64,000 bases of DNA, from positions 13,115 to 77,114 of the forward strand of contig CAAGID010000037.1 of assembly GCA_900769815.1 (NCBI GenBank), read 5' to 3'. The position numbers were made by a program, and so were the translations under genes. How positions within the stretch are numbered: the first letter of the stretch is position 1; the number at the start of each line of letters is the position of its first letter. The notes beneath the pieces are model-generated. The model worked only from the letters and a program-made list of their open reading frames with translations, was not told where the DNA came from and did no database searches. Positions 1 through 64,000 of this stretch are shown here, piece after piece. Source of the stretch: Clostridia bacterium. GTDB lineage: Bacteria > Bacillota > Clostridia > Christensenellales > QALW01.

Positions 1-2
1 TT

Positions 3-428
3 ATGGATATTAACTCTTTAGATAGGTTTTTAAAAGCTCAAGAAAAAAAGCATGAAAAAGCTCTCAATGAAATAAAAAACGGAAAGAAACGGACGCATTG
101 GATGTGGTATATCTTCCCGCAACTACGTGGCCTTGGTAGGAGTGATATGGCGTATATTTATGGTATTAAAGATTTGGAAGAAGCAAAGTCTTATCTTGCT
201 CATACGGTACTTTCTATGAGGCTTTATGAGCTTTGTGGTGTGTTGTTAGAACATAAGGACAAGAGTGCTTATGATGTCTTTGGGGATATTGATGAAATGA
301 AATTAAAATCATCAATGACATTGTTTGCACTTGCAAGTGAAGATAATTCAATATTTCATCAAGTGCTTGAATGTTTTTATAATGGGGAGATGGACAAGGC
401 TACTTTAAAAATTATAAATCGAAAATAA
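3..428 (+). CDS. DUF1810 family protein
   Basis: 141-aa ORF with HWMWYIFPQLRGLGRS-type motif typical of DUF1810. Followed by a hairpin terminator. Confidence 0.7.
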   Translation: MDINSLDRFLKAQEKKHEKALNEIKNGKKRTHWMWYIFPQLRGLGRSDMAYIYGIKDLEEAKSYLAHTVLSMRLYELCGVLLEHKDKSAYDVFGDIDEMKLKSSMTLFALASEDNSIFHQVLECFYNGEMDKATLKIINRK

Positions 429-430
429 TA

Positions 431-459
431 TCCCGCGGTTTTACGCGGGATGTTTTTTT
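431..459 (+). terminator. Rho-independent terminator of DUF1810 gene
   Basis: Stem tcccgcg (431-437) / cgcggga (444-450), then T-run 453-459. Confidence 0.8.
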
Positions 460-467
460 ATAAAACC

Positions 468-489
468 AGTATTAAAAGAAAGTTTGCAA
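468..489. repeat. Left copy of perfect 22-bp inverted repeat (IR-L)
   Basis: agtattaaaagaaagtttgcaa is the exact reverse complement of 9123-9144. A degenerate direct second copy (14/22 matches) lies at 494-515. Confidence 0.9.
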
Positions 490-590
490 TTTTTGTATTA
501 AAAGTGGCTTACAAATGGAATAAAACACGAGATAATATAAGTATAAAAATAAACTTTAGTTTGTTTTGATACTGAAAGGAGTCATCACAA

Positions 591-1298
591 ATGATTTATG
601 GTTATGCACGTGTTTCAACCACACACCAACGAATAGCAAGACAAGTTACTAATATCCTTGCTATTTACCCAAACGCAACAATAATTAAGGAATTCTATAC
701 TGGCACAACTCAAAATCGACCACATTGGGAAAAGTTTATAACGCAAGTAACAAGCGGTGATACCATTGTTTTTGATAGTGTATCACGTATGGCCCGCAAT
801 AGTGAAGAAGGTTTTAAAGATTATAAAAAGCTTTATGAGTCCGGCATCAACCTTGTGTTTCTTAATGAGCCACTAATTAATACTAGCGTACTTGATTCCA
901 CAAAAAGCAAATTGCTAAACGTAAAAATAGAAACCGGCAACGTAGCAGTTGACTCATTTTTTAAAGGTAATATAGAACTAATTAACAATTTCATACTTGC
1001 TATTGCAGAAGAACAAATTAAAGCTGCCTTTGATCAAGCTGAAAAAGAAGTTACCGACCTTCACTCACGTATCAGTCAAGGTATAAGAGAAGCCAAGAAA
1101 AATGGAACACAAATAGGGTTAGAAAAAGGAACTACACTTATAACAGAAAAATCTATTAAATGCAAAGAGATAATAAAAAAGCATGCCATTGAATTTGGTG
1201 GCACGCTTAATGATATGGAGTTAATGACTCTTTGCAAGATTTCAAGAAATTCCTATTATAAATATAAAAGAGAATTAAAACTTTTCAGGACAACTTAA
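591..1298 (+). CDS. Small serine recombinase (resolvase/invertase family)
   Basis: N-terminus MIYGYARVSTTHQ (catalytic Ser motif) and VFDSVSRMARN. 235 aa. RBS gaaaggag 9 nt upstream of the ATG. Confidence 0.85.
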   Translation: MIYGYARVSTTHQRIARQVTNILAIYPNATIIKEFYTGTTQNRPHWEKFITQVTSGDTIVFDSVSRMARNSEEGFKDYKKLYESGINLVFLNEPLINTSVLDSTKSKLLNVKIETGNVAVDSFFKGNIELINNFILAIAEEQIKAAFDQAEKEVTDLHSRISQGIREAKKNGTQIGLEKGTTLITEKSIKCKEIIKKHAIEFGGTLNDMELMTLCKISRNSYYKYKRELKLFRTT

Positions 1299-1310
1299 AT
1301 AAGAAATGAC

Positions 1311-1339
1311 TTGCAAATCCTAATAAATCATATTATAAT
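1311..1339 (+). promoter_or_regulatory. Consensus sigma-A type promoter (TTGCAA-17-TATAAT) for the giant adhesin gene
   Basis: ttgcaa 1311-1316, 17-nt spacer, tataat 1334-1339. Lies directly after the recombinase stop codon. Confidence 0.6.
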
Positions 1340-1345
1340 AAATAA

Positions 1346-1486
1346 GCCAAACTACAATTATATATAAAGAATCGATAATTAAAAGGGGAAAGTATACCCC
1401 TTTGTGTTCGCGCTATGAATTTGATAAAAATGCAAATTCTTTCGGTGTGAGCACAATGGTTCTTTATATCGATGTAGTTTGGCGAC
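1346..1486 (+). promoter_or_regulatory. Structured 5-prime leader domain (long closing helix plus internal hairpins)
   Basis: 11-bp pairing 1346-1356/1473-1483 and 10-bp pairing 1362-1371/1460-1469 enclose hairpins 1382-1403 and 1417-1439. The heptamer gaatttg recurs at 1492-1498. Confidence 0.45.
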
Positions 1487-1506
1487 TATCGGAATTTGCG
1501 TTTTTT

Positions 1507-1540
1507 GTGCGCTTACTTCGGTAGGCGCACTTTTTGTTTT
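1507..1540 (+). terminator. Strong intrinsic terminator inside the leader, 11 nt upstream of the adhesin RBS
   Basis: 10-bp stem gtgcgcttac/gtaggcgcac with a ttcg tetraloop (1517-1520), followed by tttttgtttt. Confidence 0.7.
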
Positions 1541-1552
1541 AGGGGGGTCTTT

Positions 1553-4500
1553 ATGAAAAGATTTTTATCATTAGCTTTGACCATAGCATTGTTGTTATCG
1601 ATTATGCCCACTGGTGTATTTAGTATTGCAACAAGCGCCGAAGCAGTCAGTAGCACTGACACTAAATTTACCATTACCTGGAGAAATAGTAACGGTGAAT
1701 TACTAGGAACAACATCTTGCGATTACGGTGAAACCCCAATATTTGGAGGCGAAACGCCGGTAAGAGAAAGCGATTCACAATACACCTATACATTTACAGG
1801 GTGGCAACCAGAAATAAAGGCGGCATACAGCGATGCTGATTACATAGCTGTATATAGCAAAACTGCACGAAACTCATATACAATTACATACAATGCAAAC
1901 GGAGGGAGTAACGCTCCCGCTTCGCAAACCAAGGCACCGGGACAAACCATTAAGTTGAATTCCAGTAAGCCGACATGGCAAAATCATGTGTTCTTGGGAT
2001 GGAGTTGCGCATATAATGACACTTTATACCAAACAGGAGAAAATTTCAATGTAGATGCAGACGTGACACTATATGCCGTTTGGAAGGACCCTTGTTCATA
2101 TTGTGATGGCAAAGGAGGATCGTACACCTACTCGACTTGCACAACTTGTAACGGCACGGGTGATGGCTCTATCGTAAAGTGCGCTTTTTGTTATGGTACG
2201 GGAAGAAAGTGCGCTAATTGTGGCAACATATCTGTAACGATAATACAGGGCCTTGGACAAGTATGTTCTAGTTGCGGTTCTACATCAAGAAGGAATTGTG
2301 CATCGTGTAATGGTGTGGGAACATGGACAACCGACTACTGCACAACATGTGGAGGCGACGGAACTACAAGCAGTTATAGTTCGTGCTATTGGTGTGACGG
2401 TGATAAACACGTGGAAACCAGTTTTTCCCGTTATGTATATTTGTATTCAGATGATTCGTTAACTGGTAGTAACACAATATATACCAAACGTCCATATCAA
2501 TTAATCGTACCGTCTAAAACTGGCTACACATTTATCGGTTGGTTTGATTCCCCCGACGGTGGCACGCAATATACAAACGGCGAAGGAGTTAGTTTGTCAG
2601 TTTGTCCAGATTCACCTTCCAGAAATCTTTACGCACATTGGAGTTTGAACTATTATACGATCACCTATGATTGCGAACAAAATGTCAACACCCATGATAT
2701 GCCTGTCGTTTACACTGTCGAGGACGAAAATTTTATATTGAATAGCCAATCCCCCCGCGAGCACTATTATTTCTATTGGAGTGTATTGGATACAAAAGTT
2801 GAAAATTTTGATACATCCATAGCACAGGACGTTGTAGTAAAGGGCGTTTGGGATCCAATTAATTATACAATAACATATAATTTAGATGGTGGCACAGCAA
2901 ACAACAGAACCACATATAACATTGAAACCGACACATTCTCATTGGTCGAGCCAACAAAAGCAGGATACATTTTTACAGGCTGGACCGGATCTAATGGTAA
3001 CGTGCCTGAAACGAATGTAACAATCTCAACAGACCAACTTCAGAACCTTTCATTTACTGCAAATTGGACTATAGCTGTCTACACTATTACATATGAGTTG
3101 TTTGGAGGAGAAAATTCGCTCAAGAATCCCACAACCTTTACAATAAATGACAACGTTGTATTAAAGAATGCAACAAAAGATTACTATACCTTTGCAGGTT
3201 GGTATCTCGACTCTGCATTTACTAAAAAGATTACAAATTTAAATGGATACCACGGCGATCTAACACTCTATGCTCGCTTTGTTTCAAATTCCTTCACAGC
3301 AACTTTTGATCCCGAAGAGGGGCATTTAGCACATTATAATATTACTCTTGTTTGGGGTGGAAATTTACAGAATGAAGTTATAAGCTATAAGACCGGCGAT
3401 ACTTTTTATCCATATAAAGTTGATGTTCCCAGTCGCTCCGGATATCTTTTTAACGGGTGGTATTTAGATTCGTCGTTTAGTACCCCTCTGCCAGAAACAT
3501 ATACTATAGCAAGTGACAAAAAGCTATATGCTAAATGGTTCAAACAGTCTGTGACCAACGCTGAAGAACTGACTTTAGGTGATTATAGGTATACTTGTTA
3601 TGGTGATGCAAGTAAAACGGTTTGCTTTTATGTGTCGCCTGAGCATAGCGGGGAAACTGTTGTAAGTTATTATCTGCGTGGCTATAAATATGATGGTGTT
3701 ATGGAAAGGAAATCGGAATTTAGTATAAAAGATCTTACAACAGGAATAACACTATTTTCTAAAAACACTCTGAACGGGTCAGGTTATACTGTTAATAGCT
3801 TTACTTCAATTACGTTGGTGGCAGGACATACGTATCAGCTTTACACCTATACAATTAACAACAGTTACTTTAATGGCGAGGCAGATATTATAATCTCGAT
3901 CGGTGAAGATCCATTTCCACCAACTTTTGTAAGTTCTGCTTTTGCTACCTATGAAGAAAAATATGGTGAAACTATACAATATCCAGTCCCGATACGAAAG
4001 GATTATGATTTTGTTGGGTGGTACGACATCGACGGAAATCCTATTAGCAGTGTTTGGGATTATACGACCGATAAGACATTTTATCCTCAATGGAAGTTGC
4101 ACGAATTTTCAATCAATTATAACTTAAATGGCGGAATAAACAGTTCTTTGAACGCCATTTCCTATACCGTTGTCGATTCAACAATTACATTATTAGATCC
4201 TTCAAAAGAAGAATATACCTTTTTAGGATGGTATACTGACTCCAATTTCCGGAATCAAATTACAGAAATTAATTGCGAAGATAGGTTGGACTATACTCTG
4301 TACGCTAAATGGATTTCAGACTTCTTTGGGGTTAATTATGAATTGTATGGTGGTGTTAATAACCCTTCTAATAAACAGCATATTGGAAGAACTGAAGAGT
4401 TCACACTCCTGGATCCTACCAGAGAAGGATATACATTTGCTGGTTGGTATCTTGAATCTTATTATAGCACCAAGGTAACAACTCTTTACGGATCAGCGCA

Positions 4501-7500
4501 TCGTGATCAAAAAGTATATGCTAAATGGACGCCCAATTCTTATACGGCAACACTTGATTATAGTGGTGGACAAAATTGCCCGACAGTAGAATTTATTTCT
4601 CAAGGAAATGTAATTAAAACTGTTGATCTTTATAAAGATACTACCTTGAGTTATTTTACACCCGAAGCTCCCGCTGCTAACTTAAAGTTTGCTGGTTGGT
4701 ATACAAATTCATCATGCACAACTTTGTTCAACTTTAATGGAATTGTTAACTATGATGTTACTGTATACGCAAAATGGGTTTCCGTTAACACCAATTATGA
4801 ATATGTTTCTTTGGGTGGTTCCTATGACGTTTCGATTTCTGGTATTGAGAGCCAATATCTTGCCATTATGTCGCCCATAACGCAAACAGTGACGGTTTCG
4901 TCTGTTTCGGGTTTGGATTTATTTGGTTCGATATATGATTCCAATATGAATTTGCTGTACAGTTGTGATGATATTTCTGATGAAAATTTGGATTTCTCAA
5001 TTACATTTGTAATAGAAGCAGGAAAAGTATATTACATTGCTTATAAAGCAAACCAAGTATTTGTGAGCGGAAACGCAACAATTAATATATCGGGCACACA
5101 AAATCCCAGCACCTTTATTACCGGAGATTACACCGAAATTATTGAGTGTGTAAATGTAATATATGCATCCTCTTTTGCATTGCCTATTCCAAAACGAAAC
5201 GGATATGTTTTCCGGGGATGGTTTGACGAAAACGATACGCAAATCACAGATGGAACATGGAATTTTGCTGCTAATAAGACTCTGACGGCAAAATGGGCTG
5301 AATGTTATACAGTTATATTCAAAGATTTTGCTGGAAATATTATCTCTATCAAAACACATTGCTTCGGAGAAGAGATAGTAGCTCCTGAGCCGCCCGCAAA
5401 AGCTCCTGATGAAACATATATTTATCATACTAAGTGGGACAATGACTACACAGGAATCTGCACCGGTGACGCAATATATTCTCCGACTTTCGATAAGGAA
5501 TATATTGAGTACACTGTGATTTTTGCTGATGAAGATGGTACGGAACTTTCGAGAGTAAACTACCATTGGGGAGATGCCGTAACCCCTCCCGACACTCCTG
5601 CCAAGGATGCAGACAAGACTTATACCTACACCTTCAAAGGTTGGGATAAGGATGTGGTTGACTGTGCCGGAAATGCAACCTATACGGCAACCTACACATC
5701 TACCTATATTCAATACACAGTCGTATTCGAGAACTGGGATGGGACAATCCTCTCCACAAAGAATTATCATTATGGTGATGCTATAACTGCTCCTGCCAAT
5801 CCCACTAGACCTAGTGATAATACTTACAGCTACACTTTTACTGGTTGGGATAAGGAATTGGTCTGTGATGGTAATATGACCATAACAGCTATATATTCAT
5901 CGCCCTATAACGAATATACTGTTATTTTTAAGAATTGGAATGGCGTAGTTCTATCAACAAAAGCATACCACTATGGTGATAAGGTAATTGCACCAGCAAA
6001 TCCGACTAAAGCATCAGATAATATTTATAAGTACATCTTTGCGGGCTGGGATAATGAAGTTGTGAATTGTGAAGGTAATACAACTTACACGGCAACATAT
6101 ACACCCTCATATATTAATTATACGGTTGTGTTCAAGGATTGGGACGGTGCTGAAATAAGCAGTAACACTTATCACTGGGGAGAAACAGTAACCATACCTG
6201 CCAATCCAACCCGCCCGTATGATGAAGATTACATTTACGCCTTCGTTGGCTGGGATAAGACAATTACCTCTTGCAATGGAAATGCAGTTTATACTGCTAT
6301 ATATAGCAAGACAGCAATTGCGGTTACATCCATTGCTATCACCACAAAGCCAAATAAACTTAATTACCTTGAAGGCGATTCTTTTGATAAGACGGGTATG
6401 GTCGTTACTGCATACTATAACAATAATACTTCTGCTGTTGTGACTGATTACACCGTTAATGGTTATACATCTACGCCCGGTAGCAAGACTATTACGGTGT
6501 CGTATTTGGGCAAAGAAGATAGTTTCTCTGTGACTGTTGATGGAATGCTAACATATATCTATGACGACATAAATCTTACAGCAACAGTAAATAGATGCGA
6601 GAAAAGTGCAACTGCAATAATTATTCCAGCTACAATTGTTAAAAATGGTAAAACCTATAATGTAACAAGCATAGGAAATGAGGCATTTTTAAATTGTTAC
6701 GAAATAACAAGCGTAATTATTCCCAACAGTGTAACTAATATAGGTGACCAAGCGTTTTTTTATTGCAAAGAATTAACAGAAATTACAATTCCCAACAGTG
6801 TAACGAATATAGGCAACTGTGCTTTTTCTTATTGTGAAAAATTAACAAATGTAATTATCCCAAATAGTGTAACAAATATAGGGCCTTCTGCATTTTCCTA
6901 TTGTAAAGGGTTAACAAGCATTGAAATCCCTAATAGCGTAACAAGTATTGATTACAATGTATTTGGTAGTTGTACAAATCTTACAAGCGTAACGATCCCG
7001 CATAGTGTAACAAGTATAGGTGAGAATGCATTTAATTATTGCACGAGTTTGAAAAGCGTAACGATCCCAAATAGCGTAACAAACATAGAAAACGGCGCAT
7101 TTAGGGCTTGCTATCAATTGACAGATGTAACAATAGGTAGCGGAGTGAAAAACATAGGCGATTATGCGTTTGCGTCTTGTAGTTGGCTTACTGGAGTTTG
7201 GTATACAGGCAGTGCCACAGATAGAGAAAAAATTTCCATTGGAATTGAAAACAATCCAATAACAAACTTGTGGTGGCATTGCAATACCTGTGTAGGGGAT
7301 CATACATATTCTGGTGATTGCGATGCATTTTGCGATAATTGTGAATGGATAAGAGAAACAGATATAGAGCACACATATACTAATAATTGCGATACTTCGT
7401 GCGATATATGCCAAGAAGATGGACGTGTGTTACCTCACAATTACGATAGTGATTGTGATACGGTGTGTAATGATTGTTCAGAAATAAGAGAGCCATTAGC

Positions 7501-7756
7501 AACACATTATTATGACAATGATAAAGATATGGATTGTAATGAATGCGGTTATGAGAGATTTACCCCAGGCGACATTGACGGTGTAGAAGGCATTTCTGAC
7601 CGCGATGCAGTATATCTGTTATATCACACGTTCTTGCCTGGTTCATATCCGGTAAATCAGGATTGCGACTTTAATAACGATGGTGAAATTAACGATAAAG
7701 ACGCTATTTACTTGCTTTATCACACGTTCTTACCTGAATCATATCCCATAGGTTAA
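1553..7756 (+). CDS. Giant secreted repeat adhesin with C-terminal dockerin (2,067 aa)
   Basis: Start moved to ATG 1553 (RBS agggggg; signal peptide MKRFLSLALTIALLL). At least ten Listeria-Bacteroides (Flg_new)-type repeats (YTITYNxNGG...GYTFxGW). Also a CxxCxGxG array, two PPC-like domains, five tandem ~66-aa repeats, a Big_3-like domain and BspA-type LRRs (IPNSVTNIGxxAFxxC). The dockerin has two loops, DIDGVEGISDRDAVYLL and DFNNDGEINDKDAIYLL. Confidence 0.85.
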   Translation: MKRFLSLALTIALLLSIMPTGVFSIATSAEAVSSTDTKFTITWRNSNGELLGTTSCDYGETPIFGGETPVRESDSQYTYTFTGWQPEIKAAYSDADYIAVYSKTARNSYTITYNANGGSNAPASQTKAPGQTIKLNSSKPTWQNHVFLGWSCAYNDTLYQTGENFNVDADVTLYAVWKDPCSYCDGKGGSYTYSTCTTCNGTGDGSIVKCAFCYGTGRKCANCGNISVTIIQGLGQVCSSCGSTSRRNCASCNGVGTWTTDYCTTCGGDGTTSSYSSCYWCDGDKHVETSFSRYVYLYSDDSLTGSNTIYTKRPYQLIVPSKTGYTFIGWFDSPDGGTQYTNGEGVSLSVCPDSPSRNLYAHWSLNYYTITYDCEQNVNTHDMPVVYTVEDENFILNSQSPREHYYFYWSVLDTKVENFDTSIAQDVVVKGVWDPINYTITYNLDGGTANNRTTYNIETDTFSLVEPTKAGYIFTGWTGSNGNVPETNVTISTDQLQNLSFTANWTIAVYTITYELFGGENSLKNPTTFTINDNVVLKNATKDYYTFAGWYLDSAFTKKITNLNGYHGDLTLYARFVSNSFTATFDPEEGHLAHYNITLVWGGNLQNEVISYKTGDTFYPYKVDVPSRSGYLFNGWYLDSSFSTPLPETYTIASDKKLYAKWFKQSVTNAEELTLGDYRYTCYGDASKTVCFYVSPEHSGETVVSYYLRGYKYDGVMERKSEFSIKDLTTGITLFSKNTLNGSGYTVNSFTSITLVAGHTYQLYTYTINNSYFNGEADIIISIGEDPFPPTFVSSAFATYEEKYGETIQYPVPIRKDYDFVGWYDIDGNPISSVWDYTTDKTFYPQWKLHEFSINYNLNGGINSSLNAISYTVVDSTITLLDPSKEEYTFLGWYTDSNFRNQITEINCEDRLDYTLYAKWISDFFGVNYELYGGVNNPSNKQHIGRTEEFTLLDPTREGYTFAGWYLESYYSTKVTTLYGSAHRDQKVYAKWTPNSYTATLDYSGGQNCPTVEFISQGNVIKTVDLYKDTTLSYFTPEAPAANLKFAGWYTNSSCTTLFNFNGIVNYDVTVYAKWVSVNTNYEYVSLGGSYDVSISGIESQYLAIMSPITQTVTVSSVSGLDLFGSIYDSNMNLLYSCDDISDENLDFSITFVIEAGKVYYIAYKANQVFVSGNATINISGTQNPSTFITGDYTEIIECVNVIYASSFALPIPKRNGYVFRGWFDENDTQITDGTWNFAANKTLTAKWAECYTVIFKDFAGNIISIKTHCFGEEIVAPEPPAKAPDETYIYHTKWDNDYTGICTGDAIYSPTFDKEYIEYTVIFADEDGTELSRVNYHWGDAVTPPDTPAKDADKTYTYTFKGWDKDVVDCAGNATYTATYTSTYIQYTVVFENWDGTILSTKNYHYGDAITAPANPTRPSDNTYSYTFTGWDKELVCDGNMTITAIYSSPYNEYTVIFKNWNGVVLSTKAYHYGDKVIAPANPTKASDNIYKYIFAGWDNEVVNCEGNTTYTATYTPSYINYTVVFKDWDGAEISSNTYHWGETVTIPANPTRPYDEDYIYAFVGWDKTITSCNGNAVYTAIYSKTAIAVTSIAITTKPNKLNYLEGDSFDKTGMVVTAYYNNNTSAVVTDYTVNGYTSTPGSKTITVSYLGKEDSFSVTVDGMLTYIYDDINLTATVNRCEKSATAIIIPATIVKNGKTYNVTSIGNEAFLNCYEITSVIIPNSVTNIGDQAFFYCKELTEITIPNSVTNIGNCAFSYCEKLTNVIIPNSVTNIGPSAFSYCKGLTSIEIPNSVTSIDYNVFGSCTNLTSVTIPHSVTSIGENAFNYCTSLKSVTIPNSVTNIENGAFRACYQLTDVTIGSGVKNIGDYAFASCSWLTGVWYTGSATDREKISIGIENNPITNLWWHCNTCVGDHTYSGDCDAFCDNCEWIRETDIEHTYTNNCDTSCDICQEDGRVLPHNYDSDCDTVCNDCSEIREPLATHYYDNDKDMDCNECGYERFTPGDIDGVEGISDRDAVYLLYHTFLPGSYPVNQDCDFNNDGEINDKDAIYLLYHTFLPESYPIG

Positions 7757-7772
7757 CAAAAGGAGAAAAATT

Positions 7773-9005
7773 ATGAAAAAGATTTTATCAGTACTTATTT
7801 GTTTTGCATTAATTTTTAGTTTATCAATAACCGCATTCGCTGCTTCTGCTACATTAAGCGGCGTACCTGCTGAGATTAAAAAGGATTCAACCGCAACTAT
7901 TACAGTTAGCGTAAGCGGAAGTCCTTCGGCTTCTTCGGCTTTAGTACAAGTGACTTTAGGCAGTGGTCTTGAACTTGTTTCGGGCGAGTGGAAAAAAGAT
8001 GGTCTTATGAAAGATTTTAATGCTTCTTCCAAAGAAGGTGTTATTGCACTTTCTTCAGCAGGCAGCTTTGACGGAACCGTATTCAGCTTTGTTGTTAAGG
8101 GTAAGACTGTTTCTTCAACTGCACAAAGCATTACCGTTAAATTGACCTTTAAGAACGGCTCAAGCGAGGTGGGTACAGTAAACGCAAGCAAAACTGTTAA
8201 GGTAGTTTGTGCAAGCCACTCCTACGGTGCATACACTAAAAAAGATAGCTCTAATCACACCCGCACTTGTTCTGTTTGCCAAAGCGTTGAAACAAAGGCT
8301 CACACTTGGAACGGTGGTACAGTAACAAAGAATGCAAACTGTAAGGAAGCAGGTAGCAAAACTCTTACTTGCACCGCTTGTAATGCAACTAAAACTGAAA
8401 CTATTGCAAAAACAAGCAATCATACTTATGGCGCTTGGACTCAGACAAAAGCTCCTACTTGTACTGCAAAAGGCAGTGAAAAACGTACTTGCTCAACTTG
8501 CCAAAAGGTAGAAACAAGGGATGTTAAGGCATTAGGTCACAAAATGAGCGCACCTACAATCACAAAACAGGCCACTTGTAAAGAAGAAGGCTCACAAGAA
8601 GGCGTTTGCTCAGTATGTAAAACAAAATCAGTTCAGGCAATTCCAAAGCTTGAACATAAGTTCGGTGAATTTACTGTAACAAAGGAAGCAACCCAAACAG
8701 AAACCGGTCTTAAAAAAGCAACTTGTACCGTTTGTGGTGAGGTTAAAGAAGAAGTAATACCTGCACTTTCTGCACCAGTAACACCTACACCTGAAGCAAC
8801 ACCAGAAGTTACACCTGATGTAGAACCAACTGTTGAACCAACTGTTGAACCAACTGTTGAACCAACTGTTGCACCTGTTGAACATACACCTAGTCCTCAA
8901 ACTAATGGTATTGCTTGGTGGTGGACGTTGGTTGCTGGCGTTATTGGCGCAGGAATCGGTTTTGCAATAGGCATAACCATTAAAGGAAAGAAAAAAGAAG
9001 AATAA
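7773..9005 (+). CDS. Tail-anchored surface protein with N-terminal cohesin-like domain, Cys-rich ~40-aa repeats and a Pro/Thr/Glu linker
   Basis: Signal peptide, then a ~130-aa beta-rich domain resembling cohesin (by eye). 4-5 repeats of H-x-[YW]...C-x3-G...C-x2-C. (EPTV)x4 linker. C-terminal TM helix plus KGKKKEE tail. No LPXTG motif. Confidence 0.6.
   Translation: MKKILSVLICFALIFSLSITAFAASATLSGVPAEIKKDSTATITVSVSGSPSASSALVQVTLGSGLELVSGEWKKDGLMKDFNASSKEGVIALSSAGSFDGTVFSFVVKGKTVSSTAQSITVKLTFKNGSSEVGTVNASKTVKVVCASHSYGAYTKKDSSNHTRTCSVCQSVETKAHTWNGGTVTKNANCKEAGSKTLTCTACNATKTETIAKTSNHTYGAWTQTKAPTCTAKGSEKRTCSTCQKVETRDVKALGHKMSAPTITKQATCKEEGSQEGVCSVCKTKSVQAIPKLEHKFGEFTVTKEATQTETGLKKATCTVCGEVKEEVIPALSAPVTPTPEATPEVTPDVEPTVEPTVEPTVEPTVAPVEHTPSPQTNGIAWWWTLVAGVIGAGIGFAIGITIKGKKKEE
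8823..8870 (+). repeat. Perfect 12-bp tandem repeat x4 (gaaccaactgtt), coding for EPTV x4
   Basis: Four identical in-frame units read directly in the sequence. Confidence 0.95.
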
Positions 9006-9007
9006 TA

Positions 9008-9047
9008 AAAAAGGTTTTTCTGCGCTGACACAGAAAAACCTTTTTTG
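9008..9047 (+). terminator. Rho-independent terminator
   Basis: 12-bp stem aaggtttttctg/cagaaaaacctt followed by a T-run. Confidence 0.85.
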
Positions 9048-9122
9048 TATGGTTATAGTTTTTGTGCAAATGTTTGTTATTAAAAAATCTGTAAAAAGAT
9101 AGTTTGAAATTTATAATGTCAG

Positions 9123-9144
9123 TTGCAAACTTTCTTTTAATACT
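9123..9144. repeat. Right copy of perfect 22-bp inverted repeat (IR-R)
   Basis: ttgcaaactttcttttaatact is the reverse complement of 468-489. Confidence 0.9.
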
Positions 9145-9166
9145 AGCTTATTCTATATTTATAAAG

Positions 9167-9200
9167 AATCCGTGCCTTGTTTTAAGACACGGATTTTTTT
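9167..9200 (+). terminator. Hairpin plus T-run just outside IR-R
   Basis: Stem aatccgtg/cacggatt followed by ttttttt. Confidence 0.6.
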
Positions 9201-9392
9201 CTACAAAAAATTCTTTAGATATATAAAATTTTGAAAAGTTTTACTGTATAGTACTATAGATGGTTTTTGGGAGGTGAATAAATTTGATTTTAAAAAATTA
9301 TAAAAGGAGTGATAGTTTAAATGATTTAGTGTTGATTTGAATTTGGATATTGTATTTAAAAAATTTGAAATTAATGAAAAGGAAATTTGATT

Positions 9393-9851
9393 ATGGGTAA
9401 TTATTATGATGGAAAGGTTTCTATGAAACCGGATATGAGTAAGATGGATTACATTTGTGAGGATGAATATTCTTTTGAAGTACCTGAGGTTTATTTTGAA
9501 AGTACGGGCGAGGAAAATGAAAAAAATGTATTTGATTGGAACTCTGATTCTATATTGGTTGTTAAAAACAAACGAGTAATTAAATATACGGATACTATTT
9601 TCTCGAAAATACTCTTAAAAGATACAAAGGGTAAAACGGAGTGGTTAGACGGAAGAATTGCTAATATCTTAGGTGTTGATGTTGATGATGCTGAAGACAT
9701 TCGTGAGTCAAAAGAATATAGAATCGAAGAATACGATCTTGAAAAATCACAGAAAAGAATATATAAAGTTGTTCTTGATGAAACTGTAGATATGAGTGAT
9801 ATTGATATTTGTGAAATAAAAAGAATTATTGAAGAAAAAAATAATGATTAA
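9393..9851 (+). CDS. Hypothetical acidic protein
   Basis: ORF with ATG 9393 preceded by aaaaggaaa. No recognisable domain. Confidence 0.5.
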   Translation: MGNYYDGKVSMKPDMSKMDYICEDEYSFEVPEVYFESTGEENEKNVFDWNSDSILVVKNKRVIKYTDTIFSKILLKDTKGKTEWLDGRIANILGVDVDDAEDIRESKEYRIEEYDLEKSQKRIYKVVLDETVDMSDIDICEIKRIIEEKNND

Positions 9852-9952
9852 TAGCTTACAAATATAAAGATAATTAAGTTGTAATAAAATAGTAGAGCTT
9901 TAGTGTAATTATAACGCTAAAGCTCTATTTTTATATATAAAACTAATTACTG

Positions 9953-10426
9953 TTATGAGTGCTGTTCTATATGTTTTTCTAAATCTGAGACAAGCTCTTC
10001 TGCAGTATGTTCTAAATTAAATATATCTATGATATACTGGTGCGCGGACTTATATTCGTTTTCATATATGATTTGAATTAGATTTAATAATATGTCTAAG
10101 TTTATGTCTATGTGTTCTGAAAAAAGTTTTGCAATTAAGGGGATGGGGAGTATATCTATAAAATAATAAGGATGTGCACTACAAAAAGATTTAAGCAGTA
10201 AATGATCATCATACGGGCTAGGAAAACTTTCATCAAAATCTGCACACAAGGCATTAAGTTCACACCAGAGGTTGAAGAAGTTCTGTGTGCTTATAAAATG
10301 TTTGTTGTGAGCACGGCAATGAACAATAATAGCATAAAATATTTTAAATTGTTTTGTGTTGAGCTTGCTGAGAGATTCTTCAATAAGTCTTTGTGAATCT
10401 GATTTTGCATTATTAGTTGTGTTCAT
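9953..10426 (-). CDS. Hypothetical protein, paralogue 1 of an element-specific small-protein family
   Basis: 157 aa. Shares the L-x2-L-N...H-x-x-F core and a C-terminal I-x-x-I...Y motif with ORFs 11474..11824 and 11970..12317. Confidence 0.55.
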   Translation of the reverse strand: MNTTNNAKSDSQRLIEESLSKLNTKQFKIFYAIIVHCRAHNKHFISTQNFFNLWCELNALCADFDESFPSPYDDHLLLKSFCSAHPYYFIDILPIPLIAKLFSEHIDINLDILLNLIQIIYENEYKSAHQYIIDIFNLEHTAEELVSDLEKHIEQHS

Positions 10427-10605
10427 AATTGTCTTCTTTCTGATAGCAATAAATCTATCTTTAACTTTTTAGTTTGTTCAATTAATTTAGCAATTATTTT
10501 TGTTTTGTTTTAAATTTCAAAAAACTTTACTGTATAGTATAGTGAAAGGCAAGTAGATTATTTATAAATAAATATAAAAATCTAAAATCTACTTGTAATT
10601 ATTAT

Positions 10606-10998
10606 ATGAAAAGTAAATTAGATAAGATGTTTGAAAGTGATTTCATCAGGCTTCCCAGACCGTTTGTCAGAAAGTTTAATTTGAACACGGCGGTTATGTT
10701 ATCAGAAATATATTCTGAATATACATACTGGAAAGAACGTAACAGTTTACAGCAAGGGGGTTGGTTCTTCAGTACGGTTGAAAATATGTATTATAATACC
10801 GGGTTAAGTAAACATCAACAATTAGTTTCGTGTAAAGAACTTGAAACATATGGTATAATCAAAGTCAAGCATCACGGAATGCCCAAGAAAAGATATTTTA
10901 AGTTTGATCCGGCGGCGTTTAACAAATTATGTAATGATTTTAGATTAAATTCAAATTCAAATGAAGAAGAAAATGAAACGTTTCAGTTTTCTTTTTAA
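10606..10998 (+). CDS. RepA_N-like (replication initiator A N-terminal, winged-helix) protein
   Basis: FIRLPRPFVRKF...LSEIYSEYTYWKERN...GWFFSTVENMYYNTGLSKHQQLVSCKELETYGIIKVKHHGMPKKRYF matches the RepA_N layout by eye. A GC hairpin terminator follows at ~11004-11030. Confidence 0.5.
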   Translation: MKSKLDKMFESDFIRLPRPFVRKFNLNTAVMLSEIYSEYTYWKERNSLQQGGWFFSTVENMYYNTGLSKHQQLVSCKELETYGIIKVKHHGMPKKRYFKFDPAAFNKLCNDFRLNSNSNEEENETFQFSF

Positions 10999-11200
10999 TA
11001 ATTTTGCTCGCGCAAAGCGCGGGCTTCTTTTAATGTATTTATGTAGAATTGGAGGGGCAATAACAGGGCGTAAAAGAGCAGATATATATAATAATTAGAG
11101 GTTCGATTTTTGATGTATAATAGTTTAATTTTTAGACGTATTTGGTTGATATATTAAATATAAATAATAATAAGAAATAATAATAAATTAATAATATTTA

Positions 11201-11232
11201 TATTATAAATTTTTTAGCAAAAATTTATAATA
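11201..11232. repeat. 14-bp perfect AT-only palindrome (possible origin/DUE) in a ~200-bp AT-rich spacer
   Basis: tattataaattttt (11201-11214), loop tagc, aaaaatttataata (11219-11232). Confidence 0.8.
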
Positions 11233-11473
11233 ATTCTATTTAGTAAAATAAGATAATTTTGTTAGTAAATTAAATAAAAATAAAGTAGTTGTTCAAAAAA
11301 TGAACAACTGGTAGAAGTGGAGGAATAGAGGTAATCAAAATTTGTTGAGGCTGTTATATCTTAATATGGTATAAAATAAGAAAGACTGCTGTTTGTGTCA
11401 GCAATCTTTCTATGACGTGCTTTTATAACTTTTATGAGCATTCATTTATTTTAGCTAATATTCTGTGCTGTAT

Positions 11474-11824
11474 TTAAAACAAATCGTTATCGAAAACATT
11501 TACGTTTGAGTAATAGTGATTTACGATTTCTTGCACGGTAAATCTGCATTTTATCAATTCAACGGCAGAAATTAAACTCATATAGTTGTCGGTGTAAGCT
11601 ATTAAACTATCTATCAGTTGCTTTTTAAATGATTTGTCATCGTTAATCTTGAAAGGATTTTTATCAAAGGATTCTAAAAAATCATTAAACTTATCGTAGG
11701 TAGTAATGTTGAAGTGTTGATGATTAATTTTATAGTAAAATAAAACTAAATCGTGCATCTCAACACTATTAAGAGATTCTAATTTTTGAGTCAATGTTTC
11801 AATTATTTGTTCAGTTGCTTGCAT
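11474..11824 (-). CDS. Hypothetical protein, paralogue 2 of small-protein family
   Basis: 116 aa. LESLNSVEMHDLVLFYYKINHQHFN aligns with the equivalent segments of the two other paralogues. Terminator-like hairpin at ~11380-11412. Confidence 0.55.
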   Translation of the reverse strand: MQATEQIIETLTQKLESLNSVEMHDLVLFYYKINHQHFNITTYDKFNDFLESFDKNPFKINDDKSFKKQLIDSLIAYTDNYMSLISAVELIKCRFTVQEIVNHYYSNVNVFDNDLF

Positions 11825-11969
11825 ATATACATTCTTCTTTCTGTCTAATTATTTTGAATAACAACAGAGCACAAAATATTGTCATTCATATAATTTAGCT
11901 GAAGATAGCTCGCGTAGAAAACAAAACTACGCGAGTGTAAAAAAGTGATGGTAAATTATTTGATAAGCG

Positions 11970-12317
11970 TTATGAATATAAAAGGGTATTAATTATCTGT
12001 TCGAAAGAATAGTTATTTTTTATCATTTCTATAGTTTGAATAACTGTTGGATATTTTGATTCTAATGTAAATTCGGTAGTTAATAGGATTATTAATGATT
12101 TGAATGTAATAGGAACTCTATTACATGGGGTATCAAGATACAAATTGATAAAATTCATATGTATTTGTTCGGGCATAAAGAAATTGTAATGAGGGTTAAG
12201 ATACATATATAGGTTAAATACGGTTTCAAGGTTCTCGTGGGTAAGAGTGTTAAGTTGGTTTGTTATTAGGGATTTGTAGTTGTTTTTAAGATTTTTACTC
12301 ATTTTTTTATAACTCAC
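11970..12317 (-). CDS. Hypothetical protein, paralogue 3 of small-protein family
   Basis: 115 aa. LNTLTHENLETVFNLYMYLNPHYNF, and a C-terminal IEMIKNNYSFEQIIN that resembles VELIKCRFTVQEIVN of paralogue 2. Confidence 0.55.
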   Translation of the reverse strand: MSYKKMSKNLKNNYKSLITNQLNTLTHENLETVFNLYMYLNPHYNFFMPEQIHMNFINLYLDTPCNRVPITFKSLIILLTTEFTLESKYPTVIQTIEMIKNNYSFEQIINTLLYS

Positions 12318-12503
12318 TTTCTTTAGTTGTTATTATAAAATACAGTAAAATATTTTAAGATTTTGTATTTTTTAAAAAATAAATAAAAAAATCTCAACAA
12401 ACATTATGCCTGTTAAGATTTTTCGTTGAAAGCGCGCTTACAAACAAATAAAAACACGTTATAATTTCATTATAATAACGTGCTTAAAAGGAATTATTAA
12501 ATT

Positions 12504-13700
12504 ATGAGTAAAAAGAAATCTAACGGTGAAGGTTCTATTACAAAACGTTCTGACGGTCGTTATATGGGACGTTATACTCTAGACGGTAAACGCTATGCAA
12601 TATACGGTAATACTTTTGAAGAGGTCAGGGTGAAATTAACAGAAGTATTGGCAAGGAAAGATAAAGGAGCTCATATTGCAACTTCAGGATACACTTTATC
12701 ACAATGGCTCAGAGAATGGCTGGAAATATATGCACTTCCTACGGTCAAACAATCTACGTACGTATCATATGAAAGCTATGCTCGGCTTCATTTAGAACCG
12801 GTACTTGGAACAATCAAACTAACAAGTCTATCTGTTGAACAGTTTCAACGATTCTTTAATCAAAAGCAAAAATCACTTTCTCCTAAATCTTTACGCAATA
12901 TATATAATATGCTACATAACTGTCTTGAACAAGCAATAGTTAGTGGTTATTTGCAATGTAATCACTTACTTGGAGTGAAACTTCCGCCTGTTACTAAAAA
13001 AGAAATAACTATTCTTAGTGTGAAAGAACAAAATGCCCTTCACTCTGCTGCCAATGCATCAAGCACTCTTGCAGCGTTTGGAATTATCTTCACACTTAGC
13101 ACTGGCATTCGGCTTGGTGAGTTGCTTGGTTTGCAATGGGGTGATGTAGATTATACAAATCATACTATACATATCCGACGAACTGTCGGACGTCTGCTTA
13201 AAGTTGATGAATCGGGCAAACTAATACAAAAGAAAGACGGAACACAAACAACAGAAATTGTAACCCGAACGCCTAAATCAATAACTGCTCAACGGGTTAT
13301 TCCATTATTTCCTGAAGTATGGAACGACCTTATGATTTATCGTGATAAGCAAGAAACAACGTTAAGCAAGTTGGATATCTCTTTAGCATCCAGTACACCA
13401 ATCTTTGCTACACCTTTGGGCATCATTTATGAACCGCGAACATACGAGGACTTATTTAAACGAACATTAAAAGAAGCAAATCTTCCTAATATTAATTTCC
13501 ATGCCCTACGCCACACCTTTGCCACAAGAGCATTGGAAGCCGGCATGGATATTAAAGTGCTTTCATCTATACTGGGCCATGCACAAGCCTCCACAACATT
13601 AAACCTATATGCCCACGCTTTACCGGACCATAAAAGAGATAGTATGCAGAAGATGGGAGCGTTTTATGGTGTTGGCCAATCGAAGATAATTGGTAAGTAA
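12504..13700 (+). CDS. Tyrosine site-specific integrase (phage integrase family)
   Basis: N-terminal arm-binding-type segment GSITKRSDGRYMGRYTLDGKR. C-terminal HALRHTFATRALEAGMDIKVLSSILGHAQASTTLNLYAH with the catalytic R..H-x-x-R..Y pattern. Confidence 0.9.
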   Translation: MSKKKSNGEGSITKRSDGRYMGRYTLDGKRYAIYGNTFEEVRVKLTEVLARKDKGAHIATSGYTLSQWLREWLEIYALPTVKQSTYVSYESYARLHLEPVLGTIKLTSLSVEQFQRFFNQKQKSLSPKSLRNIYNMLHNCLEQAIVSGYLQCNHLLGVKLPPVTKKEITILSVKEQNALHSAANASSTLAAFGIIFTLSTGIRLGELLGLQWGDVDYTNHTIHIRRTVGRLLKVDESGKLIQKKDGTQTTEIVTRTPKSITAQRVIPLFPEVWNDLMIYRDKQETTLSKLDISLASSTPIFATPLGIIYEPRTYEDLFKRTLKEANLPNINFHALRHTFATRALEAGMDIKVLSSILGHAQASTTLNLYAHALPDHKRDSMQKMGAFYGVGQSKIIGK

Positions 13701-13727
13701 TCTTTTTTGTGTTAGCAATCTTGTCAA

Positions 13728-14891
13728 TCAAAAAGGAATATCTTCGTCTTTTTCCTCTTGTCGTTTGATAATTTCTTTACCCTTAAAATATGCAGCTCCG
13801 AATATATCAATAATTTCCTTATCTTCCCAGAATTCAATCCGCTCTTCAAATGCTCTGCAAAAATCAGCATCACCAGATTCTAATGAAGATTTTATATCAG
13901 ATATTTGCCAATCACTATATAAGTTAATATAAGAAACAAGTGCATGAGAAAAATATTTAAATACATATGCTTTATAGTCTGACCCCTTTTTTGTGTTTTG
14001 GAGTAGAGAATAGACTAAATTTTTTTTGTTTGCTAAAAACTCTAATTTGTTTGATACCCAAGTTGCTAGTGAACCAGCGGAATTACATTTAGGAAGATAA
14101 TTTTCAAAACGCGAATCATACTCATAAACAATTTCTCCTAAAGAAATAGATTTATTTATCAAATCCTCAATCCTTAATTGCGCTAACTTATCAATGTTTG
14201 CATAGGTTATGTCCATAAAATAGTGAAAATACATACGTAAAAATTTGTCATCTTTACATTTCATAAGGCTAACGCTAACACTTTTGCAAAAATCAGTTTG
14301 CTCCAATTTAGAGAGAGAATCAAATAATTCTTTGATAAAAATGCTTAAACAATTTTGTGGCAGTTGGGTCCTTTTTTCATACAATTCAAGCAATAAGTTA
14401 TAACGCTTTTTGTTGGGGATTTCTTTTAATAAAAGTTCGGCATATTCTTTCGTGCTTGTAAAATCTTTGTCAAGTAATAATTCCATAATATCATCAATTT
14501 TAGTTTTTCCACCGGAACTATCAATCCTATTTAACAAATAATTTATGTATGAAATTATAACTTCGGAGTCATCTTGGGTAAAAAAAGTTTTTTCGTGGCT
14601 TAAAGGATTTTTTACATATTGCATAATTCCTTTAAGTGAAAAAGCTATGCCTTGTTGAATATCTTTTTCTGTTGTAGTTTCATTTTTGTTTATTTTGATA
14701 GAAGGATTATTTCCTAAAAGAGCTGATTCCACAAGTTTTGTACCATCTTTATCTTCAATTCCGCTTTTGTCACGAAGTAATTCGTTGGCGCAAAATACTG
14801 CGTCACGAACAGCCTCCGTATAGTCCCCTTTTTCGTAATGAGCACTTATCATTTTCCATAAGTCTTCACGCAATTTTTCTTGTGATAACAT
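13728..14891 (-). CDS. TIGR02391/Hypoth_Ymh-like N-terminal domain protein with ~260-aa helical C-terminal region
   Basis: Residues 1-125 follow the Ymh pattern: YEKGDYTEAVRDAV...DGTKLVESAL...GIMQYVKNPLSHEK...YINYLLNRID. Second gene of the operon (40-nt gap, RBS aggatga). Confidence 0.55.
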   Translation of the reverse strand: MLSQEKLREDLWKMISAHYEKGDYTEAVRDAVFCANELLRDKSGIEDKDGTKLVESALLGNNPSIKINKNETTTEKDIQQGIAFSLKGIMQYVKNPLSHEKTFFTQDDSEVIISYINYLLNRIDSSGGKTKIDDIMELLLDKDFTSTKEYAELLLKEIPNKKRYNLLLELYEKRTQLPQNCLSIFIKELFDSLSKLEQTDFCKSVSVSLMKCKDDKFLRMYFHYFMDITYANIDKLAQLRIEDLINKSISLGEIVYEYDSRFENYLPKCNSAGSLATWVSNKLEFLANKKNLVYSLLQNTKKGSDYKAYVFKYFSHALVSYINLYSDWQISDIKSSLESGDADFCRAFEERIEFWEDKEIIDIFGAAYFKGKEIIKRQEEKDEDIPF

Positions 14892-14931
14892 AACCGTATT
14901 TCATCCTGTTCTATATAATTAAATCAATATT

Positions 14932-16335
14932 TTATGCTTTTAATTTGTATGTGCAATGCTTATTGGTGCAGATTTTACATATTGAACAATCGGCAGAACT
15001 CTCTTGCTCGGGACATTTGCAAGGCTGTAATTTTTGACGCAAATCATTTTCACGTTTATTTCTTAATGGTATTTTTCCTTTATACAAATTAAAAAATTTT
15101 CTAAAATTGCAATTAGCAAATGTATCATCATTGATATTCTCATACAGTAATCCCAAAGCTAAATACAGAATGTTTTTTTCAGGTTCTTGTAATAAAACAT
15201 GCTCTATAAATTTAATGATACCTAAAACATCTTGATAACTATTGTTTTTCAATTGAGTATATCTTGTGTATACAATATTTGGGTCCTCTTTTTCATACAT
15301 TATTAAAAATGCTTCGCTATATTTCCAATAATCATTTGTATTTATTTTTTTGCATTGGGCAATGTGTACTTTTGCCGATGCAACATCTCTATATTTTAGG
15401 AAAAGTAATTTTGCATAATTCAAATGAAAAGGATACTGGCCTGGGGAAATTTTGTCTGCATCAAGAGTTTTGTTTTCAGCCATATCCAAAAGAGCAGGCG
15501 CTCTAGAATCAAGCCATTCCACAATATGTAAATTGGCTTCATAGAAAAGGAGGCTTTGCAGAGTCCTACATATTAAATTGTACATTGTATGAGTGCCATC
15601 TAATGAACTGTATAATGAATCCAAGACGGCATGGGCTTGCTCTATCGAATTAGACATATAATATGATACGGCTATTATATATTCGGAGAGAATTCTGAGG
15701 TCGCCAGATACACTATTTATAAATTCTATTTTCGCATCTTTGTTATAGGGTTTGAAACGAATAGGTTTTGAAATAATTGGAACATTTTCACTTAAGAATT
15801 CTTGTGCGCTACTTGGTATGTCTGTATTTGATAATTTAATATTTAATTTGGTATTGAATTGCGTAGGATTATCAGAATTGTCGGTTTCGATAAAAAAGTT
15901 TGCAAAAAAACAGCAATTGGTTTCTGATAACAATTTCGACATCGCTTTATCATCGTTTTTGTTGTACTTTTTTATACGATTTGCATTAAGAAAAATGGGC
16001 ATAGTTTTTAAATGCGAATCCGTTAAGCACTCTTGAAAGTGTTCCCTAATTGAACGAACAAAATCTTTATACAACTTGTTTGTTGGAGTATCGATGATTA
16101 TCAAAACGCCTACATGTCCCTTTTTGCAATGAGGAAGTTTATTTACACATATAACGACTATACAATAAAAAACAAAAATTGCTAAGGATAAAAAAAGACA
16201 TATATATAATGGAATCCAACTTTCTGTATCCTTAGGGACAAAAGGAAGACACGCGAAAACCAAAGTGGCAAAAAGAAACGGAATACTCACCGGTTTAAAA
16301 ATTGTTTTTTCAAAAATTTTTTCTGTAGAGTTCAT
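14932..16335 (-). CDS. Membrane protein: two N-terminal TM helices, an alpha/beta segment, TPR-like helical repeats and a C-terminal Cys cluster
   Basis: TM segments FKPVSIPFLFATLVFACLPFV and WIPLYICLFLSLAIFVFYCIVVICV. C-terminus CKCPEQESSADCSICKICTNKHC. No family recognised. Confidence 0.55.
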   Translation of the reverse strand: MNSTEKIFEKTIFKPVSIPFLFATLVFACLPFVPKDTESWIPLYICLFLSLAIFVFYCIVVICVNKLPHCKKGHVGVLIIIDTPTNKLYKDFVRSIREHFQECLTDSHLKTMPIFLNANRIKKYNKNDDKAMSKLLSETNCCFFANFFIETDNSDNPTQFNTKLNIKLSNTDIPSSAQEFLSENVPIISKPIRFKPYNKDAKIEFINSVSGDLRILSEYIIAVSYYMSNSIEQAHAVLDSLYSSLDGTHTMYNLICRTLQSLLFYEANLHIVEWLDSRAPALLDMAENKTLDADKISPGQYPFHLNYAKLLFLKYRDVASAKVHIAQCKKINTNDYWKYSEAFLIMYEKEDPNIVYTRYTQLKNNSYQDVLGIIKFIEHVLLQEPEKNILYLALGLLYENINDDTFANCNFRKFFNLYKGKIPLRNKRENDLRQKLQPCKCPEQESSADCSICKICTNKHCTYKLKA

Positions 16336-16355
16336 AAATTAAATCACCAACATAA

Positions 16356-16384
16356 ATTATATCGCTTTATGATGAATTTTGCAA
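16356..16384 (-). promoter_or_regulatory. Consensus promoter (TTGCAA-17-TATAAT, minus strand) for the two-gene operon
   Basis: -35 at 16379-16384 and -10 at 16356-16361 (read on the minus strand). Start codon at 16335. Confidence 0.6.
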
Positions 16385-16469
16385 GAGGAAGAAACTAAAT
16401 ATACTAATATGTATACTTGCTCATATATTGATACTACGATCTTTATCCAAACAACAAATGTCAAATATC

Positions 16470-16493
16470 ATTGGTGTCAAAATTGGTGTCAAA
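16470..16493. repeat. 12-bp tandem direct repeat x2 (attggtgtcaaa), with a third tgtcaaa at 16459
   Basis: Read directly. On the minus strand this gives three TTGACA-containing boxes upstream of the operon promoter. Confidence 0.9.
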
Positions 16494-16526
16494 AACACGA
16501 TTTAAATGTAAAAATAAAAAAAGAAA

Positions 16527-16555
16527 AACCTTGTAAACGTAGTGTTTACAAGGTT
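16527..16555 (-). terminator. Terminator of tRNA-fMet
   Basis: 12-bp stem aaccttgtaaac/gtttacaaggtt, followed by a T-run on the minus strand. Confidence 0.75.
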
Positions 16556-16560
16556 TAATT

Positions 16561-16637
<77 letters not shown>

Positions 16638-16666
16638 ATATAGTGTAATCTCTTGATTACGTTTAT

Positions 16667-16695
16667 ATTATATGCTATAAAAAGTATTTTGTCAA
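16667..16695 (-). promoter_or_regulatory. Consensus promoter TTGACA-17-TATAAT for tRNA-fMet
   Basis: Minus-strand ttgaca (16690-16695), 17-nt spacer, tataat (16667-16672). Confidence 0.7.
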
Positions 16696-16851
16696 TATCT
16701 TTTTTTTGAAAAGTTTGACGAAAAAAAGGAGGTATAAAAAATGGATTTTTTGCCTGTATTATATTTTTACCATAAAAACTATATCTCAAAAAAGGATAAT
16801 AGCAAGTCCAATGCAGAAAGATGCTCCAAAGAATTTTCTTTGGAGCATTTT

Positions 16852-18789
16852 TTATGCAACTTCTTTTTTTGTTAAGACCTGAATAAGTACCACGGAACCT
16901 ACAAGTAACAGGCCGATAACATCGGTTAAAATACCGGGATATATAAGTAACAGACCGCCTATTAAGGAAAGTATGCGTTCATACCACTTCATATGTTTTA
17001 AGAAGTAGCCTTCAAGGGAAGCTGAAACACCAAACATACCGATAAGTGAGGTTACACATATAAGAACAACTTCCCAAACAGTTGTATCGATAAACAGCAT
17101 TGCAGGGTTAAGTGCGAAGATATAGGGCACGATAAATGCACCGATAGCAAGCTTTGTTGAAGTAATTGCCGTTTTCATCGGGTTTGCCCTGGCGATTGCC
17201 GCACCTGCATATGCCGCCAAAGCTACGGGAGGCGTAAGGTCGGCAACTATACCGAAATAGAAAACGAAGAAGTGTGCCGCAATCATAGGTACGCCCATTT
17301 TTACAAGAATAGGTGCACAGGTTGCTGCCATAATGCAATAGTTTGCCGTGGTGGGCACGCCCATACCTAAAATGATACAGCAAATCATTGTAAGGAAAAG
17401 TGCAATAATTACCTGATTTCCTGCAATGGCAACGATACCGTTAAACACTATGTATGCAAGACCGGTTGCGGAAATTAAACCTGCAATAATACCTGCAATA
17501 CCGCAAGCGGCGGCAATAGTAATCATACCTTGACCACCTGCTGCAAGAGCTTCTACAAGTTTTAAGGGAGTCATACGTGTTTCTTTATTGAACATACTTA
17601 CGAAAATTGAGGCAATAATTGCAAGTGCGGCTGCATATGCAATTGAGCGTGTGCTTGTTGCAACAAGAACGATAAGTAAAATAAGGGGCAAAAGAAGATA
17701 AGTTTTTGTAAGCAACGGCTTAAGCTTAGGCAATTCTTCTTTTGATAAACCGCGCAAGCCTTCCTTTTTAGCCTCAAGATGAACTGTGATAAACACGCCT
17801 GCAAAATATAAGAATGCAGGAAGAATTGCCTTTGTAACGATACTTGAATAAGGTACGCCAACAGTTTCTGCCATTAGGAATGCGGCAGCACCCATAATGG
17901 GAGGCATTATCTGACCGCCCGTTGAAGCGGATGCCTCGGCTGCTGCGGCAAATTCAGGCTTATAACCTGTTCTCTTCATTAAAGGAATTGTAACTGCACC
18001 TGAGCCAACGGTATTGGCAACAGATGAGCCTGAAACCATACCCTCAAGAGCAGAAGCAACAACGGCAACTTTTGCAGGGCCTCCTGAAAATCTTCCTACA
18101 AGTGAGTTTGCTATCTTTATAAAGAAATCTGCAATACCTGTTCTCTCCAAAAACGCACCGAAAATAATAAAGATAACTATATATTTTGAACATACGTTTA
18201 CAGGTGTTGACAATATACCTTCCTTTGAATAGAAAAGCGTACGGACAAAATCAGTAATACGTTTTAAGAAGTCGGGATTAGTTGAACCCCATATAAGTGC
18301 ATATACCATCAATATGCCTGCCACTATTAAAATGGGCAAGCCAACACTTCTTCGGCATAGTTCGGCCAGGGAGATAATTCCCAAGATACCGATTATCATC
18401 TGAACAGTATCTATCCTGAAGTTTGCAATAATTGTTGATGCGTTAAAGCAAAAATACAAAAATGCACCGGTACCTATAATCATAAGCAAAATATCGTACC
18501 AGGGCATATAGTTTGCGCGCTGAGTACCTTTTTTTGCAGGGAAAACAAGGTATCCGATGAACATTATAAAAGCCATAAAGGAAGTAAGTCTTACTTCATC
18601 AAGCCACGTTGCGAAAAATGTTACGTATATGCAAAACAGAGAGAACGTTGCAAGGAAAGACGTAATAATCCATTTAGGCACGCCTGTCCATATACGTGTG
18701 TTGGATTCACGGTCATATTTTTTCATAACTGCATCGACGTCCATTGGCGTATCGTTTTCAGGTGCAGCTTTTTTCTTAAAAAATGACAT
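16852..18789 (-). CDS. TRAP transporter fused permease (4TM/12TM type)
   Basis: ~645-aa polytopic protein next to a TAXI receptor. Start moved to ATG 18789 with AAGGAGG 7 nt upstream. Confidence 0.85.
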   Translation of the reverse strand: MSFFKKKAAPENDTPMDVDAVMKKYDRESNTRIWTGVPKWIITSFLATFSLFCIYVTFFATWLDEVRLTSFMAFIMFIGYLVFPAKKGTQRANYMPWYDILLMIIGTGAFLYFCFNASTIIANFRIDTVQMIIGILGIISLAELCRRSVGLPILIVAGILMVYALIWGSTNPDFLKRITDFVRTLFYSKEGILSTPVNVCSKYIVIFIIFGAFLERTGIADFFIKIANSLVGRFSGGPAKVAVVASALEGMVSGSSVANTVGSGAVTIPLMKRTGYKPEFAAAAEASASTGGQIMPPIMGAAAFLMAETVGVPYSSIVTKAILPAFLYFAGVFITVHLEAKKEGLRGLSKEELPKLKPLLTKTYLLLPLILLIVLVATSTRSIAYAAALAIIASIFVSMFNKETRMTPLKLVEALAAGGQGMITIAAACGIAGIIAGLISATGLAYIVFNGIVAIAGNQVIIALFLTMICCIILGMGVPTTANYCIMAATCAPILVKMGVPMIAAHFFVFYFGIVADLTPPVALAAYAGAAIARANPMKTAITSTKLAIGAFIVPYIFALNPAMLFIDTTVWEVVLICVTSLIGMFGVSASLEGYFLKHMKWYERILSLIGGLLLIYPGILTDVIGLLLVGSVVLIQVLTKKEVA

Positions 18790-18858
18790 ATGAGAACCTC
18801 CTTTCAAAAAAATAATGGTTGCAGAATCATAACTGCAACCATTTTATTTGTTTAATGA

Positions 18859-19809
18859 TTACTTGGATTCAACAGTAACGCCTTTTTCAGCAAAATACTT
18901 TGCAGCGCCTTTGTGGAAGGGAGCGGTCATACCCTGTGTTGCATTTTCAAGGGAAAGTTCTGCACCCTTTGCATGAGCAGTTGTTATATCGCTGATGTTA
19001 TCAAAGATAGCCTTTGTGATCTTGTAAACGTCGTCTTCAGATGCTGATGCACTAACGATAAGCGTTGCTTTAACTGTAACGGTTGTTACGTCTTCGGTCT
19101 GTCCTTTATAGGTGTTTGCAGGAATCTTATATTCTGTATAGTAAGGAGAAGTTTCCATAAGCTTTTGGGAAACTGCACCGTCAATGGGAACGAGGTAAGC
19201 GTTTGTGCTTGTTGCAAGTTCCTGAATTGCGGGAGTAGGTGCGCCTGCAACGATAAATACAGCGTCAATTTTGCCATCCTTTAAAGCGTCGGCTGAATCA
19301 CCGAAAGACTGGAACTGGGGAATAATATCTGCCTCAGTAAGACCTGCAGCTTCAAGTACGTCAATAGCATTGAAGTAAACGCCGCTGCCTGCTGCGCCGA
19401 TGGAAACCTTTTTGCCCTTAAGATCCTGAACAGATTTAATGTTTGCGTCCATTGTAACAAGCTGAACGGCCTCGGCATAAAGACCGCCGATAACACGGAA
19501 AGATTCAATCTTGCCTTCCTTTTCAAAGGAACGTGAACCCGCCCAAGCGTAAGCCATAACGTCTGACTGAACTGTAGCAAGCTGATAGTTGCCTTCGTTG
19601 ATGCCTAAAATGTTTGCCTTTGAGCCATCAGTGGAAACAACGTTAACGGTAATGCCTGCTGAGGTTTTAATCTGGTTGCCTAAAATGCCGCCGTAGGCAT
19701 AGTATGTACCCTGTGTGCCGCCTGTGCCCATTGTCATTGTTTTGCCGCCACAAGCTGCAAGACAGAAAACTGAAGCGACAACGAGTAAAAGTGCTGTTAT
19801 TTTTTTCAT
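18859..19809 (-). CDS. TAXI-family TRAP solute receptor lipoprotein
   Basis: MKKITALLLVVASVFCLAACGG lipobox. Start moved to ATG 19809 (RBS aaggagg). TAXI-like sequence throughout. Confidence 0.85.
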   Translation of the reverse strand: MKKITALLLVVASVFCLAACGGKTMTMGTGGTQGTYYAYGGILGNQIKTSAGITVNVVSTDGSKANILGINEGNYQLATVQSDVMAYAWAGSRSFEKEGKIESFRVIGGLYAEAVQLVTMDANIKSVQDLKGKKVSIGAAGSGVYFNAIDVLEAAGLTEADIIPQFQSFGDSADALKDGKIDAVFIVAGAPTPAIQELATSTNAYLVPIDGAVSQKLMETSPYYTEYKIPANTYKGQTEDVTTVTVKATLIVSASASEDDVYKITKAIFDNISDITTAHAKGAELSLENATQGMTAPFHKGAAKYFAEKGVTVESK

Positions 19810-20026
19810 AATAATCCTCCTTGGATGCGAATACTGCACCATTATTTTAAATAGTATATACATTATATACAAAAATCAACTTTTTTGCAAGAAAAATTTT
19901 TAAAATAGCCTATAATGGTTGTTGAGGGTGGAAACAGCCATAAAAACTGTTTTCACGCAAAATCAGTGATTTGGCTTCAAATTTTTAATTAAAAAGTTGT
20001 CAACCTACATTGCTATGATGTAGAAT

Positions 20027-20102
20027 ATCAATCAAATATATGGATATTTGATTGATTAAAAAACGTTAAAACGTTTTTTGTTGAAATGATAGTCATTTCA
20101 AC
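20027..20102 (-). terminator. Cluster of three abutting perfect hairpins downstream of the CDF gene
   Basis: 13-bp stem at 20027-20056, 9-bp stem at 20058-20079, 10-bp stem at 20080-20102. Confidence 0.4.
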
Positions 20103-20138
20103 GCTCAACAATAATTATAATCATTCTAATGAAAAAAA

Positions 20139-20918
20139 TTAAGCTTTTTTATACCCTATAACAACTTTGTTAATGCCCAAAGAATTTAGCACTTCTTGAA
20201 TCTGTGCTTTCTCGGCATCATCAGATATTTGCAAATATGCACATATGTTAAATTCATCAATGGCGATGATTTTAAGGTCAGAATGGTTAAAGTTTTTAAG
20301 GGCGTCTTCAACTTTTTCGTAGGGAATAGGGCATTTAAGCAGGAAAATACTAAAAATTTCTTTTATTTCTTTTAAGGCGGAAACGAAAATGAATATCGAA
20401 AGAATAATTGAAATCAGGGAATCAATAAAGGTAAGATCGGTAAGTTTCATAACGACTGCACCTACTAAAACCGCTACCCAACCAAACAAGTCCTCAAGCA
20501 TATGGAGATTTATTGTTTTGTGGTTATGAGTATGGCCGTGACGTGTAAAGAGCGTTGCAAAAAGGTTTACTATAAAACCCAAGATGGCAAAAATCAGCAT
20601 AAGGTTTGTGTTGATTTCCCTTGGATTAAAAAAACGCAATATACCGTTATAAAATGTAAAAGCTGAACCTGCAAGCAGAACGAGGCTTGTAATAAAACCG
20701 CCTAAGAGAGAAAATCTGCCGTAACCGAGGTTATAAAACTTATCGGCAGGTTTTTTGCTTTTCTTTTCTAAAAAAACAGAGGCACCGATAGTTAATGCGT
20801 CACCTAAATCGTGAAGAGAATCGGATAATATTGCAATACTTCCCGAAAACAGACCGCCGAAAAATTCAAAAAGGGAAAATAAAAGATTCAGAGTAAAGGC
20901 TATAAAGATTTTTTTCAT
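20139..20918 (-). CDS. Cation diffusion facilitator family transporter (CzcD-like)
   Basis: FEFFGGLFSGSIAILSDSLHDLGDA motif and a His-rich loop HGHTHNH. Confidence 0.85.
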   Translation of the reverse strand: MKKIFIAFTLNLLFSLFEFFGGLFSGSIAILSDSLHDLGDALTIGASVFLEKKSKKPADKFYNLGYGRFSLLGGFITSLVLLAGSAFTFYNGILRFFNPREINTNLMLIFAILGFIVNLFATLFTRHGHTHNHKTINLHMLEDLFGWVAVLVGAVVMKLTDLTFIDSLISIILSIFIFVSALKEIKEIFSIFLLKCPIPYEKVEDALKNFNHSDLKIIAIDEFNICAYLQISDDAEKAQIQEVLNSLGINKVVIGYKKA

Positions 20919-20963
20919 AATGACTCCTTGACAATATTATTCATTTGATATACAATATGTATG

Positions 20964-20986
20964 TTATTGAACGATATGTTCAATAA
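20964..20986. promoter_or_regulatory. Perfect 9-5-9 palindrome, candidate operator in the CDF/TetR divergent region
   Basis: ttattgaac gatat gttcaataa. Confidence 0.45.
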
Positions 20987-21077
20987 ATAGTTTAATATAA
21001 ACGTGAAAAAAAGCAACATATAAATATGCAGGAAAATTCATTACTGAACAAATTTTAAGTTTTGTACGGAGAGAAAT

Positions 21078-21632
21078 ATGGACAGAAGGCAAAGAAAAAC
21101 GCGGGAAGTTATATTTAACGCGTTTTTCAAACTTATGGGTAAAAAAGCGGTTGACAAAATTACCGTAGGGGAAATAATTGAAGAAGCTGACGTAGGCAGG
21201 GCGACATTTTATGCGCATTTTGAAACCAAAGAGTTTCTTTTAAAGGAAATGTGCAAGGAGTTGTTTTGTCATATTTTTGATTCTGCCCAAAACAACAATG
21301 AACATAAGCATATATTTGATTGTGTCGCACCTGATTCTGTATTTTTGCATTTATTTCAGCATTTTAAAGGAAACGACAACAAAATTCTTGACCTTATTTC
21401 GTTAAAGGATAGCGATATATTTTTAAAGTATTTCCGCGACGAGCTTATTAAGTTTATTGAAACACAGATTGAAGTAAAGGACACTATATTGCCTAAAAGT
21501 CTTGTTAAAGAGCATATTGCATCGTCATTTATAAGTACCATTCTTTGGTGGAAAAACGGCGGTTTAAAGGAACCGCCGGAGGAAATAAACAACTATTTTA
21601 CAGTTTTAGTAAGAAACTTTTTAAAAAACTAA
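21078..21632 (+). CDS. TetR/AcrR family transcriptional regulator
   Basis: N-terminal HTH segment ITVGEIIEEADVGRATFYAHFETKEFLL. Confidence 0.85.
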   Translation: MDRRQRKTREVIFNAFFKLMGKKAVDKITVGEIIEEADVGRATFYAHFETKEFLLKEMCKELFCHIFDSAQNNNEHKHIFDCVAPDSVFLHLFQHFKGNDNKILDLISLKDSDIFLKYFRDELIKFIETQIEVKDTILPKSLVKEHIASSFISTILWWKNGGLKEPPEEINNYFTVLVRNFLKN

Positions 21633-22093
21633 ATTTCTTTATTATTTAATATGGCTTTTGTAAGCGTATCGCCGTCATAGATAAGTTTTAGTGAGAAAAA
21701 GGGCTGGTCGGTATCTAACAGTTTAAGAAAGATTTTATCACCCTCCCATATGGGCAGGGTGTAAATTTTTTCCTTTTCGACCCACTTAAGGTCGCCTTCA
21801 TCACATTCCTTTAAAGTGCCCGAAAAATCTTTACATACAAAAAGGTGCATATATTCGCCCTCCATATCCTTGGGCACAAAGGTTACAATACCTCGGTATT
21901 CCAAAGAGTTTAATATTAAGCCTGTTTCTTCATATGCTTCGCGGATAGCACATTCCTCGGGACTTTCATTTTCTAAAAACTTACCGCCGATACCGATCCA
22001 TTTATCCTTGTTTATATCGTTTTGCTTTTTTACTCTGTGAAGCATAAGATATTTATTATCTTTTTCAATGTGAATTAAAGTTGTGTTTTTCAT
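21629..22093 (-). CDS. NUDIX hydrolase (MutT-like)
   Basis: Nudix box GIGGKFLENESPEECAIREAYEETGL. Start moved to ATG 22093 (RBS gaggtg). Confidence 0.85.
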   Translation of the reverse strand: MKNTTLIHIEKDNKYLMLHRVKKQNDINKDKWIGIGGKFLENESPEECAIREAYEETGLILNSLEYRGIVTFVPKDMEGEYMHLFVCKDFSGTLKECDEGDLKWVEKEKIYTLPIWEGDKIFLKLLDTDQPFFSLKLIYDGDTLTKAILNNKEI

Positions 22094-22205
22094 AAATTGC
22101 ACCTCGCGTTTATTTTATCATAGGTTATCTAAAAATTCAATTCTTTATATTGAAAAATCAGAACAAATATGTTATAATATCAAAAAAGCAAAGCAGGTGA
22201 TTACT

Positions 22206-23648
22206 ATGGCAAAAAAGAAAATTTTATTTGTTACGTCGGAGGCTGTTCCTTTTATTAAAACGGGCGGTCTTGCTGACGTTGCGGGCACGCTGCCTGAATA
22301 TTTTAACAAAAACAAGTATGACGTAAGGGTGATTCTGCCTAAATACGCTTGTATTAAGGAGCAGTTTAAAGATAAGCTTATTTATAAATTCAATAAAATG
22401 GTGCGTCTTGCATGGCGAAGCCAATACGCTGGGATATTTGAATATAAGCATAATAACGTTACTTTTTATTTTGTTGATAATGAATTTTACTTTAATTCTC
22501 CTACGCCTTACGGGGAAGCAAGAGGGGATATTGAAAAGTTTGCCTTTTTTTGTCGCGCAGTACTTGAGTGTATGCCTGAAATCGGCTTTAAGCCTGATAT
22601 AATACATTGTCACGATTGGCAAGCGTCAATGATACCGGTATATCTTTTTGATGAGTTTAAGGAGTCTGATTTTTATAAAGACACAAAAACTGTGTTTACC
22701 ATACATAATTTAAAATTTCAGGGTGTTTACAGCAAGGATATTGTTGAGGACGTTTTAGGCATTTCAAACACATATTTTGATAAAGGTATTATTGAAGCTT
22801 ACGGCGACTGTAACTTATTAAAGGGCGGACTTACTTATGCAGATAAAATAACAACGGTAAGTAAAAGCTATGCTGAAGAAATTAAGACTCCATTTTACGG
22901 CGAGGGACTTGATTCACTTATCCGTTACCGCGAAAAAGACCTTATTGGCATTGTAAACGGTATTGATTATAAGACCTTTGACCCTTTAAGTGACCACTAT
23001 ATTAACTCTTTTTATTCCTGGCGTGATACTGAGAATAAAAAGGGAAATAGACTTGCTCTTTTAAATGAAATGGGGCTAAAGGCAACGGATGATACCTTAG
23101 TTTTAGGCGTTGTTTCACGCCTTACCGGACAAAAGGGCTTTGATCTTGTTGACTGTATTTTAGATGAACTTTTAAATGACGATATCTGTTTAATAGTTCT
23201 TGGTACAGGGGAAGACAGATATGAAGAAATGTTTAAGTATTTTGAAAATAAGTACCCTGACAAATTAAAGGTAAATCTTTGCTATAATGAAGAATTATCT
23301 CATAAAATATATGCAGGGTGCGATGCCTTTTTAATGCCGTCGCTTTTTGAGCCTTGCGGTCTTTCGCAGCTTATGAGTCTTCGTTACGGCACTGTGCCTA
23401 TAGTTCGTGAAACGGGCGGTTTAAGAGATACGGTAATACCTTATAACAAGGAAAAATCAACGGGTTTTTCCTTTAGCAACTATAACGCTCACGATATGCT
23501 TTACACTATCCGCTATGCTGAAGAAATTTTCAAAAATAAAAAGGAATGGAACAGAATAGTAAAACGTGCAATGAAAGCAGATTTTTCATGGAAGGCTTCA
23601 GCAAAAGAATATGAATCACTTTATAATTCCTTTGAGGATAAAGAATGA
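22206..23648 (+). CDS. glgA: Glycogen (starch) synthase
   Basis: MAKKKILFVTSEAVPFIKTGGLADVAGTLP N-terminus. Start moved to ATG 22206. Confidence 0.9.
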   Translation: MAKKKILFVTSEAVPFIKTGGLADVAGTLPEYFNKNKYDVRVILPKYACIKEQFKDKLIYKFNKMVRLAWRSQYAGIFEYKHNNVTFYFVDNEFYFNSPTPYGEARGDIEKFAFFCRAVLECMPEIGFKPDIIHCHDWQASMIPVYLFDEFKESDFYKDTKTVFTIHNLKFQGVYSKDIVEDVLGISNTYFDKGIIEAYGDCNLLKGGLTYADKITTVSKSYAEEIKTPFYGEGLDSLIRYREKDLIGIVNGIDYKTFDPLSDHYINSFYSWRDTENKKGNRLALLNEMGLKATDDTLVLGVVSRLTGQKGFDLVDCILDELLNDDICLIVLGTGEDRYEEMFKYFENKYPDKLKVNLCYNEELSHKIYAGCDAFLMPSLFEPCGLSQLMSLRYGTVPIVRETGGLRDTVIPYNKEKSTGFSFSNYNAHDMLYTIRYAEEIFKNKKEWNRIVKRAMKADFSWKASAKEYESLYNSFEDKE

Positions 23649-25093
23649 AAAAGCTTGCACTTGTCCTTGTATTGCTTTTGATTTTTGTCGGTTGCGGTAA
23701 TAGAGAGAACATACCTTCGAAAGTAACTGAATATCATTTTAATGCGAAAAATGACGCTTTATTTCCATTTTACTGTATTGATGAAAATGATATTTTGTGG
23801 CGGGTGGAAAATAAAGGTGCCTTTTCAACGGAGTGCAAGGTTTTAGAAAACGGCTTTATAAAATATCTGAGAAACGATGACGTTATCTTTTTTACTATGG
23901 ACCATTATGATAAAAACGGAGTAAATTTTGGCAAATTTGTAAGTAAAAATCAAACAGGTAAAGTTGAAAGCATCTTTGAAAAGGTACGTATCGATTCTAT
24001 TCAGGTTACAAAAGAAGGAAATCTTTTGTTTATTGATGAGGGAAACAACCTTTATTTCAGACGTGACGGCATAATAACCCGCATTGAGGGCGACGTAGCC
24101 GAGGCTCAGTTTGTAGGGGAGGATACCTTCTTATTCAGGCTTAATAAAGGTTTAATCGAAGAAAAGGAAACGGTTTATCCCATATATTCGGCAACGGCAG
24201 ATTACAGAAACTTTATTATGAACGGCGTTGATATAATTGAAGCTGATGCTGAAAACGGTAAGGCGTATATTATAAAAAACAAACGCATCGTGCAAAAGCG
24301 AGCCTCGGCTAAGGAGGTTGCCGATTGCTTTGTTTATAGTGATGGCGAGGTGCTTTTTGATATTCCCTCGGTGCTTATTTCTCAGTTTTCTGAAAAGAAG
24401 CATATGTTTTTAATATGCGTAAATGAATCTGCTTCAACCTTAAAATACGACCTCTACCGTGTTGATGGGGCAGAACCTATTAAAAAGGGCGAAAACGTTA
24501 TTTCGGGTAGATATATTTCTTCTGACAGAAGCGTTTTTGCTTACGAATTTCAGACGGCAGAAGATATAAAAACGGCTATTATTGATCGCACCGATACTGT
24601 ACGTAATTATTCTTTAGGCGAAAACTGTTCCCTTGAAAGCATATATTACGTTGAGCCTTATACGTACCTTCACAAAAACGGGGAGCTTCTTATCTTAGAA
24701 GAAAACGGTATAGGCGCGCTGATTGATGACGGTATAGATAAAATCAGAGTAATAGGTAACGGACTTGTTTGCTTTAAGGAAAATAAAAAGCCATATAGTA
24801 TTTCAGTATGCACGGGTACGAAAGTAACCAATAAAGCAAGTGAGATTACAAATGATAACGTATTATATAAAGATGGTCTTCTTTATTACTATACGGGCGA
24901 AGGCTATGATTTGAACGCTGCTGATATATCGGGTAAATCAACAGCTCTTATAAGTAACGTAACAGATAAGTTTATCAGTAAAAACGGAACCGTTGCTGTA
25001 ATCAAAAGAGATACCAATGTTTTATACATAACAAATGGCGAGAACACAGTTGATACTGGACTTAAAATAAAAAGCTTTATTGGGGAGGAATGA
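23645..25093 (+). CDS. Hypothetical lipoprotein
   Basis: LLLIFVGCGN lipobox. ATGA overlap with the glgA stop codon. Confidence 0.6.
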   Translation: MKKLALVLVLLLIFVGCGNRENIPSKVTEYHFNAKNDALFPFYCIDENDILWRVENKGAFSTECKVLENGFIKYLRNDDVIFFTMDHYDKNGVNFGKFVSKNQTGKVESIFEKVRIDSIQVTKEGNLLFIDEGNNLYFRRDGIITRIEGDVAEAQFVGEDTFLFRLNKGLIEEKETVYPIYSATADYRNFIMNGVDIIEADAENGKAYIIKNKRIVQKRASAKEVADCFVYSDGEVLFDIPSVLISQFSEKKHMFLICVNESASTLKYDLYRVDGAEPIKKGENVISGRYISSDRSVFAYEFQTAEDIKTAIIDRTDTVRNYSLGENCSLESIYYVEPYTYLHKNGELLILEENGIGALIDDGIDKIRVIGNGLVCFKENKKPYSISVCTGTKVTNKASEITNDNVLYKDGLLYYYTGEGYDLNAADISGKSTALISNVTDKFISKNGTVAVIKRDTNVLYITNGENTVDTGLKIKSFIGEE

Positions 25094-25096
25094 AAA

Positions 25097-25564
25097 ATGG
25101 AAATTCTTGCAATATGTGCTGTCATAATAGGCACGGCACTTCTTGTGCTTGAATGTTTTATACCCGGCATAGGAGTTGCCGGTATTACAGGCGGTTTTTT
25201 AAGCATATTAGGAATATTATTACTTATACCTTACGTTGGCTGGTACGTAATTTTTATAATTATGGCAATAATAATTATAGTGCTTTTAAGTATTTATTGC
25301 TTTGCCAAGTCAGCCCATAAGGGCAAGAATCCTTTGGTGCTTTCACAAAAGACCGATAAGGAATCAGGCTTTTCTGCAAATGATGATAATGCTTTCTTGT
25401 TAAATAAGGAGGGAGAGACATTAACACAGCTTCGTCCCTCAGGTATCGCACTTATTGATTCAAAGCGTGTTGACGTTGTAACTGACGGCGAGTTTCTTGA
25501 TGTAGGTACAAAAATTGTTGTTACCGATATTCAGGGACGCCGAATAATAGTTAAAAAAATTTAA
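25097..25564 (+). CDS. NfeD family membrane protein
   Basis: Three or four TM helices plus a C-terminal OB-like segment. Located upstream of floA, as in the Bacillus yqeZ-yqfA arrangement. Confidence 0.75.
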   Translation: MEILAICAVIIGTALLVLECFIPGIGVAGITGGFLSILGILLLIPYVGWYVIFIIMAIIIIVLLSIYCFAKSAHKGKNPLVLSQKTDKESGFSANDDNAFLLNKEGETLTQLRPSGIALIDSKRVDVVTDGEFLDVGTKIVVTDIQGRRIIVKKI

Positions 25565-25578
25565 GGAGGTAACAAAAA

Positions 25579-26595
25579 ATGTTACAAGTAATTTCACAAA
25601 TATCAGCACCTGATATTATTATGATTCCCGTAATCGCAATTTTAATTGTTGCAATCATTCTTCTTATCATATTCTTACGAATTTTCCCCATCGGTCTTTG
25701 GATGACAGCCCTGTTTTCGGGCGTAAAAGTAGGAATTTTCCAGCTTGCAACCATGCGTTTCAGACGTGTTAATCCACAGAGAATCGTTTATCCTATGATT
25801 CAGGCAACAAAGGCAGGATTAGACCTTGATATGAGCAAATTAGAAGCACATCTTCTTGCGAAAGGTAACGTTGAAAAAGTTGTAAACGCTTTAATTGCAG
25901 CACAGAGAGCAGATATTCCTCTTAATTTTGAGCGTGCCGCTGCTATTGACCTTGCCGGCCGTGACGTTTTAACTGCAGTACAGATGTCAGTTAATCCTAA
26001 AGTTATTGAAACACCTATTATTGCAGCCATTGCAAAGGACGGTATTGAACTTCGTGCAAAAGCAAGAGTTACGGTTAGAGCGAATATCGACCGTTTGGTA
26101 GGCGGTGCAGGCGAAGAAACTATTATTGCCCGTGTAGGCGAGGGTATCGTTACTACTGCAGGTAGTGCTGAAAGCCATAAGGCAGTTCTTGAAAATCCCG
26201 ATTTAATTTCACGCACAGTTCTTGATAAGGGACTTGATGCAGGTACTGCATTTGAAATTCTTTCCATTGATATTGCTGACGTTGACGTTGGCAGAAATAT
26301 CGGTGCACAGCTTCAGATGGACCAGGCAGAAGCAGATAAAAAGATTGCTCAGGCTAAAGCTGAAGAACGCCGTGCAATGGCAGTTGCCCGTGAACAGGAA
26401 ATGAAAGCTCAGGTACAGGAAATGCGTGCAAAGGTTGTTGAAGCCGAAGCAGAAGTTCCCAAAGCAATGGCAGAAGCTTTAAAAGGCGGTAATTTAGGCG
26501 TTATGGATTATTATAAGATGGAGAATATGCTTGCTGACACAAAGATGCGTTCATCAATTGCTGACCCCAACGTAAGCAAGCCTAAGACGGAATAA
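25579..26595 (+). CDS. floA: Flotillin-like protein FloA (UPF0365/SPFH)
   Basis: Near-identical blocks to B. subtilis YqfA: [54 protein letters not shown]. Confidence 0.9.
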
Positions 26596-27053
26596 TGGAA
26601 GTTTTAATTTTCATTGCGGCAATAATATTTATTATCGCAAAAAATGCTGCTAAGGTTAAACAACAGTCTCAGCAGAATGAGCCTGAAGAGACTGAACCAA
26701 GAAACCCCATAGATTTTGAAGAAATTCAAAGAAAACTTGTGGGAGAATTTTTTGGCGAAAAACAAAAAGAGCAAGGCAGGGATTATCAAGGTGTAAATCG
26801 CCCTAAAACCGAGGGCTACAGGGAAGAAATACCTCTTACCAAAAACTCAATAAAGTATGAAAGTGAAGAAGGCAGAGAAAGCAACGAGGGCAAGTGTATT
26901 GAGCCAAATGCAAATCACTGTGCCGTTGAACATTTTGATGACACTGTTTATGCTTCGGAAATCGGAATCGAAAATAGCGATTTTACCCGTGAGGATTTAG
27001 TAAAAGGCATTATTATGGCGGAAATTATTTCAAAGCCAAAAAGTATGCAATAG
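26595..27053 (+). CDS. Hypothetical membrane-anchored acidic protein
   Basis: N-terminal TM helix. 1-nt overlap with the floA stop codon. Confidence 0.5.
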   Translation: MEVLIFIAAIIFIIAKNAAKVKQQSQQNEPEETEPRNPIDFEEIQRKLVGEFFGEKQKEQGRDYQGVNRPKTEGYREEIPLTKNSIKYESEEGRESNEGKCIEPNANHCAVEHFDDTVYASEIGIENSDFTREDLVKGIIMAEIISKPKSMQ

Positions 27054-27104
27054 CAGAAAAGAGGATGGTCGTTAAAACCATCCTCTTTATGTTTTATGTG
27101 TAAC

Positions 27105-27746
27105 TTATTTTGTACCGAAAAGTCGGTCACCGGCATCGCCTAAGCCGGGAAGAATATATCCGTTTTCATTAAGGCAACGGTCTAACGTAGATACGAAAAT
27201 ATGTACGTCAGGATGCTCCTCAGCAACCCGTGTTACTCCTTCGGGGGCACCGATAACTGCCATAAACTTAATATCCTTACAACCACGCTTTTTAAGCATT
27301 TTAATGGCGTCACAAGCACTTCCACCGGTAGCAAGCATAGGGTCAACAACTAAAACAAGCTTGTCCTCAATTCCGTCAGGGAGCTTACAGTAGTATTCCT
27401 GAGGTTCTAAGGTTTCTTCGTCACGGTAAAGACCGATATGACCTACTCGGGCAGAGGGGAAAAGCACGTGAATTCCGTTTACCATACCTAAGCCTGCACG
27501 GAGAATAGGAACTATTACTATTGCATTATCCTTAACAACGTGCTGTGTGCAAACTTCAAGGGGAGTTTTAACCTCCTTTTCAACGGTTGGCACGCCTTCT
27601 TTAAGACATTCAAAGGTCATTAAAGTGGTTATTTCTTCAACAAGCTCACGAAATTCTTTCATACTTGTTTTTTCATCTCTTAAAATTGCAATCTTATGAT
27701 TTATAAGGGGATGATTGAATATTGTTACGTTTTCGTAGTTTTTCAT
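27105..27746 (-). CDS. upp: Uracil phosphoribosyltransferase
   Basis: FNHPLINHKIAILRD, VVDPMLATGGS and ILPGLGDAGDRLFGT motifs. Confidence 0.95.
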   Translation of the reverse strand: MKNYENVTIFNHPLINHKIAILRDEKTSMKEFRELVEEITTLMTFECLKEGVPTVEKEVKTPLEVCTQHVVKDNAIVIVPILRAGLGMVNGIHVLFPSARVGHIGLYRDEETLEPQEYYCKLPDGIEDKLVLVVDPMLATGGSACDAIKMLKKRGCKDIKFMAVIGAPEGVTRVAEEHPDVHIFVSTLDRCLNENGYILPGLGDAGDRLFGTK

Positions 27747-27759
27747 TAAAATACCTCGA

Positions 27760-29196
27760 TTATTCTTTGCCTAATTTGCTGTTTTCAACTTTTGTAAGTA
27801 TTGCGTTTGTAATAATACCGATAATAAGTGCGGTAGCAATGGAGGTAACGGTAATAACCTTACTAACTGCACCTGTTTCAAGGAAGGCATAGGGAATCTG
27901 AATTGAAAGACCGCCGATGCCTGAAATGAGAATTGAAGAAACAACAAAGAGGTTTTTGTTATCGCCTAAATCAAGGTCCTTGAACATTTTAAGACCCGAA
28001 ACTGCAATAAAGCCGTAAAGCGTAAGGCAAACACCGCCCATTACGCAGGAGGGAATAGTCTGCAATAAAACCATTATAGGCTTAATAAATGAAAGCACTA
28101 TGCACATAAATGCAGTAGTTGTGATTGTTATAATTGAAGCATTCTTTGTAATTGCAACACAGCCAACGGATTCGCCGTAGGTGGTATTGGGGCAGATGCC
28201 TAAAACTGTACCTGCCATTGAACCAACTCCGTCGCCTAAAAGAGTTCTCTTAAGGCCGGGCTCTTTAATAAGGTCACGGTCAATAATTGATGAAAGATTT
28301 TTATGGTCAGCAATATGCTCGGCAAAAACAACAAGAGCAACAGGAAGGAATGCAATGATAACCTCGATAATTCCGCCTGCATTTAAAAGTGTTGCGTTGG
28401 GGTTAGCTTTTAAAATTTCAGCTGACATTTCGCCTGATACAAGTTCTTTTACACCTTCAATAAGTGCAAAGCGAGGATAATCAAATATTGAAGCAAGACT
28501 GAAATCCTTAAAGTTATCGATGAGCGGCTGGAAGTTAATGACTTTAAGATAATCAATGCCAGCAAAGTTTCCTATAAGTGTAAATATTGTTGCAACAAGA
28601 TAGCCTGCAACGATGCCTAAAATAAAGGGAACAAGGCGAGCCATCTTATACTTCTTCTGGGTTGAACATATAACAATTGTCATAAAAGCAATAAGACCGC
28701 AAAGAAGGGATATAAGGTTATATGAACCAAAAAGCTCTGACGAATTTGATTTTACAATATCACCCATTGCCGAACCTGCAAGGGAAAGACCGATTAAAGC
28801 AACAGTGGGACCAATAATAACGGGAGGCATAAGCTTATTTACCCAATCAGTGCCAACAAAGTGGATAATAAGGGCAATGATAACGTAAACAAGACCTGCA
28901 ATGATTGAACCTAAAATAATACCGCAGTAGCCGTATGCAACCGCAACGCCTAAGGAAGAGAGAAAAGCGAAGGAGCTTCCGAGGAAAACAGGACTTTTGA
29001 ATTTTGTGAACAGCTGGTATACTAAAGTACCAACGCCTGCGCCTAAAATTGCAGCGGGAATCTGTGTGGGTAAGCCAATAATTGTGGGCACGGCTATTGT
29101 TGCTGCAAGAATTGCCAATAACTGCTGAAAAGCAAGCAAGAGCAACTGCCCAAATTTAGGCTTGTCTTCAATGTCGTAAACTAACTTTTTCTCCAT
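27760..29196 (-). CDS. NCS2 family nucleobase (uracil/xanthine) permease
   Basis: Polytopic 478-aa protein immediately upstream of upp in the same operon. Confidence 0.8.
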   Translation of the reverse strand: MEKKLVYDIEDKPKFGQLLLLAFQQLLAILAATIAVPTIIGLPTQIPAAILGAGVGTLVYQLFTKFKSPVFLGSSFAFLSSLGVAVAYGYCGIILGSIIAGLVYVIIALIIHFVGTDWVNKLMPPVIIGPTVALIGLSLAGSAMGDIVKSNSSELFGSYNLISLLCGLIAFMTIVICSTQKKYKMARLVPFILGIVAGYLVATIFTLIGNFAGIDYLKVINFQPLIDNFKDFSLASIFDYPRFALIEGVKELVSGEMSAEILKANPNATLLNAGGIIEVIIAFLPVALVVFAEHIADHKNLSSIIDRDLIKEPGLKRTLLGDGVGSMAGTVLGICPNTTYGESVGCVAITKNASIITITTTAFMCIVLSFIKPIMVLLQTIPSCVMGGVCLTLYGFIAVSGLKMFKDLDLGDNKNLFVVSSILISGIGGLSIQIPYAFLETGAVSKVITVTSIATALIIGIITNAILTKVENSKLGKE

Positions 29197-29353
29197 AAAA
29201 AATCCTCCAAAATAATTTTTGTGAAAAAATTTTCACTCCACCTATTGTACCACATATAAAATTAAATTTCAAGATATAAAAATAATTTTTTGACGAATTT
29301 TGTATTTTTTGTTAAAAAAATACCCTACGGTAAAAACCATAGGGTATAGATAA

Positions 29354-30568
29354 TTAAATTACGTTACCAAGCTCAGAAGCGATAACTGAATCGGCTGCAC
29401 GGCGGATTTCTGCAAGTGACTTGCCATCAAGAATCATCTGATACATATCAAGAATCATTTTGGTAAGTTTATCATCGGCGTCAAGCTTACAGTGTTCACA
29501 AAGAACGTTTTTAGCACATTCTTTAGACTGCTCACAACCGTCAACTTCATTTAAGTAACGGCGAAGACCTGCGGCGGCACCGATTGCTATATATGCAGGA
29601 GTTACTCCCATTTCCATAGCTAATTTTGATGAACCGATAAGGCGGTCATCAGGAGAGAGCTTTCTTACGGGGTCACCGCCTACGCGCTGACAGGTGTCTT
29701 TAAGTGCGGCGTTTGTAAAACGATTCAATAAATCGGTTATATGAAGTAAAATTTCCTCAAGTGCTACACCGTATTTCTTGGAAAGAGCTCTTGCACTTTC
29801 TTCCATTGCACCGCGAACGATAAGGTAAACCTCGTCTTTATCAATTGACTGATAAATGTATTCAAGACCTAAAATATTGCCAAGATATGCGCAGGTTGCG
29901 TGGCCCATATTGTGAACGTAAAGCTTTCTCTTTAAATAGAAATCAAAGGGGGAGAAGGGAACCATATTTTTAATGTTGGGAATTTCTCCTTTGAAAGCAT
30001 CCTTATCAACGGGCAAGAAGCCATAGCTTTCAACACAAACACGAAGGGGGTTACCATCCTTCATATCCTCGGTCTGAACGGGAACCATTCTTCCAATTGA
30101 TGCTTCTACTAAACCGATATTCTGGTCAAACCAATTTTGCTCGTCAGCGTTTAAATGCTCCTTAATCATTTTTTCAAGGACTTTGTTTGCATCCATAAGG
30201 TTTTCGCAAATTATTATATTAAAGGGAGGAAGGTTTCTTTCCTTACGGAGCTTTAAGCCTGCAACGATATTAGGAATTATAAATTTTAAAACGTTAACGC
30301 CAACGGCAGTTGCCATAATATCAACGCTTGCAATAGCTTCTGCAACTGCAGCACCGTCTTTACCGTCTACTGCATTTATGTTTAAAACGTCAATATCGGT
30401 ATGACCGTCGTTAGAAATTATGCGAACGGGATATTTTTTGTTTGTATTTAAGTTTTCAATAACGGAATCAACAACGTCAACAATAGTTACTTCATAACCT
30501 GAAGCGGAAAGAAGCATTCCTATAAAACCGCGGCCGATATTACCGCCACCGTACATTAAAGCCTTCAT
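29354..30568 (-). CDS. Mannitol dehydrogenase family protein (mannitol-1-phosphate 5-dehydrogenase-like)
   Basis: MKALMYGGGNIGRGFIGMLL resembles E. coli MtlD MKALHFGAGNIGRGFIG. Confidence 0.7.
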   Translation of the reverse strand: MKALMYGGGNIGRGFIGMLLSASGYEVTIVDVVDSVIENLNTNKKYPVRIISNDGHTDIDVLNINAVDGKDGAAVAEAIASVDIMATAVGVNVLKFIIPNIVAGLKLRKERNLPPFNIIICENLMDANKVLEKMIKEHLNADEQNWFDQNIGLVEASIGRMVPVQTEDMKDGNPLRVCVESYGFLPVDKDAFKGEIPNIKNMVPFSPFDFYLKRKLYVHNMGHATCAYLGNILGLEYIYQSIDKDEVYLIVRGAMEESARALSKKYGVALEEILLHITDLLNRFTNAALKDTCQRVGGDPVRKLSPDDRLIGSSKLAMEMGVTPAYIAIGAAAGLRRYLNEVDGCEQSKECAKNVLCEHCKLDADDKLTKMILDMYQMILDGKSLAEIRRAADSVIASELGNVI

Positions 30569-30583
30569 TTGAATATCCTCCTT

Positions 30584-31849
30584 TTAGTTTAAGGGCTTTG
30601 CATTAGCAAGTAAGTATTTTTCTGCTTCTCCTGACCAAAGACCGTTATTCTCCTTAACGAGTCTTGCAAGGTGAGCAAATAATTCATCTGTTTCTCCAAG
30701 CTTTTCAAAATCGTCAATAGCCGTTAAGGGCATACTAATCTGATTATAAATAAGCTTTTTACCGCCTTTAATATTGGGTAAGTTAAGAGTAGTATCAACA
30801 ACGCAGTCAAGACCGCCAACATGAGTAACCATTGCGGCAGGATTAATTTTACCGCTGTTCATCATTTCAATAGCTTCACGCATATCATCAGTATTACCAC
30901 CGCTTGTTCCAACGATGTGAGTGTAAGAATAATGAACGTTAAAGAAGTTCAATTCAGCCTTAAACTGACTATTGGTGGGACCTGCAAAGAAGTTAAGGCA
31001 GCCGTCAAAGCCTAAAATAGCATCTGCCTGTTCAACAACAGGTCTAACGGGTGCAAAACAAATAACGTCATCGTAACCTGTACCGCCTGTTAAATCGCGA
31101 AGTGCTTTAACGGGGTCAGGAGTCTTTGCTGTATTTACGTAGTGAAGCTCTATACCAAGCTCTTTTGCGTGCTCAACGGTATATATGCTTTCAGCTCTTT
31201 TAAGGCGGTCGTCATCAATATCGGTTACAACTAAAAGTGAAGGTCTGCGGTCACAGTGAAGTGCATAGTCAATAGCACCTAAGCCCATAGGACCAACGGA
31301 AGCTAAAAGAGCCATTTTACCGCCCTCAACTATGCCCATATCATGAACGTAGCAACCTGCTTTAGTGTGGTACATAGCGTGGAAGGTGCCGATTATACAG
31401 CTCATAGGCTCTGCAAGTGAACCATAGAAATAAACGTCGGAATGATAAGGTAAAAGGCAATCCATTTTAAGAGTTTCAATGGGAATATTGGCGTACTGTG
31501 CATCGCCGCCACCGTAACGGTATGAATAACCAAGTGCCTGCTGTGAGCCTTTGTAGAAATGTGCAGGCTGAACGGCAACACCGTCGCCTACTTTAAATTT
31601 ATGGCTCCAATTTTCGCCTACCTCTACAACTCTGCCACAAAATTCGTGGCCAACAATGGTGGGATTGTCTTTAACGTCGTTAGGTACGCGTTTATGGTCT
31701 TCGCCCTCGATAGATGCTTTATAAGTGCTCATACAAAGAGAGTCTGATACGATTTCAACTCTTACGCCGTCTTTGTCAATTTCGGGAAGCTCAATTTCTT
31801 CTAAACGAAGGTCATTCTTGCCGTGAAGTCTTACTGCTTTAGTTTTCAT
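30584..31849 (-). CDS. Zinc-dependent alcohol/polyol(-phosphate) dehydrogenase family protein
   Basis: GHEFCGRVVEVG zinc-ADH motif. 421 aa. Confidence 0.7.
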   Translation of the reverse strand: MKTKAVRLHGKNDLRLEEIELPEIDKDGVRVEIVSDSLCMSTYKASIEGEDHKRVPNDVKDNPTIVGHEFCGRVVEVGENWSHKFKVGDGVAVQPAHFYKGSQQALGYSYRYGGGDAQYANIPIETLKMDCLLPYHSDVYFYGSLAEPMSCIIGTFHAMYHTKAGCYVHDMGIVEGGKMALLASVGPMGLGAIDYALHCDRRPSLLVVTDIDDDRLKRAESIYTVEHAKELGIELHYVNTAKTPDPVKALRDLTGGTGYDDVICFAPVRPVVEQADAILGFDGCLNFFAGPTNSQFKAELNFFNVHYSYTHIVGTSGGNTDDMREAIEMMNSGKINPAAMVTHVGGLDCVVDTTLNLPNIKGGKKLIYNQISMPLTAIDDFEKLGETDELFAHLARLVKENNGLWSGEAEKYLLANAKPLN

Positions 31850-31863
31850 GCTTATCTACTCCT

Positions 31864-33354
31864 TTATTTTGTTTTTAAAACAACGTCGTGGGCGCCGCCC
31901 TCAACGATACTAACTGAGGAAACGAGAGTCAACTTTGCTTTTTCTTGAAGCTCGGGGATAGTAAGTGCACCGCAGTTACACATAGTGCTTTTAACCTTTG
32001 AAAGAGTCTTTCTTACGTTATCCGAAAGAAGACCTGCATAAGGTACGTAGGAGTCAACTCCCTCTTCAAAGGAAAGCTTACCTGCACCGCCTAAATCGTA
32101 TCTCTGCCAATTTCTTGCACGGTTTGAGCCTTCGCCCCAATATTCCTTCATTAAGGTGCCGTTAACGTTAACCTTTGCTGTGGGACTTTCTTCAAAGCGG
32201 GCAAAATATCTGCCCAGCATTACGAAATCAGCACCCATTGCAAGGGCAAGCGTAATATGATGGTCATGTACGATACCGCCATCTGAGCAAACGGGAACGT
32301 AGATACCTGTTTCTTTATAATATTCGTCTCTTGCCTTGCAAACTTCAATAACTGCAGTTGCCTGACCTCTGCCGATACCCTTTGTTTCACGGGTAATGCA
32401 GATTGAACCACCGCCGATACCAACCTTAATAAAGTCAGCACCACACTCTGCAAGGAAACGGAAGCCTTCGCCGTCAACAACGTTACCGGCACCAACTTTA
32501 ACGGTGTCGCCGTACTTTTCACGGATAAAGTCAATAGCTAACTTCTGCCATTCTGAATAGCCTTCAGAGGAGTCGATACATAAAACGTCAGCACCGGCAT
32601 TAACCAATGCGGGAACACGCTCCTTATAGTCACGGGTATTGATACCTGCGCCTACAATGTAACGCTTCTGAGCATCAAGAATTTCGTTAGGGTTATTTTT
32701 GTGGGTTTCATAGTCCTTGCGGAAAACAAAGTAGCAAAGCTTGCCTTCGTCGTTTACAATGGGAAGAGAGTTTAACTTGTTTTCCCAAATAATATCGTTT
32801 GCTTCTGAAAGTGTTGTACCTTCCTTAGCGGTAATAAGCTTATCTAAAGGAGTCATAAAGCTTTTAACCTTTTCATCCTCCTGCATTCTGCTTACACGGT
32901 AATCTCTGCCCGTAACGATACCAACAAGCTTACCACTTGCAGTACCGTCATCGGTAATTGCAACTGTTGAATGACCTGTTGCCTCTTTAAGCGCAAGTAC
33001 ATCTTTTAAGGTTGCCTCAGGGGAAAGGTTAGAATCGCTCTTTACGAAGCCTGCCTTATAGCCTTTTGCACGGGCTACCATTGCAGCTTCGTCTTCAATG
33101 GACTGTGAACCGTATATAAAGGATACACCGCCTTCACGAGCAAGCGCAACGGCAAGTCTGTCACCTGAAACTGACTGCATTATAGCAGATACCATAGGTA
33201 TATTCATTTCGATAGCAGGCTTTTCGCCCTTCTTAAATCTTACAAGAGGGGTCTTAAGGCTTACGTTCTGAGGAATGCAAGTGCTGTCGGAATATCCGGG
33301 AACAAGCAAGTATTCATTAAAAGTATGTGAGGGTTCATTAAAGAAGGTTGCCAT
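31864..33354 (-). CDS. IMP dehydrogenase family protein
   Basis: [12 protein letters not shown] active-site loop, a CBS-pair insert and a TIM-barrel layout. Confidence 0.75.
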
Positions 33355-33441
33355 AAATTTATCTCCTTTTAAAAAATGTATTGTGTTATATGATAAACGC
33401 CTTTAGTAATTTTGTAAAGTAAAAACTAAAGGCATTTTATA

Positions 33442-34683
33442 TTAATTTTCTTTGTATATAGGGAATTTTTTGCAGAGCTCAATAACTTCAGCAGTAACTG
33501 CTTCCTTGCTGCCTTCAAAATCAACTGCAATAAGTTTGAGCCAATGAGCAATTTTCTTCATTTCCTCTTCCTTAAATCCACGGCTTGTAACGGCAGGCGT
33601 ACCAATACGGATACCGCTTGTGATGAAGGGACTCTGGGGATCGGCAGGGATAGCGTTTTTGTTTGCTGTAATATGAACTTCGTCAAGCATTTTTTCGTAT
33701 TCTTTACCTGTTAAATTAAAGTTGCGAAGGTCAATAAGCATAAGATGATTATCAGTACCGTCAGAAACAAGGTTAAAGCCTTCCTCCTTAAGTGCTGAAG
33801 CAAGTGCCTGTGCGTTTTTAGCAATCTGAACCTGATATTCTTTAAATTCGGGTGTAAGTGCTTCGCCCAATGCAACTGCTTTTGCGGCAATAATGTGCAT
33901 AAGAGGACCGCCCTGTGTGCCAGGGAAGATAGCCTTATCAATCTGCTTGGCAAGCTCTTCCACGCAAAGAATCATACCGCCACGGGGACCGCGAAGTGTT
34001 TTGTGGGTTGTTGTTGTAACAACGTGTGCATAAGGAACGGGGCTTTCATGAACACCTGCGGCAACAAGACCTGCGATGTGTGCCATATCAACCATAAAAT
34101 ATGCGTTAACCTTGTCGGCAATTTCACGGAAGCGTTTGAAATCAATTTTTCTTGGGTATGCCGAAGCACCTGCAAGGATAAGCTTGGGTTTGTGTTCAAG
34201 GGCAAGCTTTTCAACTAAATCGTAATCAATGGTCTGTGTCTCTTCGTCAACACCGTAGGGCACGATGTTAAAATATTTACCTGAAATGTTTACAGGAGAG
34301 CCGTGTGAAAGGTGTCCGCCTTCTGCAAGGGACATTGAAAGAACGGTATCGCCGGGGTTTAAAAGTGCAAAGAATACTGCAAGGTTTGCACTAGCACCTG
34401 AATGGGGCTGCACGTTTGCGTGCTCAGCACCGAAAAGCTTTTTTGCACGCTCTCTTGCTATTTCTTCAACCTCGTCAACGTACTGGCATCCGCCGTAATA
34501 ACGCTTTGACGGATAGCCCTCGGCATACTTGTTGGTAAGGGGAGTGCCTGCTGCTAAAAGAACTGCCTTTGAAACAACGTTTTCTGAAGCGATAAGCTCA
34601 ATATTGTGCTGTTGGCGGTTAAATTCTCTTTGGCAAGAAGCAAAAACCTCTGCATCATAATTTTTCAGCTCGTCGTAAAACAT
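33442..34683 (-). CDS. glyA: Serine hydroxymethyltransferase
   Basis: [17 protein letters not shown]-lysine motif. 413 aa. Confidence 0.95.
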
Positions 34684-34769
34684 TTTATGTACCTCACTTT
34701 ATTAAATAAGGATATTATACATATTATAGCATATTTTAGGTACTTTTGGCAACGGAATTTTGATATTGA

Positions 34770-35513
34770 TTATACGTATTTTTCTAAATTAACGTAAAGT
34801 CTGCCTTTTTTAGACGTACCGCCTTTTGAAACAAAAATAAACCTGCCCAATCCACGTACGGATATTATGTCATTTTCCTTAGGCGTGTGGCTGATATTTT
34901 CAATGAGCTTGCCGTTAACAAAGACTTTTTGTGAGGAAAAAATTTCAACAACCTGGCTTCGTGAGAGATTATATATTCCTGCAATGAGGCAGTCAAGTCG
35001 CAGGGAAGATACGGAAATAGAAATACTTTCGGTCTTATATAATTGACCATCAGGAATATCTGTTACAATTTGGGCGTTAATTACCGTATGCTTTACGCGG
35101 GAAAGATTTTCGCAGATGTAATCTGCAATTTTCTCCATTACAAAAATATAGGCGACGTTGTCTTTTACTATTATATCGCCTAAAAGCTTACGCTCAATAC
35201 CTAAATTCATAAGCGCACCTAAAAAGTCACGGTGAGTTAGTTCATCAGCAAATTTTTTCAGTTTTGGCTGTAGTTTAAGTATGGAAATAGGGAAGTCATC
35301 TTCGTATCCAAGCTCATCGGGATTGCCAAAACGGGCGATAACTCGTTCACAGTCTGAGGCCCCGCCAAATAGTGTAAAAGCACAAACTTCACGCTCGATA
35401 CTTTTTAAAGCATTTTGCTCGTCAAGACTTAAAAACTCAGTAAAAGTAAATCTTGAATTTTTATCTGATTTTTCCGAAAGGTCTTTTAACCTGTTTATAA
35501 ATACGTTATCCAT
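34770..35513 (-). CDS. YlmH-like RNA-binding S4 domain protein
   Basis: Length and layout match YlmH. C-terminal S4-like segment RLDCLIAGIYNLSRSQVVEIFSSQKVFVNG. Confidence 0.6.
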   Translation of the reverse strand: MDNVFINRLKDLSEKSDKNSRFTFTEFLSLDEQNALKSIEREVCAFTLFGGASDCERVIARFGNPDELGYEDDFPISILKLQPKLKKFADELTHRDFLGALMNLGIERKLLGDIIVKDNVAYIFVMEKIADYICENLSRVKHTVINAQIVTDIPDGQLYKTESISISVSSLRLDCLIAGIYNLSRSQVVEIFSSQKVFVNGKLIENISHTPKENDIISVRGLGRFIFVSKGGTSKKGRLYVNLEKYV

Positions 35514-35956
35514 TACTTATACACTATGGCTATTTGACAGCCGTTTTCCTCAAAGGTCAAAATATTACAGTTTTCAATATAAATTTCATTGTTCCTTATA
35601 ACGTTCAGTTTCTTTATGCCTTTTAAGCCTTCGCCGGTTAACTTTAAATAGGCTTCCTTAACTGTCCATATCTTAAAAAAATCAGCATCGCATTTTATAA
35701 AAACCTGCTCGTCTTTGGTAAAATAGCGGGTAATAAGACGGGGGTTAAAAGGCTTTATTACTTCAATATCAACGCCTATATCACCATTATGTATGCCTAC
35801 AAGCACGAACTCCCCTGAGTGACTGATGCTTATGGGGAAAACTTCCGTATATGGCTTACCGTTATCCAAATATAAGACAGGGCAGTTTAATTGCTCTTTT
35901 ATAATTTCCTTGGCGCGTTTTGATGGGCAAGGGGATTTTTCAATAAAATACTTCAT
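35513..35956 (-). CDS. 4-prime-phosphopantetheinyl transferase superfamily protein
   Basis: SISHSGEFV...GVDIE...WTVKEAYLKLTGEG motifs. Confidence 0.7.
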   Translation of the reverse strand: MKYFIEKSPCPSKRAKEIIKEQLNCPVLYLDNGKPYTEVFPISISHSGEFVLVGIHNGDIGVDIEVIKPFNPRLITRYFTKDEQVFIKCDADFFKIWTVKEAYLKLTGEGLKGIKKLNVIRNNEIYIENCNILTFEENGCQIAIVYK

Positions 35957-36245
35957 TTAATCACCTGTAAATATAGTACAATATTTGGGCGGAAAAGTCA
36001 ATACGGACAAACATCTTAAAATTTTAATAAAAGAAGGCGTAGAAACTTAAAATAATTAAGGAATTTAAATTTTTATAGTGATAAAATATAGCAGGTAAGT
36101 ATATCAGAGGTGTTTTTATGAAGCAGGCTTGCGTACCGATAATTGAAAAAAGGATATGACCGAGACAATGAAAGCGCTTCGTATATGGGACAAATAATGT
36201 TGATTTTTGCAGTGATGTAATATACAAAGAAAGTGAGGAATTTTT

Positions 36246-37244
36246 ATGATAGCTGCAATTGATTATTCAAGAAAAAAATTAAGAGAGACTATACCGCAGA
36301 TGGCATTTAACGGCGGAGACCTTATTGCCTGGCAGAAGGAGGCAAGGGCAAAGCTGAGAGAACTTATCGGTATGGATAAATATGTTAAGGTTGCACCGGA
36401 ATTTGAGATTGATTTCGATACGGAAATTGAAAATGCCCGTGAAATCCGCTTCACCTTTTTAAGTGAAGAAGGCTACCGCGTACCCTGCCATCTCTTCATT
36501 CCTTTCGGAGTTGAAAAACCCCCTGTTATGATCGGTCTTCAGGGACACTCAAAGGGTATGCACGTATCAATGCGTCGTACAAGATATGAGGGAGAAGAAC
36601 CTTTGCTTGAAGGCGACAGAGATTTTTGCGTACGTGCAATAAAAGAAGGCTATGCAGCCGTTGCTTTGGAACAGAGAAACTTTGGCGAGTGCGGTGGAAG
36701 ACCTGTTGGTCCTGACTGTACTGAATCTGCTCTCGTAGGAATGTTGGCAGGCAGAACAACCGTAGGCGAACGCGTTTGGGACGTTATGTGTCTTATCGAC
36801 GTTCTTGAAAGTGAATTTTCTGAACTTGTTGACGTAAATAATATTTGTTGTATGGGTAACTCAGGCGGAGGTACTGCAACTGCTTATATTGCCGCACTTG
36901 AAGACAGAATTAAGCTTGCTATGCCCTCTGCTGCAATGTGCACTTATAGGGATTCTATCGGTGCAGTGTTCCATTGCCCCTGTAACTACGTACCTCATAT
37001 TGCTGAGTATTTTGATATGGGTGACCTTATGGCGATGGCATATCCCAAATACTTTATTCAGGTTAACGGTAAAGATGACCGTATTTTCCCTCTCTTTGGT
37101 GCAAAAGAAGTTTTCGAAAAAGGCAGACTTGCCTACGAAAGTATGAATGCTGCTGACAGATGCGTTCACGTAATAGGTGACGGCGGACATAGATTCTATG
37201 CAGATGATTCTTGGCCCCACGTTCATAAATTTATGGGAATTTAA
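36246..37244 (+). CDS. Alpha/beta hydrolase (acetyl-esterase/dienelactone-hydrolase-like)
   Basis: GNSGGG nucleophile elbow. Terminator at ~37250-37290. Confidence 0.6.
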   Translation: MIAAIDYSRKKLRETIPQMAFNGGDLIAWQKEARAKLRELIGMDKYVKVAPEFEIDFDTEIENAREIRFTFLSEEGYRVPCHLFIPFGVEKPPVMIGLQGHSKGMHVSMRRTRYEGEEPLLEGDRDFCVRAIKEGYAAVALEQRNFGECGGRPVGPDCTESALVGMLAGRTTVGERVWDVMCLIDVLESEFSELVDVNNICCMGNSGGGTATAYIAALEDRIKLAMPSAAMCTYRDSIGAVFHCPCNYVPHIAEYFDMGDLMAMAYPKYFIQVNGKDDRIFPLFGAKEVFEKGRLAYESMNAADRCVHVIGDGGHRFYADDSWPHVHKFMGI

Positions 37245-37357
37245 TAAAAAGTGAAAGCCATCTTCACAGGTGGCTTTCTTTTTTTGCTACAATCAACAAC
37301 ATACAAAAAGTTTTTCTGCTTTTTTGTGGAATTCAAATTGTTTTTTTGTGGTTTCTG

Positions 37358-37386
37358 TTGACATTGTAATGGAAATGTTGTATTAT
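37358..37386 (+). promoter_or_regulatory. Promoter TTGACA-17-TATTAT
   Basis: ttgaca 37358-37363 and tattat 37381-37386, upstream of the Fe-ADH gene. Confidence 0.55.
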
Positions 37387-37418
37387 ATTAAAAAATACAC
37401 TTGGGAGAGTATAAAAAA

Positions 37419-38564
37419 ATGAAAAAGTTTGAAGTTATGACCGACATATACTTCGGTGAAGCAGCTCTTGAACGTTTAAGCAAACTTGAATACAAAAAAG
37501 CCTTTATATTTGCTGACCCTTTTGTTGTTGAAAGCGGACTTATTCGTCACATTACCCGTCCCCTTGACAGAGGCGATATACAGTATGAGCTTTATACCGA
37601 TATTTGTGCAGATCCTACCACTGAAAAGGTAACTAAAGGTATTGCGGCAATGGTAAAGGCTAATCCGGAGTGTATTATCGCTGTTGGCGGCGGAAGTGCT
37701 ATGGATTTAGCAAAGGCAGTTCGTAAAATTGCTAATCAGATGGATAAAAATATAAATCCTTATCTTATTGCTATTCCTACAACAAGCGGTACGGGCAGTG
37801 AAGTAACTTCATATTCAGTTATAACCGATTCTGAAACCCATTCAAAGATTCCTCTTGCTTCAGCTGATATGACTCCCGATGAAGCAATTCTTGACGAAGT
37901 TTTAGTTAAAAGTGTGCCTGCAGGCGTAACCGCTGATACAGGTATGGACGTTTTAACACATGCTATCGAAGCATACGTAAGTATAAATAATAATGAGTTT
38001 TCAGGTGCTTTGGCAGAAAAATCAATAGAAATCTGCGGTCAGTTCCTCTATCGCTCATATCTTGACAGTAACGATTCCCACGCACGCAGAAAGATGCACA
38101 TTGCTTCCTGCTTAGCAGGTCTTGCATTCAACAGTGCTTCTTTAGGTCTTAACCACGGTATGGCTCATCAGCTTGGTGCAGTTTTCCATATTCCTCATGG
38201 CAGAGCAAACGCAATGCTTCTTCCTTGGATTATTGAGTATAATTCAAATATAGATATTGGCTCACGCAGCCGTCAGGTATATGAGCCTCACGTAAGAAAA
38301 TATTGTAACATTGCAATGAGTTTGGGTCTTCACGGTTCTAATGAAATTATGACCATTCACTCACTTGCAAACTATATGCGTTTTATGTGCGATGAAATGA
38401 AGATACCTATGCATTTAAGCGAAGTTCTTTCAATCTCAAAGGAAGAATACGAAAGCAAAATTCCTGAAATGGCAGATGCTGCTTTGGTTGACGGTTGTAC
38501 CGCAACTAACCCCCGTATTCCTACCAAGGACGAGGTTATCGCAATTTATAAAAAGCTTTGGTAA
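37419..38564 (+). CDS. Iron-containing alcohol dehydrogenase
   Basis: AVGGGSAMDLAKA and GLNHGMAHQLG...HGRANA motifs. Start moved to ATG 37419. Confidence 0.85.
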   Translation: MKKFEVMTDIYFGEAALERLSKLEYKKAFIFADPFVVESGLIRHITRPLDRGDIQYELYTDICADPTTEKVTKGIAAMVKANPECIIAVGGGSAMDLAKAVRKIANQMDKNINPYLIAIPTTSGTGSEVTSYSVITDSETHSKIPLASADMTPDEAILDEVLVKSVPAGVTADTGMDVLTHAIEAYVSINNNEFSGALAEKSIEICGQFLYRSYLDSNDSHARRKMHIASCLAGLAFNSASLGLNHGMAHQLGAVFHIPHGRANAMLLPWIIEYNSNIDIGSRSRQVYEPHVRKYCNIAMSLGLHGSNEIMTIHSLANYMRFMCDEMKIPMHLSEVLSISKEEYESKIPEMADAALVDGCTATNPRIPTKDEVIAIYKKLW

Positions 38565-38570
38565 TAAAAT

Positions 38571-38786
38571 ATGGATCAGAAAAAAATTGACAGAATAAAT
38601 TATTTGGCAAAAAAGGCAAAAACGGAAGGGTTAACTGAAGAAGAAACAAGGGAACGTGAACAGTTACGCAACGAATACCGTGCATCCTTTATGGCAGGCC
38701 TTTCGGGTATTTTAGATAATACCGTTATTCAGTATCCTGACGGTAGTAAGGTTCCTGTTAAGAAGAAGCCTGACGCCAAAGCTTGA
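38571..38786 (+). CDS. DUF896 (UPF0291, YnzC-like) protein
   Basis: INYLAKKAKTEGLTEEETREREQLRNEY pattern. Confidence 0.75.
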   Translation: MDQKKIDRINYLAKKAKTEGLTEEETREREQLRNEYRASFMAGLSGILDNTVIQYPDGSKVPVKKKPDAKA

Positions 38787-38805
38787 TAATTCCTTGCAAC
38801 CATAA

Positions 38806-38831
38806 CTCCCCAAGCAAATTGGGGAGTTTTT
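38806..38831 (+). terminator. Rho-independent terminator
   Basis: Stem ctccccaa/ttggggag followed by tttt. Confidence 0.75.
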
Positions 38832-39044
38832 ACGTCAAAATCATAATTCCAAAACAAGCAATGGCTAAAAGGGAGCAGATAAGCAGAAAATAATTTCGGT
38901 CGCTTTTCATAAAATCACATCCTTTTAACTTATTTTGCACAAAAAATTTATGGATATGTGCAAAAGAAATAAAAGAATAGAGTTGAATTTTTATTGATTC
39001 TTTGATATAATATAAAAACAAATATGATTATAAGGGGGGATTTA

Positions 39045-41804
39045 ATGGCTGATAAAGAGCATTATAATTTTGAAGTTACGGAGGTTAATAACCCAAAACG
39101 AAACTTTGCTGTTGAAGAAAATGTTAAAATAAACCGTGCAACACGCGAGAGCACACAGTATCGTAAACCTACCCCCGATGAAATAAAGGCTGTTAAAGGA
39201 AAACAGGAAACAAGAGAACAACGTCAGCGTGTAAACAAAGGAAACATGAAAAATGAGTTTTCCGTACTTACTGTTGAAAAGATAGAAAAATCTAAGGCTG
39301 AACCTCAGAAAAAGCAGAGTCCAAGGCCCATTAAGGATATGAGCAGTAACGTATATACCGTTGACAGAACGCGTGAGAGGCAGATAAAGCAAAGAGAAGC
39401 ACGTCAGCGTGAACGTTATCTTAAGCAAAAGGAAATTGAAGAAGCAACAAAAATATTTGTGCCTAAAAAAACTCGGGGTAATTATTTTGTAGATTTATTC
39501 CTTACAACTTTTAAAATGGCAATCTTTTGCATTTTACTCGTTTGTATTTCAGGCATAGGCTTTTTGATTGGTATGTCAAAATCCTATCTTGAATCTGTAC
39601 CGGAATTAAACTTTGATATATTGGTTGAGCAAGAGCAGGCAACAAAAATACTTGATGTAAACGGTAATTTGCTTGGTAACTATTATAATATGGAAAACCG
39701 CGAATGGGCAGGCTTTAATGAAATTCCCGTGGAACTCAAAAATGCCGTAATAGCCATTGAAGACGTGCGTTTTTACAGGCACGTTGGTATGGACTTTAAG
39801 CGTCTTTTCTCAGTAATTATCAGTAACGTTACAAGTGACTCAATGCAGGGCGGTTCAACCATAACCCAGCAGTTAATAAAAAATACCATACTTTCCTTTG
39901 AACAGACCTATAAACGTAAAATTCAGGAGGCTTCTCTTGCCCTTGAACTTGAAAGAAAGTATGATAAGGATACCATATTGGAAGCTTACCTTAATACCAT
40001 ATATATGGGTGGCTCCTGCTACGGTATGAAAACTGCTGCAAAGGATTATTTTGGCAAAGAACTCAATGAACTTACATTAAGAGAATGCGCATGCCTTGCA
40101 GGTATGATACAGAATCCCTCTCGCTTTAATCCCCGCAGTAATTTCCATTCAAGAAATAATCCTGACAGAACAAATAACAGAACAAACCTTGTTCTCTATG
40201 AGATGCTTGAAAACGGCTTTATAAATGAGGAACAGTATCAGGCGGCAAGAAATGATACTCTTACTGTTTTAAAAGATTCTCCCTATGAAGCAGAAACAGG
40301 TATGACTTATTATATGGACTACGTTATTGAAAACGTAGTTGATAATCTTTTAGAGCATGACGGTCTTGAAGATAATGCCGAAAATAGAAAAAAGATAAAG
40401 GAAGAAATACGTACTTCAGGTTACAAGATTTACACAACTCTTGATGCTAATAAGCAAAAAACTGCTGAAAACGCAGTTTATTCCTTTAAGGGCTATCCTA
40501 AAATGCGTTACGAGTCGGACTCGTATACAGTAATCGGAAGAAACCCTGACGGAACTGTTATAAGGCTCACTCAGCCTCAGGCGGCAGTTGCCGTTATGGA
40601 TTATAGGACCGGCTACATTGTTGCTCTTGTAGGAGGAAGACAAGCGCCTGCAGGCAGACTTGAATTTAACCGTGCATTCCAGTCAACAATGCCCGTAGGC
40701 TCGGCAATCAAACCCATTGCAGTTTATGCACCTGCCATTGAATTAGGTAAGGGCACAGGCTCGGTTTATTATGACTATGCAATGAGTCTTCAGGGGTGGG
40801 TTTCTGAAAAAGGATACCCTGAAAATAATAGCCGCAATCACTCGGGGATTGTTACAATGCGTAAAGCCTTTGTTAATTCCCTTAACACGTCTGCGGCGCA
40901 GGCACTATTATATGACGTAGGCATAGAAAACTCGTTTAATACTCTTGTGAACCTTGGTGTAAATCCTGAACATATCAGCAAAACAGGATCAGGTCTTGCA
41001 CTAGGCAGCTCAGGTATAACGCCACTAGAGATGGCAGGAGCATTCTCAGCGGTCGCAAATATGGGGGTTTACATTGAACCTATAGCTTTTACGAAAATAG
41101 AATACCCTAACGGCGAAGTCCGTATCGATATGATAAAACAGCAGGAGCAGCGAAGAGTGCTCAGCGAAAGTACAGCCTGGCAGGTTACTGATATGATGCG
41201 TTCAGTTGCAACAAGCGGTATCCAAAGCAGAATTGACGTGCCGGGACAGACTGTTTATGGAAAAACCGGTACTAACTCAGAATCGCGAGGCGTTTTCTTT
41301 GCAGGCTTTACAGGATATTATACTTGCTGTGTGTGGGTTGGTTCAGATGCTTATAAACCCTTGCAAAATAATGCACAGGGAAGTTCTTATGCAGGACCTT
41401 TATTCTCGGCTGTTATGAAGGCACTTCATAAAGGACTTCCCGATAGAAAAGCAAACGATGTGGAACCTGCAAGTATAGGTGTTAAGAAGGTAAAATACTG
41501 TTCAGTTACCGGTATGATTGCATCAAATGCATGCCCTTCAACGCATATCGATTATGGAAATCCCAATTATCCCGAAAATAACAAAATGAAGAATTGCGAG
41601 CTTCATAGTCTTATTGATGTTTGTACTGAAAGCGGTATGCTTGCAACGGCAAACTGTCCTAAGAATAAAGTTAAGAAAAAATCACTTATTAACTCAATAC
41701 CTTCTCAAGGTTTATTGAATCATATGTATGCAACTGCACCTGAAATCTTTATGTCTGCTGCAGGCAAAATATCCAGTGAAATGGGACAATGCAATATTCA
41801 CTAG
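39045..41804 (+). CDS. Class A penicillin-binding protein (PBP1A-type transglycosylase/transpeptidase)
   Basis: GT51 motifs EDVRFYRHVG and GGSTITQQL. Transpeptidase motifs SAIKP, SLN and KTGT. Start moved to ATG 39045 (RBS aagggggg). Confidence 0.9.
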   Translation: MADKEHYNFEVTEVNNPKRNFAVEENVKINRATRESTQYRKPTPDEIKAVKGKQETREQRQRVNKGNMKNEFSVLTVEKIEKSKAEPQKKQSPRPIKDMSSNVYTVDRTRERQIKQREARQRERYLKQKEIEEATKIFVPKKTRGNYFVDLFLTTFKMAIFCILLVCISGIGFLIGMSKSYLESVPELNFDILVEQEQATKILDVNGNLLGNYYNMENREWAGFNEIPVELKNAVIAIEDVRFYRHVGMDFKRLFSVIISNVTSDSMQGGSTITQQLIKNTILSFEQTYKRKIQEASLALELERKYDKDTILEAYLNTIYMGGSCYGMKTAAKDYFGKELNELTLRECACLAGMIQNPSRFNPRSNFHSRNNPDRTNNRTNLVLYEMLENGFINEEQYQAARNDTLTVLKDSPYEAETGMTYYMDYVIENVVDNLLEHDGLEDNAENRKKIKEEIRTSGYKIYTTLDANKQKTAENAVYSFKGYPKMRYESDSYTVIGRNPDGTVIRLTQPQAAVAVMDYRTGYIVALVGGRQAPAGRLEFNRAFQSTMPVGSAIKPIAVYAPAIELGKGTGSVYYDYAMSLQGWVSEKGYPENNSRNHSGIVTMRKAFVNSLNTSAAQALLYDVGIENSFNTLVNLGVNPEHISKTGSGLALGSSGITPLEMAGAFSAVANMGVYIEPIAFTKIEYPNGEVRIDMIKQQEQRRVLSESTAWQVTDMMRSVATSGIQSRIDVPGQTVYGKTGTNSESRGVFFAGFTGYYTCCVWVGSDAYKPLQNNAQGSSYAGPLFSAVMKALHKGLPDRKANDVEPASIGVKKVKYCSVTGMIASNACPSTHIDYGNPNYPENNKMKNCELHSLIDVCTESGMLATANCPKNKVKKKSLINSIPSQGLLNHMYATAPEIFMSAAGKISSEMGQCNIH

Positions 41805-41876
41805 AAAATTTTATCGTAATAATACGCATGATGTAGCAATAAAAGCTCAAGCCAAAAAATTAAGAGCACTGTCTTT

Positions 41877-42110
41877 GAGGCACCTTCCTTACGGATGGTG
41901 CCTCAGCTATATTCGTGCTTGGCACTAACGATATTTCTTTGATGCGATATGTCGCAAGCAACGCGATATACGGCTTTCGCCGTGCTAAAAGGCACGAATA
42001 TAATATAGTAAAAGTCAAAGGCTTTTATATCACTTTTGCCGCAAGGCAAAAATATCGCTGTAAACTTTTGGTTTGCAATATCACTTTACCTTTCTCAAAG
42101 AAGGTAACCC
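41877..42110 (+). repeat. Copy A of a ~200-bp structured intergenic repeat family (3-prime of the PBP gene)
   Basis: Begins with hairpin gaggcacc...ggtgcctc, then agctatattcg. Homologous blocks occur at 53283-53465 and, inverted, at 54300-54525. Confidence 0.7.
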
Positions 42111-42207
42111 ACTATGACACTTTTAAAATCTGAAATGGTTGTTTTTTTACATAGGAAAACGGAGACTACTTCTTTACGAAGTGTCTCCGTTAACAGTGCT
42201 CTGTTTT

Positions 42208-42993
42208 TTAGTTTGCCTGTAGATTTTCTAAAGTCAGTTTGTCGGCAATTAAGGCGATAAATTCGCCGTTGGTGGGCTTATCATTTTTTCCGTAAACTTT
42301 GAAACCGAAAAGGTCGTTTATATTTTCGATTCTGCCTCGTGTCCAGGCGACCTCAATAGCGTGACGGATGGCACGCTCAACTTTGCTTGATGAGGTTGAG
42401 AATTTTCTTGCAATGCCGGGATATAACTCCTTGGTAATGCGATTAATTGAGTCAGGATTTTCTACTACCATTTTAACGGCTTCCCTCAAAAAATGATAAC
42501 CTTTTATGTGCGCGGGAATGCCGATAGAGATAAAAACGCTGGAAATCTTTTCATCAAGGCTTGTACGGTAAATAGGTGTGTTCTGCTGTCTTGAAATAAT
42601 TTCAGTACCTTTGGATAATGAAATAACGTCACGTATTCTGCTTTTTACAGTATCGTTTTCAAAGGGCTTGGCTATGTAATATTTGGCACCTAAGCTTAAA
42701 GCACGGTACACAAAATTTTCCTGTGCAAGGGCTGAGATAATTATTATTTGGGGCATTATATTGTGCTCACAAAGATATTCCATTACGCCGAAGCCGTCTA
42801 ATTGAGGCATTATAATATCAAGCAATACAATGTCAGGCTTCAGGCGGTTAATCATCTCAATGGCACACATTCCGTTGGCGGCTGTGCCTAAAAACTCAAC
42901 GTCAGGCATATCTTTTAAAAGACTACTTAGTCTGTCCCGAACATCTTGAGAATCGTCTACAACCAAAATTTTTGATTTTTCTGCTTCCTTCAT
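42208..42993 (-). CDS. spo0A: Sporulation master regulator Spo0A
   Basis: Receiver domain ILVVDD...DIVLLDIIMPQLDG, plus the Spo0A-specific C-terminus IGIPAHIKGYHFLREAV...SKVERAIRHAIEVAW. Confidence 0.95.
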   Translation of the reverse strand: MKEAEKSKILVVDDSQDVRDRLSSLLKDMPDVEFLGTAANGMCAIEMINRLKPDIVLLDIIMPQLDGFGVMEYLCEHNIMPQIIIISALAQENFVYRALSLGAKYYIAKPFENDTVKSRIRDVISLSKGTEIISRQQNTPIYRTSLDEKISSVFISIGIPAHIKGYHFLREAVKMVVENPDSINRITKELYPGIARKFSTSSSKVERAIRHAIEVAWTRGRIENINDLFGFKVYGKNDKPTNGEFIALIADKLTLENLQAN

Positions 42994-43165
42994 AAATTTA
43001 ACTCCTTTTTCCTTGATTTAATAGGTAATCTGTAAATTACTTACATATTTTACCATTTTAAAGTTTAAAACGCAAGTAAAATTAACAAAAATTACCATAA
43101 CTTTCGCTCGACATATTTTTTGTTGGAGATGTTTTTTAAGGAAAAAGGTATGAATAAGTCGTAGT

Positions 43166-43822
43166 TTATAATAAATGGAAGAAATTTTTGCGGCTTTCCA
43201 AAATACCTTCAGCACGAAGTTTGCTGATTTCAAGGGAAAGTTCGCTTCTATCGACCTCAAGATAGTCGGCAAGCTCCTGGCGGTCATAGGGGATAGTGAA
43301 TTCCTTGCCGAATTTTTTTTCCTGAATATCAAGATATGCCAAAAGCTTATCACGGGTAGTGCGTTTTGAACAAATTTCCATCTTTTGATGGAATAAAATG
43401 GTCTTCCGGGCAAGGTCCTTCATCAAATTAAAAATAAGCTGTTGGTGAAAACAGCAGTTGTTAGTGCAGGTATGGAGAATATGGGTGCAATCAATCAACA
43501 TAATATATGAAGGCTCGTTGGCAATGGCTGAAACGGGCAGAAAGTCAGTTTCAGCACAGGCAAAGGCTTCTCCGAAAACTTGTGAAGGCTCAACGCTATT
43601 TAGGATACTGCGGTTGCCGTAAAAATCCACTTGGGTAATCTGAACAGAGCCTAAAAGCACTATTCCTATATGCTTTATTTTATCGCCCTCACGAAAAACG
43701 GTGTACTTTTTATCAAAGAAAATTATTTTCGCACCTAAACAGTTAAGCATCCGCAATAGATTTTCATCCTCAATACCGTAAAAAAGAGGACACTTTTTTA
43801 AAATTTCCAAATAATTTTTCAT
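43166..43822 (-). CDS. Crp/Fnr family transcriptional regulator
   Basis: cNMP-binding-like N-terminal domain and C-terminal HTH RQELADYLEVDRSELSLEISKL. Confidence 0.8.
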   Translation of the reverse strand: MKNYLEILKKCPLFYGIEDENLLRMLNCLGAKIIFFDKKYTVFREGDKIKHIGIVLLGSVQITQVDFYGNRSILNSVEPSQVFGEAFACAETDFLPVSAIANEPSYIMLIDCTHILHTCTNNCCFHQQLIFNLMKDLARKTILFHQKMEICSKRTTRDKLLAYLDIQEKKFGKEFTIPYDRQELADYLEVDRSELSLEISKLRAEGILESRKNFFHLL

Positions 43823-43836
43823 AAAAAACCTCGTTT

Positions 43837-43852
43837 TGTTGAAAATTCAACA
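43837..43852. promoter_or_regulatory. Candidate Crp/Fnr-type operator TGTTGA-N4-TCAACA
   Basis: 16-bp dyad tgttgaaaattcaaca in the divergent region. A tatact -10 lies at 43870-43875. Confidence 0.4.
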
Positions 43853-43906
43853 TACTTTATGAAAAAATTATACTACAATTAAATCATAAAAGCAAGGAGG
43901 AAATAA

Positions 43907-44599
43907 ATGATACGAAAAATAATCAAAATTGATACAGAAAAATGTAACGGTTGCGGTCTCTGTGCAAAAGCTTGTCACGAGGGTGCAATAGAAATGATAA
44001 ATAATAAAGCGGTGTTAACACGGGAAGATTACTGTGACGGCTTAGGCGATTGTCTTCCTGCCTGCCCGGTAAACGCAATTTCCTTTGAGGAAAGGGAAGC
44101 ACCTGAATATAATGAAGAGGCAGTAAAAAATGCAAAACTTAATAAAATAGGTAAAAAACTTCCCTGCGCTTGTGTCGGTATTAAGGCAAAGGAAATAAAG
44201 AGGAATAGAGAAGAAAAAGTAATTGCAAGCGGTATAAGCAGGCTTTCCCAATGGCCTTGTCAGATAAAGCTTGTACCGGTAAACGCCCCGTATTTTGATA
44301 ACGCTAATCTCTTGATTGCGGCTGACTGTACCGCCTATGCTTACGGAAGCTTTCACGAAGATTTTATGAAAAATCACATAACGCTTATCGGCTGTCCGAA
44401 GCTTGATGAAGGCGATTACACTGATAAGCTTTACGAGATAATAAAAAACAACAAAATAAAAAGCGTAAAAATAGTGCGTATGGAAGTTCCTTGCTGTTCG
44501 GGTCTTGAAAACGCGGCAAAAAGGGCTCTGCAAAAAAGCGGAAAATTCATCCCTTGGCAGGTAATAACTTTAACAACTGACGGAAAAATACTTGAATAA
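43907..44599 (+). CDS. 4Fe-4S dicluster domain protein
   Basis: CNGCGLCAKAC and CDGLGDCLPACP cluster motifs. Confidence 0.75.
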   Translation: MIRKIIKIDTEKCNGCGLCAKACHEGAIEMINNKAVLTREDYCDGLGDCLPACPVNAISFEEREAPEYNEEAVKNAKLNKIGKKLPCACVGIKAKEIKRNREEKVIASGISRLSQWPCQIKLVPVNAPYFDNANLLIAADCTAYAYGSFHEDFMKNHITLIGCPKLDEGDYTDKLYEIIKNNKIKSVKIVRMEVPCCSGLENAAKRALQKSGKFIPWQVITLTTDGKILE

Positions 44600-44637
44600 T
44601 TTTCTAAACGTGGTAAAATATCATAGAGGTGATTTTA

Positions 44638-46602
44638 ATGAAAATAACAAACGATATTATTTATATTGGTGTAAACGATCACGAAATTGATTTATTTGAA
44701 GGTCAGTACGTAGTGCCTAACGGTATGGCGTATAATTCTTACGTTATTATGGATGAAAAAATAGCCGTAATGGATACTGTTGACCAGAGCTTTACCCATC
44801 AGTGGCTTGATAATCTGCAGAATGCACTTTCAGGAAGAAAGCCTGATTATCTTATCGTTCAGCATATGGAGCCTGACCATTCGGCAAATATTCAGAACTT
44901 TGTAAAAACGTATCCCGATGCAAAAATAGTTGCCTCAGATAAGGCTTTTAAGATGATGCAGAATTTCTTTGGCACAGATTTTAGTGAAAAGCAGATAGTT
45001 GTTAAAGAAAACTCAACTCTTTCCTTAGGTAAGCACACTTTAACCTTTATTACCGCACCTATGGTACACTGGCCTGAGGTTATCGTAACCTATGATGACG
45101 TTGATAAAGTGCTTTTCTCTGCTGACGGCTTTGGTAAATTCGGTGCTCTTGATGTCCAAGAAGACTGGGCTTGCGAGGCAAGAAGATATTATATTGGTAT
45201 CGTAGGCAAGTACGGTGCACAGGTACAGAATCTTCTTAAAAAAGCATCAAACCTTGAAATTGAAAAAATTTGTCCTCTTCACGGTCCCATATTAACTGAA
45301 AATTTAGGGTACTACCTTAACCTTTATAATATATGGTCAAGTTACGAGCCTGAAGATGAGGGCGTTGTTATTGCATATACTTCAGTTTATGGCAACACCA
45401 AAAAGGCTGTAATGCAATTAGCTGAAAAGTTAAAAAGCAAGGGCTGTCCCAAGGTGGTTGTAAACGATCTTGCAAGATGCGATATGGCTGAGGCCGTTGA
45501 AGACGCTTTCAGATACAATAAGTTAGTTTTGGCAACCACAACTTATAATGCAGATATTTTCCCCTTTATGCGTGTTTTTATTGACCATCTTATCGAGCGT
45601 AATTATCAAAACCGCACCATTGCTTTTATTGAAAACGGCTCCTGGGCACCTATGGCAACAAAGGTTATGAAGGGAATGTTTGAAAACTCAAAAAATATAA
45701 CCTATACCGAAAATACCGTTAAAATTATGTCGGCTTTAAATAAGGAAAGCTCTGAACAACTTGAAAAATTAGCCGATGAGCTTTCAATGGAATATCTCGC
45801 CCAAAAAGATGAAACGGCAAACAAAAATGATATGACCGCACTTTTTAAAATCGGTTATGGCCTCTACGTAGTAACTTCTTTTGACGGTAAAAAGGATAAT
45901 GGCTTAATTGTTAATACCGTTTCTCAGGTTACAAGTACGCCCAACAGAATTTCCGTTACTATCAATAAGGAAAACTATTCCCATCACGTTATAAAGCAGA
46001 CGGGAAAAATGAATATCAACTGCTTAAGCGTTGATGCGCCCTTCTCTGTTTTTGAGCGTTTCGGATTCCAAAGCGGAAGAAACGTTGATAAATTTGACGG
46101 CTTTGACGCGCTTCATTCAGATAACGGCTTAGCTTTCCTTAATAGATATATAAATGCCTTTATGTCACTTAAGGTTGAGCAGTACGTTGACCTTGATACA
46201 CACGGTATGTTCATATGCACAGTTGATGAAATGAGAGTAATTTCCGATAGAGAAACTATGACCTATGCCTATTACCACGCTAACGTTAAGCCTAAGCCTC
46301 AGACGGCAGGCAAAAGCGGATACGTATGTAAGATATGCGGATATATTTATGAAGGCGAAAATATGCCCGATGATTTTATTTGTCCTTTGTGTAAGCACGG
46401 GAAAGAGGATTTTGAGAAAATCAGCGATACGGAACAAGCACAAGCAGGCAAGTACGTTTGCAACGCTTGCGGTTATATTTATGACGAGGAAAAGGGCGAC
46501 CCGGAAAACAATATAGCACCGGGAACAAAGTTTGAAGATTTGCCGGAAGACTATACTTGCCCCATGTGCAGCGTGAGCAAAAAACTGTTTTCAAAGAAAT
46601 AA
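44638..46602 (+). CDS. Multidomain flavodiiron protein: metallo-beta-lactamase-like, flavodoxin-like and flavin-reductase-like domains plus two rubredoxin-type domains
   Basis: HMEPDHS di-iron motif, a flavodoxin-like middle region, a flavin-reductase-like segment [23 protein letters not shown], and two CxxC...CxxC modules at the C-terminus. Confidence 0.8.
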
Positions 46603-46623
46603 TATAAAAAGGAGATAAAAATT

Positions 46624-47004
46624 ATGAACGAAACTAAATTCTTTATTTGTGAGCATTGCGGTAATATCGTTGGTATTATCCATAATGCAGGTGTACCTCT
46701 TATGTGCTGCGGTCAGAAGATGACTGAGCTTAAGGCAGGCGTAAAGGAAGCAAGCCTTGAAAAACATATTCCCGTTGCCAAAGTTGAAGGCAATATCGTT
46801 AAGGTTGAAGTTGGCTCAGTACTTCATCCTATGAGCGAGGAACATAATATTTCCTGGGTATATCTTTTAACTGATAAGGGCGGTCAACGTAAAAACCTTG
46901 AAGTAGGTAAGGACCCCGTTGTAACCTTTGCTTTAGCAGATGAAAAGCCAATTGCAGTTTATGCATATTGCAATCTCCACGGCTTGTGGAAAACAGAACT
47001 TTAA
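46624..47004 (+). CDS. Desulfoferrodoxin (superoxide reductase)
   Basis: N-terminal CEHCGN...CCG desulforedoxin-like site, EKHIP motif, and C-terminal CNLHGLW. Confidence 0.9.
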   Translation: MNETKFFICEHCGNIVGIIHNAGVPLMCCGQKMTELKAGVKEASLEKHIPVAKVEGNIVKVEVGSVLHPMSEEHNISWVYLLTDKGGQRKNLEVGKDPVVTFALADEKPIAVYAYCNLHGLWKTEL

Positions 47005-47022
47005 TGAAAGGAGAATTTATTT

Positions 47023-47178
47023 ATGAAATACGTTTGTGATGCTTGCGGATGGACTTATGACGAAGCTTTAGGCGATGCTGATTTAGGTATAGCTCCCGGC
47101 ACAAAATTTGAGGATTTACCTGAAGATTTTGAGTGCCCTTTGTGCGGGGTAGGCAAAGATATGTTTTCTCAGGAGTAA
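47023..47178 (+). CDS. Rubredoxin (51 aa; below the ORF-track length cutoff)
   Basis: My translation: [54 protein letters not shown] aaaggag upstream. Confidence 0.9.
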
Positions 47179-47658
47179 TCGAGCACGAAAAATCTTGAAA
47201 CAGTGTGTTGTGGTAACCGTGAACGCTTAGTAATTTACGAAACGTGTAAACTCCTTTGCGTTCAGAACATTACACCTTTGATTTTTAAGCTTTTTTGCAC
47301 TCTTTGCACTGTGAAATGCAAAATAATAAGCTCCTATAAGGAGCTCAGAGCACTGACAAACCCTTACAAACATATACCCCTGCAAGAATTTTGCAGGGGT
47401 ATATTTCCTTCGTTGCATTCACTTGCAAAATTTGGTCATTTACGTCTGTGTAAACTCCCTCTTTTGCAAGTTCTGCGCCTTGACTTGCAAGGGTTTCTCG
47501 AACTCTGGCAGTCTGCTGACTTTGTCAGCAGACTGAAGCTCCTATAAGGAGCTTTTATTTTCTTAATTTTAAAATAATAGTTTGACATTTTTTGATAAAG
47601 TAATATAATTAGCATGTGTTTTTAAAACGTACTATTTTAATTTAGAAAGTGATTTATT

Positions 47659-48534
47659 ATGAAAAAAGGTTATTTATACGCCGCTATTTCTATCTTCTGT
47701 TGGTCAACGGTGGCAACGGTAACGAAACTTTTACTTACAAGTTTAAATAACTTTCAACTTTTATGGGTAAGTTCCTTTTTTGCTGCTCTTTTTTTGTTTT
47801 TTATAAATCTTTTTACGGGCAAATTAAAAAAATTAAAAGAGTATTCAATAAAGGATTTTGTAATTTCTATATTGATAGGCTTGCCGGGAACGTTTTTCTA
47901 TTATATATTCTATTACTTTGGCGCTTCACAGATGAACGCATCAGAAGCGTTTATAATCAACTATCTTTGGCCTATAATGAGCGTTGTTTTCGCAATTATA
48001 ATTTTAAAGGATAAATTAAACTTCCGTAAGGCTCTAGCTATTCTTTTATCGTTCTCGGGTATTATAATCATTATGCTTGGTAAACAACAAGGTGAGGCAA
48101 GCAGCAACTTTATTTTAGGTGCAATATCCTGTATTTTAGGTGCAGTTTCTTACGGAGCGTTTACTGCTTTAAATAGAAAGTATACTTATGATAAAAGTCT
48201 TTCAATGATGAATAACTATACCTTAACTTTCATACTTACCACAATCATTAACGGTGTTATGGGTAATCTTTTTGTGCCTACACCTATTCAGGCATTGGGT
48301 ATGGCATGGAACGGAATGTTCACAATGGCAGTTCCAAGCGTTCTGTGGATTCTGGCTCTTCAACTTGGTAAGACGGAGAAGATTTCAAACCTTGCATATA
48401 TTACACCCTTTTTGTCAACTATATGGGTAGTGCTTTTCTTGCACGATAAATTAAGTCCTTATTATATAATCGGATTTATTGTTATTATATGCGGAATTTT
48501 AATTCAACTAAAAAAGGAAAAAAATACAAAATAA
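47659..48534 (+). CDS. EamA/DMT family transporter
   Basis: ~10-TM 291-aa protein with a duplicated EamA-like layout. Terminator at 48535-48562. Confidence 0.75.
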   Translation: MKKGYLYAAISIFCWSTVATVTKLLLTSLNNFQLLWVSSFFAALFLFFINLFTGKLKKLKEYSIKDFVISILIGLPGTFFYYIFYYFGASQMNASEAFIINYLWPIMSVVFAIIILKDKLNFRKALAILLSFSGIIIIMLGKQQGEASSNFILGAISCILGAVSYGAFTALNRKYTYDKSLSMMNNYTLTFILTTIINGVMGNLFVPTPIQALGMAWNGMFTMAVPSVLWILALQLGKTEKISNLAYITPFLSTIWVVLFLHDKLSPYYIIGFIVIICGILIQLKKEKNTK

Positions 48535-48562
48535 AAACTCGGAAAATTTCCGAGTTTTTTTA

Positions 48563-49459
48563 TTAAATATATTTATCCATAATTTCTTTTATAGAATATT
48601 CATCCTTGGCATCGGGACGGGCTTCCTTAAAAAGCTCCCATTTCTCAACGTGAACTGCAGTTGCATCGGGGGGAAGATGATATAAGGGGGATAGCGTTTC
48701 ACACTCCGTCATAAAATCACAGCAGTAGGTTTCAAAGGAAACGCCTAAATCGGGATAAACTGCATCGGGCTCAACAGGATAGCGTTTAATAAAGAGGCAA
48801 TCCTTATTAAAAAGTCCCATCCAGCCTTGCTGGTTATCCATACCGATTTTAAATAACTTTTCATTTTTAGGCTCATTACTTATCGTAATATATTTTTCGC
48901 CCCAATAAACGCGGGGGTCGTTAAGGTCGGTGTATGCCCAAAGTGCAATTCTTCGGTTAGGTAAATACTGATGATATTTTTCAGGCTCAGGGATAATTTC
49001 AAGACCGCCCTTATCACAAACTGTAATAGCCCAGGCGGCAAGGTCAACGTCCCAAGCACCGATATTGGTGATGCGGTGTTCAACTGTAACGCGGGAGGAA
49101 TCTTCAGCTAAAGTAATTACTATCTCTTTCTGTATTCTTGCAAGCTCCTCTGCATCAGGAGTAACTGTAACGGATGCACCGTCAATAGTATATTTTACGG
49201 GGAAGTTATCTGCAACGTACGTTCTTGGATAAGCCTCAGGTGCTGCCCAAAGTCTGTGTCCGCCATAAACTTTCCATTCATCTCCGCCTGTAGTACCTAT
49301 ATGGTCTTCCTTTTCACAGAACATATTTTCTCCGTCGATAAATGAATAACGGATAATTCTGGGTCCAACCTCAAGTGTAATTACGAGCTGAATAATTCCG
49401 TTTTCCATAAACAAACATTTGTCCCAACCTGCATAGGGTGCTTCGTAGATTTTTATCAT
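48563..49459 (-). CDS. Hypothetical protein (possible mutarotase-like beta-sandwich; GGHRLWAAPE motif)
   Basis: Intact 298-aa ORF. The fold guess is by eye only. Confidence 0.4.
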   Translation of the reverse strand: MIKIYEAPYAGWDKCLFMENGIIQLVITLEVGPRIIRYSFIDGENMFCEKEDHIGTTGGDEWKVYGGHRLWAAPEAYPRTYVADNFPVKYTIDGASVTVTPDAEELARIQKEIVITLAEDSSRVTVEHRITNIGAWDVDLAAWAITVCDKGGLEIIPEPEKYHQYLPNRRIALWAYTDLNDPRVYWGEKYITISNEPKNEKLFKIGMDNQQGWMGLFNKDCLFIKRYPVEPDAVYPDLGVSFETYCCDFMTECETLSPLYHLPPDATAVHVEKWELFKEARPDAKDEYSIKEIMDKYI

Positions 49460-49470
49460 ATAATTCTCCT

Positions 49471-50154
49471 TTATTTTACCTCACGCAATGAAAAATCAAT
49501 CATATCGCAGGAGGATAGTATATAAGTTATATTATTTCTTTCAATAATTTCAGCTTCCAATTTATTTACGCCATGCAAGTGCCCGTAAACGCAGTATTTA
49601 ACATTAAATTCCTCCATTTTAGGCACGAATTGGTTAAACTTAACTTTGTTTATTACAGGCGGATAGTGAAGCATCATAATTAAAGTGGAGTTTTCGTCCA
49701 TCAGCTTTTGTGCGGCAGTTAAGGTAAGCTCAAGGCGAATTTGCTCACGGGCGAAGATTTTTTTGTCTTCCTCCGTATTGCTTTCCATCCAACCGCGTGT
49801 GCCTGCAAAAACATAATCGCCTATTTTTATGGCGTCATTTTGTAAAACGAACATATTTTCAGGCAAAGCCTCACGAACCCGCGAAACGCTTGACCACCAA
49901 AAATCGTGATTTCCGCGGATAAGAATTTTCTTACCGGGAAGCTCGCCTATTGCGTGAAGGTCAGGTATCGCCTGATTTAAGTGCATCGCCCAGGAAATAT
50001 CCCCTGCAATTAAAACAATATCCTCGTCCGTTACCTTTTTAAGCCAATCTTCTTTAATTTTCTCAAAATGACCTTCCCACTTTGCACCGAACATATCCAT
50101 TGTTTTATCCATTGTGCCAGGTAAGTGCAGGTCAGAAACTGTAAATATTTTCAT
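49471..50154 (-). CDS. Metallophosphoesterase
   Basis: SDLHLPG, GDISW, GNHDFWW and GHLHG motifs. Confidence 0.85.
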   Translation of the reverse strand: MKIFTVSDLHLPGTMDKTMDMFGAKWEGHFEKIKEDWLKKVTDEDIVLIAGDISWAMHLNQAIPDLHAIGELPGKKILIRGNHDFWWSSVSRVREALPENMFVLQNDAIKIGDYVFAGTRGWMESNTEEDKKIFAREQIRLELTLTAAQKLMDENSTLIMMLHYPPVINKVKFNQFVPKMEEFNVKYCVYGHLHGVNKLEAEIIERNNITYILSSCDMIDFSLREVK

Positions 50155-50235
50155 TTTTACCCTCTCAATATGTAATATAATATCATAAATCCATTAAATT
50201 TTCAATATATTTATTAAAAAAATATAAGAGGAATA

Positions 50236-51165
50236 ATGATGGAATTTATTTTTTTAAATAAAAACGATACTTATAAATTAGATGAAAATCTTAACTTATC
50301 TCTTGCACGGAACAGAGAAATTCTTTTTACCCAAAAACTTGATAAAAGAAAGCCTCTTTGCTTTTCGGCAGATATTGATGACCGCGGTGCTATTCACGTA
50401 GGTGCAGTGTTTAAAGGGGCAATATCATATATTGTATATAATAACGGTAAGATAAACAACTTGCATCTTATGCATTTGCCTGAAAATTTTTCCGTTACGA
50501 GCCTTATCATTAACTGTGAAGACAATCTTCGCCTTAATTACTGCGTAAAATCGCCTATGGGCTGTGCGGTGATTGAATACTCTAAAAAAGGCGAAAACTG
50601 GGCAGGAAAAAATATTTATACCTGTAGAGAGGAGTTAGTTTTAAAATACGTTAAGAAGAACAAAAATCAGTGCTATACCGTTAAAAAGGACAACAATTCA
50701 TATATATTGATAAATGCATATGAGCCGGACAAAGAGATATTTTCTTCATTTAGCCCCATAGAAGACGTGCAGGGGGTTTTTGACGGTGCAGTATGGATAA
50801 ATTCGGGCTGTGCCTACTTTAACGGAGGCGAGATAGCTAAAGGCAGTAAAATATTTGCACCTGATATGAAGCGTGTTTTAATAAAAAACAACAACATATT
50901 AAAAGAGTATTCCCTTGAAAACGGATATTCGGGGGAAGCGGAAATCGATATTGATTCACGGGAATATATATTATGTGTACCAAAAAACGATAAGCGTAAA
51001 ATAGTTTCGAACCCTTTCCCAAATTTAAAATGGGAAATGCAGATGAAAAAGGGCATAGCCGAGGAGGTATATATGCACCAAAGAGCAATATTCCAGATGC
51101 AGGCTGAATTAAAAAATCTCCGTGCAACCATAAAGCGTCTTGAAGATATAGTGAAAAACAAATGA
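50236..51165 (+). CDS. Hypothetical protein with C-terminal coiled-coil
   Basis: Intact ORF with no recognisable domain. The start could be ATG 50239. Confidence 0.5.
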   Translation: MMEFIFLNKNDTYKLDENLNLSLARNREILFTQKLDKRKPLCFSADIDDRGAIHVGAVFKGAISYIVYNNGKINNLHLMHLPENFSVTSLIINCEDNLRLNYCVKSPMGCAVIEYSKKGENWAGKNIYTCREELVLKYVKKNKNQCYTVKKDNNSYILINAYEPDKEIFSSFSPIEDVQGVFDGAVWINSGCAYFNGGEIAKGSKIFAPDMKRVLIKNNNILKEYSLENGYSGEAEIDIDSREYILCVPKNDKRKIVSNPFPNLKWEMQMKKGIAEEVYMHQRAIFQMQAELKNLRATIKRLEDIVKNK

Positions 51166-51263
51166 AAATTGCTTAAATTCCAAAAACTTGAGAAAACAAG
51201 AGAAAAACAGAGTATTTAAGAGAAAATCACATAAAATCGCCCATAAATATCACAGTATAAGAA

Positions 51264-51292
51264 TTGCAATTTTTGGATAAAATAAGTATCAT
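51264..51292 (+). promoter_or_regulatory. groESL promoter TTGCAA-17-TATCAT
   Basis: ttgcaa 51264-51269 and tatcat 51287-51292, immediately upstream of CIRCE. Confidence 0.6.
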
Positions 51293-51299
51293 ATGAGTG

Positions 51300-51326
51300 T
51301 TAGCACTCAAAAGGCAAGAGTGCTAA
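51300..51326 (+). promoter_or_regulatory. CIRCE element (HrcA operator), perfect consensus
   Basis: ttagcactc-N9-gagtgctaa. Confidence 0.95.
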
Positions 51327-51346
51327 AACTGAAAGGATGTGTTTAT

Positions 51347-51622
51347 ATGAAAATATCGCCATTATTTGACAAAGTCGTAATTAAAAACTGCGAAGCAGAG
51401 GAAACCACAAAGAGCGGAATCGTGCTTACAGGTACTGCAAAGGAGAAGCCTCAGTTTGCAGAAGTTATTGCAGTTGGTCCCGGCACAAAGGACGTTACAA
51501 TGCAGGTTGCAGTTGGTCAGAAGGTTGTTTACAGCCAGTATGCAGGTACCAACGTTAAGCTTGACGGCAGTGAATATATTGTAATCAGTCAGAATGATAT
51601 TTTAGGTATCATTGAAGATTAA
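51347..51622 (+). CDS. groES: Co-chaperonin GroES
   Basis: MKISPLFDKVVIK...SGIVL. Start moved to ATG 51347 (RBS gaaagga). Confidence 0.95.
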   Translation: MKISPLFDKVVIKNCEAEETTKSGIVLTGTAKEKPQFAEVIAVGPGTKDVTMQVAVGQKVVYSQYAGTNVKLDGSEYIVISQNDILGIIED

Positions 51623-51633
51623 GGAGGAAATAA

Positions 51634-53262
<1,629 letters not shown>

Positions 53263-53282
53263 AATTAAAAGGAGAGAAAATA

Positions 53283-53465
53283 GGCCAAGTATCCTTATGG
53301 GTACTTGGCCAGTTTTATTCGCTTCAGGCGAGTTGTATTGCTTCGTAGTGATATTCGGCTAACGCCGAGTGGTATTATCTTTGGCAGTTTATGGCGAATA
53401 AAAGACCACTGAAACCACAAGGTTTCAATAACACTATTGCAAATCAATAATATCACTCTACTTGT
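53283..53465 (+). repeat. Copy B of the structured repeat family (starts with the groEL terminator hairpin)
   Basis: Hairpin ggccaagta.../...tacttggcc followed by agttttattcg. Block ggcgaataaaagaccactgaaaccacaaggtttcaataacactattgc is ~80% identical by eye to the reverse complement of 54366-54414. Confidence 0.7.
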
Positions 53466-53510
53466 TTATTTATGCTTAATATGGTATAATGTCTGTAAGG
53501 TGGTGATACA

Positions 53511-54056
53511 ATGTCACAATCTCAAAAAATGAAAAAAGCTCTGGATAAATATGTTATACCAACTCTTACTGAAAAAGGATTTGTAGGTAAATATCCAAAT
53601 TATAAAAAAGTATATGATGATAGAATTGAGTTGTTGGTTTTTGATATTAATAAATGGGGTAACTCATTTACTATTGGAATATCCACAATTTTTTTACCGG
53701 AATCAAAAAGGAATAGCAACTGTTATACAACTAGTTTTGAAAAAATAGAAGATGCAACCGTTTGGAGTACGATTGATAGATACTGTTTACGAGGTATGTA
53801 CGATGGATGGTTTTATTACACAGATGTATACAAACAAAAAATCGGGTTTTTAACGATTTATAACGCTGTTAGCGAAGCTAAAGCAAAAGATTACATTCCT
53901 GCAAAAAATGAAGTACTGGTTCAAAAAGCGGATGATGAGATTTATCGCAAAGTATGTGAGGAAGTCAACAAGCAAATGGTCAAAGCTTTTAAATGGTGGG
54001 ATGCTTTTAATAAAAACAATAGGATTAAAATGAAATTATTAGAGTTTTTTGGTTAA
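53511..54056 (+). CDS. DUF4304-like hypothetical protein
   Basis: N-terminal LDKYVIPTLTEKGFVGKYPNYKK...NKWGNSFTIGIS pattern resembles DUF4304. Terminators at ~54162-54195 and ~54248-54275. Confidence 0.45.
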   Translation: MSQSQKMKKALDKYVIPTLTEKGFVGKYPNYKKVYDDRIELLVFDINKWGNSFTIGISTIFLPESKRNSNCYTTSFEKIEDATVWSTIDRYCLRGMYDGWFYYTDVYKQKIGFLTIYNAVSEAKAKDYIPAKNEVLVQKADDEIYRKVCEEVNKQMVKAFKWWDAFNKNNRIKMKLLEFFG

Positions 54057-54299
54057 ATAATTCTTAATTGCTTTGAGTTGGTAAAAGGGTTTTAGGTTGG
54101 CCTAACAAGTGGAAAATGTGATATATATTTTCCCTGCTTGTCATAGTGTGAGACAAAACTAAAAGCTGTATGGAATTTCCACACAGCTTTTTTACTGTAC
54201 GCAAGAGTACAACCCTTAAAGTCCTCTCCTTTTTTCAAAGGACATAAAGCGGTGAAAATCCACCGCTTTTATATTTTTTAAGTATGCACAAGGTTGCGT

Positions 54300-54525
54300 G
54301 CCTTTAGCGACTTACCTTGTGTAAAGTGTTTTTCTCGGCAGGCAAAGAGATATTTTTGTTTTACAGCAAAAGTAATATTGAAACCTTACGATTTCAGTTG
54401 TATTATATTCGCCCGTAAAACTGCAGTAGGCAATATCACTATGCGTAGCATAATATCATTGCACAGCAATAGCACTCGCCGTCAGGCGAATATAACTGAG
54501 GCACCGTACTTATAGAGGGTGTCTC
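54300..54525 (-). repeat. Copy C of the structured repeat family (inverted; starts at the nadE stop codon)
   Basis: The reverse complement of 54487-54505 reads ggtgcctcagttatattcg. Copy A at 41897-41915 reads ggtgcctcagctatattcg. Confidence 0.7.
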
Positions 54526-55265
54526 TACTTGGTGGCTTTTTCTTCAATATGTGGGTCGAAGATGGGCATAAACTGAAGCTTAAATAAATTCATTTTATGC
54601 TTGCGGTCAATAATGGCTTTTTTGTCCAAATCGTCAATTTTGCCTGTGCGGATATAGGTATCAAGTTCAAGATAGGTAAAGCCTAAATTTTCTTCATCGG
54701 TTTTTCCACAAAGACCGTCAATGGGAGTTTTATCAACAAGCTCATCAGGTAAACCTAATAAGCGACCTATTTTCTTGACCTCCTGCACCGTCAATTTTGA
54801 CATAGGCGAAAAATCGCCTGCCGCATCGCCGTAGCGGGTGGAGTAGCCTACCCAGTCCTCTGAAAGATTGCAGGTGTTACAAACTCTGCCGTTAAAGCTC
54901 TGTGAAACGGCATAAAGGGTTGACATTCTTATTCTTGGCGGAAGATTCTGTTTTGTCTGCTCGCTTACAGGGAAATCAAGATTTTTGATAACGCCCTCGA
55001 CGGCATCCTTAATATTTATTACGTGATATTTTATTCCTAAATGATTTACAAGCATATATGCCTTGTCAATATCGTGTTGCTCTCCGCAGGGCATTAAAAC
55101 ACCGATAACGCGTTCCTTACCTAACGCTTCAACACAAAGCGCGGCGGCAACGGAGCTATCTTTGCCACCTGAAATACCTACAACGGCATTACAGTCTTTG
55201 CCGTTTTCTTCAAAAAAATCTCTTATCCATTGTACGCATTGATTTTTAATATTTACCATATCCAT
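54525..55265 (-). CDS. nadE: Ammonia-dependent NAD+ synthetase
   Basis: GISGGKDSSV PP-loop motif. 246 aa. Confidence 0.9.
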   Translation of the reverse strand: MDMVNIKNQCVQWIRDFFEENGKDCNAVVGISGGKDSSVAAALCVEALGKERVIGVLMPCGEQHDIDKAYMLVNHLGIKYHVINIKDAVEGVIKNLDFPVSEQTKQNLPPRIRMSTLYAVSQSFNGRVCNTCNLSEDWVGYSTRYGDAAGDFSPMSKLTVQEVKKIGRLLGLPDELVDKTPIDGLCGKTDEENLGFTYLELDTYIRTGKIDDLDKKAIIDRKHKMNLFKLQFMPIFDPHIEEKATK

Positions 55266-55390
55266 TATAAAAATCCTCCTATTACGTTAATTTGATTATA
55301 GTATGCCCGCAATAAGATGTCAAACGCTTTTTTAAAATGTGTTGAATGTTATTTAAAAATATAGTATAATAAATAAATGGAGGATGAAAA

Positions 55391-55654
55391 ATGATACATT
55401 CGCAATTAAGACTTCGTAAAATTGATAATAAAAACTTTGTTGTAGCAGTAGGCAAAAAAAGCGTGTCATTTAAAAATACTGTAAAGCTTAACGATACAGC
55501 CGCCGAAATATTTTTACTGCTTCAAAAAAATAAAAGTAAAGAGGATATTGCGCGTTATTTTGAAGAGGAATATAACGTTTCATTTGAAACTGCACTTTCC
55601 GATATAAATAGTGTTATTTCAGAATTTGAAAAGGCAGGTTTTTTCAATGATTGA
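55391..55654 (+). CDS. PqqD-family (RiPP recognition element-like) protein
   Basis: 87 aa. LNDTAAEIFLLLQKNKSKEDIARYFEEEYNVSFETALSDINSVISEFEKAGFF fits the PqqD/RRE pattern. Confidence 0.65.
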   Translation: MIHSQLRLRKIDNKNFVVAVGKKSVSFKNTVKLNDTAAEIFLLLQKNKSKEDIARYFEEEYNVSFETALSDINSVISEFEKAGFFND

Positions 55655-56087
55655 AGGTAATATTGAAGAAATGCTCTCCACAGAAGGCGTATATATAACA
55701 ACTACCGTTGGTGTAAGTATGTATCCCTTATTAAAAAACCGCAGGGATAACGTTGTCATCCGCCCTGTAACGAAAAAACTAAAAAAATACGACGTGCCCT
55801 TATACAAAAGAGGCGATAAATATTTGCTGCACAGAATTATCGGCATAAAAGAAAATGGCTACATAATCCGCGGAGATAACTGTGATAAAAAAGAGTTTGA
55901 TATTACCGATGAAAATATTATCGGCGTTCTTGATGCTCTTTGGCGTAAGGAAAAGTTTTTTACTGTTGAAAATTTTTATTATAAATGTTACAGCCGTATT
56001 ATTGTGTTTTTCTATCCGGTAAGGATGTTATATAGGAAAACGAGATACTGCTTGTCAAGAATAAAAAACAAGTTGCTTAAGTCATAA
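55647..56087 (+). CDS. S24/S26-family (signal-peptidase/LexA-like) serine peptidase
   Basis: GVSMYPLL Ser motif and LLHRIIG...IIRGDN. ATG 55647 overlaps the PqqD-like stop codon by 8 nt. Confidence 0.65.
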   Translation: MIEGNIEEMLSTEGVYITTTVGVSMYPLLKNRRDNVVIRPVTKKLKKYDVPLYKRGDKYLLHRIIGIKENGYIIRGDNCDKKEFDITDENIIGVLDALWRKEKFFTVENFYYKCYSRIIVFFYPVRMLYRKTRYCLSRIKNKLLKS

Positions 56088-56099
56088 AATCCTTTCTAT

Positions 56100-56127
56100 T
56101 TGACAATATTCCTTTTTAGGGTATAAT
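56100..56127 (+). promoter_or_regulatory. Promoter TTGACA-16-TATAAT
   Basis: ttgaca 56100-56105 and tataat 56122-56127, upstream of the sugar transferase gene. Confidence 0.6.
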
Positions 56128-56157
56128 ATTAGTGATAAAAATATGGAGCTTAAATAA

Positions 56158-56796
56158 ATGAAAGAACAACAATTGAGGCGTATGTATGAGGTGCCTGATA
56201 TAAAGCCCAAGGACGCACCTGTTTACAACTTCATAAAGCGTGTATTTGATATTATAACTGCACTTATTGCTCTTATTATATGCTTCGTACCTTCAATAAT
56301 TGTTGCAATAATTATTAAGTGCGATTCTGTTGGACCCGTTATTTATAAGCAGGAACGGTTAGGTAAAAACGGCAAAAGTTTTATGCTTTATAAATTCCGT
56401 TCAATGCACATTGATGCTGAAAACGAAGGTGCAAAGTGGGCGGCTGAAAACGATACTCGCTGTACCCGCGTGGGCAAATTCTTAAGAAAATCGCGAATTG
56501 ATGAAATTCCTCAGTTTATAAATATCATAAAAGGCGATATGAGCTTTGTTGGACCACGTCCTGAAAGACCATTCTTTTACAAGGTCTTTGAGGAAACTAT
56601 TCACGGCTTTTCGCACCGCCTTAATGTAACTCCGGGACTTACGGGACTTGCCCAGGTAAACGGCGGTTATGATTTATTACCTGAGGAAAAGATAGTTTTT
56701 GATATGCAGTATATTCAAAATCGCTCTCTGTGGCTTGATATTAAGTGCGTATTAAAGACAGTTTTAATAATATTTAATCATAAAGGTGCAAGATAG
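56158..56796 (+). CDS. Undecaprenyl-phosphate sugar phosphotransferase (bacterial sugar transferase family)
   Basis: KFRSM...DEIPQFINIIKGDMSFVGPRPERP motif. Confidence 0.9.
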   Translation: MKEQQLRRMYEVPDIKPKDAPVYNFIKRVFDIITALIALIICFVPSIIVAIIIKCDSVGPVIYKQERLGKNGKSFMLYKFRSMHIDAENEGAKWAAENDTRCTRVGKFLRKSRIDEIPQFINIIKGDMSFVGPRPERPFFYKVFEETIHGFSHRLNVTPGLTGLAQVNGGYDLLPEEKIVFDMQYIQNRSLWLDIKCVLKTVLIIFNHKGAR

Positions 56797-56797
56797 T

Positions 56798-57769
56798 ATG
56801 AAGAAAGTGCTTATTATCACACCTTTTTTCTTTGATTACCATAAGCGAATCAAGGAAGCTCTTGAGGATAAAGGTGTTTTTGTAACGTTAATTGACGAAC
56901 GTCCTTCACACAGTGCCTTTGCAAAAATTCTTTTGCGTAAAAATGCAAAAATTTACCACAGAACAGTTGAAAAGTATTTTTTAAATCTTTTAACTCTTGA
57001 TGATGACTACGACTACGTTCTTTATATCAAATGTGAGGCACCGACAAAATTAACTTTACAAATATTAAAAGAGCATTTTAAAAAGGCAAAGCATATTTTA
57101 TATCTTTGGGATTCCGTTAAAAACGTTAAAGGTATTGGAGAGAAATTTCAATATTTTGATAAAATCTACTCCTTTGATAATGATGACGTGGTAAAATATC
57201 CCTTTATAGAGTATGCCTACTGGGGCTATACAAAGGAATTTACTGAAAAATCTTTGGCTCCTGAATATGACCTTGCTTTTGTTGGTACACTTCATTCAAT
57301 TCGTCCCAAGGTAATTGCTGAAATTGAAAAGCAGTGTGAAGAACAAGGACTTAATTTCTATAAATACGTTTATATGCCCCATAAAATCGTGTATTGGTAT
57401 AACCGCCTTTTTAATCCCTACTTTAAGAACGTAAAGAAAAAGGATATAAATTTTAAACCTCTTTCAACTAAAGATACTATTGAGGTTTACAGAAAATCAA
57501 AGGCAGTTCTCGAAATTGAAAATATCTATCAGTCAGGTGCCACAACACGTCTTGGCGAAATGATAGGTATGGAAAAGAAAATTGTTACTACCTTTGATTG
57601 CAAGGATATGGATTTTTATAATAAAAATAATCAGCTTGTTCTTGATATAAAAAACGTAAAAATAAATAAGGGTTTTTTTGAAAACCCTTACGAAAAAATA
57701 CCTGATGAAATTAAAAAAAAGTATAGCTTTGATAATTTTATAAATATTATTTTTAACGGTGCTATCTGA
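56798..57769 (+). CDS. Hypothetical polysaccharide-biosynthesis-associated protein
   Basis: Follows the sugar transferase with a 1-nt gap. Start moved to ATG 56798. No domain recognised. Confidence 0.45.
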   Translation: MKKVLIITPFFFDYHKRIKEALEDKGVFVTLIDERPSHSAFAKILLRKNAKIYHRTVEKYFLNLLTLDDDYDYVLYIKCEAPTKLTLQILKEHFKKAKHILYLWDSVKNVKGIGEKFQYFDKIYSFDNDDVVKYPFIEYAYWGYTKEFTEKSLAPEYDLAFVGTLHSIRPKVIAEIEKQCEEQGLNFYKYVYMPHKIVYWYNRLFNPYFKNVKKKDINFKPLSTKDTIEVYRKSKAVLEIENIYQSGATTRLGEMIGMEKKIVTTFDCKDMDFYNKNNQLVLDIKNVKINKGFFENPYEKIPDEIKKKYSFDNFINIIFNGAI

Positions 57770-57864
57770 TAGCATCGTTTTTTTTATATCAAAAAAACAA
57801 AGTAAATAATCCCCCGAAAAAGTCCGAGGGATTATGGTCGCAAGAATTTATTGCTCTCTGATTT

Positions 57865-58998
57865 TTATCTTTCGAGGATAGAAACCTCAGTATCCTTATC
57901 AAATAAATGAATACGGTTGGGGTCAAATGCAAGAACAACGTCGTCGCCTGCCATAATTGTTGAACGGGGGTTAACACGGGCAATGGGGTTATCTGCCTGA
58001 TCCTTAATAAATGCGTCCATCTCAAGGTGAACAAGTGTTTCATAACCGAGCTTTTCGAGAAGTTCAACGTGAGCCTTAATCTTTGCTGTGGGGTGTGACT
58101 CAATGAATACCTGCTCATCGTGGATATCGTCGGGACGGATACCAAGGATAACGTCCTTACCAATGTAACTCTGGTCAGTAAGTTTAGCAACAACGCCTTC
58201 AGGAAGCTCAACCTTGTTTTCGCCCAAGTGTGCGATAACCTTGTCGCCCTCACGGATAAGTGTTGCAGCAAAGAAGTTCATCTGAGGAGTACCGATGAAG
58301 CCTGCAACGAACTTGTTGCAAGGATAATCATAGAGGTTCTGAGGAGTATCAACCTGCTGAATAAAGCCGTCCTTCATAACAACGATACGAGTACCCATTG
58401 TCATAGCTTCTGTCTGGTCGTGTGTAACGTAAATGAAGGTTGTGTTAAGACGCTTATGAAGTCTTGTAATTTCAGTTCTCATCTGAACACGAAGCTTAGC
58501 GTCAAGGTTTGAAAGAGGTTCGTCCATAAGGAATACCATAGGCTCACGAACGATAGCACGGCCTAAAGCAACACGCTGACGCTGACCGCCTGAAAGAGCC
58601 TTGGGCTTTCTCTGAAGATATTCTTCAATGCCTAATGCCTTTGCAGCTTCCTTAACTTTCTTGTCAATTTCGCCCTTATGAACCTTACGGAGCTTAAGAC
58701 CGAAAGCCATATTATCATAAACTGTCATGTGGGGATAAAGAGCATAGTTCTGGAAAACCATTGCAATATCTCTATCCTTAGGTGCAACGTCGTTCATAAG
58801 CTTATCGCCGATGAAGAGCTCACCTTCTGTAATTTCCTCAAGACCTGCAACCATACGAAGTGTAGTTGACTTACCGCAACCTGAGGGTCCAACGAGAACG
58901 ATAAATTCCTTGTCCTTAATTACAAGGTTAAAGTCATTAACAGCGGTAACGCCGCCTGCGTAAACCTTGTATATATGTCTTAATGTAACGCCTGCCAT
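57865..58998 (-). CDS. Sugar ABC transporter ATP-binding protein (MsmK/UgpC/MalK type)
   Basis: Walker A GPSGCGKST, signature LSGGQRQR, and a C-terminal TOBE-like region. Terminator at ~57808-57836. Confidence 0.9.
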   Translation of the reverse strand: MAGVTLRHIYKVYAGGVTAVNDFNLVIKDKEFIVLVGPSGCGKSTTLRMVAGLEEITEGELFIGDKLMNDVAPKDRDIAMVFQNYALYPHMTVYDNMAFGLKLRKVHKGEIDKKVKEAAKALGIEEYLQRKPKALSGGQRQRVALGRAIVREPMVFLMDEPLSNLDAKLRVQMRTEITRLHKRLNTTFIYVTHDQTEAMTMGTRIVVMKDGFIQQVDTPQNLYDYPCNKFVAGFIGTPQMNFFAATLIREGDKVIAHLGENKVELPEGVVAKLTDQSYIGKDVILGIRPDDIHDEQVFIESHPTAKIKAHVELLEKLGYETLVHLEMDAFIKDQADNPIARVNPRSTIMAGDDVVLAFDPNRIHLFDKDTEVSILER

Positions 58999-59244
58999 AA
59001 AAACAGTCCTCCTATAATTTATTTATGTACCTATTATAGCATTGAATTGGGTTTTGCGCCACTGTCAAAATGCACAAAGTATGTAAGTAATTTGCACAAC
59101 GTTAATGGCAAAGTGTAAAAAATTCTTGAAACCTCGGACTGTGAGTAAATGAATAATAATAGAAAAGGTAATAAATATTGCAGATTTTATGTAAAAAAAT
59201 ACCGATGATTTCTCATCGGCATCTTAACTTATTATTTTCTGAAA

Positions 59245-60249
59245 TTACTTAGTTTTCTTTTTCTTAACAACAATAGCTGCAACAACGCCGCCTGCGATAA
59301 CAACTGCTTCAATAATAGCTACTATAAGGATTGCGGGAGAACCGCTATTGGCTGAATCATCAGAGGGAGCTTTTGTTGCAGTAGCAGTAGCTGTTGCGGT
59401 AGGAGTAGCTGTTGCCGTAGCTGTAGCTGTTGCCGTAGCTGTAGCTGTTGCGGTAGGAGTAGCTGTTGCCGTAGGAGTAGCTGTTGCGGTAGGCGTAGTA
59501 GGAGCTTCTGTAGGAGTAACAGGAGTCACTGTAGGAGTAGCAGGAGCTTTTGTAGGAGTAGCAGGAGCTTTTGTAGGAACAACAGGGGTTTTAGTGGGTT
59601 CGGCTTCAGGTTCAGCAACAGTTAATGATAAGTTTCTGAACTGAAGGGATTGAATGCTTCTGTGCATAGAATTCTTGTCGAGGCAAAGGTTCCATGCAGT
59701 TACACAATCATTATTTATATGTGGTGCATAAAGGGTAAGTGTTGTAGTAACAAGAGCCCAATCGGAATCTTTTATTTCAACCATTGTACCGGCATACCGC
59801 ATAATGTTACCGCCATCGTTAGAGAAGAAGGGAGCTTCGCCGTCAAGAGTTTCACAATAAGCATTATTCCAATCATCTGCATCTGAAAATCCGTAGAGAC
59901 CGTTTTCGCCTCTCAAAATAAGACGTGCGGTACCGGATGATCCTTTACTGCTGGCAAAAAAAGTTGCACGTAATTCAAATGAAATTGTAACAGTAAGTTC
60001 ATATTTATTACCAAGAGCCGCTTTAAGTGCGGGAAGAATGTCAACAACAGGAGAAGACCATTCGTCGGGGAAACCTGTAACGGTTGTAACACCGTTAGAT
60101 TCTGTTATGCTCGATATACCAAAAGCACAAGCTACATGAGCTTTTTCCCATTTGGCGTCTTCTGCGTAGTTTTTAGGTGCTGCAAGTGCGGGAATAGCCA
60201 TAGTGAAAACTATTGCTAAAGCCAGTAACATAGTGAGAAACTTTTTCAT
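59245..60249 (-). CDS. Tail-anchored secreted protein, paralogue 1 (CBM-like beta-sandwich N-domain, Thr/Pro/Ala repeats, C-terminal TM plus KKKKTK)
   Basis: Signal peptide MKKFLTMLLALAIVF. High identity by eye to ORF 60732..61682 over the N-domain. (TA)n/(TP)n low-complexity region. No LPXTG motif. Confidence 0.7.
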   Translation of the reverse strand: MKKFLTMLLALAIVFTMAIPALAAPKNYAEDAKWEKAHVACAFGISSITESNGVTTVTGFPDEWSSPVVDILPALKAALGNKYELTVTISFELRATFFASSKGSSGTARLILRGENGLYGFSDADDWNNAYCETLDGEAPFFSNDGGNIMRYAGTMVEIKDSDWALVTTTLTLYAPHINNDCVTAWNLCLDKNSMHRSIQSLQFRNLSLTVAEPEAEPTKTPVVPTKAPATPTKAPATPTVTPVTPTEAPTTPTATATPTATATPTATATATATATATATATPTATATATATKAPSDDSANSGSPAILIVAIIEAVVIAGGVVAAIVVKKKKTK

Positions 60250-60392
60250 TGTCTGAAATTCCTTTCTAAAATAAAGTTTTATGTTTCGTTTATTCGGATA
60301 TCACAATTTCACAAAAATGCACAGAATATATCACAAATCGGTGCAAAAATCGAAATAGAAATCTAAATGACTATCACACTATGCAAAGCATA

Positions 60393-60600
60393 TCACAAAC
60401 TGAAGATATTTGTCAACAGTAAAATCTTTATTAATTTTATTGAAAATTAAAATTTTTTTTAATTTATTTTGTCTTGAGACATTTTTTTTTGTTTTTTTTT
60501 ATTTTCTGCCAGAATCATAAAACGATAGTATTGCGTATTGTTGACTGCAAAGAGGTCGGTAAATTTACTTTTATTCTTTGGTTAAGTGGCAGATATGAAC
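60393..60600 (-). pseudogene. Decayed duplicate of the 3-prime end of the AlaX-like gene
   Basis: Aligns with 61826-62060 (tcacaaactgaagatatttgtcaacagtaaa... versus tcataaaccgaagatatttgtcaacagtaaa...). Interrupted by T-homopolymers and indels. No ORF of 60 aa or more. Confidence 0.6.
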
Positions 60601-60731
60601 GATTTAATTTATCAATGCCAGTATAGATGAATTGAAGAAATGGCTGGGCATAAATTTAAAATATCGCAGATTTTATATAAAAAAATACCGATGAGGAATT
60701 CATCGGTATTTTAGTTTGCTATTTTCGAAAA

Positions 60732-61682
60732 TTACTTAGATTTCTTTTTCTTAATAACGATAACTGCAACAACGCAACCAGCGATAACAACTGCTGCAAT
60801 AATAGCTGCTATAAGAATTGCAGGAGAACCACCTTCATCGTCGTTAGCGGGAGCTTCTGTAGCAGTAGCAGTAGCAGTAGCTTTTGCTGTAGCTGTAGCT
60901 TTTGCTGTAGGAGCGGTTGTAGCGGTAGCGGTAGCTGTTGCATCTGCAGCAGGAGCATCTGTGGGATTAGCAGGAGCTTCTGTAGGATCAGCTGGAGCTA
61001 CTGTAGGAGTAGGATCAGCAGGAGCTTCTGTGGGTTCAGCTTCAGGTTCAGCAACGGTTACTGATAAGTTTCTGAACTGAAGGGACTGGAGATCTTTATA
61101 TGCAGAGTTCTTATCAACGCAAAGATTCCATGCTTTTACGCAATCATTATTAATCTGTGTTGCATAAAGGGTAATTGTTGTAGTAACAAAAGACCAATCG
61201 GAATCTGTTACTTCAGCCATTACACCGGCATACTGTAAGATATTACCGGAATCGTTATTGAAGAAGGGAGCTTCGCCGTCAAGAGCTTCGTAATAAGCTT
61301 CATTCCAAGCATCCTGATTGTCAGCACCGGCAAGATCGGGGAGACCGTTTACACCTCTGAAAATAACACGTGCGGTACCGGAGATTCCTTCATTGCCGGC
61401 TGTAGCAGTTGCACGCATTTCAAATGAAATTGTAACAGTAAGTTCATCTCCGTTACCAAGAGCTGATTTAAGCGCAGGAAGAACGTCAACAACAGGAGAA
61501 GACCATTCGTACCATTTTTCGCTTGTAGCGGTTGCAACACCGTTAGCTACGGTTACTTCCTTAACATTGGGACCTACTTTCCATTGAGCGTCCTTTGCAT
61601 GATTTACAGGTGCTGCAAGTGTGGGGATTGCCATAGCAAAAACAATTGCTAAAGCGAGTAACATAGTGAGAAATTTTTTCAT
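60732..61682 (-). CDS. Tail-anchored secreted protein, paralogue 2
   Basis: Same architecture as 59245..60249. C-terminus SPAILIAAIIAAVVIAGCVVAVIVIKKKKSK. Confidence 0.7.
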   Translation of the reverse strand: MKKFLTMLLALAIVFAMAIPTLAAPVNHAKDAQWKVGPNVKEVTVANGVATATSEKWYEWSSPVVDVLPALKSALGNGDELTVTISFEMRATATAGNEGISGTARVIFRGVNGLPDLAGADNQDAWNEAYYEALDGEAPFFNNDSGNILQYAGVMAEVTDSDWSFVTTTITLYATQINNDCVKAWNLCVDKNSAYKDLQSLQFRNLSVTVAEPEAEPTEAPADPTPTVAPADPTEAPANPTDAPAADATATATATTAPTAKATATAKATATATATEAPANDDEGGSPAILIAAIIAAVVIAGCVVAVIVIKKKKSK

Positions 61683-61825
61683 TTTTTAAAATTCCTTTCT
61701 AAAATAAAATTTTATGTTCCGTTTATTCGGATATCACAATTTCACAAAATGCACAGAATATGTGACAAAACGGTGCAATAAGTGAAATCAGAAATCTAAA
61801 TAACTATCACACTACGCAAAGTATA

Positions 61826-62968
61826 TCATAAACCGAAGATATTTGTCAACAGTAAATTTTTATTAATTTCATTAAAAATTAAATTTTTTGTTGAATTTAT
61901 TTTGCCTTGAAGCATATTATCTCTGCCGCCGCCGGAGGCATTCAGTTTTTCTCTTAAGAATTCTTTTGTTTTGGAAAAATTTTCTGTCAAAATCATAAAG
62001 CGGTAGCCTTCCGTATCGTTGCCTGCAAAAGCTGCTGAAAAACGAGGGAATTTCTCGTTTAGCAGGTTTACTGCATCCTTTAACAAATCAGGAGAATCAA
62101 CAAAAACAATGGGAGATTCTGCAGTTTTTAACGTGTTTTTTAAAATTTCAAGCTTTAAGCCTGTATTTTCATGCTGCAAATCATTTATTTTTGCCATCAG
62201 TTTTTCAACGCCCTCAAAGGTGTTTTCGGGAGGGAGAGACAAAAGGGCAGAAAGTTTTTTTAAGGTTTTATGGTAAGTATTTAAGGTTTCAAAGGCAAAG
62301 AGGCCGCTTTTTAATTCTATGTGAACACCGCCTTTATATTTCTGCATTGCCATAATTTTTATTAAACCGACCTCAGAAGTGTTCTTTACGTGAGGTGCAC
62401 AGCAAGCACAAAGGTCGATACCCTCAATTTCGACAAGACGCACGTTTTCCTTTAAATCAAGCTTACTGCGGTAAGTATAGTCTTCGGGATTTTCAGGATA
62501 CCAGGCTTTGATTTCACGTGCTTCTGCAGATTTTTTGTTGGCAAGAAATTCTATTTCTTCAATTTCCTCTTGAGTAATTGGCCCGTTATAATCCATTGTA
62601 ACGATATTATCGCCTAAGTGAAAGCCTACGTTATCATAGCCGAATTTTTTAAAAACAAGCCCCGAAATTATATGCTCGGCGGTATGATTCTGCATTTTAT
62701 AAAAGCGTTCGTCCCAGTTTATAACGCCTTTTACCATAGCGCCCACTTCAATAGGTGTATGAGTAAAGTGGTATATTTTATTATCTATTTCCTGAACACA
62801 AAAGACTTCAATATTATTTAACGTGCCTGTATCGCTTTTCTGTCCTCCGCCTTCGGGGAAGAAGGCGGTATCCTCAAGCTCAATAAGATACATTCCTTTT
62901 TTTTCCTTTAAAGAAATAACGGTTGTGGTAAATTCCTTTATATAACTGTTAATATCAAATAATCTCAT
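61826..62968 (-). CDS. Alanyl-tRNA editing protein (AlaX-L-like, tRNA_SAD plus DHHA1-like)
   Basis: HTAEHIISG and CCAPHV zinc motifs. 380 aa. Confidence 0.75.
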   Translation of the reverse strand: MRLFDINSYIKEFTTTVISLKEKKGMYLIELEDTAFFPEGGGQKSDTGTLNNIEVFCVQEIDNKIYHFTHTPIEVGAMVKGVINWDERFYKMQNHTAEHIISGLVFKKFGYDNVGFHLGDNIVTMDYNGPITQEEIEEIEFLANKKSAEAREIKAWYPENPEDYTYRSKLDLKENVRLVEIEGIDLCACCAPHVKNTSEVGLIKIMAMQKYKGGVHIELKSGLFAFETLNTYHKTLKKLSALLSLPPENTFEGVEKLMAKINDLQHENTGLKLEILKNTLKTAESPIVFVDSPDLLKDAVNLLNEKFPRFSAAFAGNDTEGYRFMILTENFSKTKEFLREKLNASGGGRDNMLQGKINSTKNLIFNEINKNLLLTNIFGL

Positions 62969-62970
62969 AA

Positions 62971-63735
62971 TTACTCCTCATTCTTCTTTCTGTACGCCTT
63001 CGGCGACATATTATGGTATTTTGAAAAAATGCGTGAAAACTGCAGAACGTCATCATAGCCTACTGCGTGTGCTATTTCAGTAATTGGGTATGAGGTTCTT
63101 AATAAAAACTCAGCACGCTCCATTTTTAAATTCATAAGATACTTCTGGGGCGAAAGACCTGTTTTTGAGTAAAACAGATTTCTTAGATACGCTCTTGAGA
63201 TACCCAAGTACCTTGCACATTCATCAACGGTAATACCAAGATGATAATTGTTTTTAAAAAAGGAGATAGCTTGCGTTACGTAGCTTTCATTATTTCCGTT
63301 TTTCGTGATTTCGCTGAAAACCTCAAATAAAATTCCAAGACAACGCATTTCATCAGTATTGGGATTTTCGTTTTCGGTAATTTTTCTTATTGCACTGATA
63401 TTGCGGGCAAGGTCAAACTCAAATACACCGTCATTTAAGGGAATGTTTTTAATAAGCTCATTTGCACCTTCGCCCTTTATGTTTATCCAGGAATAAGTCC
63501 AAGGGTCATTTTTATCGGGAATATAATCGCAAAGTACGTCTTTTTTGCATATAAAGCCTTGACCTTTTTTTAAAAGTCTGCCGTTGAAGTAGCCGCAGCC
63601 CGATTGGATAAAGTGTATCATATTTGAATTGGGAATAAGCTTTGTACGCTCTTTTGTGCTCTTACAGACGTCACGTCCGAAGCCTGTTAAAATAATTTCT
63701 TTGATAATAATCACCTCTATATATGATTTTACCAT
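62971..63735 (-). CDS. AraC family transcriptional regulator
   Basis: C-terminal dual HTH ARYLGISRAYLRNLF...ITEIAHAVGYDDVLQFSRIFSKY. The start codon is uncertain. Confidence 0.8.
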   Translation of the reverse strand: MVKSYIEVIIIKEIILTGFGRDVCKSTKERTKLIPNSNMIHFIQSGCGYFNGRLLKKGQGFICKKDVLCDYIPDKNDPWTYSWINIKGEGANELIKNIPLNDGVFEFDLARNISAIRKITENENPNTDEMRCLGILFEVFSEITKNGNNESYVTQAISFFKNNYHLGITVDECARYLGISRAYLRNLFYSKTGLSPQKYLMNLKMERAEFLLRTSYPITEIAHAVGYDDVLQFSRIFSKYHNMSPKAYRKKNEE

Positions 63736-63804
63736 ATAAACCTATGCTTTTGCAATGTTTTTTTGTATGATTTTGTGATATTATTATCCTTGAGGTGATA
63801 AATT

Positions 63805-64000
63805 ATGAGAATTTACAAGAATCAAATAGTTAAATCAGACGTATCAATGGCAATAAATACGCCGAGAGAATTGCAGAATCCCCAGATTTTACATATGAAC
63901 AGGTTAGCACCCCGTGCAACGGTTGTGCCTGCAGGGGAGAAGGGCGTATACTATAATAATAAGGAAAAATCGGACAGATTGTTTTCCTTGAACGGCGATT
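63805..64000 (+). CDS. Glycoside hydrolase family 2 (beta-galactosidase-like), N-terminal fragment running off the window
   Basis: RELQNPQILHMNRLAPRATVVP resembles the LacZ-type N-terminus. RBS gaggtga. Confidence 0.55.
   Translation, partial: MRIYKNQIVKSDVSMAINTPRELQNPQILHMNRLAPRATVVPAGEKGVYYNNKEKSDRLFSLNGD

Follow-up and report, generated by a model that had tools for sequence, protein, structure and literature searches.

The locus lies within an integrative element of ~16.8 kb inserted in a tRNA-Met gene, and most of this element falls within the window, the 64-kb stretch of DNA analyzed here (Table 1). An intact tRNA-Met gene with an integrase gene near it is found on one side of the element, and the tRNA 3' end recurs as a direct repeat at the far end. 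Attachment-site repeats were not found inside the 64-kb window; the partner lies just outside. The 46-nt repeat of the tRNA 3' end is present with 100% identity in a twin contig (L087, positions 9201-9246), where it is located about 165 bp further left than the DUF1810 gene. Elements of this family target either tRNA-Met or a GGGtGRT gene by means of a tyrosine integrase, and the tRNA-Met target and the layout are common to L010, L012, L024, and this element. In the related elements L026, L029, L110, and SVPD01, DUF1810 homologs adjoin the integrase. A copy of the element's shared promoter (12425-12465) is located 5' of the integrase gene, a gene on which the sequence-only reading of this DNA had been silent. 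Among the backbone genes, E130 has an N-domain like that of the replication initiator O.

Table 1. Genes and sequence features of the element, with positions counted from the first nucleotide of the window.
Feature	Position	Strand	Basis and remarks
DUF1810 gene, outermost element gene on the side away from the integrase	3-428	+	PF08837, E 5e-56
Terminator hairpin T1, immediately outside IR-L	427-454	+	-18.7 kcal/mol, z -4.7
IR-L = unit c1, outermost subsite of the res-like region; GTATTAAAAG motif + AAAG + TTTGCAA	468-489	+	Exact inverted copy at 9123-9144; family conservation starts here
Unit c2, direct repeat of c1, GTATTAAAAG-TGG-CTTACAAA; overlaps the -35 box of the recombinase promoter	about 494-515	+	Sequence; kept in relatives
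Recombinase promoter-like site CTTACA-17-GATAAT	508-536	+	Sequence scan
Imperfect dyad of 32 bp, units c3 + c4, central TT at 556-557; candidate crossover site and/or autoregulatory operator	541-572		Read from sequence; center also conserved
Small serine recombinase, 235 aa, Sin-like	591-1298	+	PF00239; starts 101 bp from IR-L
Promoter-like site (1311-1339) and structured 5' leader with terminator hairpin (1507-1530), 5' of the large surface-protein gene	1311-1552	+	Leader fold z -8.0
Surface protein, 2067 aa: 11 Listeria-Bacteroides repeats, BspA-type LRR, Big_3	1553-7756	+	Pfam; twin-contig gene call
Protein of 410 aa with signal peptide and C-terminal membrane helix	7773-9005	+	Translation; no Pfam match
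Terminator T2, end of the cargo operon, inside the repeats	9007-9046	+	-21.1 kcal/mol, z -8.5
IR-R = lone c1 copy; adjoins backbone hairpin and replication-gene block, as in standard elements	9123-9144	-	Repeat match; alignment with L015, L020
Hairpin T3, the conserved backbone hairpin preceding c1 in standard elements	9163-9199	+	-15.7 kcal/mol, z -5.6
Backbone genes E154 (+), E157 (-), E130 (+), E116 (-), E115 (-)	9393-12317		Order and strands, seen from the recombinase, mirror those of the standard layout
Tyrosine integrase of the element	12504-13700	+	3.4 kb beyond IR-R
Intact tRNA-Met (CAT), integration site	16561-16637	-	Last 46 nt repeated at the element's other end, just left of the window

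The serine recombinase matches PF00239 with 68.7 bits (cut-off 23.3) and has more than 7000 homologs at E<1e-40. The residues R7, S9, R43, D62, R66, and R69 are invariant among 26 homologs, and the catalytic residues are intact. The best solved relatives of the protein are Sin/Bin3 (E 4e-9). The alignment to Sin covers Sin residues 1-102 and shows 25-29% identity, which refers to the catalytic domain alone. Full-length Sin (2r0q_C) is also the best structural match of the predicted structure, aligned over its full length, the mean pLDDT of the prediction being only 66.6. In the model, a 53-residue helix (residues 118-170) links the catalytic and DNA-binding parts, and three C-terminal helices span residues 186-234. 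No Pfam HTH family was detected in the recombinase, and its 235 aa compare with a usual length of about 180-210 aa.

The recombinase gene is followed by the two cargo genes. The large surface-protein gene most likely starts at ATG 1553 rather than at TTG 1496, because a terminator-like hairpin (1507-1530) precedes it and the gene call in the twin contig is at the equivalent of 1553. The leader at 1311-1552 has no Rfam match, and an Rfam search over positions 1-12000 gave nothing meaningful. Dockerin-like repeats at the C-terminus of the surface protein were seen by eye only (Dockerin_1 E 3.9), and the cohesin domain PF00963 is annotated on about 20 of the 120 homologs listed of the 410-aa protein, all of them at <50% identity. 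A dockerin/cohesin assignment for the two cargo proteins was rejected, as it is unsupported by Pfam on these sequences.

IR-L (AGTATTAAAAGAAAGTTTGCAA) is the perfect reverse complement of IR-R over 22 nt, and the pairing reaches 27 nt (463-489 / 9123-9149) when two mismatches are allowed. IR-L and IR-R are the only two copies of the 22-mer at up to three mismatches in the 64-kb window. The chance expectation is 0.01, and none of 100 shuffles of the window, with up to three mismatches tolerated, gave two copies. A 19-nt near-match at 51264 was considered as a further copy and was rejected as a chance match in the groES promoter region. The exact 22-mer has a few chance copies in unrelated genomes and no match in the JGI metagenome or viral collections, and a degenerate c1 pattern found only standard sites, the SVPD01 pair, and chance matches in coding DNA in the species-representative genomes. 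There is no target-site duplication at the outer flanks (...ATAAAACC and AGCTTATT...).

A multi-subsite region of ~105 bp, composed of the direct units c1 and c2, the promoter, and the 32-bp dyad, is located upstream of the recombinase gene. Homologous recombinases (61 distinct upstream regions) share a conserved block of ~125 bp in front of the gene, which runs from the 22-mer to the start codon and in which the conservation begins exactly at c1. On this comparison, both repeats are copies of one unit, the putative protein-binding unit at the outer edge of a resolvase-type recombination site. The motif GTATYAAAAG occurs in the region in three direct copies and one inverted copy, with only one recognizable copy in c1. 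In a distant clade all four motif copies are GTACCAAAAG or differ from it by one base (ATACCAAAAG in the third copy), so that the motifs track the adjacent protein.

The dyad is self-complementary at 24/32 positions (family consensus, hand count) and is also picked up, on the reverse strand, by an nhmmer profile built from the entire site. At IR-R the match of the same profile is confined to model positions 13-40. The unit c1 is no dyad, its halves matching as inverted half-sites at about 1/11 positions (hand count). The stretch 469-500 resembles the dyad at 20/32 positions, and its right arm is degenerate. Since conservation among the 61 upstream regions is about the same for every subsite, it cannot pick the crossover site. 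The perfect repeats, the 235-aa recombinase ~100 bp from IR-L, the degenerate direct copy at 494-515, and the likeness of both to a multi-subsite res-type site had all been pointed out in the sequence-only reading, together with terminators outside both ends and the absence of a target-site duplication. Each of these observations holds, and the right terminator proves to be a conserved backbone feature.

In the standard layout of the related elements, the order is tRNA-Met, integrase, replication genes, hairpin, c1-c2-promoter-dyad-recombinase, variable cargo, and the repeated tRNA fragment. This layout is observed in 43 of the 49 informative recombinase modules, and an inverted layout is observed in four, which span at least three recombinase lineages (100%, 84%, and 67% identity). 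At the present locus, the backbone is standard through the hairpin and c1 (IR-R), the block made up of c2, the recombinase, and the genes of the surface and membrane proteins runs in the opposite direction, and a second c1 (IR-L) is located at the far end beside DUF1810. Read backwards, the right junction aligns colinearly with the standard succession of E154, promoter, hairpin, and c1, and the homology to L015 and L020 ends exactly at the c1/c2 boundary, after ...TTTGCAA. The closest complete relative, L010, shares the tRNA-Met target and the far-att arm repeats and has a 74% identical integrase; the orientation of its recombinase relative to the tRNA and integrase is opposite to that observed here. 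The prevalence of the standard layout, the reversal of the block, and the break of homology at the c1/c2 boundary together show that the block bounded by the repeats has been inverted at least once with respect to the backbone and that the breakpoints fall at the repeats.

One relative, the contig SVPD01000022.1, holds two full site-plus-recombinase modules in inverted orientation (832 bp, 82% identity), whose first 32 nt, including c1, are identical. One module is located beside DUF1810 and the other beside the replication genes, which are the neighborhoods of the two c1 copies here. A lone second c1 was not found in any relative, including the three other inverted-layout loci, in a search of about 150 loci by seed-and-extend, with each locus's own 26-mer/22-mer, and with the nhmmer whole-site profile. 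Apparent second sites in L071 and L062 turned out to be no real sites, and those in L022 and L121 are copies of the shared promoter. A recombinase gene ~95% identical in DNA is followed by different cargo directly after the stop codon, and different combinations of flank and cargo occur around the recombinase module among the relatives. Both public contigs with the locus have one and the same orientation, and the long contigs retrieved with the exact recombinase, DUF1810, and E154 proteins share one arrangement without exception. Two short contigs from other samples break off within the hairpin, 26 bp before IR-R, and are uninformative about orientation; a 98%-identical recombinase is found on a 1-kb contig ending before c1.

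Based on these observations, we lean towards a reading in which the repeats are two c1 copies of a Sin-like res-type region and the block between them was flipped by recombination between the copies, likely by the element's own recombinase. The inversion would proceed by exchange between the two inverted c1 copies, most likely catalyzed by this enzyme, and c2 and the dyad, present beside one c1 copy, would act as single-copy accessory sites in a geometry resembling the Hin/enhancer arrangement. The segment might flip even now, in which case the opposite orientation would show the junctions ...TTATAAAACC-c1-CTGACATTAT... and ...GAATAAGCT-c1-TTTTTGTATT... An invertible segment was one of three options raised in the sequence-only reading and is the one that fits best, in that the block is inverted relative to the standard layout with breakpoints at the repeats; the public assemblies, on the other hand, show only one orientation. 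The doubt expressed there about a regulatory output was justified, as no output is visible and the promoters and terminators are internal or shielded. Since the promoters and terminators of the block travel with it and terminators stand on both outer sides, the inversion probably leaves expression unchanged, and we read it as a structural by-product of two sites and not as a phase switch. Several points speak against an inversion based on c1. This unit has no dyad, and the more conventional crossover candidate, the dyad at 541-572, is unduplicated; also, the inversion does not account for the second c1, as conservative inversion makes no duplicate. To these are added the want of a lone second c1 at any of the other loci among about 150, the single orientation of both public contigs, the absence of the 22-mer from the JGI metagenome and viral collections, and the lack of a visible regulatory effect of flipping.

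The lack of a dyad in c1 also speaks for a dead scar at IR-R, a doubtful but serious alternative. The ancestor would have carried two inverted modules, as SVPD01000022.1 does in both c1 neighborhoods, and a flip by homologous recombination across the ~0.8-kb modules or by site-specific exchange at the dyads would have been followed by deletion of one module but for its c1, leaving repeats that are now functionless. The DUF1810-hairpin-c1-recombinase adjacency shared by SVPD01 and this locus and the absence of a second c1 from the remaining inverted-layout loci agree with such a history. However, the deletion must have stopped exactly at the c1/c2 boundary, leaving a perfect c1 (22/22) and no trace of c2, promoter, dyad, or gene, and the 76 bp between terminator T2 and the c1 of IR-R match nothing else in the loci compared. 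A neutral remnant would also be expected to decay, and the neighboring backbone proteins near IR-R are just 41-79% identical to their SVPD01 counterparts. It is less probable still that the lone c1 persists because the recombinase or some other protein binds it; in that case it would serve a regulatory or architectural function close to the replication-block promoter and would not be a recombination partner, the inverted layout having come about by an unrelated rearrangement. In standard elements c1 is always ~245 bp from the divergent E154-type gene, just past the conserved hairpin, the inverted repeat covers precisely the conserved c1 unit and nothing beyond, and autoregulation through the sites is common among resolvases of the Tn3, Sin, and beta type. 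But c1 is separated from the E154 promoter by a terminator hairpin, a second candidate for protein binding did not emerge, and the coincidence of both breakpoints with c1 is left unexplained.

The two other options of the sequence-only reading fare worse. Perfect inverted repeats that flank a recombinase and its cargo might be the terminal repeats of a self-mobile cassette delivering a surface protein (the adhesin of that reading) and its membrane partner. This is very unlikely, since IR-R belongs to the backbone of the larger tRNA-Met element and occupies its standard position there, and since c1 is a res-like unit, so that the repeats are not transposon ends. Moreover, the target-site duplication is absent, the 8.7-kb unit is found nowhere else, relatives with 90-95% identical recombinases carry one repeat and other cargo, and the closest homolog of the 410-aa membrane protein is located in an ordinary chromosomal operon of another species. 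A chance match, for which the AT-rich DNA and the few exact copies in unrelated genomes could be cited, or the insertion of the cassette into the loop of a pre-existing 22-bp palindrome is effectively refuted. Only 0.01 matches are expected in the window, both copies are in homologous, conserved contexts, and no relative shows c1 abutting an inverted c1 as a contiguous palindrome; the standard elements carry a single c1, which runs directly into c2 and the recombinase.

Returning to the exchange between two c1 copies, a bolder version can be put forward only tentatively. The Sin-like recombinase of a large family of gut-Clostridia elements may actively flip its own gene together with 8.7 kb of surface-protein cargo, with a full multi-subsite region at one end of the segment and just one outer unit at its other end, and c1 may more generally be a portable junction for inverting or swapping cargo modules. 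If the flip is enzyme-driven, a resolvase-like enzyme would be able to invert a large block by bringing together one complete regulatory site and one isolated unit, a design between those of resolvases and invertases. This would give a very common, undescribed family of small rumen/gut Clostridia integrative elements a route to rearrange its surface-protein cargo. If the repeat is just a scar, the locus still provides a cleanly resolved inversion breakpoint in a mobile element, of limited general interest. The locus points to a past DNA inversion, perhaps reversible still, with no obvious effect on gene expression.

The locus resembles the Hin/Gin/Cin/Pin systems in that two short inverted sites bracket a segment with a serine recombinase gene inside. 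As in Hin, this gene is located by one of the sites, with single-copy DNA near it (the enhancer in Hin, putative accessory units here). However, the hix/gix sites are 26-bp imperfect dyads, unlike c1, and Hin/Gin-type segments are 1-4 kb long compared with 8.7 kb here. These segments switch a promoter or an alternative gene end, neither of which is switched here, and both of their orientations coexist, whereas the inversion described here was seen only as a fixed difference between genomes. The recombinase is also no closer to the invertases than to the resolvases (Gin E about 1e-4, Sin 4e-9). In the Tn3 family, as here, a resolvase gene and an upstream three-part site are found at the border between conserved backbone and variable cargo. 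In Tn3 and gamma-delta res, site I is the subsite furthest from the resolvase gene, and c1 is likewise the outermost subsite, farthest from the recombinase gene. Unlike Tn3-family res, the subsites here include direct repeats; also, there is no transposase and there are no 38-bp terminal repeats, and the element is moved by a tyrosine integrase.

The recombinase has its best sequence and structural match in Sin, and the closest known systems are Sin/resH of the staphylococcal plasmids and the Sin-like res sites such as six of the beta recombinase (pSM19035). The differences concern the protein, with its low identity confined to the catalytic domain and its length of 235 aa with the long modeled helix, and the host, a plasmid for Sin and a tRNA-integrating element here. 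They also concern the site, as resH has 86 bp compared with ~105 bp here, where the spacing differs and three direct units and one inverted unit are present. In addition, Sin and beta act on two full res sites with the help of HU/Hbsu, while the partner here would be a lone outer unit. On the other hand, Sin-like res sites, like the region described here, are compact multi-subsite regions directly upstream of the gene, overlap its own promoter, and combine an inverted-repeat site with direct-repeat units, both of which are conserved here as the dyad and as c1 and c2. In Sin-like res these are the crossover site I and the direct-repeat site II (PMC2428073). The beta recombinase, to judge from the title of Canosa et al. 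2003 in the reference list of the same paper (PMC2428073), carries out inversion as well as resolution.

The 22-mer at 468-489 (AGTATTAAAAGAAAGTTTGCAA, IR-L) is the exact reverse complement of 9123-9144 (IR-R), and the repeats extend to 27 nt if two mismatches are tolerated. These are the only copies in the 64-kb window at up to three mismatches, with 0.01 expected from shuffled sequence, which bears out the perfect inverted repeats of the sequence-only reading. The recombinase, the surface-protein cargo and the outer terminators that it described are also present, and no target-site duplication was found at the repeat flanks, as it had stated.

The exact 22-mer also occurs directly upstream of homologous recombinase genes in several Clostridia MAGs. 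About 150 loci encoding relatives of the recombinase were fetched, and site conservation was taken from 33 aligned upstream regions and from a profile built on 61 distinct ones. A conserved block of ~125 bp precedes the recombinase gene and has its left edge exactly at the 22-mer, beyond which the sequence is unrelated among the relatives in both sets. The 22-mer is thus the outer unit, c1, of a res-like region in which conservation is roughly equal across subsites (1.1-1.5 bits per position). Counted by hand, 24 of the 32 dyad positions in the family consensus are self-complementary, around a central TT. Where the protein has diverged to ~53% identity, in a distant clade, the four copies of the motif are GTACCAAAAG or differ from it by one base (ATACCAAAAG for the third), so the motif varies together with the adjacent protein. 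The promoter portion of the region upstream of the recombinase (GCGCTTACAAAC...AACACGnnATAAT) is found again ahead of the integrase gene (12425-12465) and of other genes in related elements, with further copies at L022 ~2976-3051, L121 7235-7267 and L162 13820-13858, and looks like a promoter type common to these elements.

Features of the inverted-repeat block and its element (window coordinates)
Feature	Position	Details
Hairpin terminator	427-454	outside IR-L
Unit c1 (IR-L)	468-489	GTATTAAAAG, AAAG, TTTGCAA
Unit c2	495-515	direct repeat of c1; overlaps -35 box of promoter-like site
Promoter-like site	508-536	CTTACA-17-GATAAT
Imperfect dyad, 32 bp	541-572	one further direct and one inverted GTATYAAAAG copy
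Serine recombinase, 235 aa	591-1298	between repeats; PF00239, 68.7 bits
Surface protein, 2067 aa	1553-7756	between repeats; Listeria-Bacteroides repeats, BspA-type LRR, Big_3
Membrane protein, 410 aa	7773-9005	between repeats; signal peptide, C-terminal membrane helix
Hairpin terminator	9007-9046	inside repeats, closing cargo operon
Hairpin terminator	9163-9199	outside IR-R
Tyrosine integrase	12504-13700	
Intact tRNA-Met	16561-16637	

All catalytic residues of the recombinase are present and are invariant in 26 homologs. Among proteins of solved structure, Sin/Bin3 are closest to it (E 4e-9). Its AlphaFold model (mean pLDDT 66.6), in which a 53-residue helix stands between the catalytic domain and three C-terminal helices, has full-length Sin as the top structural match. 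In res sites of the Sin type, the crossover site is an inverted repeat and the accessory site a direct repeat (PMC2428073). With the conserved c1-c2-dyad block, the Sin-like enzyme and this architecture, the earlier impression of a res-like, multi-subsite region is supported. The recombinase family is very large (>7000 proteins at E<1e-40) and sits within small integrative elements of gut and rumen Clostridia.

The standard gene order of these elements was obtained from the gene tables of close relatives and tblastn of the window neighbours against all loci. It runs from the integration target through a tyrosine integrase, a small-gene block (E116, E115, E157, E130 and E154 in the window), a hairpin and c1-c2-promoter-dyad-recombinase to variable cargo. 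E130 is similar to the N-domain of replication initiator O. A twin contig, a second public contig with the same locus, carries a 100%-identical copy of the last 46 nt of the intact tRNA-Met, ~165-210 bp to the left of where the window starts, giving an element of ~16.8 kb in the order tRNA fragment, arm-type repeats, DUF1810, IR-bounded block, E genes, integrase, two genes and tRNA-Met. This family is widespread, and searches of Pfam, NCBIfam and PHROGs gave it neither a name nor an explanation. Ahead of two backbone genes stands TACTGTATAGTACTATAG (9244-9259 and 10526-10539), conserved in L015 and L020, whose perfect 12-bp palindrome TATAGTACTATA is probably an operator.

The surface protein has a run of CxxC motifs near its N-terminus (residues ~200-290, window ~2090-2400), some of them matching the CxxCxGxG pattern of DnaJ zinc fingers, and a second cysteine-rich stretch precedes its C-terminal dockerin-like repeats. 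Its gene follows a promoter-like site and a strongly structured 5' leader (1311-1552; -79.3 kcal/mol, z -8.0) that ends in a terminator (1507-1530). A core of ~85 nt plus the terminator is also conserved ahead of giant surface-protein genes in SVPD01, L013 and L014. Of 40 predicted pairs, 7 show compensatory changes, four of them belonging to the terminator stem and three to an inner hairpin. The leader has no match in Rfam and is a candidate unclassified cis-regulatory RNA. In the membrane protein, a 12-bp tandem repeat (8789-8872) encodes (E/V)PTV units, whose number varies between samples, the protein having 406 aa on the twin contig. Its closest homolog, P0122 (84% identical, another species; L180-L187), follows a 729-aa SH3_3 protein among chromosomal housekeeping genes, so the cargo appears to have been picked up from a surface-protein operon on a chromosome; a Pfam cohesin domain occurs in some of the more remote homologs. 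In L166 (Logan ERR13731121), the recombinase gene is ~95% identical in DNA (compared with 526-1620) and homology is gone right at its stop codon, where different cargo begins; by this alignment, the cargo exchange point is immediately downstream of the recombinase gene.

The closest complete relative, L010 (integrase 74%, recombinase 91% identical), shares the tRNA-Met target and the arm repeats near the far att site, and its recombinase runs opposite to the window's, relative to tRNA-Met and integrase. Read in reverse, the right junction (window 9420 to 9000) aligns colinearly with the E154-promoter-hairpin-c1 stretch as found in the standard-layout loci L015 and L020, and the homology stops directly after ...TTTGCAA, the c1/c2 boundary; IR-R is therefore the c1 that belongs to the backbone, still where standard elements have it. 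At the left junction, homology to the standard site starts at c1 and continues to the right. By these alignments, the block from c2 to the cargo end is reversed, with a second c1 at its other end. Comparison with the relatives shows that the IR-bounded segment has been inverted with respect to the backbone of the element, and that each repeat is a copy of the outermost unit of the site belonging to the recombinase. Among 49 distinct recombinase modules with informative neighbours, the layout is standard in 43 and inverted in 4 (this lineage, L006/L012, L117 and L121, with recombinase identities of 100%, 84%, 67% and 67%); one of the other two is the second module of SVPD01000022.1 and one is mixed. 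Two short contigs from unrelated samples (L178, L179) carry an E154 gene identical to that of the window (compared with 9170-9955), and end at nearly equal bases on both sides, inside hairpins. They are uninformative on orientation, and their shared ends may reflect assembly-graph branching among mosaic elements.

The inversion would have come about through recombination of one c1 copy with the other, probably catalysed by the resident recombinase, with single-copy accessory DNA accompanying one c1 by analogy with Hin. For the related beta recombinase, inversion as well as resolution is documented in work cited in PMC2428073. Several observations speak against an active switch. Unit c1 has one putative binding motif and no dyad; the dyad paralog at 469-500 (20/32 positions, TT at 484-485) is degenerate in its right arm, and the best dyad (541-572) is not duplicated. 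A lone c1 was found in none of the other ~150 loci, including those with inverted layout, and the orientation is identical in every public contig with this locus. An active switch also leaves the origin of the duplicate c1 unaccounted for. With its own promoters inside and terminators shielding it whichever way it lies, the block shows no regulatory output, in line with the earlier remark that the output of inversion was unclear.

The main rival to an inversion between c1 copies sees IR-R as all that is left of a second module of the kind present in SVPD01000022.1. That contig has two complete modules inverted to each other, one adjoining DUF1810 and the other the E genes, the same neighbourhoods as those of the two c1 copies in the window; the modules are 82% identical overall, and identical over their first 32 nt, which include c1. 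For IR-R to be such a remnant, a deletion would have had to stop precisely where c1 meets c2, and the scar would have had to stay perfect. SVPD01000022.1 (L002, L004, L089, L093) also carries two near-identical tyrosine integrases, a 1500-aa surface protein and an AAA ATPase paired with an S8 peptidase, and looks like tandem or nested related elements adjoining a GGGtGRT gene, the integration target in other family members (L159, L162). Two earlier proposals, that the repeats are transposon ends or that the cassette inserted into a pre-existing palindrome, are rejected by the layout of the relatives, none of which has a lone second c1 among the ~150 loci, and by the junction homology that makes IR-R the backbone c1.

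The locus differs from Hin/Gin in that its sites are not dyads and no switched output is seen, but its geometry is like that of Hin, with inverted sites, the recombinase inside and accessory DNA beside one site. Enzyme and site appear similar to those of Sin/beta-type resolution systems, a resemblance and not a class assignment. If recombinase-driven flipping is true, it would pair a full site with a lone unit.

Follow-up and report, generated by a model that had tools for sequence, protein, structure and literature searches.

Two neighbouring cargo genes in an integrase islet of a Clostridia bacterium: a Ymh-type HEPN gene and a member of a large family of predicted membrane-anchored TPR-like proteins

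The window analysed here, the whole 64-kb stretch of DNA, carries two adjacent genes (gene 1 and gene 2) between a tyrosine integrase gene and an initiator tRNA gene. We lean towards the view that they are two separate accessory cargo genes of the conflict type, which became neighbours by chance in an integrase islet. The first-pass annotation had described them as orphan genes forming a two-gene module. The orphan label proved wrong and a conserved module was not supported: at least 158 full-length homologues of gene 2 were found, about 350 cluster representatives make up the family of gene 1, and the homologues of the two are not syntenic, an outcome that the annotation itself had named in advance as counting against a module. 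By tblastn, a Ymh gene was found in 0 of 14 gene 1 loci. Sixteen gene 2 loci were retrieved, and none paired the genes again: tblastn detected no gene 1 relative in L002-L008, and the Pfam gene lists of the later loci (L027-L032 and L036-L038) contained no plausible gene 1 candidate. The case for a novel two-gene defence system is weak.

Layout of the locus

Much of the physical description given in the first-pass annotation was confirmed (Table 1). Both ORFs are intact, co-directional and 40 nt apart, the stops of gene 2 and of the integrase gene are separated by exactly 27 bp, and a signal scan detected no terminator-like site in the spacer of the pair or in the gap that separates gene 2 from the integrase gene. 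The proposed consensus promoter ahead of gene 1 was also found, and the scan gave no promoter-like site directly 5' of gene 2; the scanned region contained 23 promoter-like sites versus 17.6 expected. The only hairpin followed by a T-run lies 3' of the tRNA. Since the gap is 40 nt, with neither a terminator nor a separate gene 2 promoter, co-transcription is plausible, and the two genes are probably transcribed together from the gene 1 promoter; these same features fit an operon and an accidental juxtaposition equally well.

Table 1. Features of the gene 1/gene 2 locus, in coordinates of the window
Feature	Position	Strand	Details
Tyrosine integrase	12504-13700	+	PF00589 at 1.4e-23; convergent with gene 2
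Gene 2	13728-14891	-	387 aa; ORF call
HEPN (Ymh, PF09509/TIGR02391) domain	14517-14876	-	Gene 2 residues 6-125
HEPN active-site motif K94-N-P-L-S-H99	14595-14612	-	Family consensus R-N-x-x-S-H; codons read directly
Intergenic spacer, gene 1/gene 2	14892-14931	-	40 nt from gene 1 stop to gene 2 ATG; AGGA-type ribosome-binding site
Gene 1	14932-16335	-	467 aa; ORF call
Cys cluster C-x-C-x8-C-x2-C-x2-C-x4-C	14953-15021	-	Gene 1 residues 439-461
TPR-like helical solenoid	15085-15735	-	Gene 1 residues about 201-417
Cytoplasmic alpha/beta domain	15736-16119	-	Gene 1 residues about 73-200; order b-a-b-a-b-b-a-b
Two TM helices joined by a short acidic outside loop	16144-16293	-	Gene 1 residues about 15-64
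Sigma-70-like promoter TTGCAA-17-TATAAT ahead of gene 1	16384-16356	-	10/12 consensus positions; consensus match only
Alternative promoter-like site TTGACA-17-GATATT	16492-16464	-	
tRNA-Met terminator hairpin	16556-16526	-	Insulates gene 1 from tRNA read-through
Initiator tRNA-Met(CAT)	16561-16637	-	RF00005, 59.3 bits
tRNA-Met own promoter	16695-16667	-	12/12 consensus

The surroundings had been described as an integrase-bearing, AT-rich island next to tRNA-fMet, and the integrase match, the base composition and the tRNA all agree with this. The GC content is 26-31% over about 9000-16500, with the exception of 37% at 13001-14000 (the 3' half of the integrase gene), and 36-44% in the flanks. 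The tRNA is of the initiator type, as its C1xA72 mismatch and the three G:C pairs of its anticodon stem show; Rfam detected nothing but this tRNA in 8500-17500. No att-type direct repeat of the tRNA 3' end turned up in a search that yielded only a borderline 16-nt repeat (9229-9244 and 16704-16719, E 0.054).

The gene 2 protein and its restriction-modification context

The Ymh pattern noticed by eye at the N-terminus of gene 2 was upheld when both family models were run, each giving a score above its cut-off: residues 6-123 match PF09509 (Hypoth_Ymh) with an E value of 3.2e-22 and 79.1 bits (cut-off 25) over profile positions 2-119 of 119, and the match to TIGR02391 has an E value of 1.2e-16 and 60.9 bits (cut-off 39.45). 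According to Anantharaman et al. (2013, PMC3710099), Ymh belongs among the HEPN families of the RNase type; its Rx4-6H motif is conserved, it is recorded as 'in operon with R-M', and a function like that of PrrC/RloC has been proposed for it. The earlier statement that the locus encodes no catalytic effector therefore does not stand. Since the domain is of the RNase type, gene 2 likely encodes an effector and not a sensor, with RNase activity predicted from its sequence, and the roles first assigned (gene 1 as effector, gene 2 as sensor) are most likely reversed or unrelated.

The window protein retains N95, S98 and H99 of the active-site motif, with K94 in place of the catalytic Arg. This position is Arg in 116 of 120 gene 2 homologues, and Lys occurs only in the window copy and in P0004 (locus L002), its closest relative (83% identical). 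Since some accepted HEPN families lack the Arg (the c2405 row of PMC3710099), membership of gene 2 in HEPN stands despite K94. The dN/dS ratio between these two copies is 0.10 overall, and lower still (0.026) within the HEPN domain, and the presence of Lys in both suggests that it is maintained. Such strong purifying selection despite the loss of the catalytic Arg suggests that the product of gene 2 still works, though its activity may be attenuated or altered.

Homologues of gene 2 are found mainly in a setting that agrees with the link between Ymh and Abi or conflict-type loci drawn in the first-pass annotation (R-M operons; PMC3710099). In five of the nine clusters examined, the homologue directly follows hsdR in a type I R-M operon (P0063, P0107, P0076, P0034 and P0018, each 12-14 nt 3' of hsdR); one further cluster follows an hsdR remnant and another an MTase-TIR gene. 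The window copy and P0004 are both without R-M context, and tblastn with the proteins of L003 detected no hsdR, hsdS or hsdM in the window. Among more distant relatives, one with 30% identity adjoins genes for an N6-MTase and HsdS on plasmid pBpOF4-01, and one of the same length with 22% identity sits in the gpA-gpQ hotspot (defined in PMC9122126) of a P2-like phage. No nucleotidyltransferase match, as would mark a HEPN-MNT antitoxin, was obtained for gene 1 or any neighbour.

Gene 2 thus resembles the described Ymh family in its N-terminus, which scores far above the model thresholds, and in the context of its homologues, where type I R-M operons, mobile elements and a phage defence hotspot were all seen again. 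It differs in that i) the window copy lies outside any R-M operon, ii) Lys replaces the catalytic Arg, and iii) the protein is of a particular sub-architecture (about 385 aa) in which some 260 aa at the C-terminus form a helical domain, conserved across the gene 2 family. This architecture is absent from the Ymh fusions listed in PMC3710099 (pMORC, AbiJ-NTD1 and AbiTii).

The anticodon nucleases PrrC and RloC (PMC3710099) are comparable in that a predicted HEPN RNase is encoded within type I R-M operons, as in the five clusters above, and a latent toxin backing up restriction is, by analogy, the likely logic. In contrast to them, gene 2 has no ABC-ATPase N-domain, its HEPN domain is N-terminal, and the window copy has no R-M partner. 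Tha, a tail-activated single-gene HEPN Abi protein of S. aureus prophages (PMC11087260), is likewise encoded by a cargo gene beside the integrase of a temperate element, and shares an RNxxxH-type motif and a non-HEPN domain of unknown fold that is the presumed sensor. However, its HEPN domain is C-terminal, it has 301 aa and it is controlled by a dedicated inhibitor, Ith; the likeness to gene 2 drawn here is one of description.

The PADLOC check proposed in the first-pass annotation gave a partial outcome. There was no match for gene 1 or the integrase, and gene 2 was matched over its HEPN domain only, by Aga_HEPN, the pAgo-associated HEPN (E 4e-12, residues 8-129), and by PD-Lambda-3_B (E 8e-9, residues 19-102). 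These systems share a Ymh-like HEPN domain with gene 2, but neither an Argonaute nor a PD-Lambda-3_A partner is present, and the C-terminal domain of gene 2 is unmatched.

In the explanation that we propose, gene 2 would be a latent HEPN ribonuclease of the Ymh family. By analogy with HEPN proteins that have been characterised, its N-terminal domains would pair up as a dimer and so create the RNase site, and the C-terminal helical domain may be the regulatory or sensing part. The usual habitat of the family would be immediately 3' of hsdR in the type I R-M operons of mobile elements, where the homologues most likely act as a PrrC/RloC-like second line, cleaving RNA and aborting infection once restriction has been compromised; the copy in the window would have left this context, as would its closest relative.

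The gene 1 protein and its family

Word-indexed homologue searches, even with a profile, returned just 2-3 relatives of gene 1, and it was an exhaustive search that revealed the family, with about 350 cluster representatives at 50% identity (E<=1e-3) and conserved length. Family members have two TM helices followed by an alpha/beta domain and a TPR solenoid, and some end in a zinc-ribbon-like tail. The AF2 model of the window protein has a pLDDT of 92.3 and a pTM of 0.87.

The two N-terminal TM helices and the cytoplasmic segment starting GHVGVLIIIDTP, as first annotated, were supported by hydropathy, charge and the AF2 model. Two hydrophobic segments are centred near residues 24 and 54, and the model places helices at 17-32 and 41-65. 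In 100 family members, K+R is 2.95 after TM2 versus 0.77 in the loop, from which an N-in/C-in topology is predicted. The TM region is the least conserved of the three folded regions.

In the model, GHVGVLIIIDTP forms beta-strand 1 of the cytoplasmic alpha/beta domain. Modelled in isolation, this domain has a pLDDT of 88.5, and its best Foldseek matches in the PDB (FlgT, PelC, EutC, TolB-N and Brix) reach only E values of about 3e-3 with TM<0.4. Assignments to TIR, PD-(D/E)xK, Toprim or other enzymatic folds, considered from the strand order, were rejected because of these poor values. The family-typical residues H170, E84 and K138 are N, P and E, respectively, in the window protein.

The TPR-like repeats of the first-pass annotation found support in the structure model, in Foldseek matches and in relatives. 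In the AF2 model, residues 199-417 form a run of 13 helices (H199-227 to H404-417) with pLDDT>90, and the top Foldseek matches of the full-length protein are all generic TPR proteins, such as Tom70, CTPR and IFIT, with a probability of about 1 and E values of only about 3e-3. Weak Pfam TPR matches occur in a handful of 100 relatives (no single model matching more than 6), but none was obtained for the window protein itself. This part is the most conserved of the family, with W337-x-Y-S-x-A-F-L-x-A-Y347, Y359 and L390. The terminal Cys cluster is also present, with a spacing of x8 and not x9 as first given. It comprises C439, C441, C450, C453, C456 and C461 in a region of low pLDDT; C441, C450 and C453 are conserved among the 10 closest relatives, and about a third of the family (32 of 100 members) has a tail with at least four Cys. 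The tail is probably zinc-ribbon-like.

Apart from the weak TPR matches, neither the window protein nor 100 relatives could be assigned to a curated family in Pfam, NCBIfam or PADLOC. Searching PDB sequences with profiles gave nothing significant for the gene 1 or gene 2 family, pattern scans of IMG/VR found no relatives of either, and tblastn of gene 1 against phage and plasmid collections gave no match.

It had also been suggested that gene 1 disrupts membranes. We found no specific sign of this. Gene 1 does resemble SLATT proteins and the TM effectors of CBASS, Pycsar and Thoeris in that two TM helices at the N-terminus precede a cytoplasmic domain; in contrast to these, gene 1 matches no SLATT or 2TM-effector model (Pfam and PADLOC, window protein), has no nucleotide-binding sensor domain or signal-producing partner, and is least conserved in its TM segment. 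A match to the '2TM Effector' model was seen in 1 of 100 relatives at the noise level (E 0.0058).

Relatives of gene 1, for which genome collections were scanned with the 10 closest sequences, are sporadically distributed as single-gene insertions at variable loci. Defence-type genes are immediately adjacent in about 5 of the 14 loci, and integrase or primase elements are present in 3. The neighbours of some homologues include helicase plus DUF2290, a Fic/SoFic-like protein, a SIR2 protein and DUF1016; others are a type II MTase, RHS toxins, integrases and a D5 primase. Clustering of neighbours across the loci revealed no common partner gene, and since housekeeping genes flank several homologues, the association of gene 1 with defence is weak. 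In L013 the gene 1 homologue abuts an integrase gene, with zero genes between. A specific linkage of integrase and gene 1 was rejected, because identity among the integrases of the window, L013 and L001 is just 23-27%, which is generic tyrosine-recombinase similarity.

No catalytic site can be recognised in gene 1. From sequence and model, the best interpretation of its product is a protein tethered to the membrane for binding or sensing, from a family of mobile elements or defence islands; in it, the 2TM anchor would hold the alpha/beta domain and the protein-binding TPR solenoid at the cytoplasmic face of the membrane.

Relationship between the two genes and significance

Under the favoured reading, the two genes would have come to lie side by side in the cargo end of a small islet that carries an integrase. 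That they form a true abortive-infection module of two components appears rather unlikely to us. In such a module gene 1 would sense a phage or membrane cue or restrain the HEPN protein, thereby replacing the type I R-M complex, and activation would unleash the RNase, damage the membrane or do both. In favour of a module, homologues of gene 2 habitually come second, after a defence gene; since this is nearly always so, gene 2 may depend on an upstream partner, and gene 1 fills that position here, 40 nt away in the same direction, behind one strong promoter and with no intervening terminator. TPR domains are typical protein-binding sensors, and purifying selection acts on the K94 lineage even in the absence of R-M. 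Against this, neither the 14 gene 1 loci nor the 16 gene 2 loci provided a second pairing, gene 1 homologues have no constant partner, and the other K94 copy (P0004) has no gene 1 relative nearby; DNA homology between the window and L002 runs from 14927 to 13752 only, i.e. the gene 2 cassette, with a breakpoint just upstream of gene 2.

A HEPN-TM two-gene system of PICIs was reportedly described by Fillol-Salom and co-workers in 2022. PADLOC 2.0.0 returned no HEPN-TM match at the window locus. The resemblance, HEPN and TM proteins encoded on a small integrase-bearing island, is a formal one; gene 1 and gene 2 co-occur in none of the other loci retrieved, and the TM protein here has a large cytoplasmic part of alpha/beta and TPR domains. 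Defence pairs of a HEPN and a TM protein have been validated elsewhere, and PMC11087260 and PMC12948488 cite HEPN-TM on PICIs, which speaks for a module here as well. In its specific form, a new two-component Abi system in which an alpha/beta-TPR membrane protein took over from the type I R-M complex the sensing or regulation for a K-for-R Ymh-HEPN RNase, the proposal is unlikely; if it were true, membrane-tethered immune sensors would gain a new class in the gene 1 family.

That gene 1 alone is a single-gene defence or exclusion protein, with gene 2 an unrelated passenger, is in our judgement quite improbable. Its TM helices might, for example, oligomerise and depolarise the cell, or it might be a superinfection-exclusion factor. 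The sporadic single-gene insertions, the defence-type, integrase and primase neighbours noted above, and the resemblance of a 2TM plus cytoplasmic sensor-like domain to known TM effectors agree with such a role. However, the 100 family members gave no PADLOC, Pfam or NCBIfam match apart from the weak TPR ones, the TM region is poorly conserved, Foldseek found no nucleotide-sensor or enzymatic domain, the searches used found no member in the phage and plasmid collections or IMG/VR, and housekeeping genes flank several homologues.

Decaying cargo, i.e. a HEPN protein inactivated by the R-to-K change after loss of its R-M operon next to a degenerate gene 1, would account for K94, the three deviating residues of gene 1 and the absence of hsdR, hsdM and hsdS from the window, but is highly improbable in view of two full-length ORFs with ribosome-binding sites and a promoter, the low dN/dS of gene 2, the Lys kept in both copies and the pLDDT of 92 for gene 1.

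Returning to the favoured reading of two separate cargo genes, the value of the locus lies in the two families taken separately. Gene 1 represents a large family without a Pfam, NCBIfam or PADLOC match, with a confident model and an alpha/beta domain that has no confident PDB counterpart. Gene 2 delineates a coherent and abundant sub-family of Ymh-HEPN proteins of about 385 aa, located directly after hsdR in type I R-M operons on the mobile elements of gut Clostridia, with distant relatives occupying the P2 gpA-gpQ defence hotspot. This sub-family bears on the long-standing proposal that HEPN proteins embedded in R-M operons are PrrC-like back-ups. The window copy is a natural experiment: a protein freed from R-M, with its active-site Arg changed to Lys, and still under selection.

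Layout of the locus and its islet

The anatomy that the first-pass annotation had described for the locus is confirmed. Genes 1 and 2, encoding a membrane-anchored TPR protein and a Ymh-type HEPN protein, respectively, were called as ORFs at exactly the positions claimed and are spaced by 40 nt, gene 2 having an AGGA-type ribosome-binding site. The claimed promoter was found before gene 1, and the stop codon of gene 2 lies, as proposed, 27 bp from that of the convergent integrase gene, with no terminator-like site detected by a signal scan either between these two genes or between genes 1 and 2. The integrase-bearing island is AT-rich, again as claimed, with a GC content of 26-31% over about 9000-16500 (except for 37% in bin 13001-14000) versus 36-44% in the flanks. 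The tRNA-Met(CAT), read directly from the sequence, is of the initiator type, since it combines a C1xA72 mismatch with a GGG:CCC anticodon stem.

Features of the two-gene locus, segments of the gene 1 protein and selected features of comparison loci
Feature	Position	Strand	Basis or remark
Tyrosine integrase gene, convergent with gene 2	12504-13700	+	PF00589 match, 1.4e-23
Gene 2	13728-14891	-	ORF, 387 aa
Gene 1	14932-16335	-	ORF, 467 aa
Promoter-like site TTGCAA-17-TATAAT, upstream of gene 1	16384-16356	-	Sequence scan
Terminator hairpin, between tRNA gene and gene 1	16556-16526	-	
tRNA-Met(CAT) gene, upstream of gene 1	16561-16637	-	
Gene 1 protein, two TM helices	residues 17-32, 41-65		Model
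Gene 1 protein, alpha/beta domain, order b-a-b-a-b-b-a-b	residues 75-198		Model
Gene 1 protein, TPR-like solenoid	residues 199-417		Model
Gene 1 protein, Cys-rich tail	residues 439-461		Modelled with low confidence
Hypoth_Ymh protein (383 aa, gene-2-like length)	L034 4959-6110		Escherichia phage vB_EcoM-813R9, gpA-gpQ (old/tin) hotspot
Gene-1 relative/DUF1016 ORF and adjacent 987-aa SIR2 gene	L020 5134-7260, 8904-11867		

The interval that separates the tRNA terminator from the gene 1 promoter contains, at 16470-16494 (-), a perfect tandem repeat in direct orientation (TTTTGACACCAAT x2) and, after it, a third TTGACA; the rest of the window shows no enrichment of this motif, and the repeat may serve as an operator or as an arm site for the integrase. 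The AT-rich islet is flanked by a 16-nt direct repeat (9229-9244, TTTTGAAAAGTTTTAC; 16704-16719, TTTTGAAAAGTTTGAC) of borderline significance (E 0.054), which, if real, would place the tRNA-fMet gene and its promoter inside the element. The repeat search for island ends found no second copy of the tRNA 3' end. Within the islet, 9387-12317 contains five small ORFs (115-157 aa), none of which has a Pfam match or was recognised as a replication, packaging or regulator gene. The region 1496-9005 encodes a 2086-aa surface-type protein with Listeria-Bacteroides repeats, BspA-type LRRs and Big_3; next comes a 410-aa ORF in which 12-nt tandem repeats (8789-8872) code for a T/E/P/V-rich stretch, and a serine resolvase gene is located at 591-1298.

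Gene 2, a Ymh-type HEPN protein

Residues 6-123 of gene 2 match PF09509 (Hypoth_Ymh) with an E of 3.2e-22 and 79 bits (cut-off 25), and the N-terminal region also matches TIGR02391 (1.2e-16), bearing out an assignment previously made by eye. Ymh is a HEPN family with a conserved Rx4-6H motif, described as "in operon with R-M", for which a role analogous to that of PrrC/RloC was proposed (Anantharaman et al., PMC3710099). Since Ymh is listed among the HEPN families, gene 2 carries a predicted RNase, and the earlier statement that the pair has no recognisable catalytic effector is wrong. PADLOC gave partial matches to Aga_HEPN and PD-Lambda-3_B, both confined to the HEPN domain. The C-terminal ~260 aa are conserved across the family and have no match in Pfam or PDB sequences.

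Gene 2 is not an orphan, as at least 158 homologues of 377-392 aa share 48-83% identity with it over the full length. We surveyed the context of nine clusters, the window copy included. In P0063, P0107, P0076, P0034 and P0018, the Ymh gene follows hsdR at a distance of 12-14 nt, within type I R-M operons of the order hsdR-[Ymh]-hsdS-x-hsdM that are carried by elements that have serine or tyrosine recombinases. In P0097 it follows a C-terminal hsdR remnant of 92 aa, and in P0120 it follows genes for an N6-MTase and a TIR protein. Neither P0004, which is 83% identical to gene 2, nor the window copy has R-M genes beside it, and no match to hsdR, hsdM or hsdS was found anywhere in the 64-kb window. 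The Ymh-holding R-M operons often bear further riders (HEPN_Cthe2314, RhuM, DUF2971, AbiH). In loci L003-L008, L029 and L036-L038, the hsdR-hsdM interval of the type I operons is crowded with riders, among them a 72-aa ORF, a HEPN_Cthe2314 protein, RhuM, DUF559, DUF2971 and AbiH; such operons behave as variable multi-toxin cassettes. In L031 (4353-8161) and L032, genes for an N6-MTase (587 aa), a TIR protein (253 aa) and the Ymh protein form a three-gene alternative to the type I R-M context.

More distant relatives that share the length of gene 2 were also found. One of them (30% identity) is encoded on a Bacillota plasmid, adjacent to genes for an N6-MTase, HsdS and an integrase, and another (22% identity, 81% query coverage) comes from a P2-like E. 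coli phage, in which its gene is flanked by gpA and the portal gene gpQ. The P2 gpA-gpQ locus is an anti-phage hotspot holding old and tin (Rousset et al., PMC9122126). A hit identical to the Ymh protein of L034, the P2-like Escherichia phage locus in the table, is present in Klebsiella phage Kp4865-2.

The RNxxSH motif has Arg in 116 of 120 homologues (two of the others fall outside the search pattern used), and Lys (K94) occupies this position only in window gene 2 and P0004, the two copies without an R-M link. The dN/dS value between these two is 0.10 overall (0.026 for the HEPN domain and 0.096 for the C-terminal part), indicating that the K94 lineage is not decaying. Gene 2 departs from the known Ymh kind both in this K-for-R replacement, which may dampen, retune or abolish catalysis, and in being detached from R-M.

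Gene 1, a member of an undescribed family

A word-indexed search with gene 1 returned one relative (P0002, 40% identity), and an exhaustive HMMER search returned 350 cluster representatives at E<=1e-3 (117 at E<=1e-10); the orphan status assigned to this gene does not hold either. Among the matches listed, the relatives are mostly of 430-480 aa and aligned end to end. They fall under no family of Pfam, NCBIfam or PADLOC, apart from weak TPR matches in a few members, and gene 1 is a member of a sizeable undescribed family.

The AlphaFold2 model of gene 1 (100 sequences; pLDDT 92.3, pTM 0.87) has the segments listed in the table. Charge statistics across the family give an N-in/C-in topology, placing the bulk of the protein in the cytoplasm. 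Foldseek searches of the PDB with the full model found generic TPR proteins only; with the alpha/beta domain, modelled in isolation at pLDDT 88.5, the best match had an E of about 3e-3 and TM<0.4, the weak matches (FlgT, PelC, EutC, TolB-N and Brix) being non-catalytic, scaffold-type folds. The best-conserved residues (W337, Y339, S340, A342, F343, Y347, Y359 and L390) are all in the TPR part, and the TM segment is the folded part with the lowest conservation. Window gene 1 lacks the family-typical alpha/beta residues H170 (present in 88% of family members), E84 and K138, and no catalytic signature was seen. The Cys cluster reported earlier is present, with the spacing corrected to C-x-C-x8-C-x2-C-x2-C-x4-C; a Cys tail occurs in about one-third of family members.

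Next to gene-1 relatives lie very diverse genes, some of defence or mobile-element type and others plain housekeeping genes (phosphoglycerate mutase, PLP enzyme, GTPase, photolyase, RNR and ECF transporter). The former include a helicase+DUF2290 pair, a validated anti-T7 system (PMC9122126), in L001, as well as a Fic/SoFic-like protein, a 987-aa SIR2 protein, a DUF1016 region, a type II MTase, RHS/PT-HINT toxins, IS3, integrases and D5 primases. In L001 (3233-7864), which carries the closest gene-1 homologue, the pair (PADLOC E 7e-234 and 2e-28) is accompanied by a 471-aa protein with no Pfam match, whose C-terminal sequence (…DVIAKYG..IVIEIKG…) reads like a PD-(D/E)xK nuclease; the surrounding element also carries PolA, a D5 primase and an integrase. 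In L020, an upstream DUF1016_N / PDC-S02 region continues in the same frame into a gene-1 relative without meeting a stop codon, and the resulting 708-aa ORF represents either a genuine fusion or read-through from a truncated DUF1016 gene; the adjacent SIR2 protein is ThsA/Dsr2-like, and an IS3 transposase is also adjacent.

Relationship between the two genes

The first-pass annotation had regarded the genes as an orphan pair and a candidate novel module, a reading that is partly supported: the anatomy stands, but neither gene is an orphan and the pairing is not conserved in the loci compared. In 14 gene-1 loci (L001, L009-L014, L016-L020, L023 and L024), tblastn detected no Ymh gene, and clustering of all neighbouring ORFs revealed no shared partner gene. 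Conversely, no gene-1 relative was found in the gene-2 loci (by tblastn in L002-L008 and from the gene lists of the later loci). The exact pair was seen in a single assembly (ENA ERZ27229650, with its copy at NCBI). At the nucleotide level, the window is homologous to L002, the locus of P0004, from a point 36 nt before the ATG of gene 2 to 24 nt before the end of the stop codon, indicating that gene 2 travelled as a cassette of one gene. A gene-1 relative in L013 converges on an integrase gene, a terminator alone lying between them.

We lean towards the view that two independent accessory genes sit one behind the other at the cargo end of a small integrative islet and are co-transcribed from the gene 1 promoter. 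The main alternative, that they act together with gene 1 taking the place of the R-M complex as sensor or regulator, seems unlikely to us; in its favour are an operon-like layout, the habit of Ymh genes of following another defence gene, and the HEPN+TM defence pairs carried by PICIs, as mentioned in PMC11087260 and PMC12948488. As two independent genes, gene 2 would, judging from its family, encode a latent HEPN RNase that belongs to the R-M-associated Ymh type and acts in abortive infection, with the C-terminal domain probably serving as its regulatory part, and gene 1 may be a membrane-tethered TPR binding protein of a mobile, sporadic family. To our knowledge, the Ymh-type kind containing gene 2 is experimentally untouched, and the gene-1 family merits a proper neighbourhood survey.
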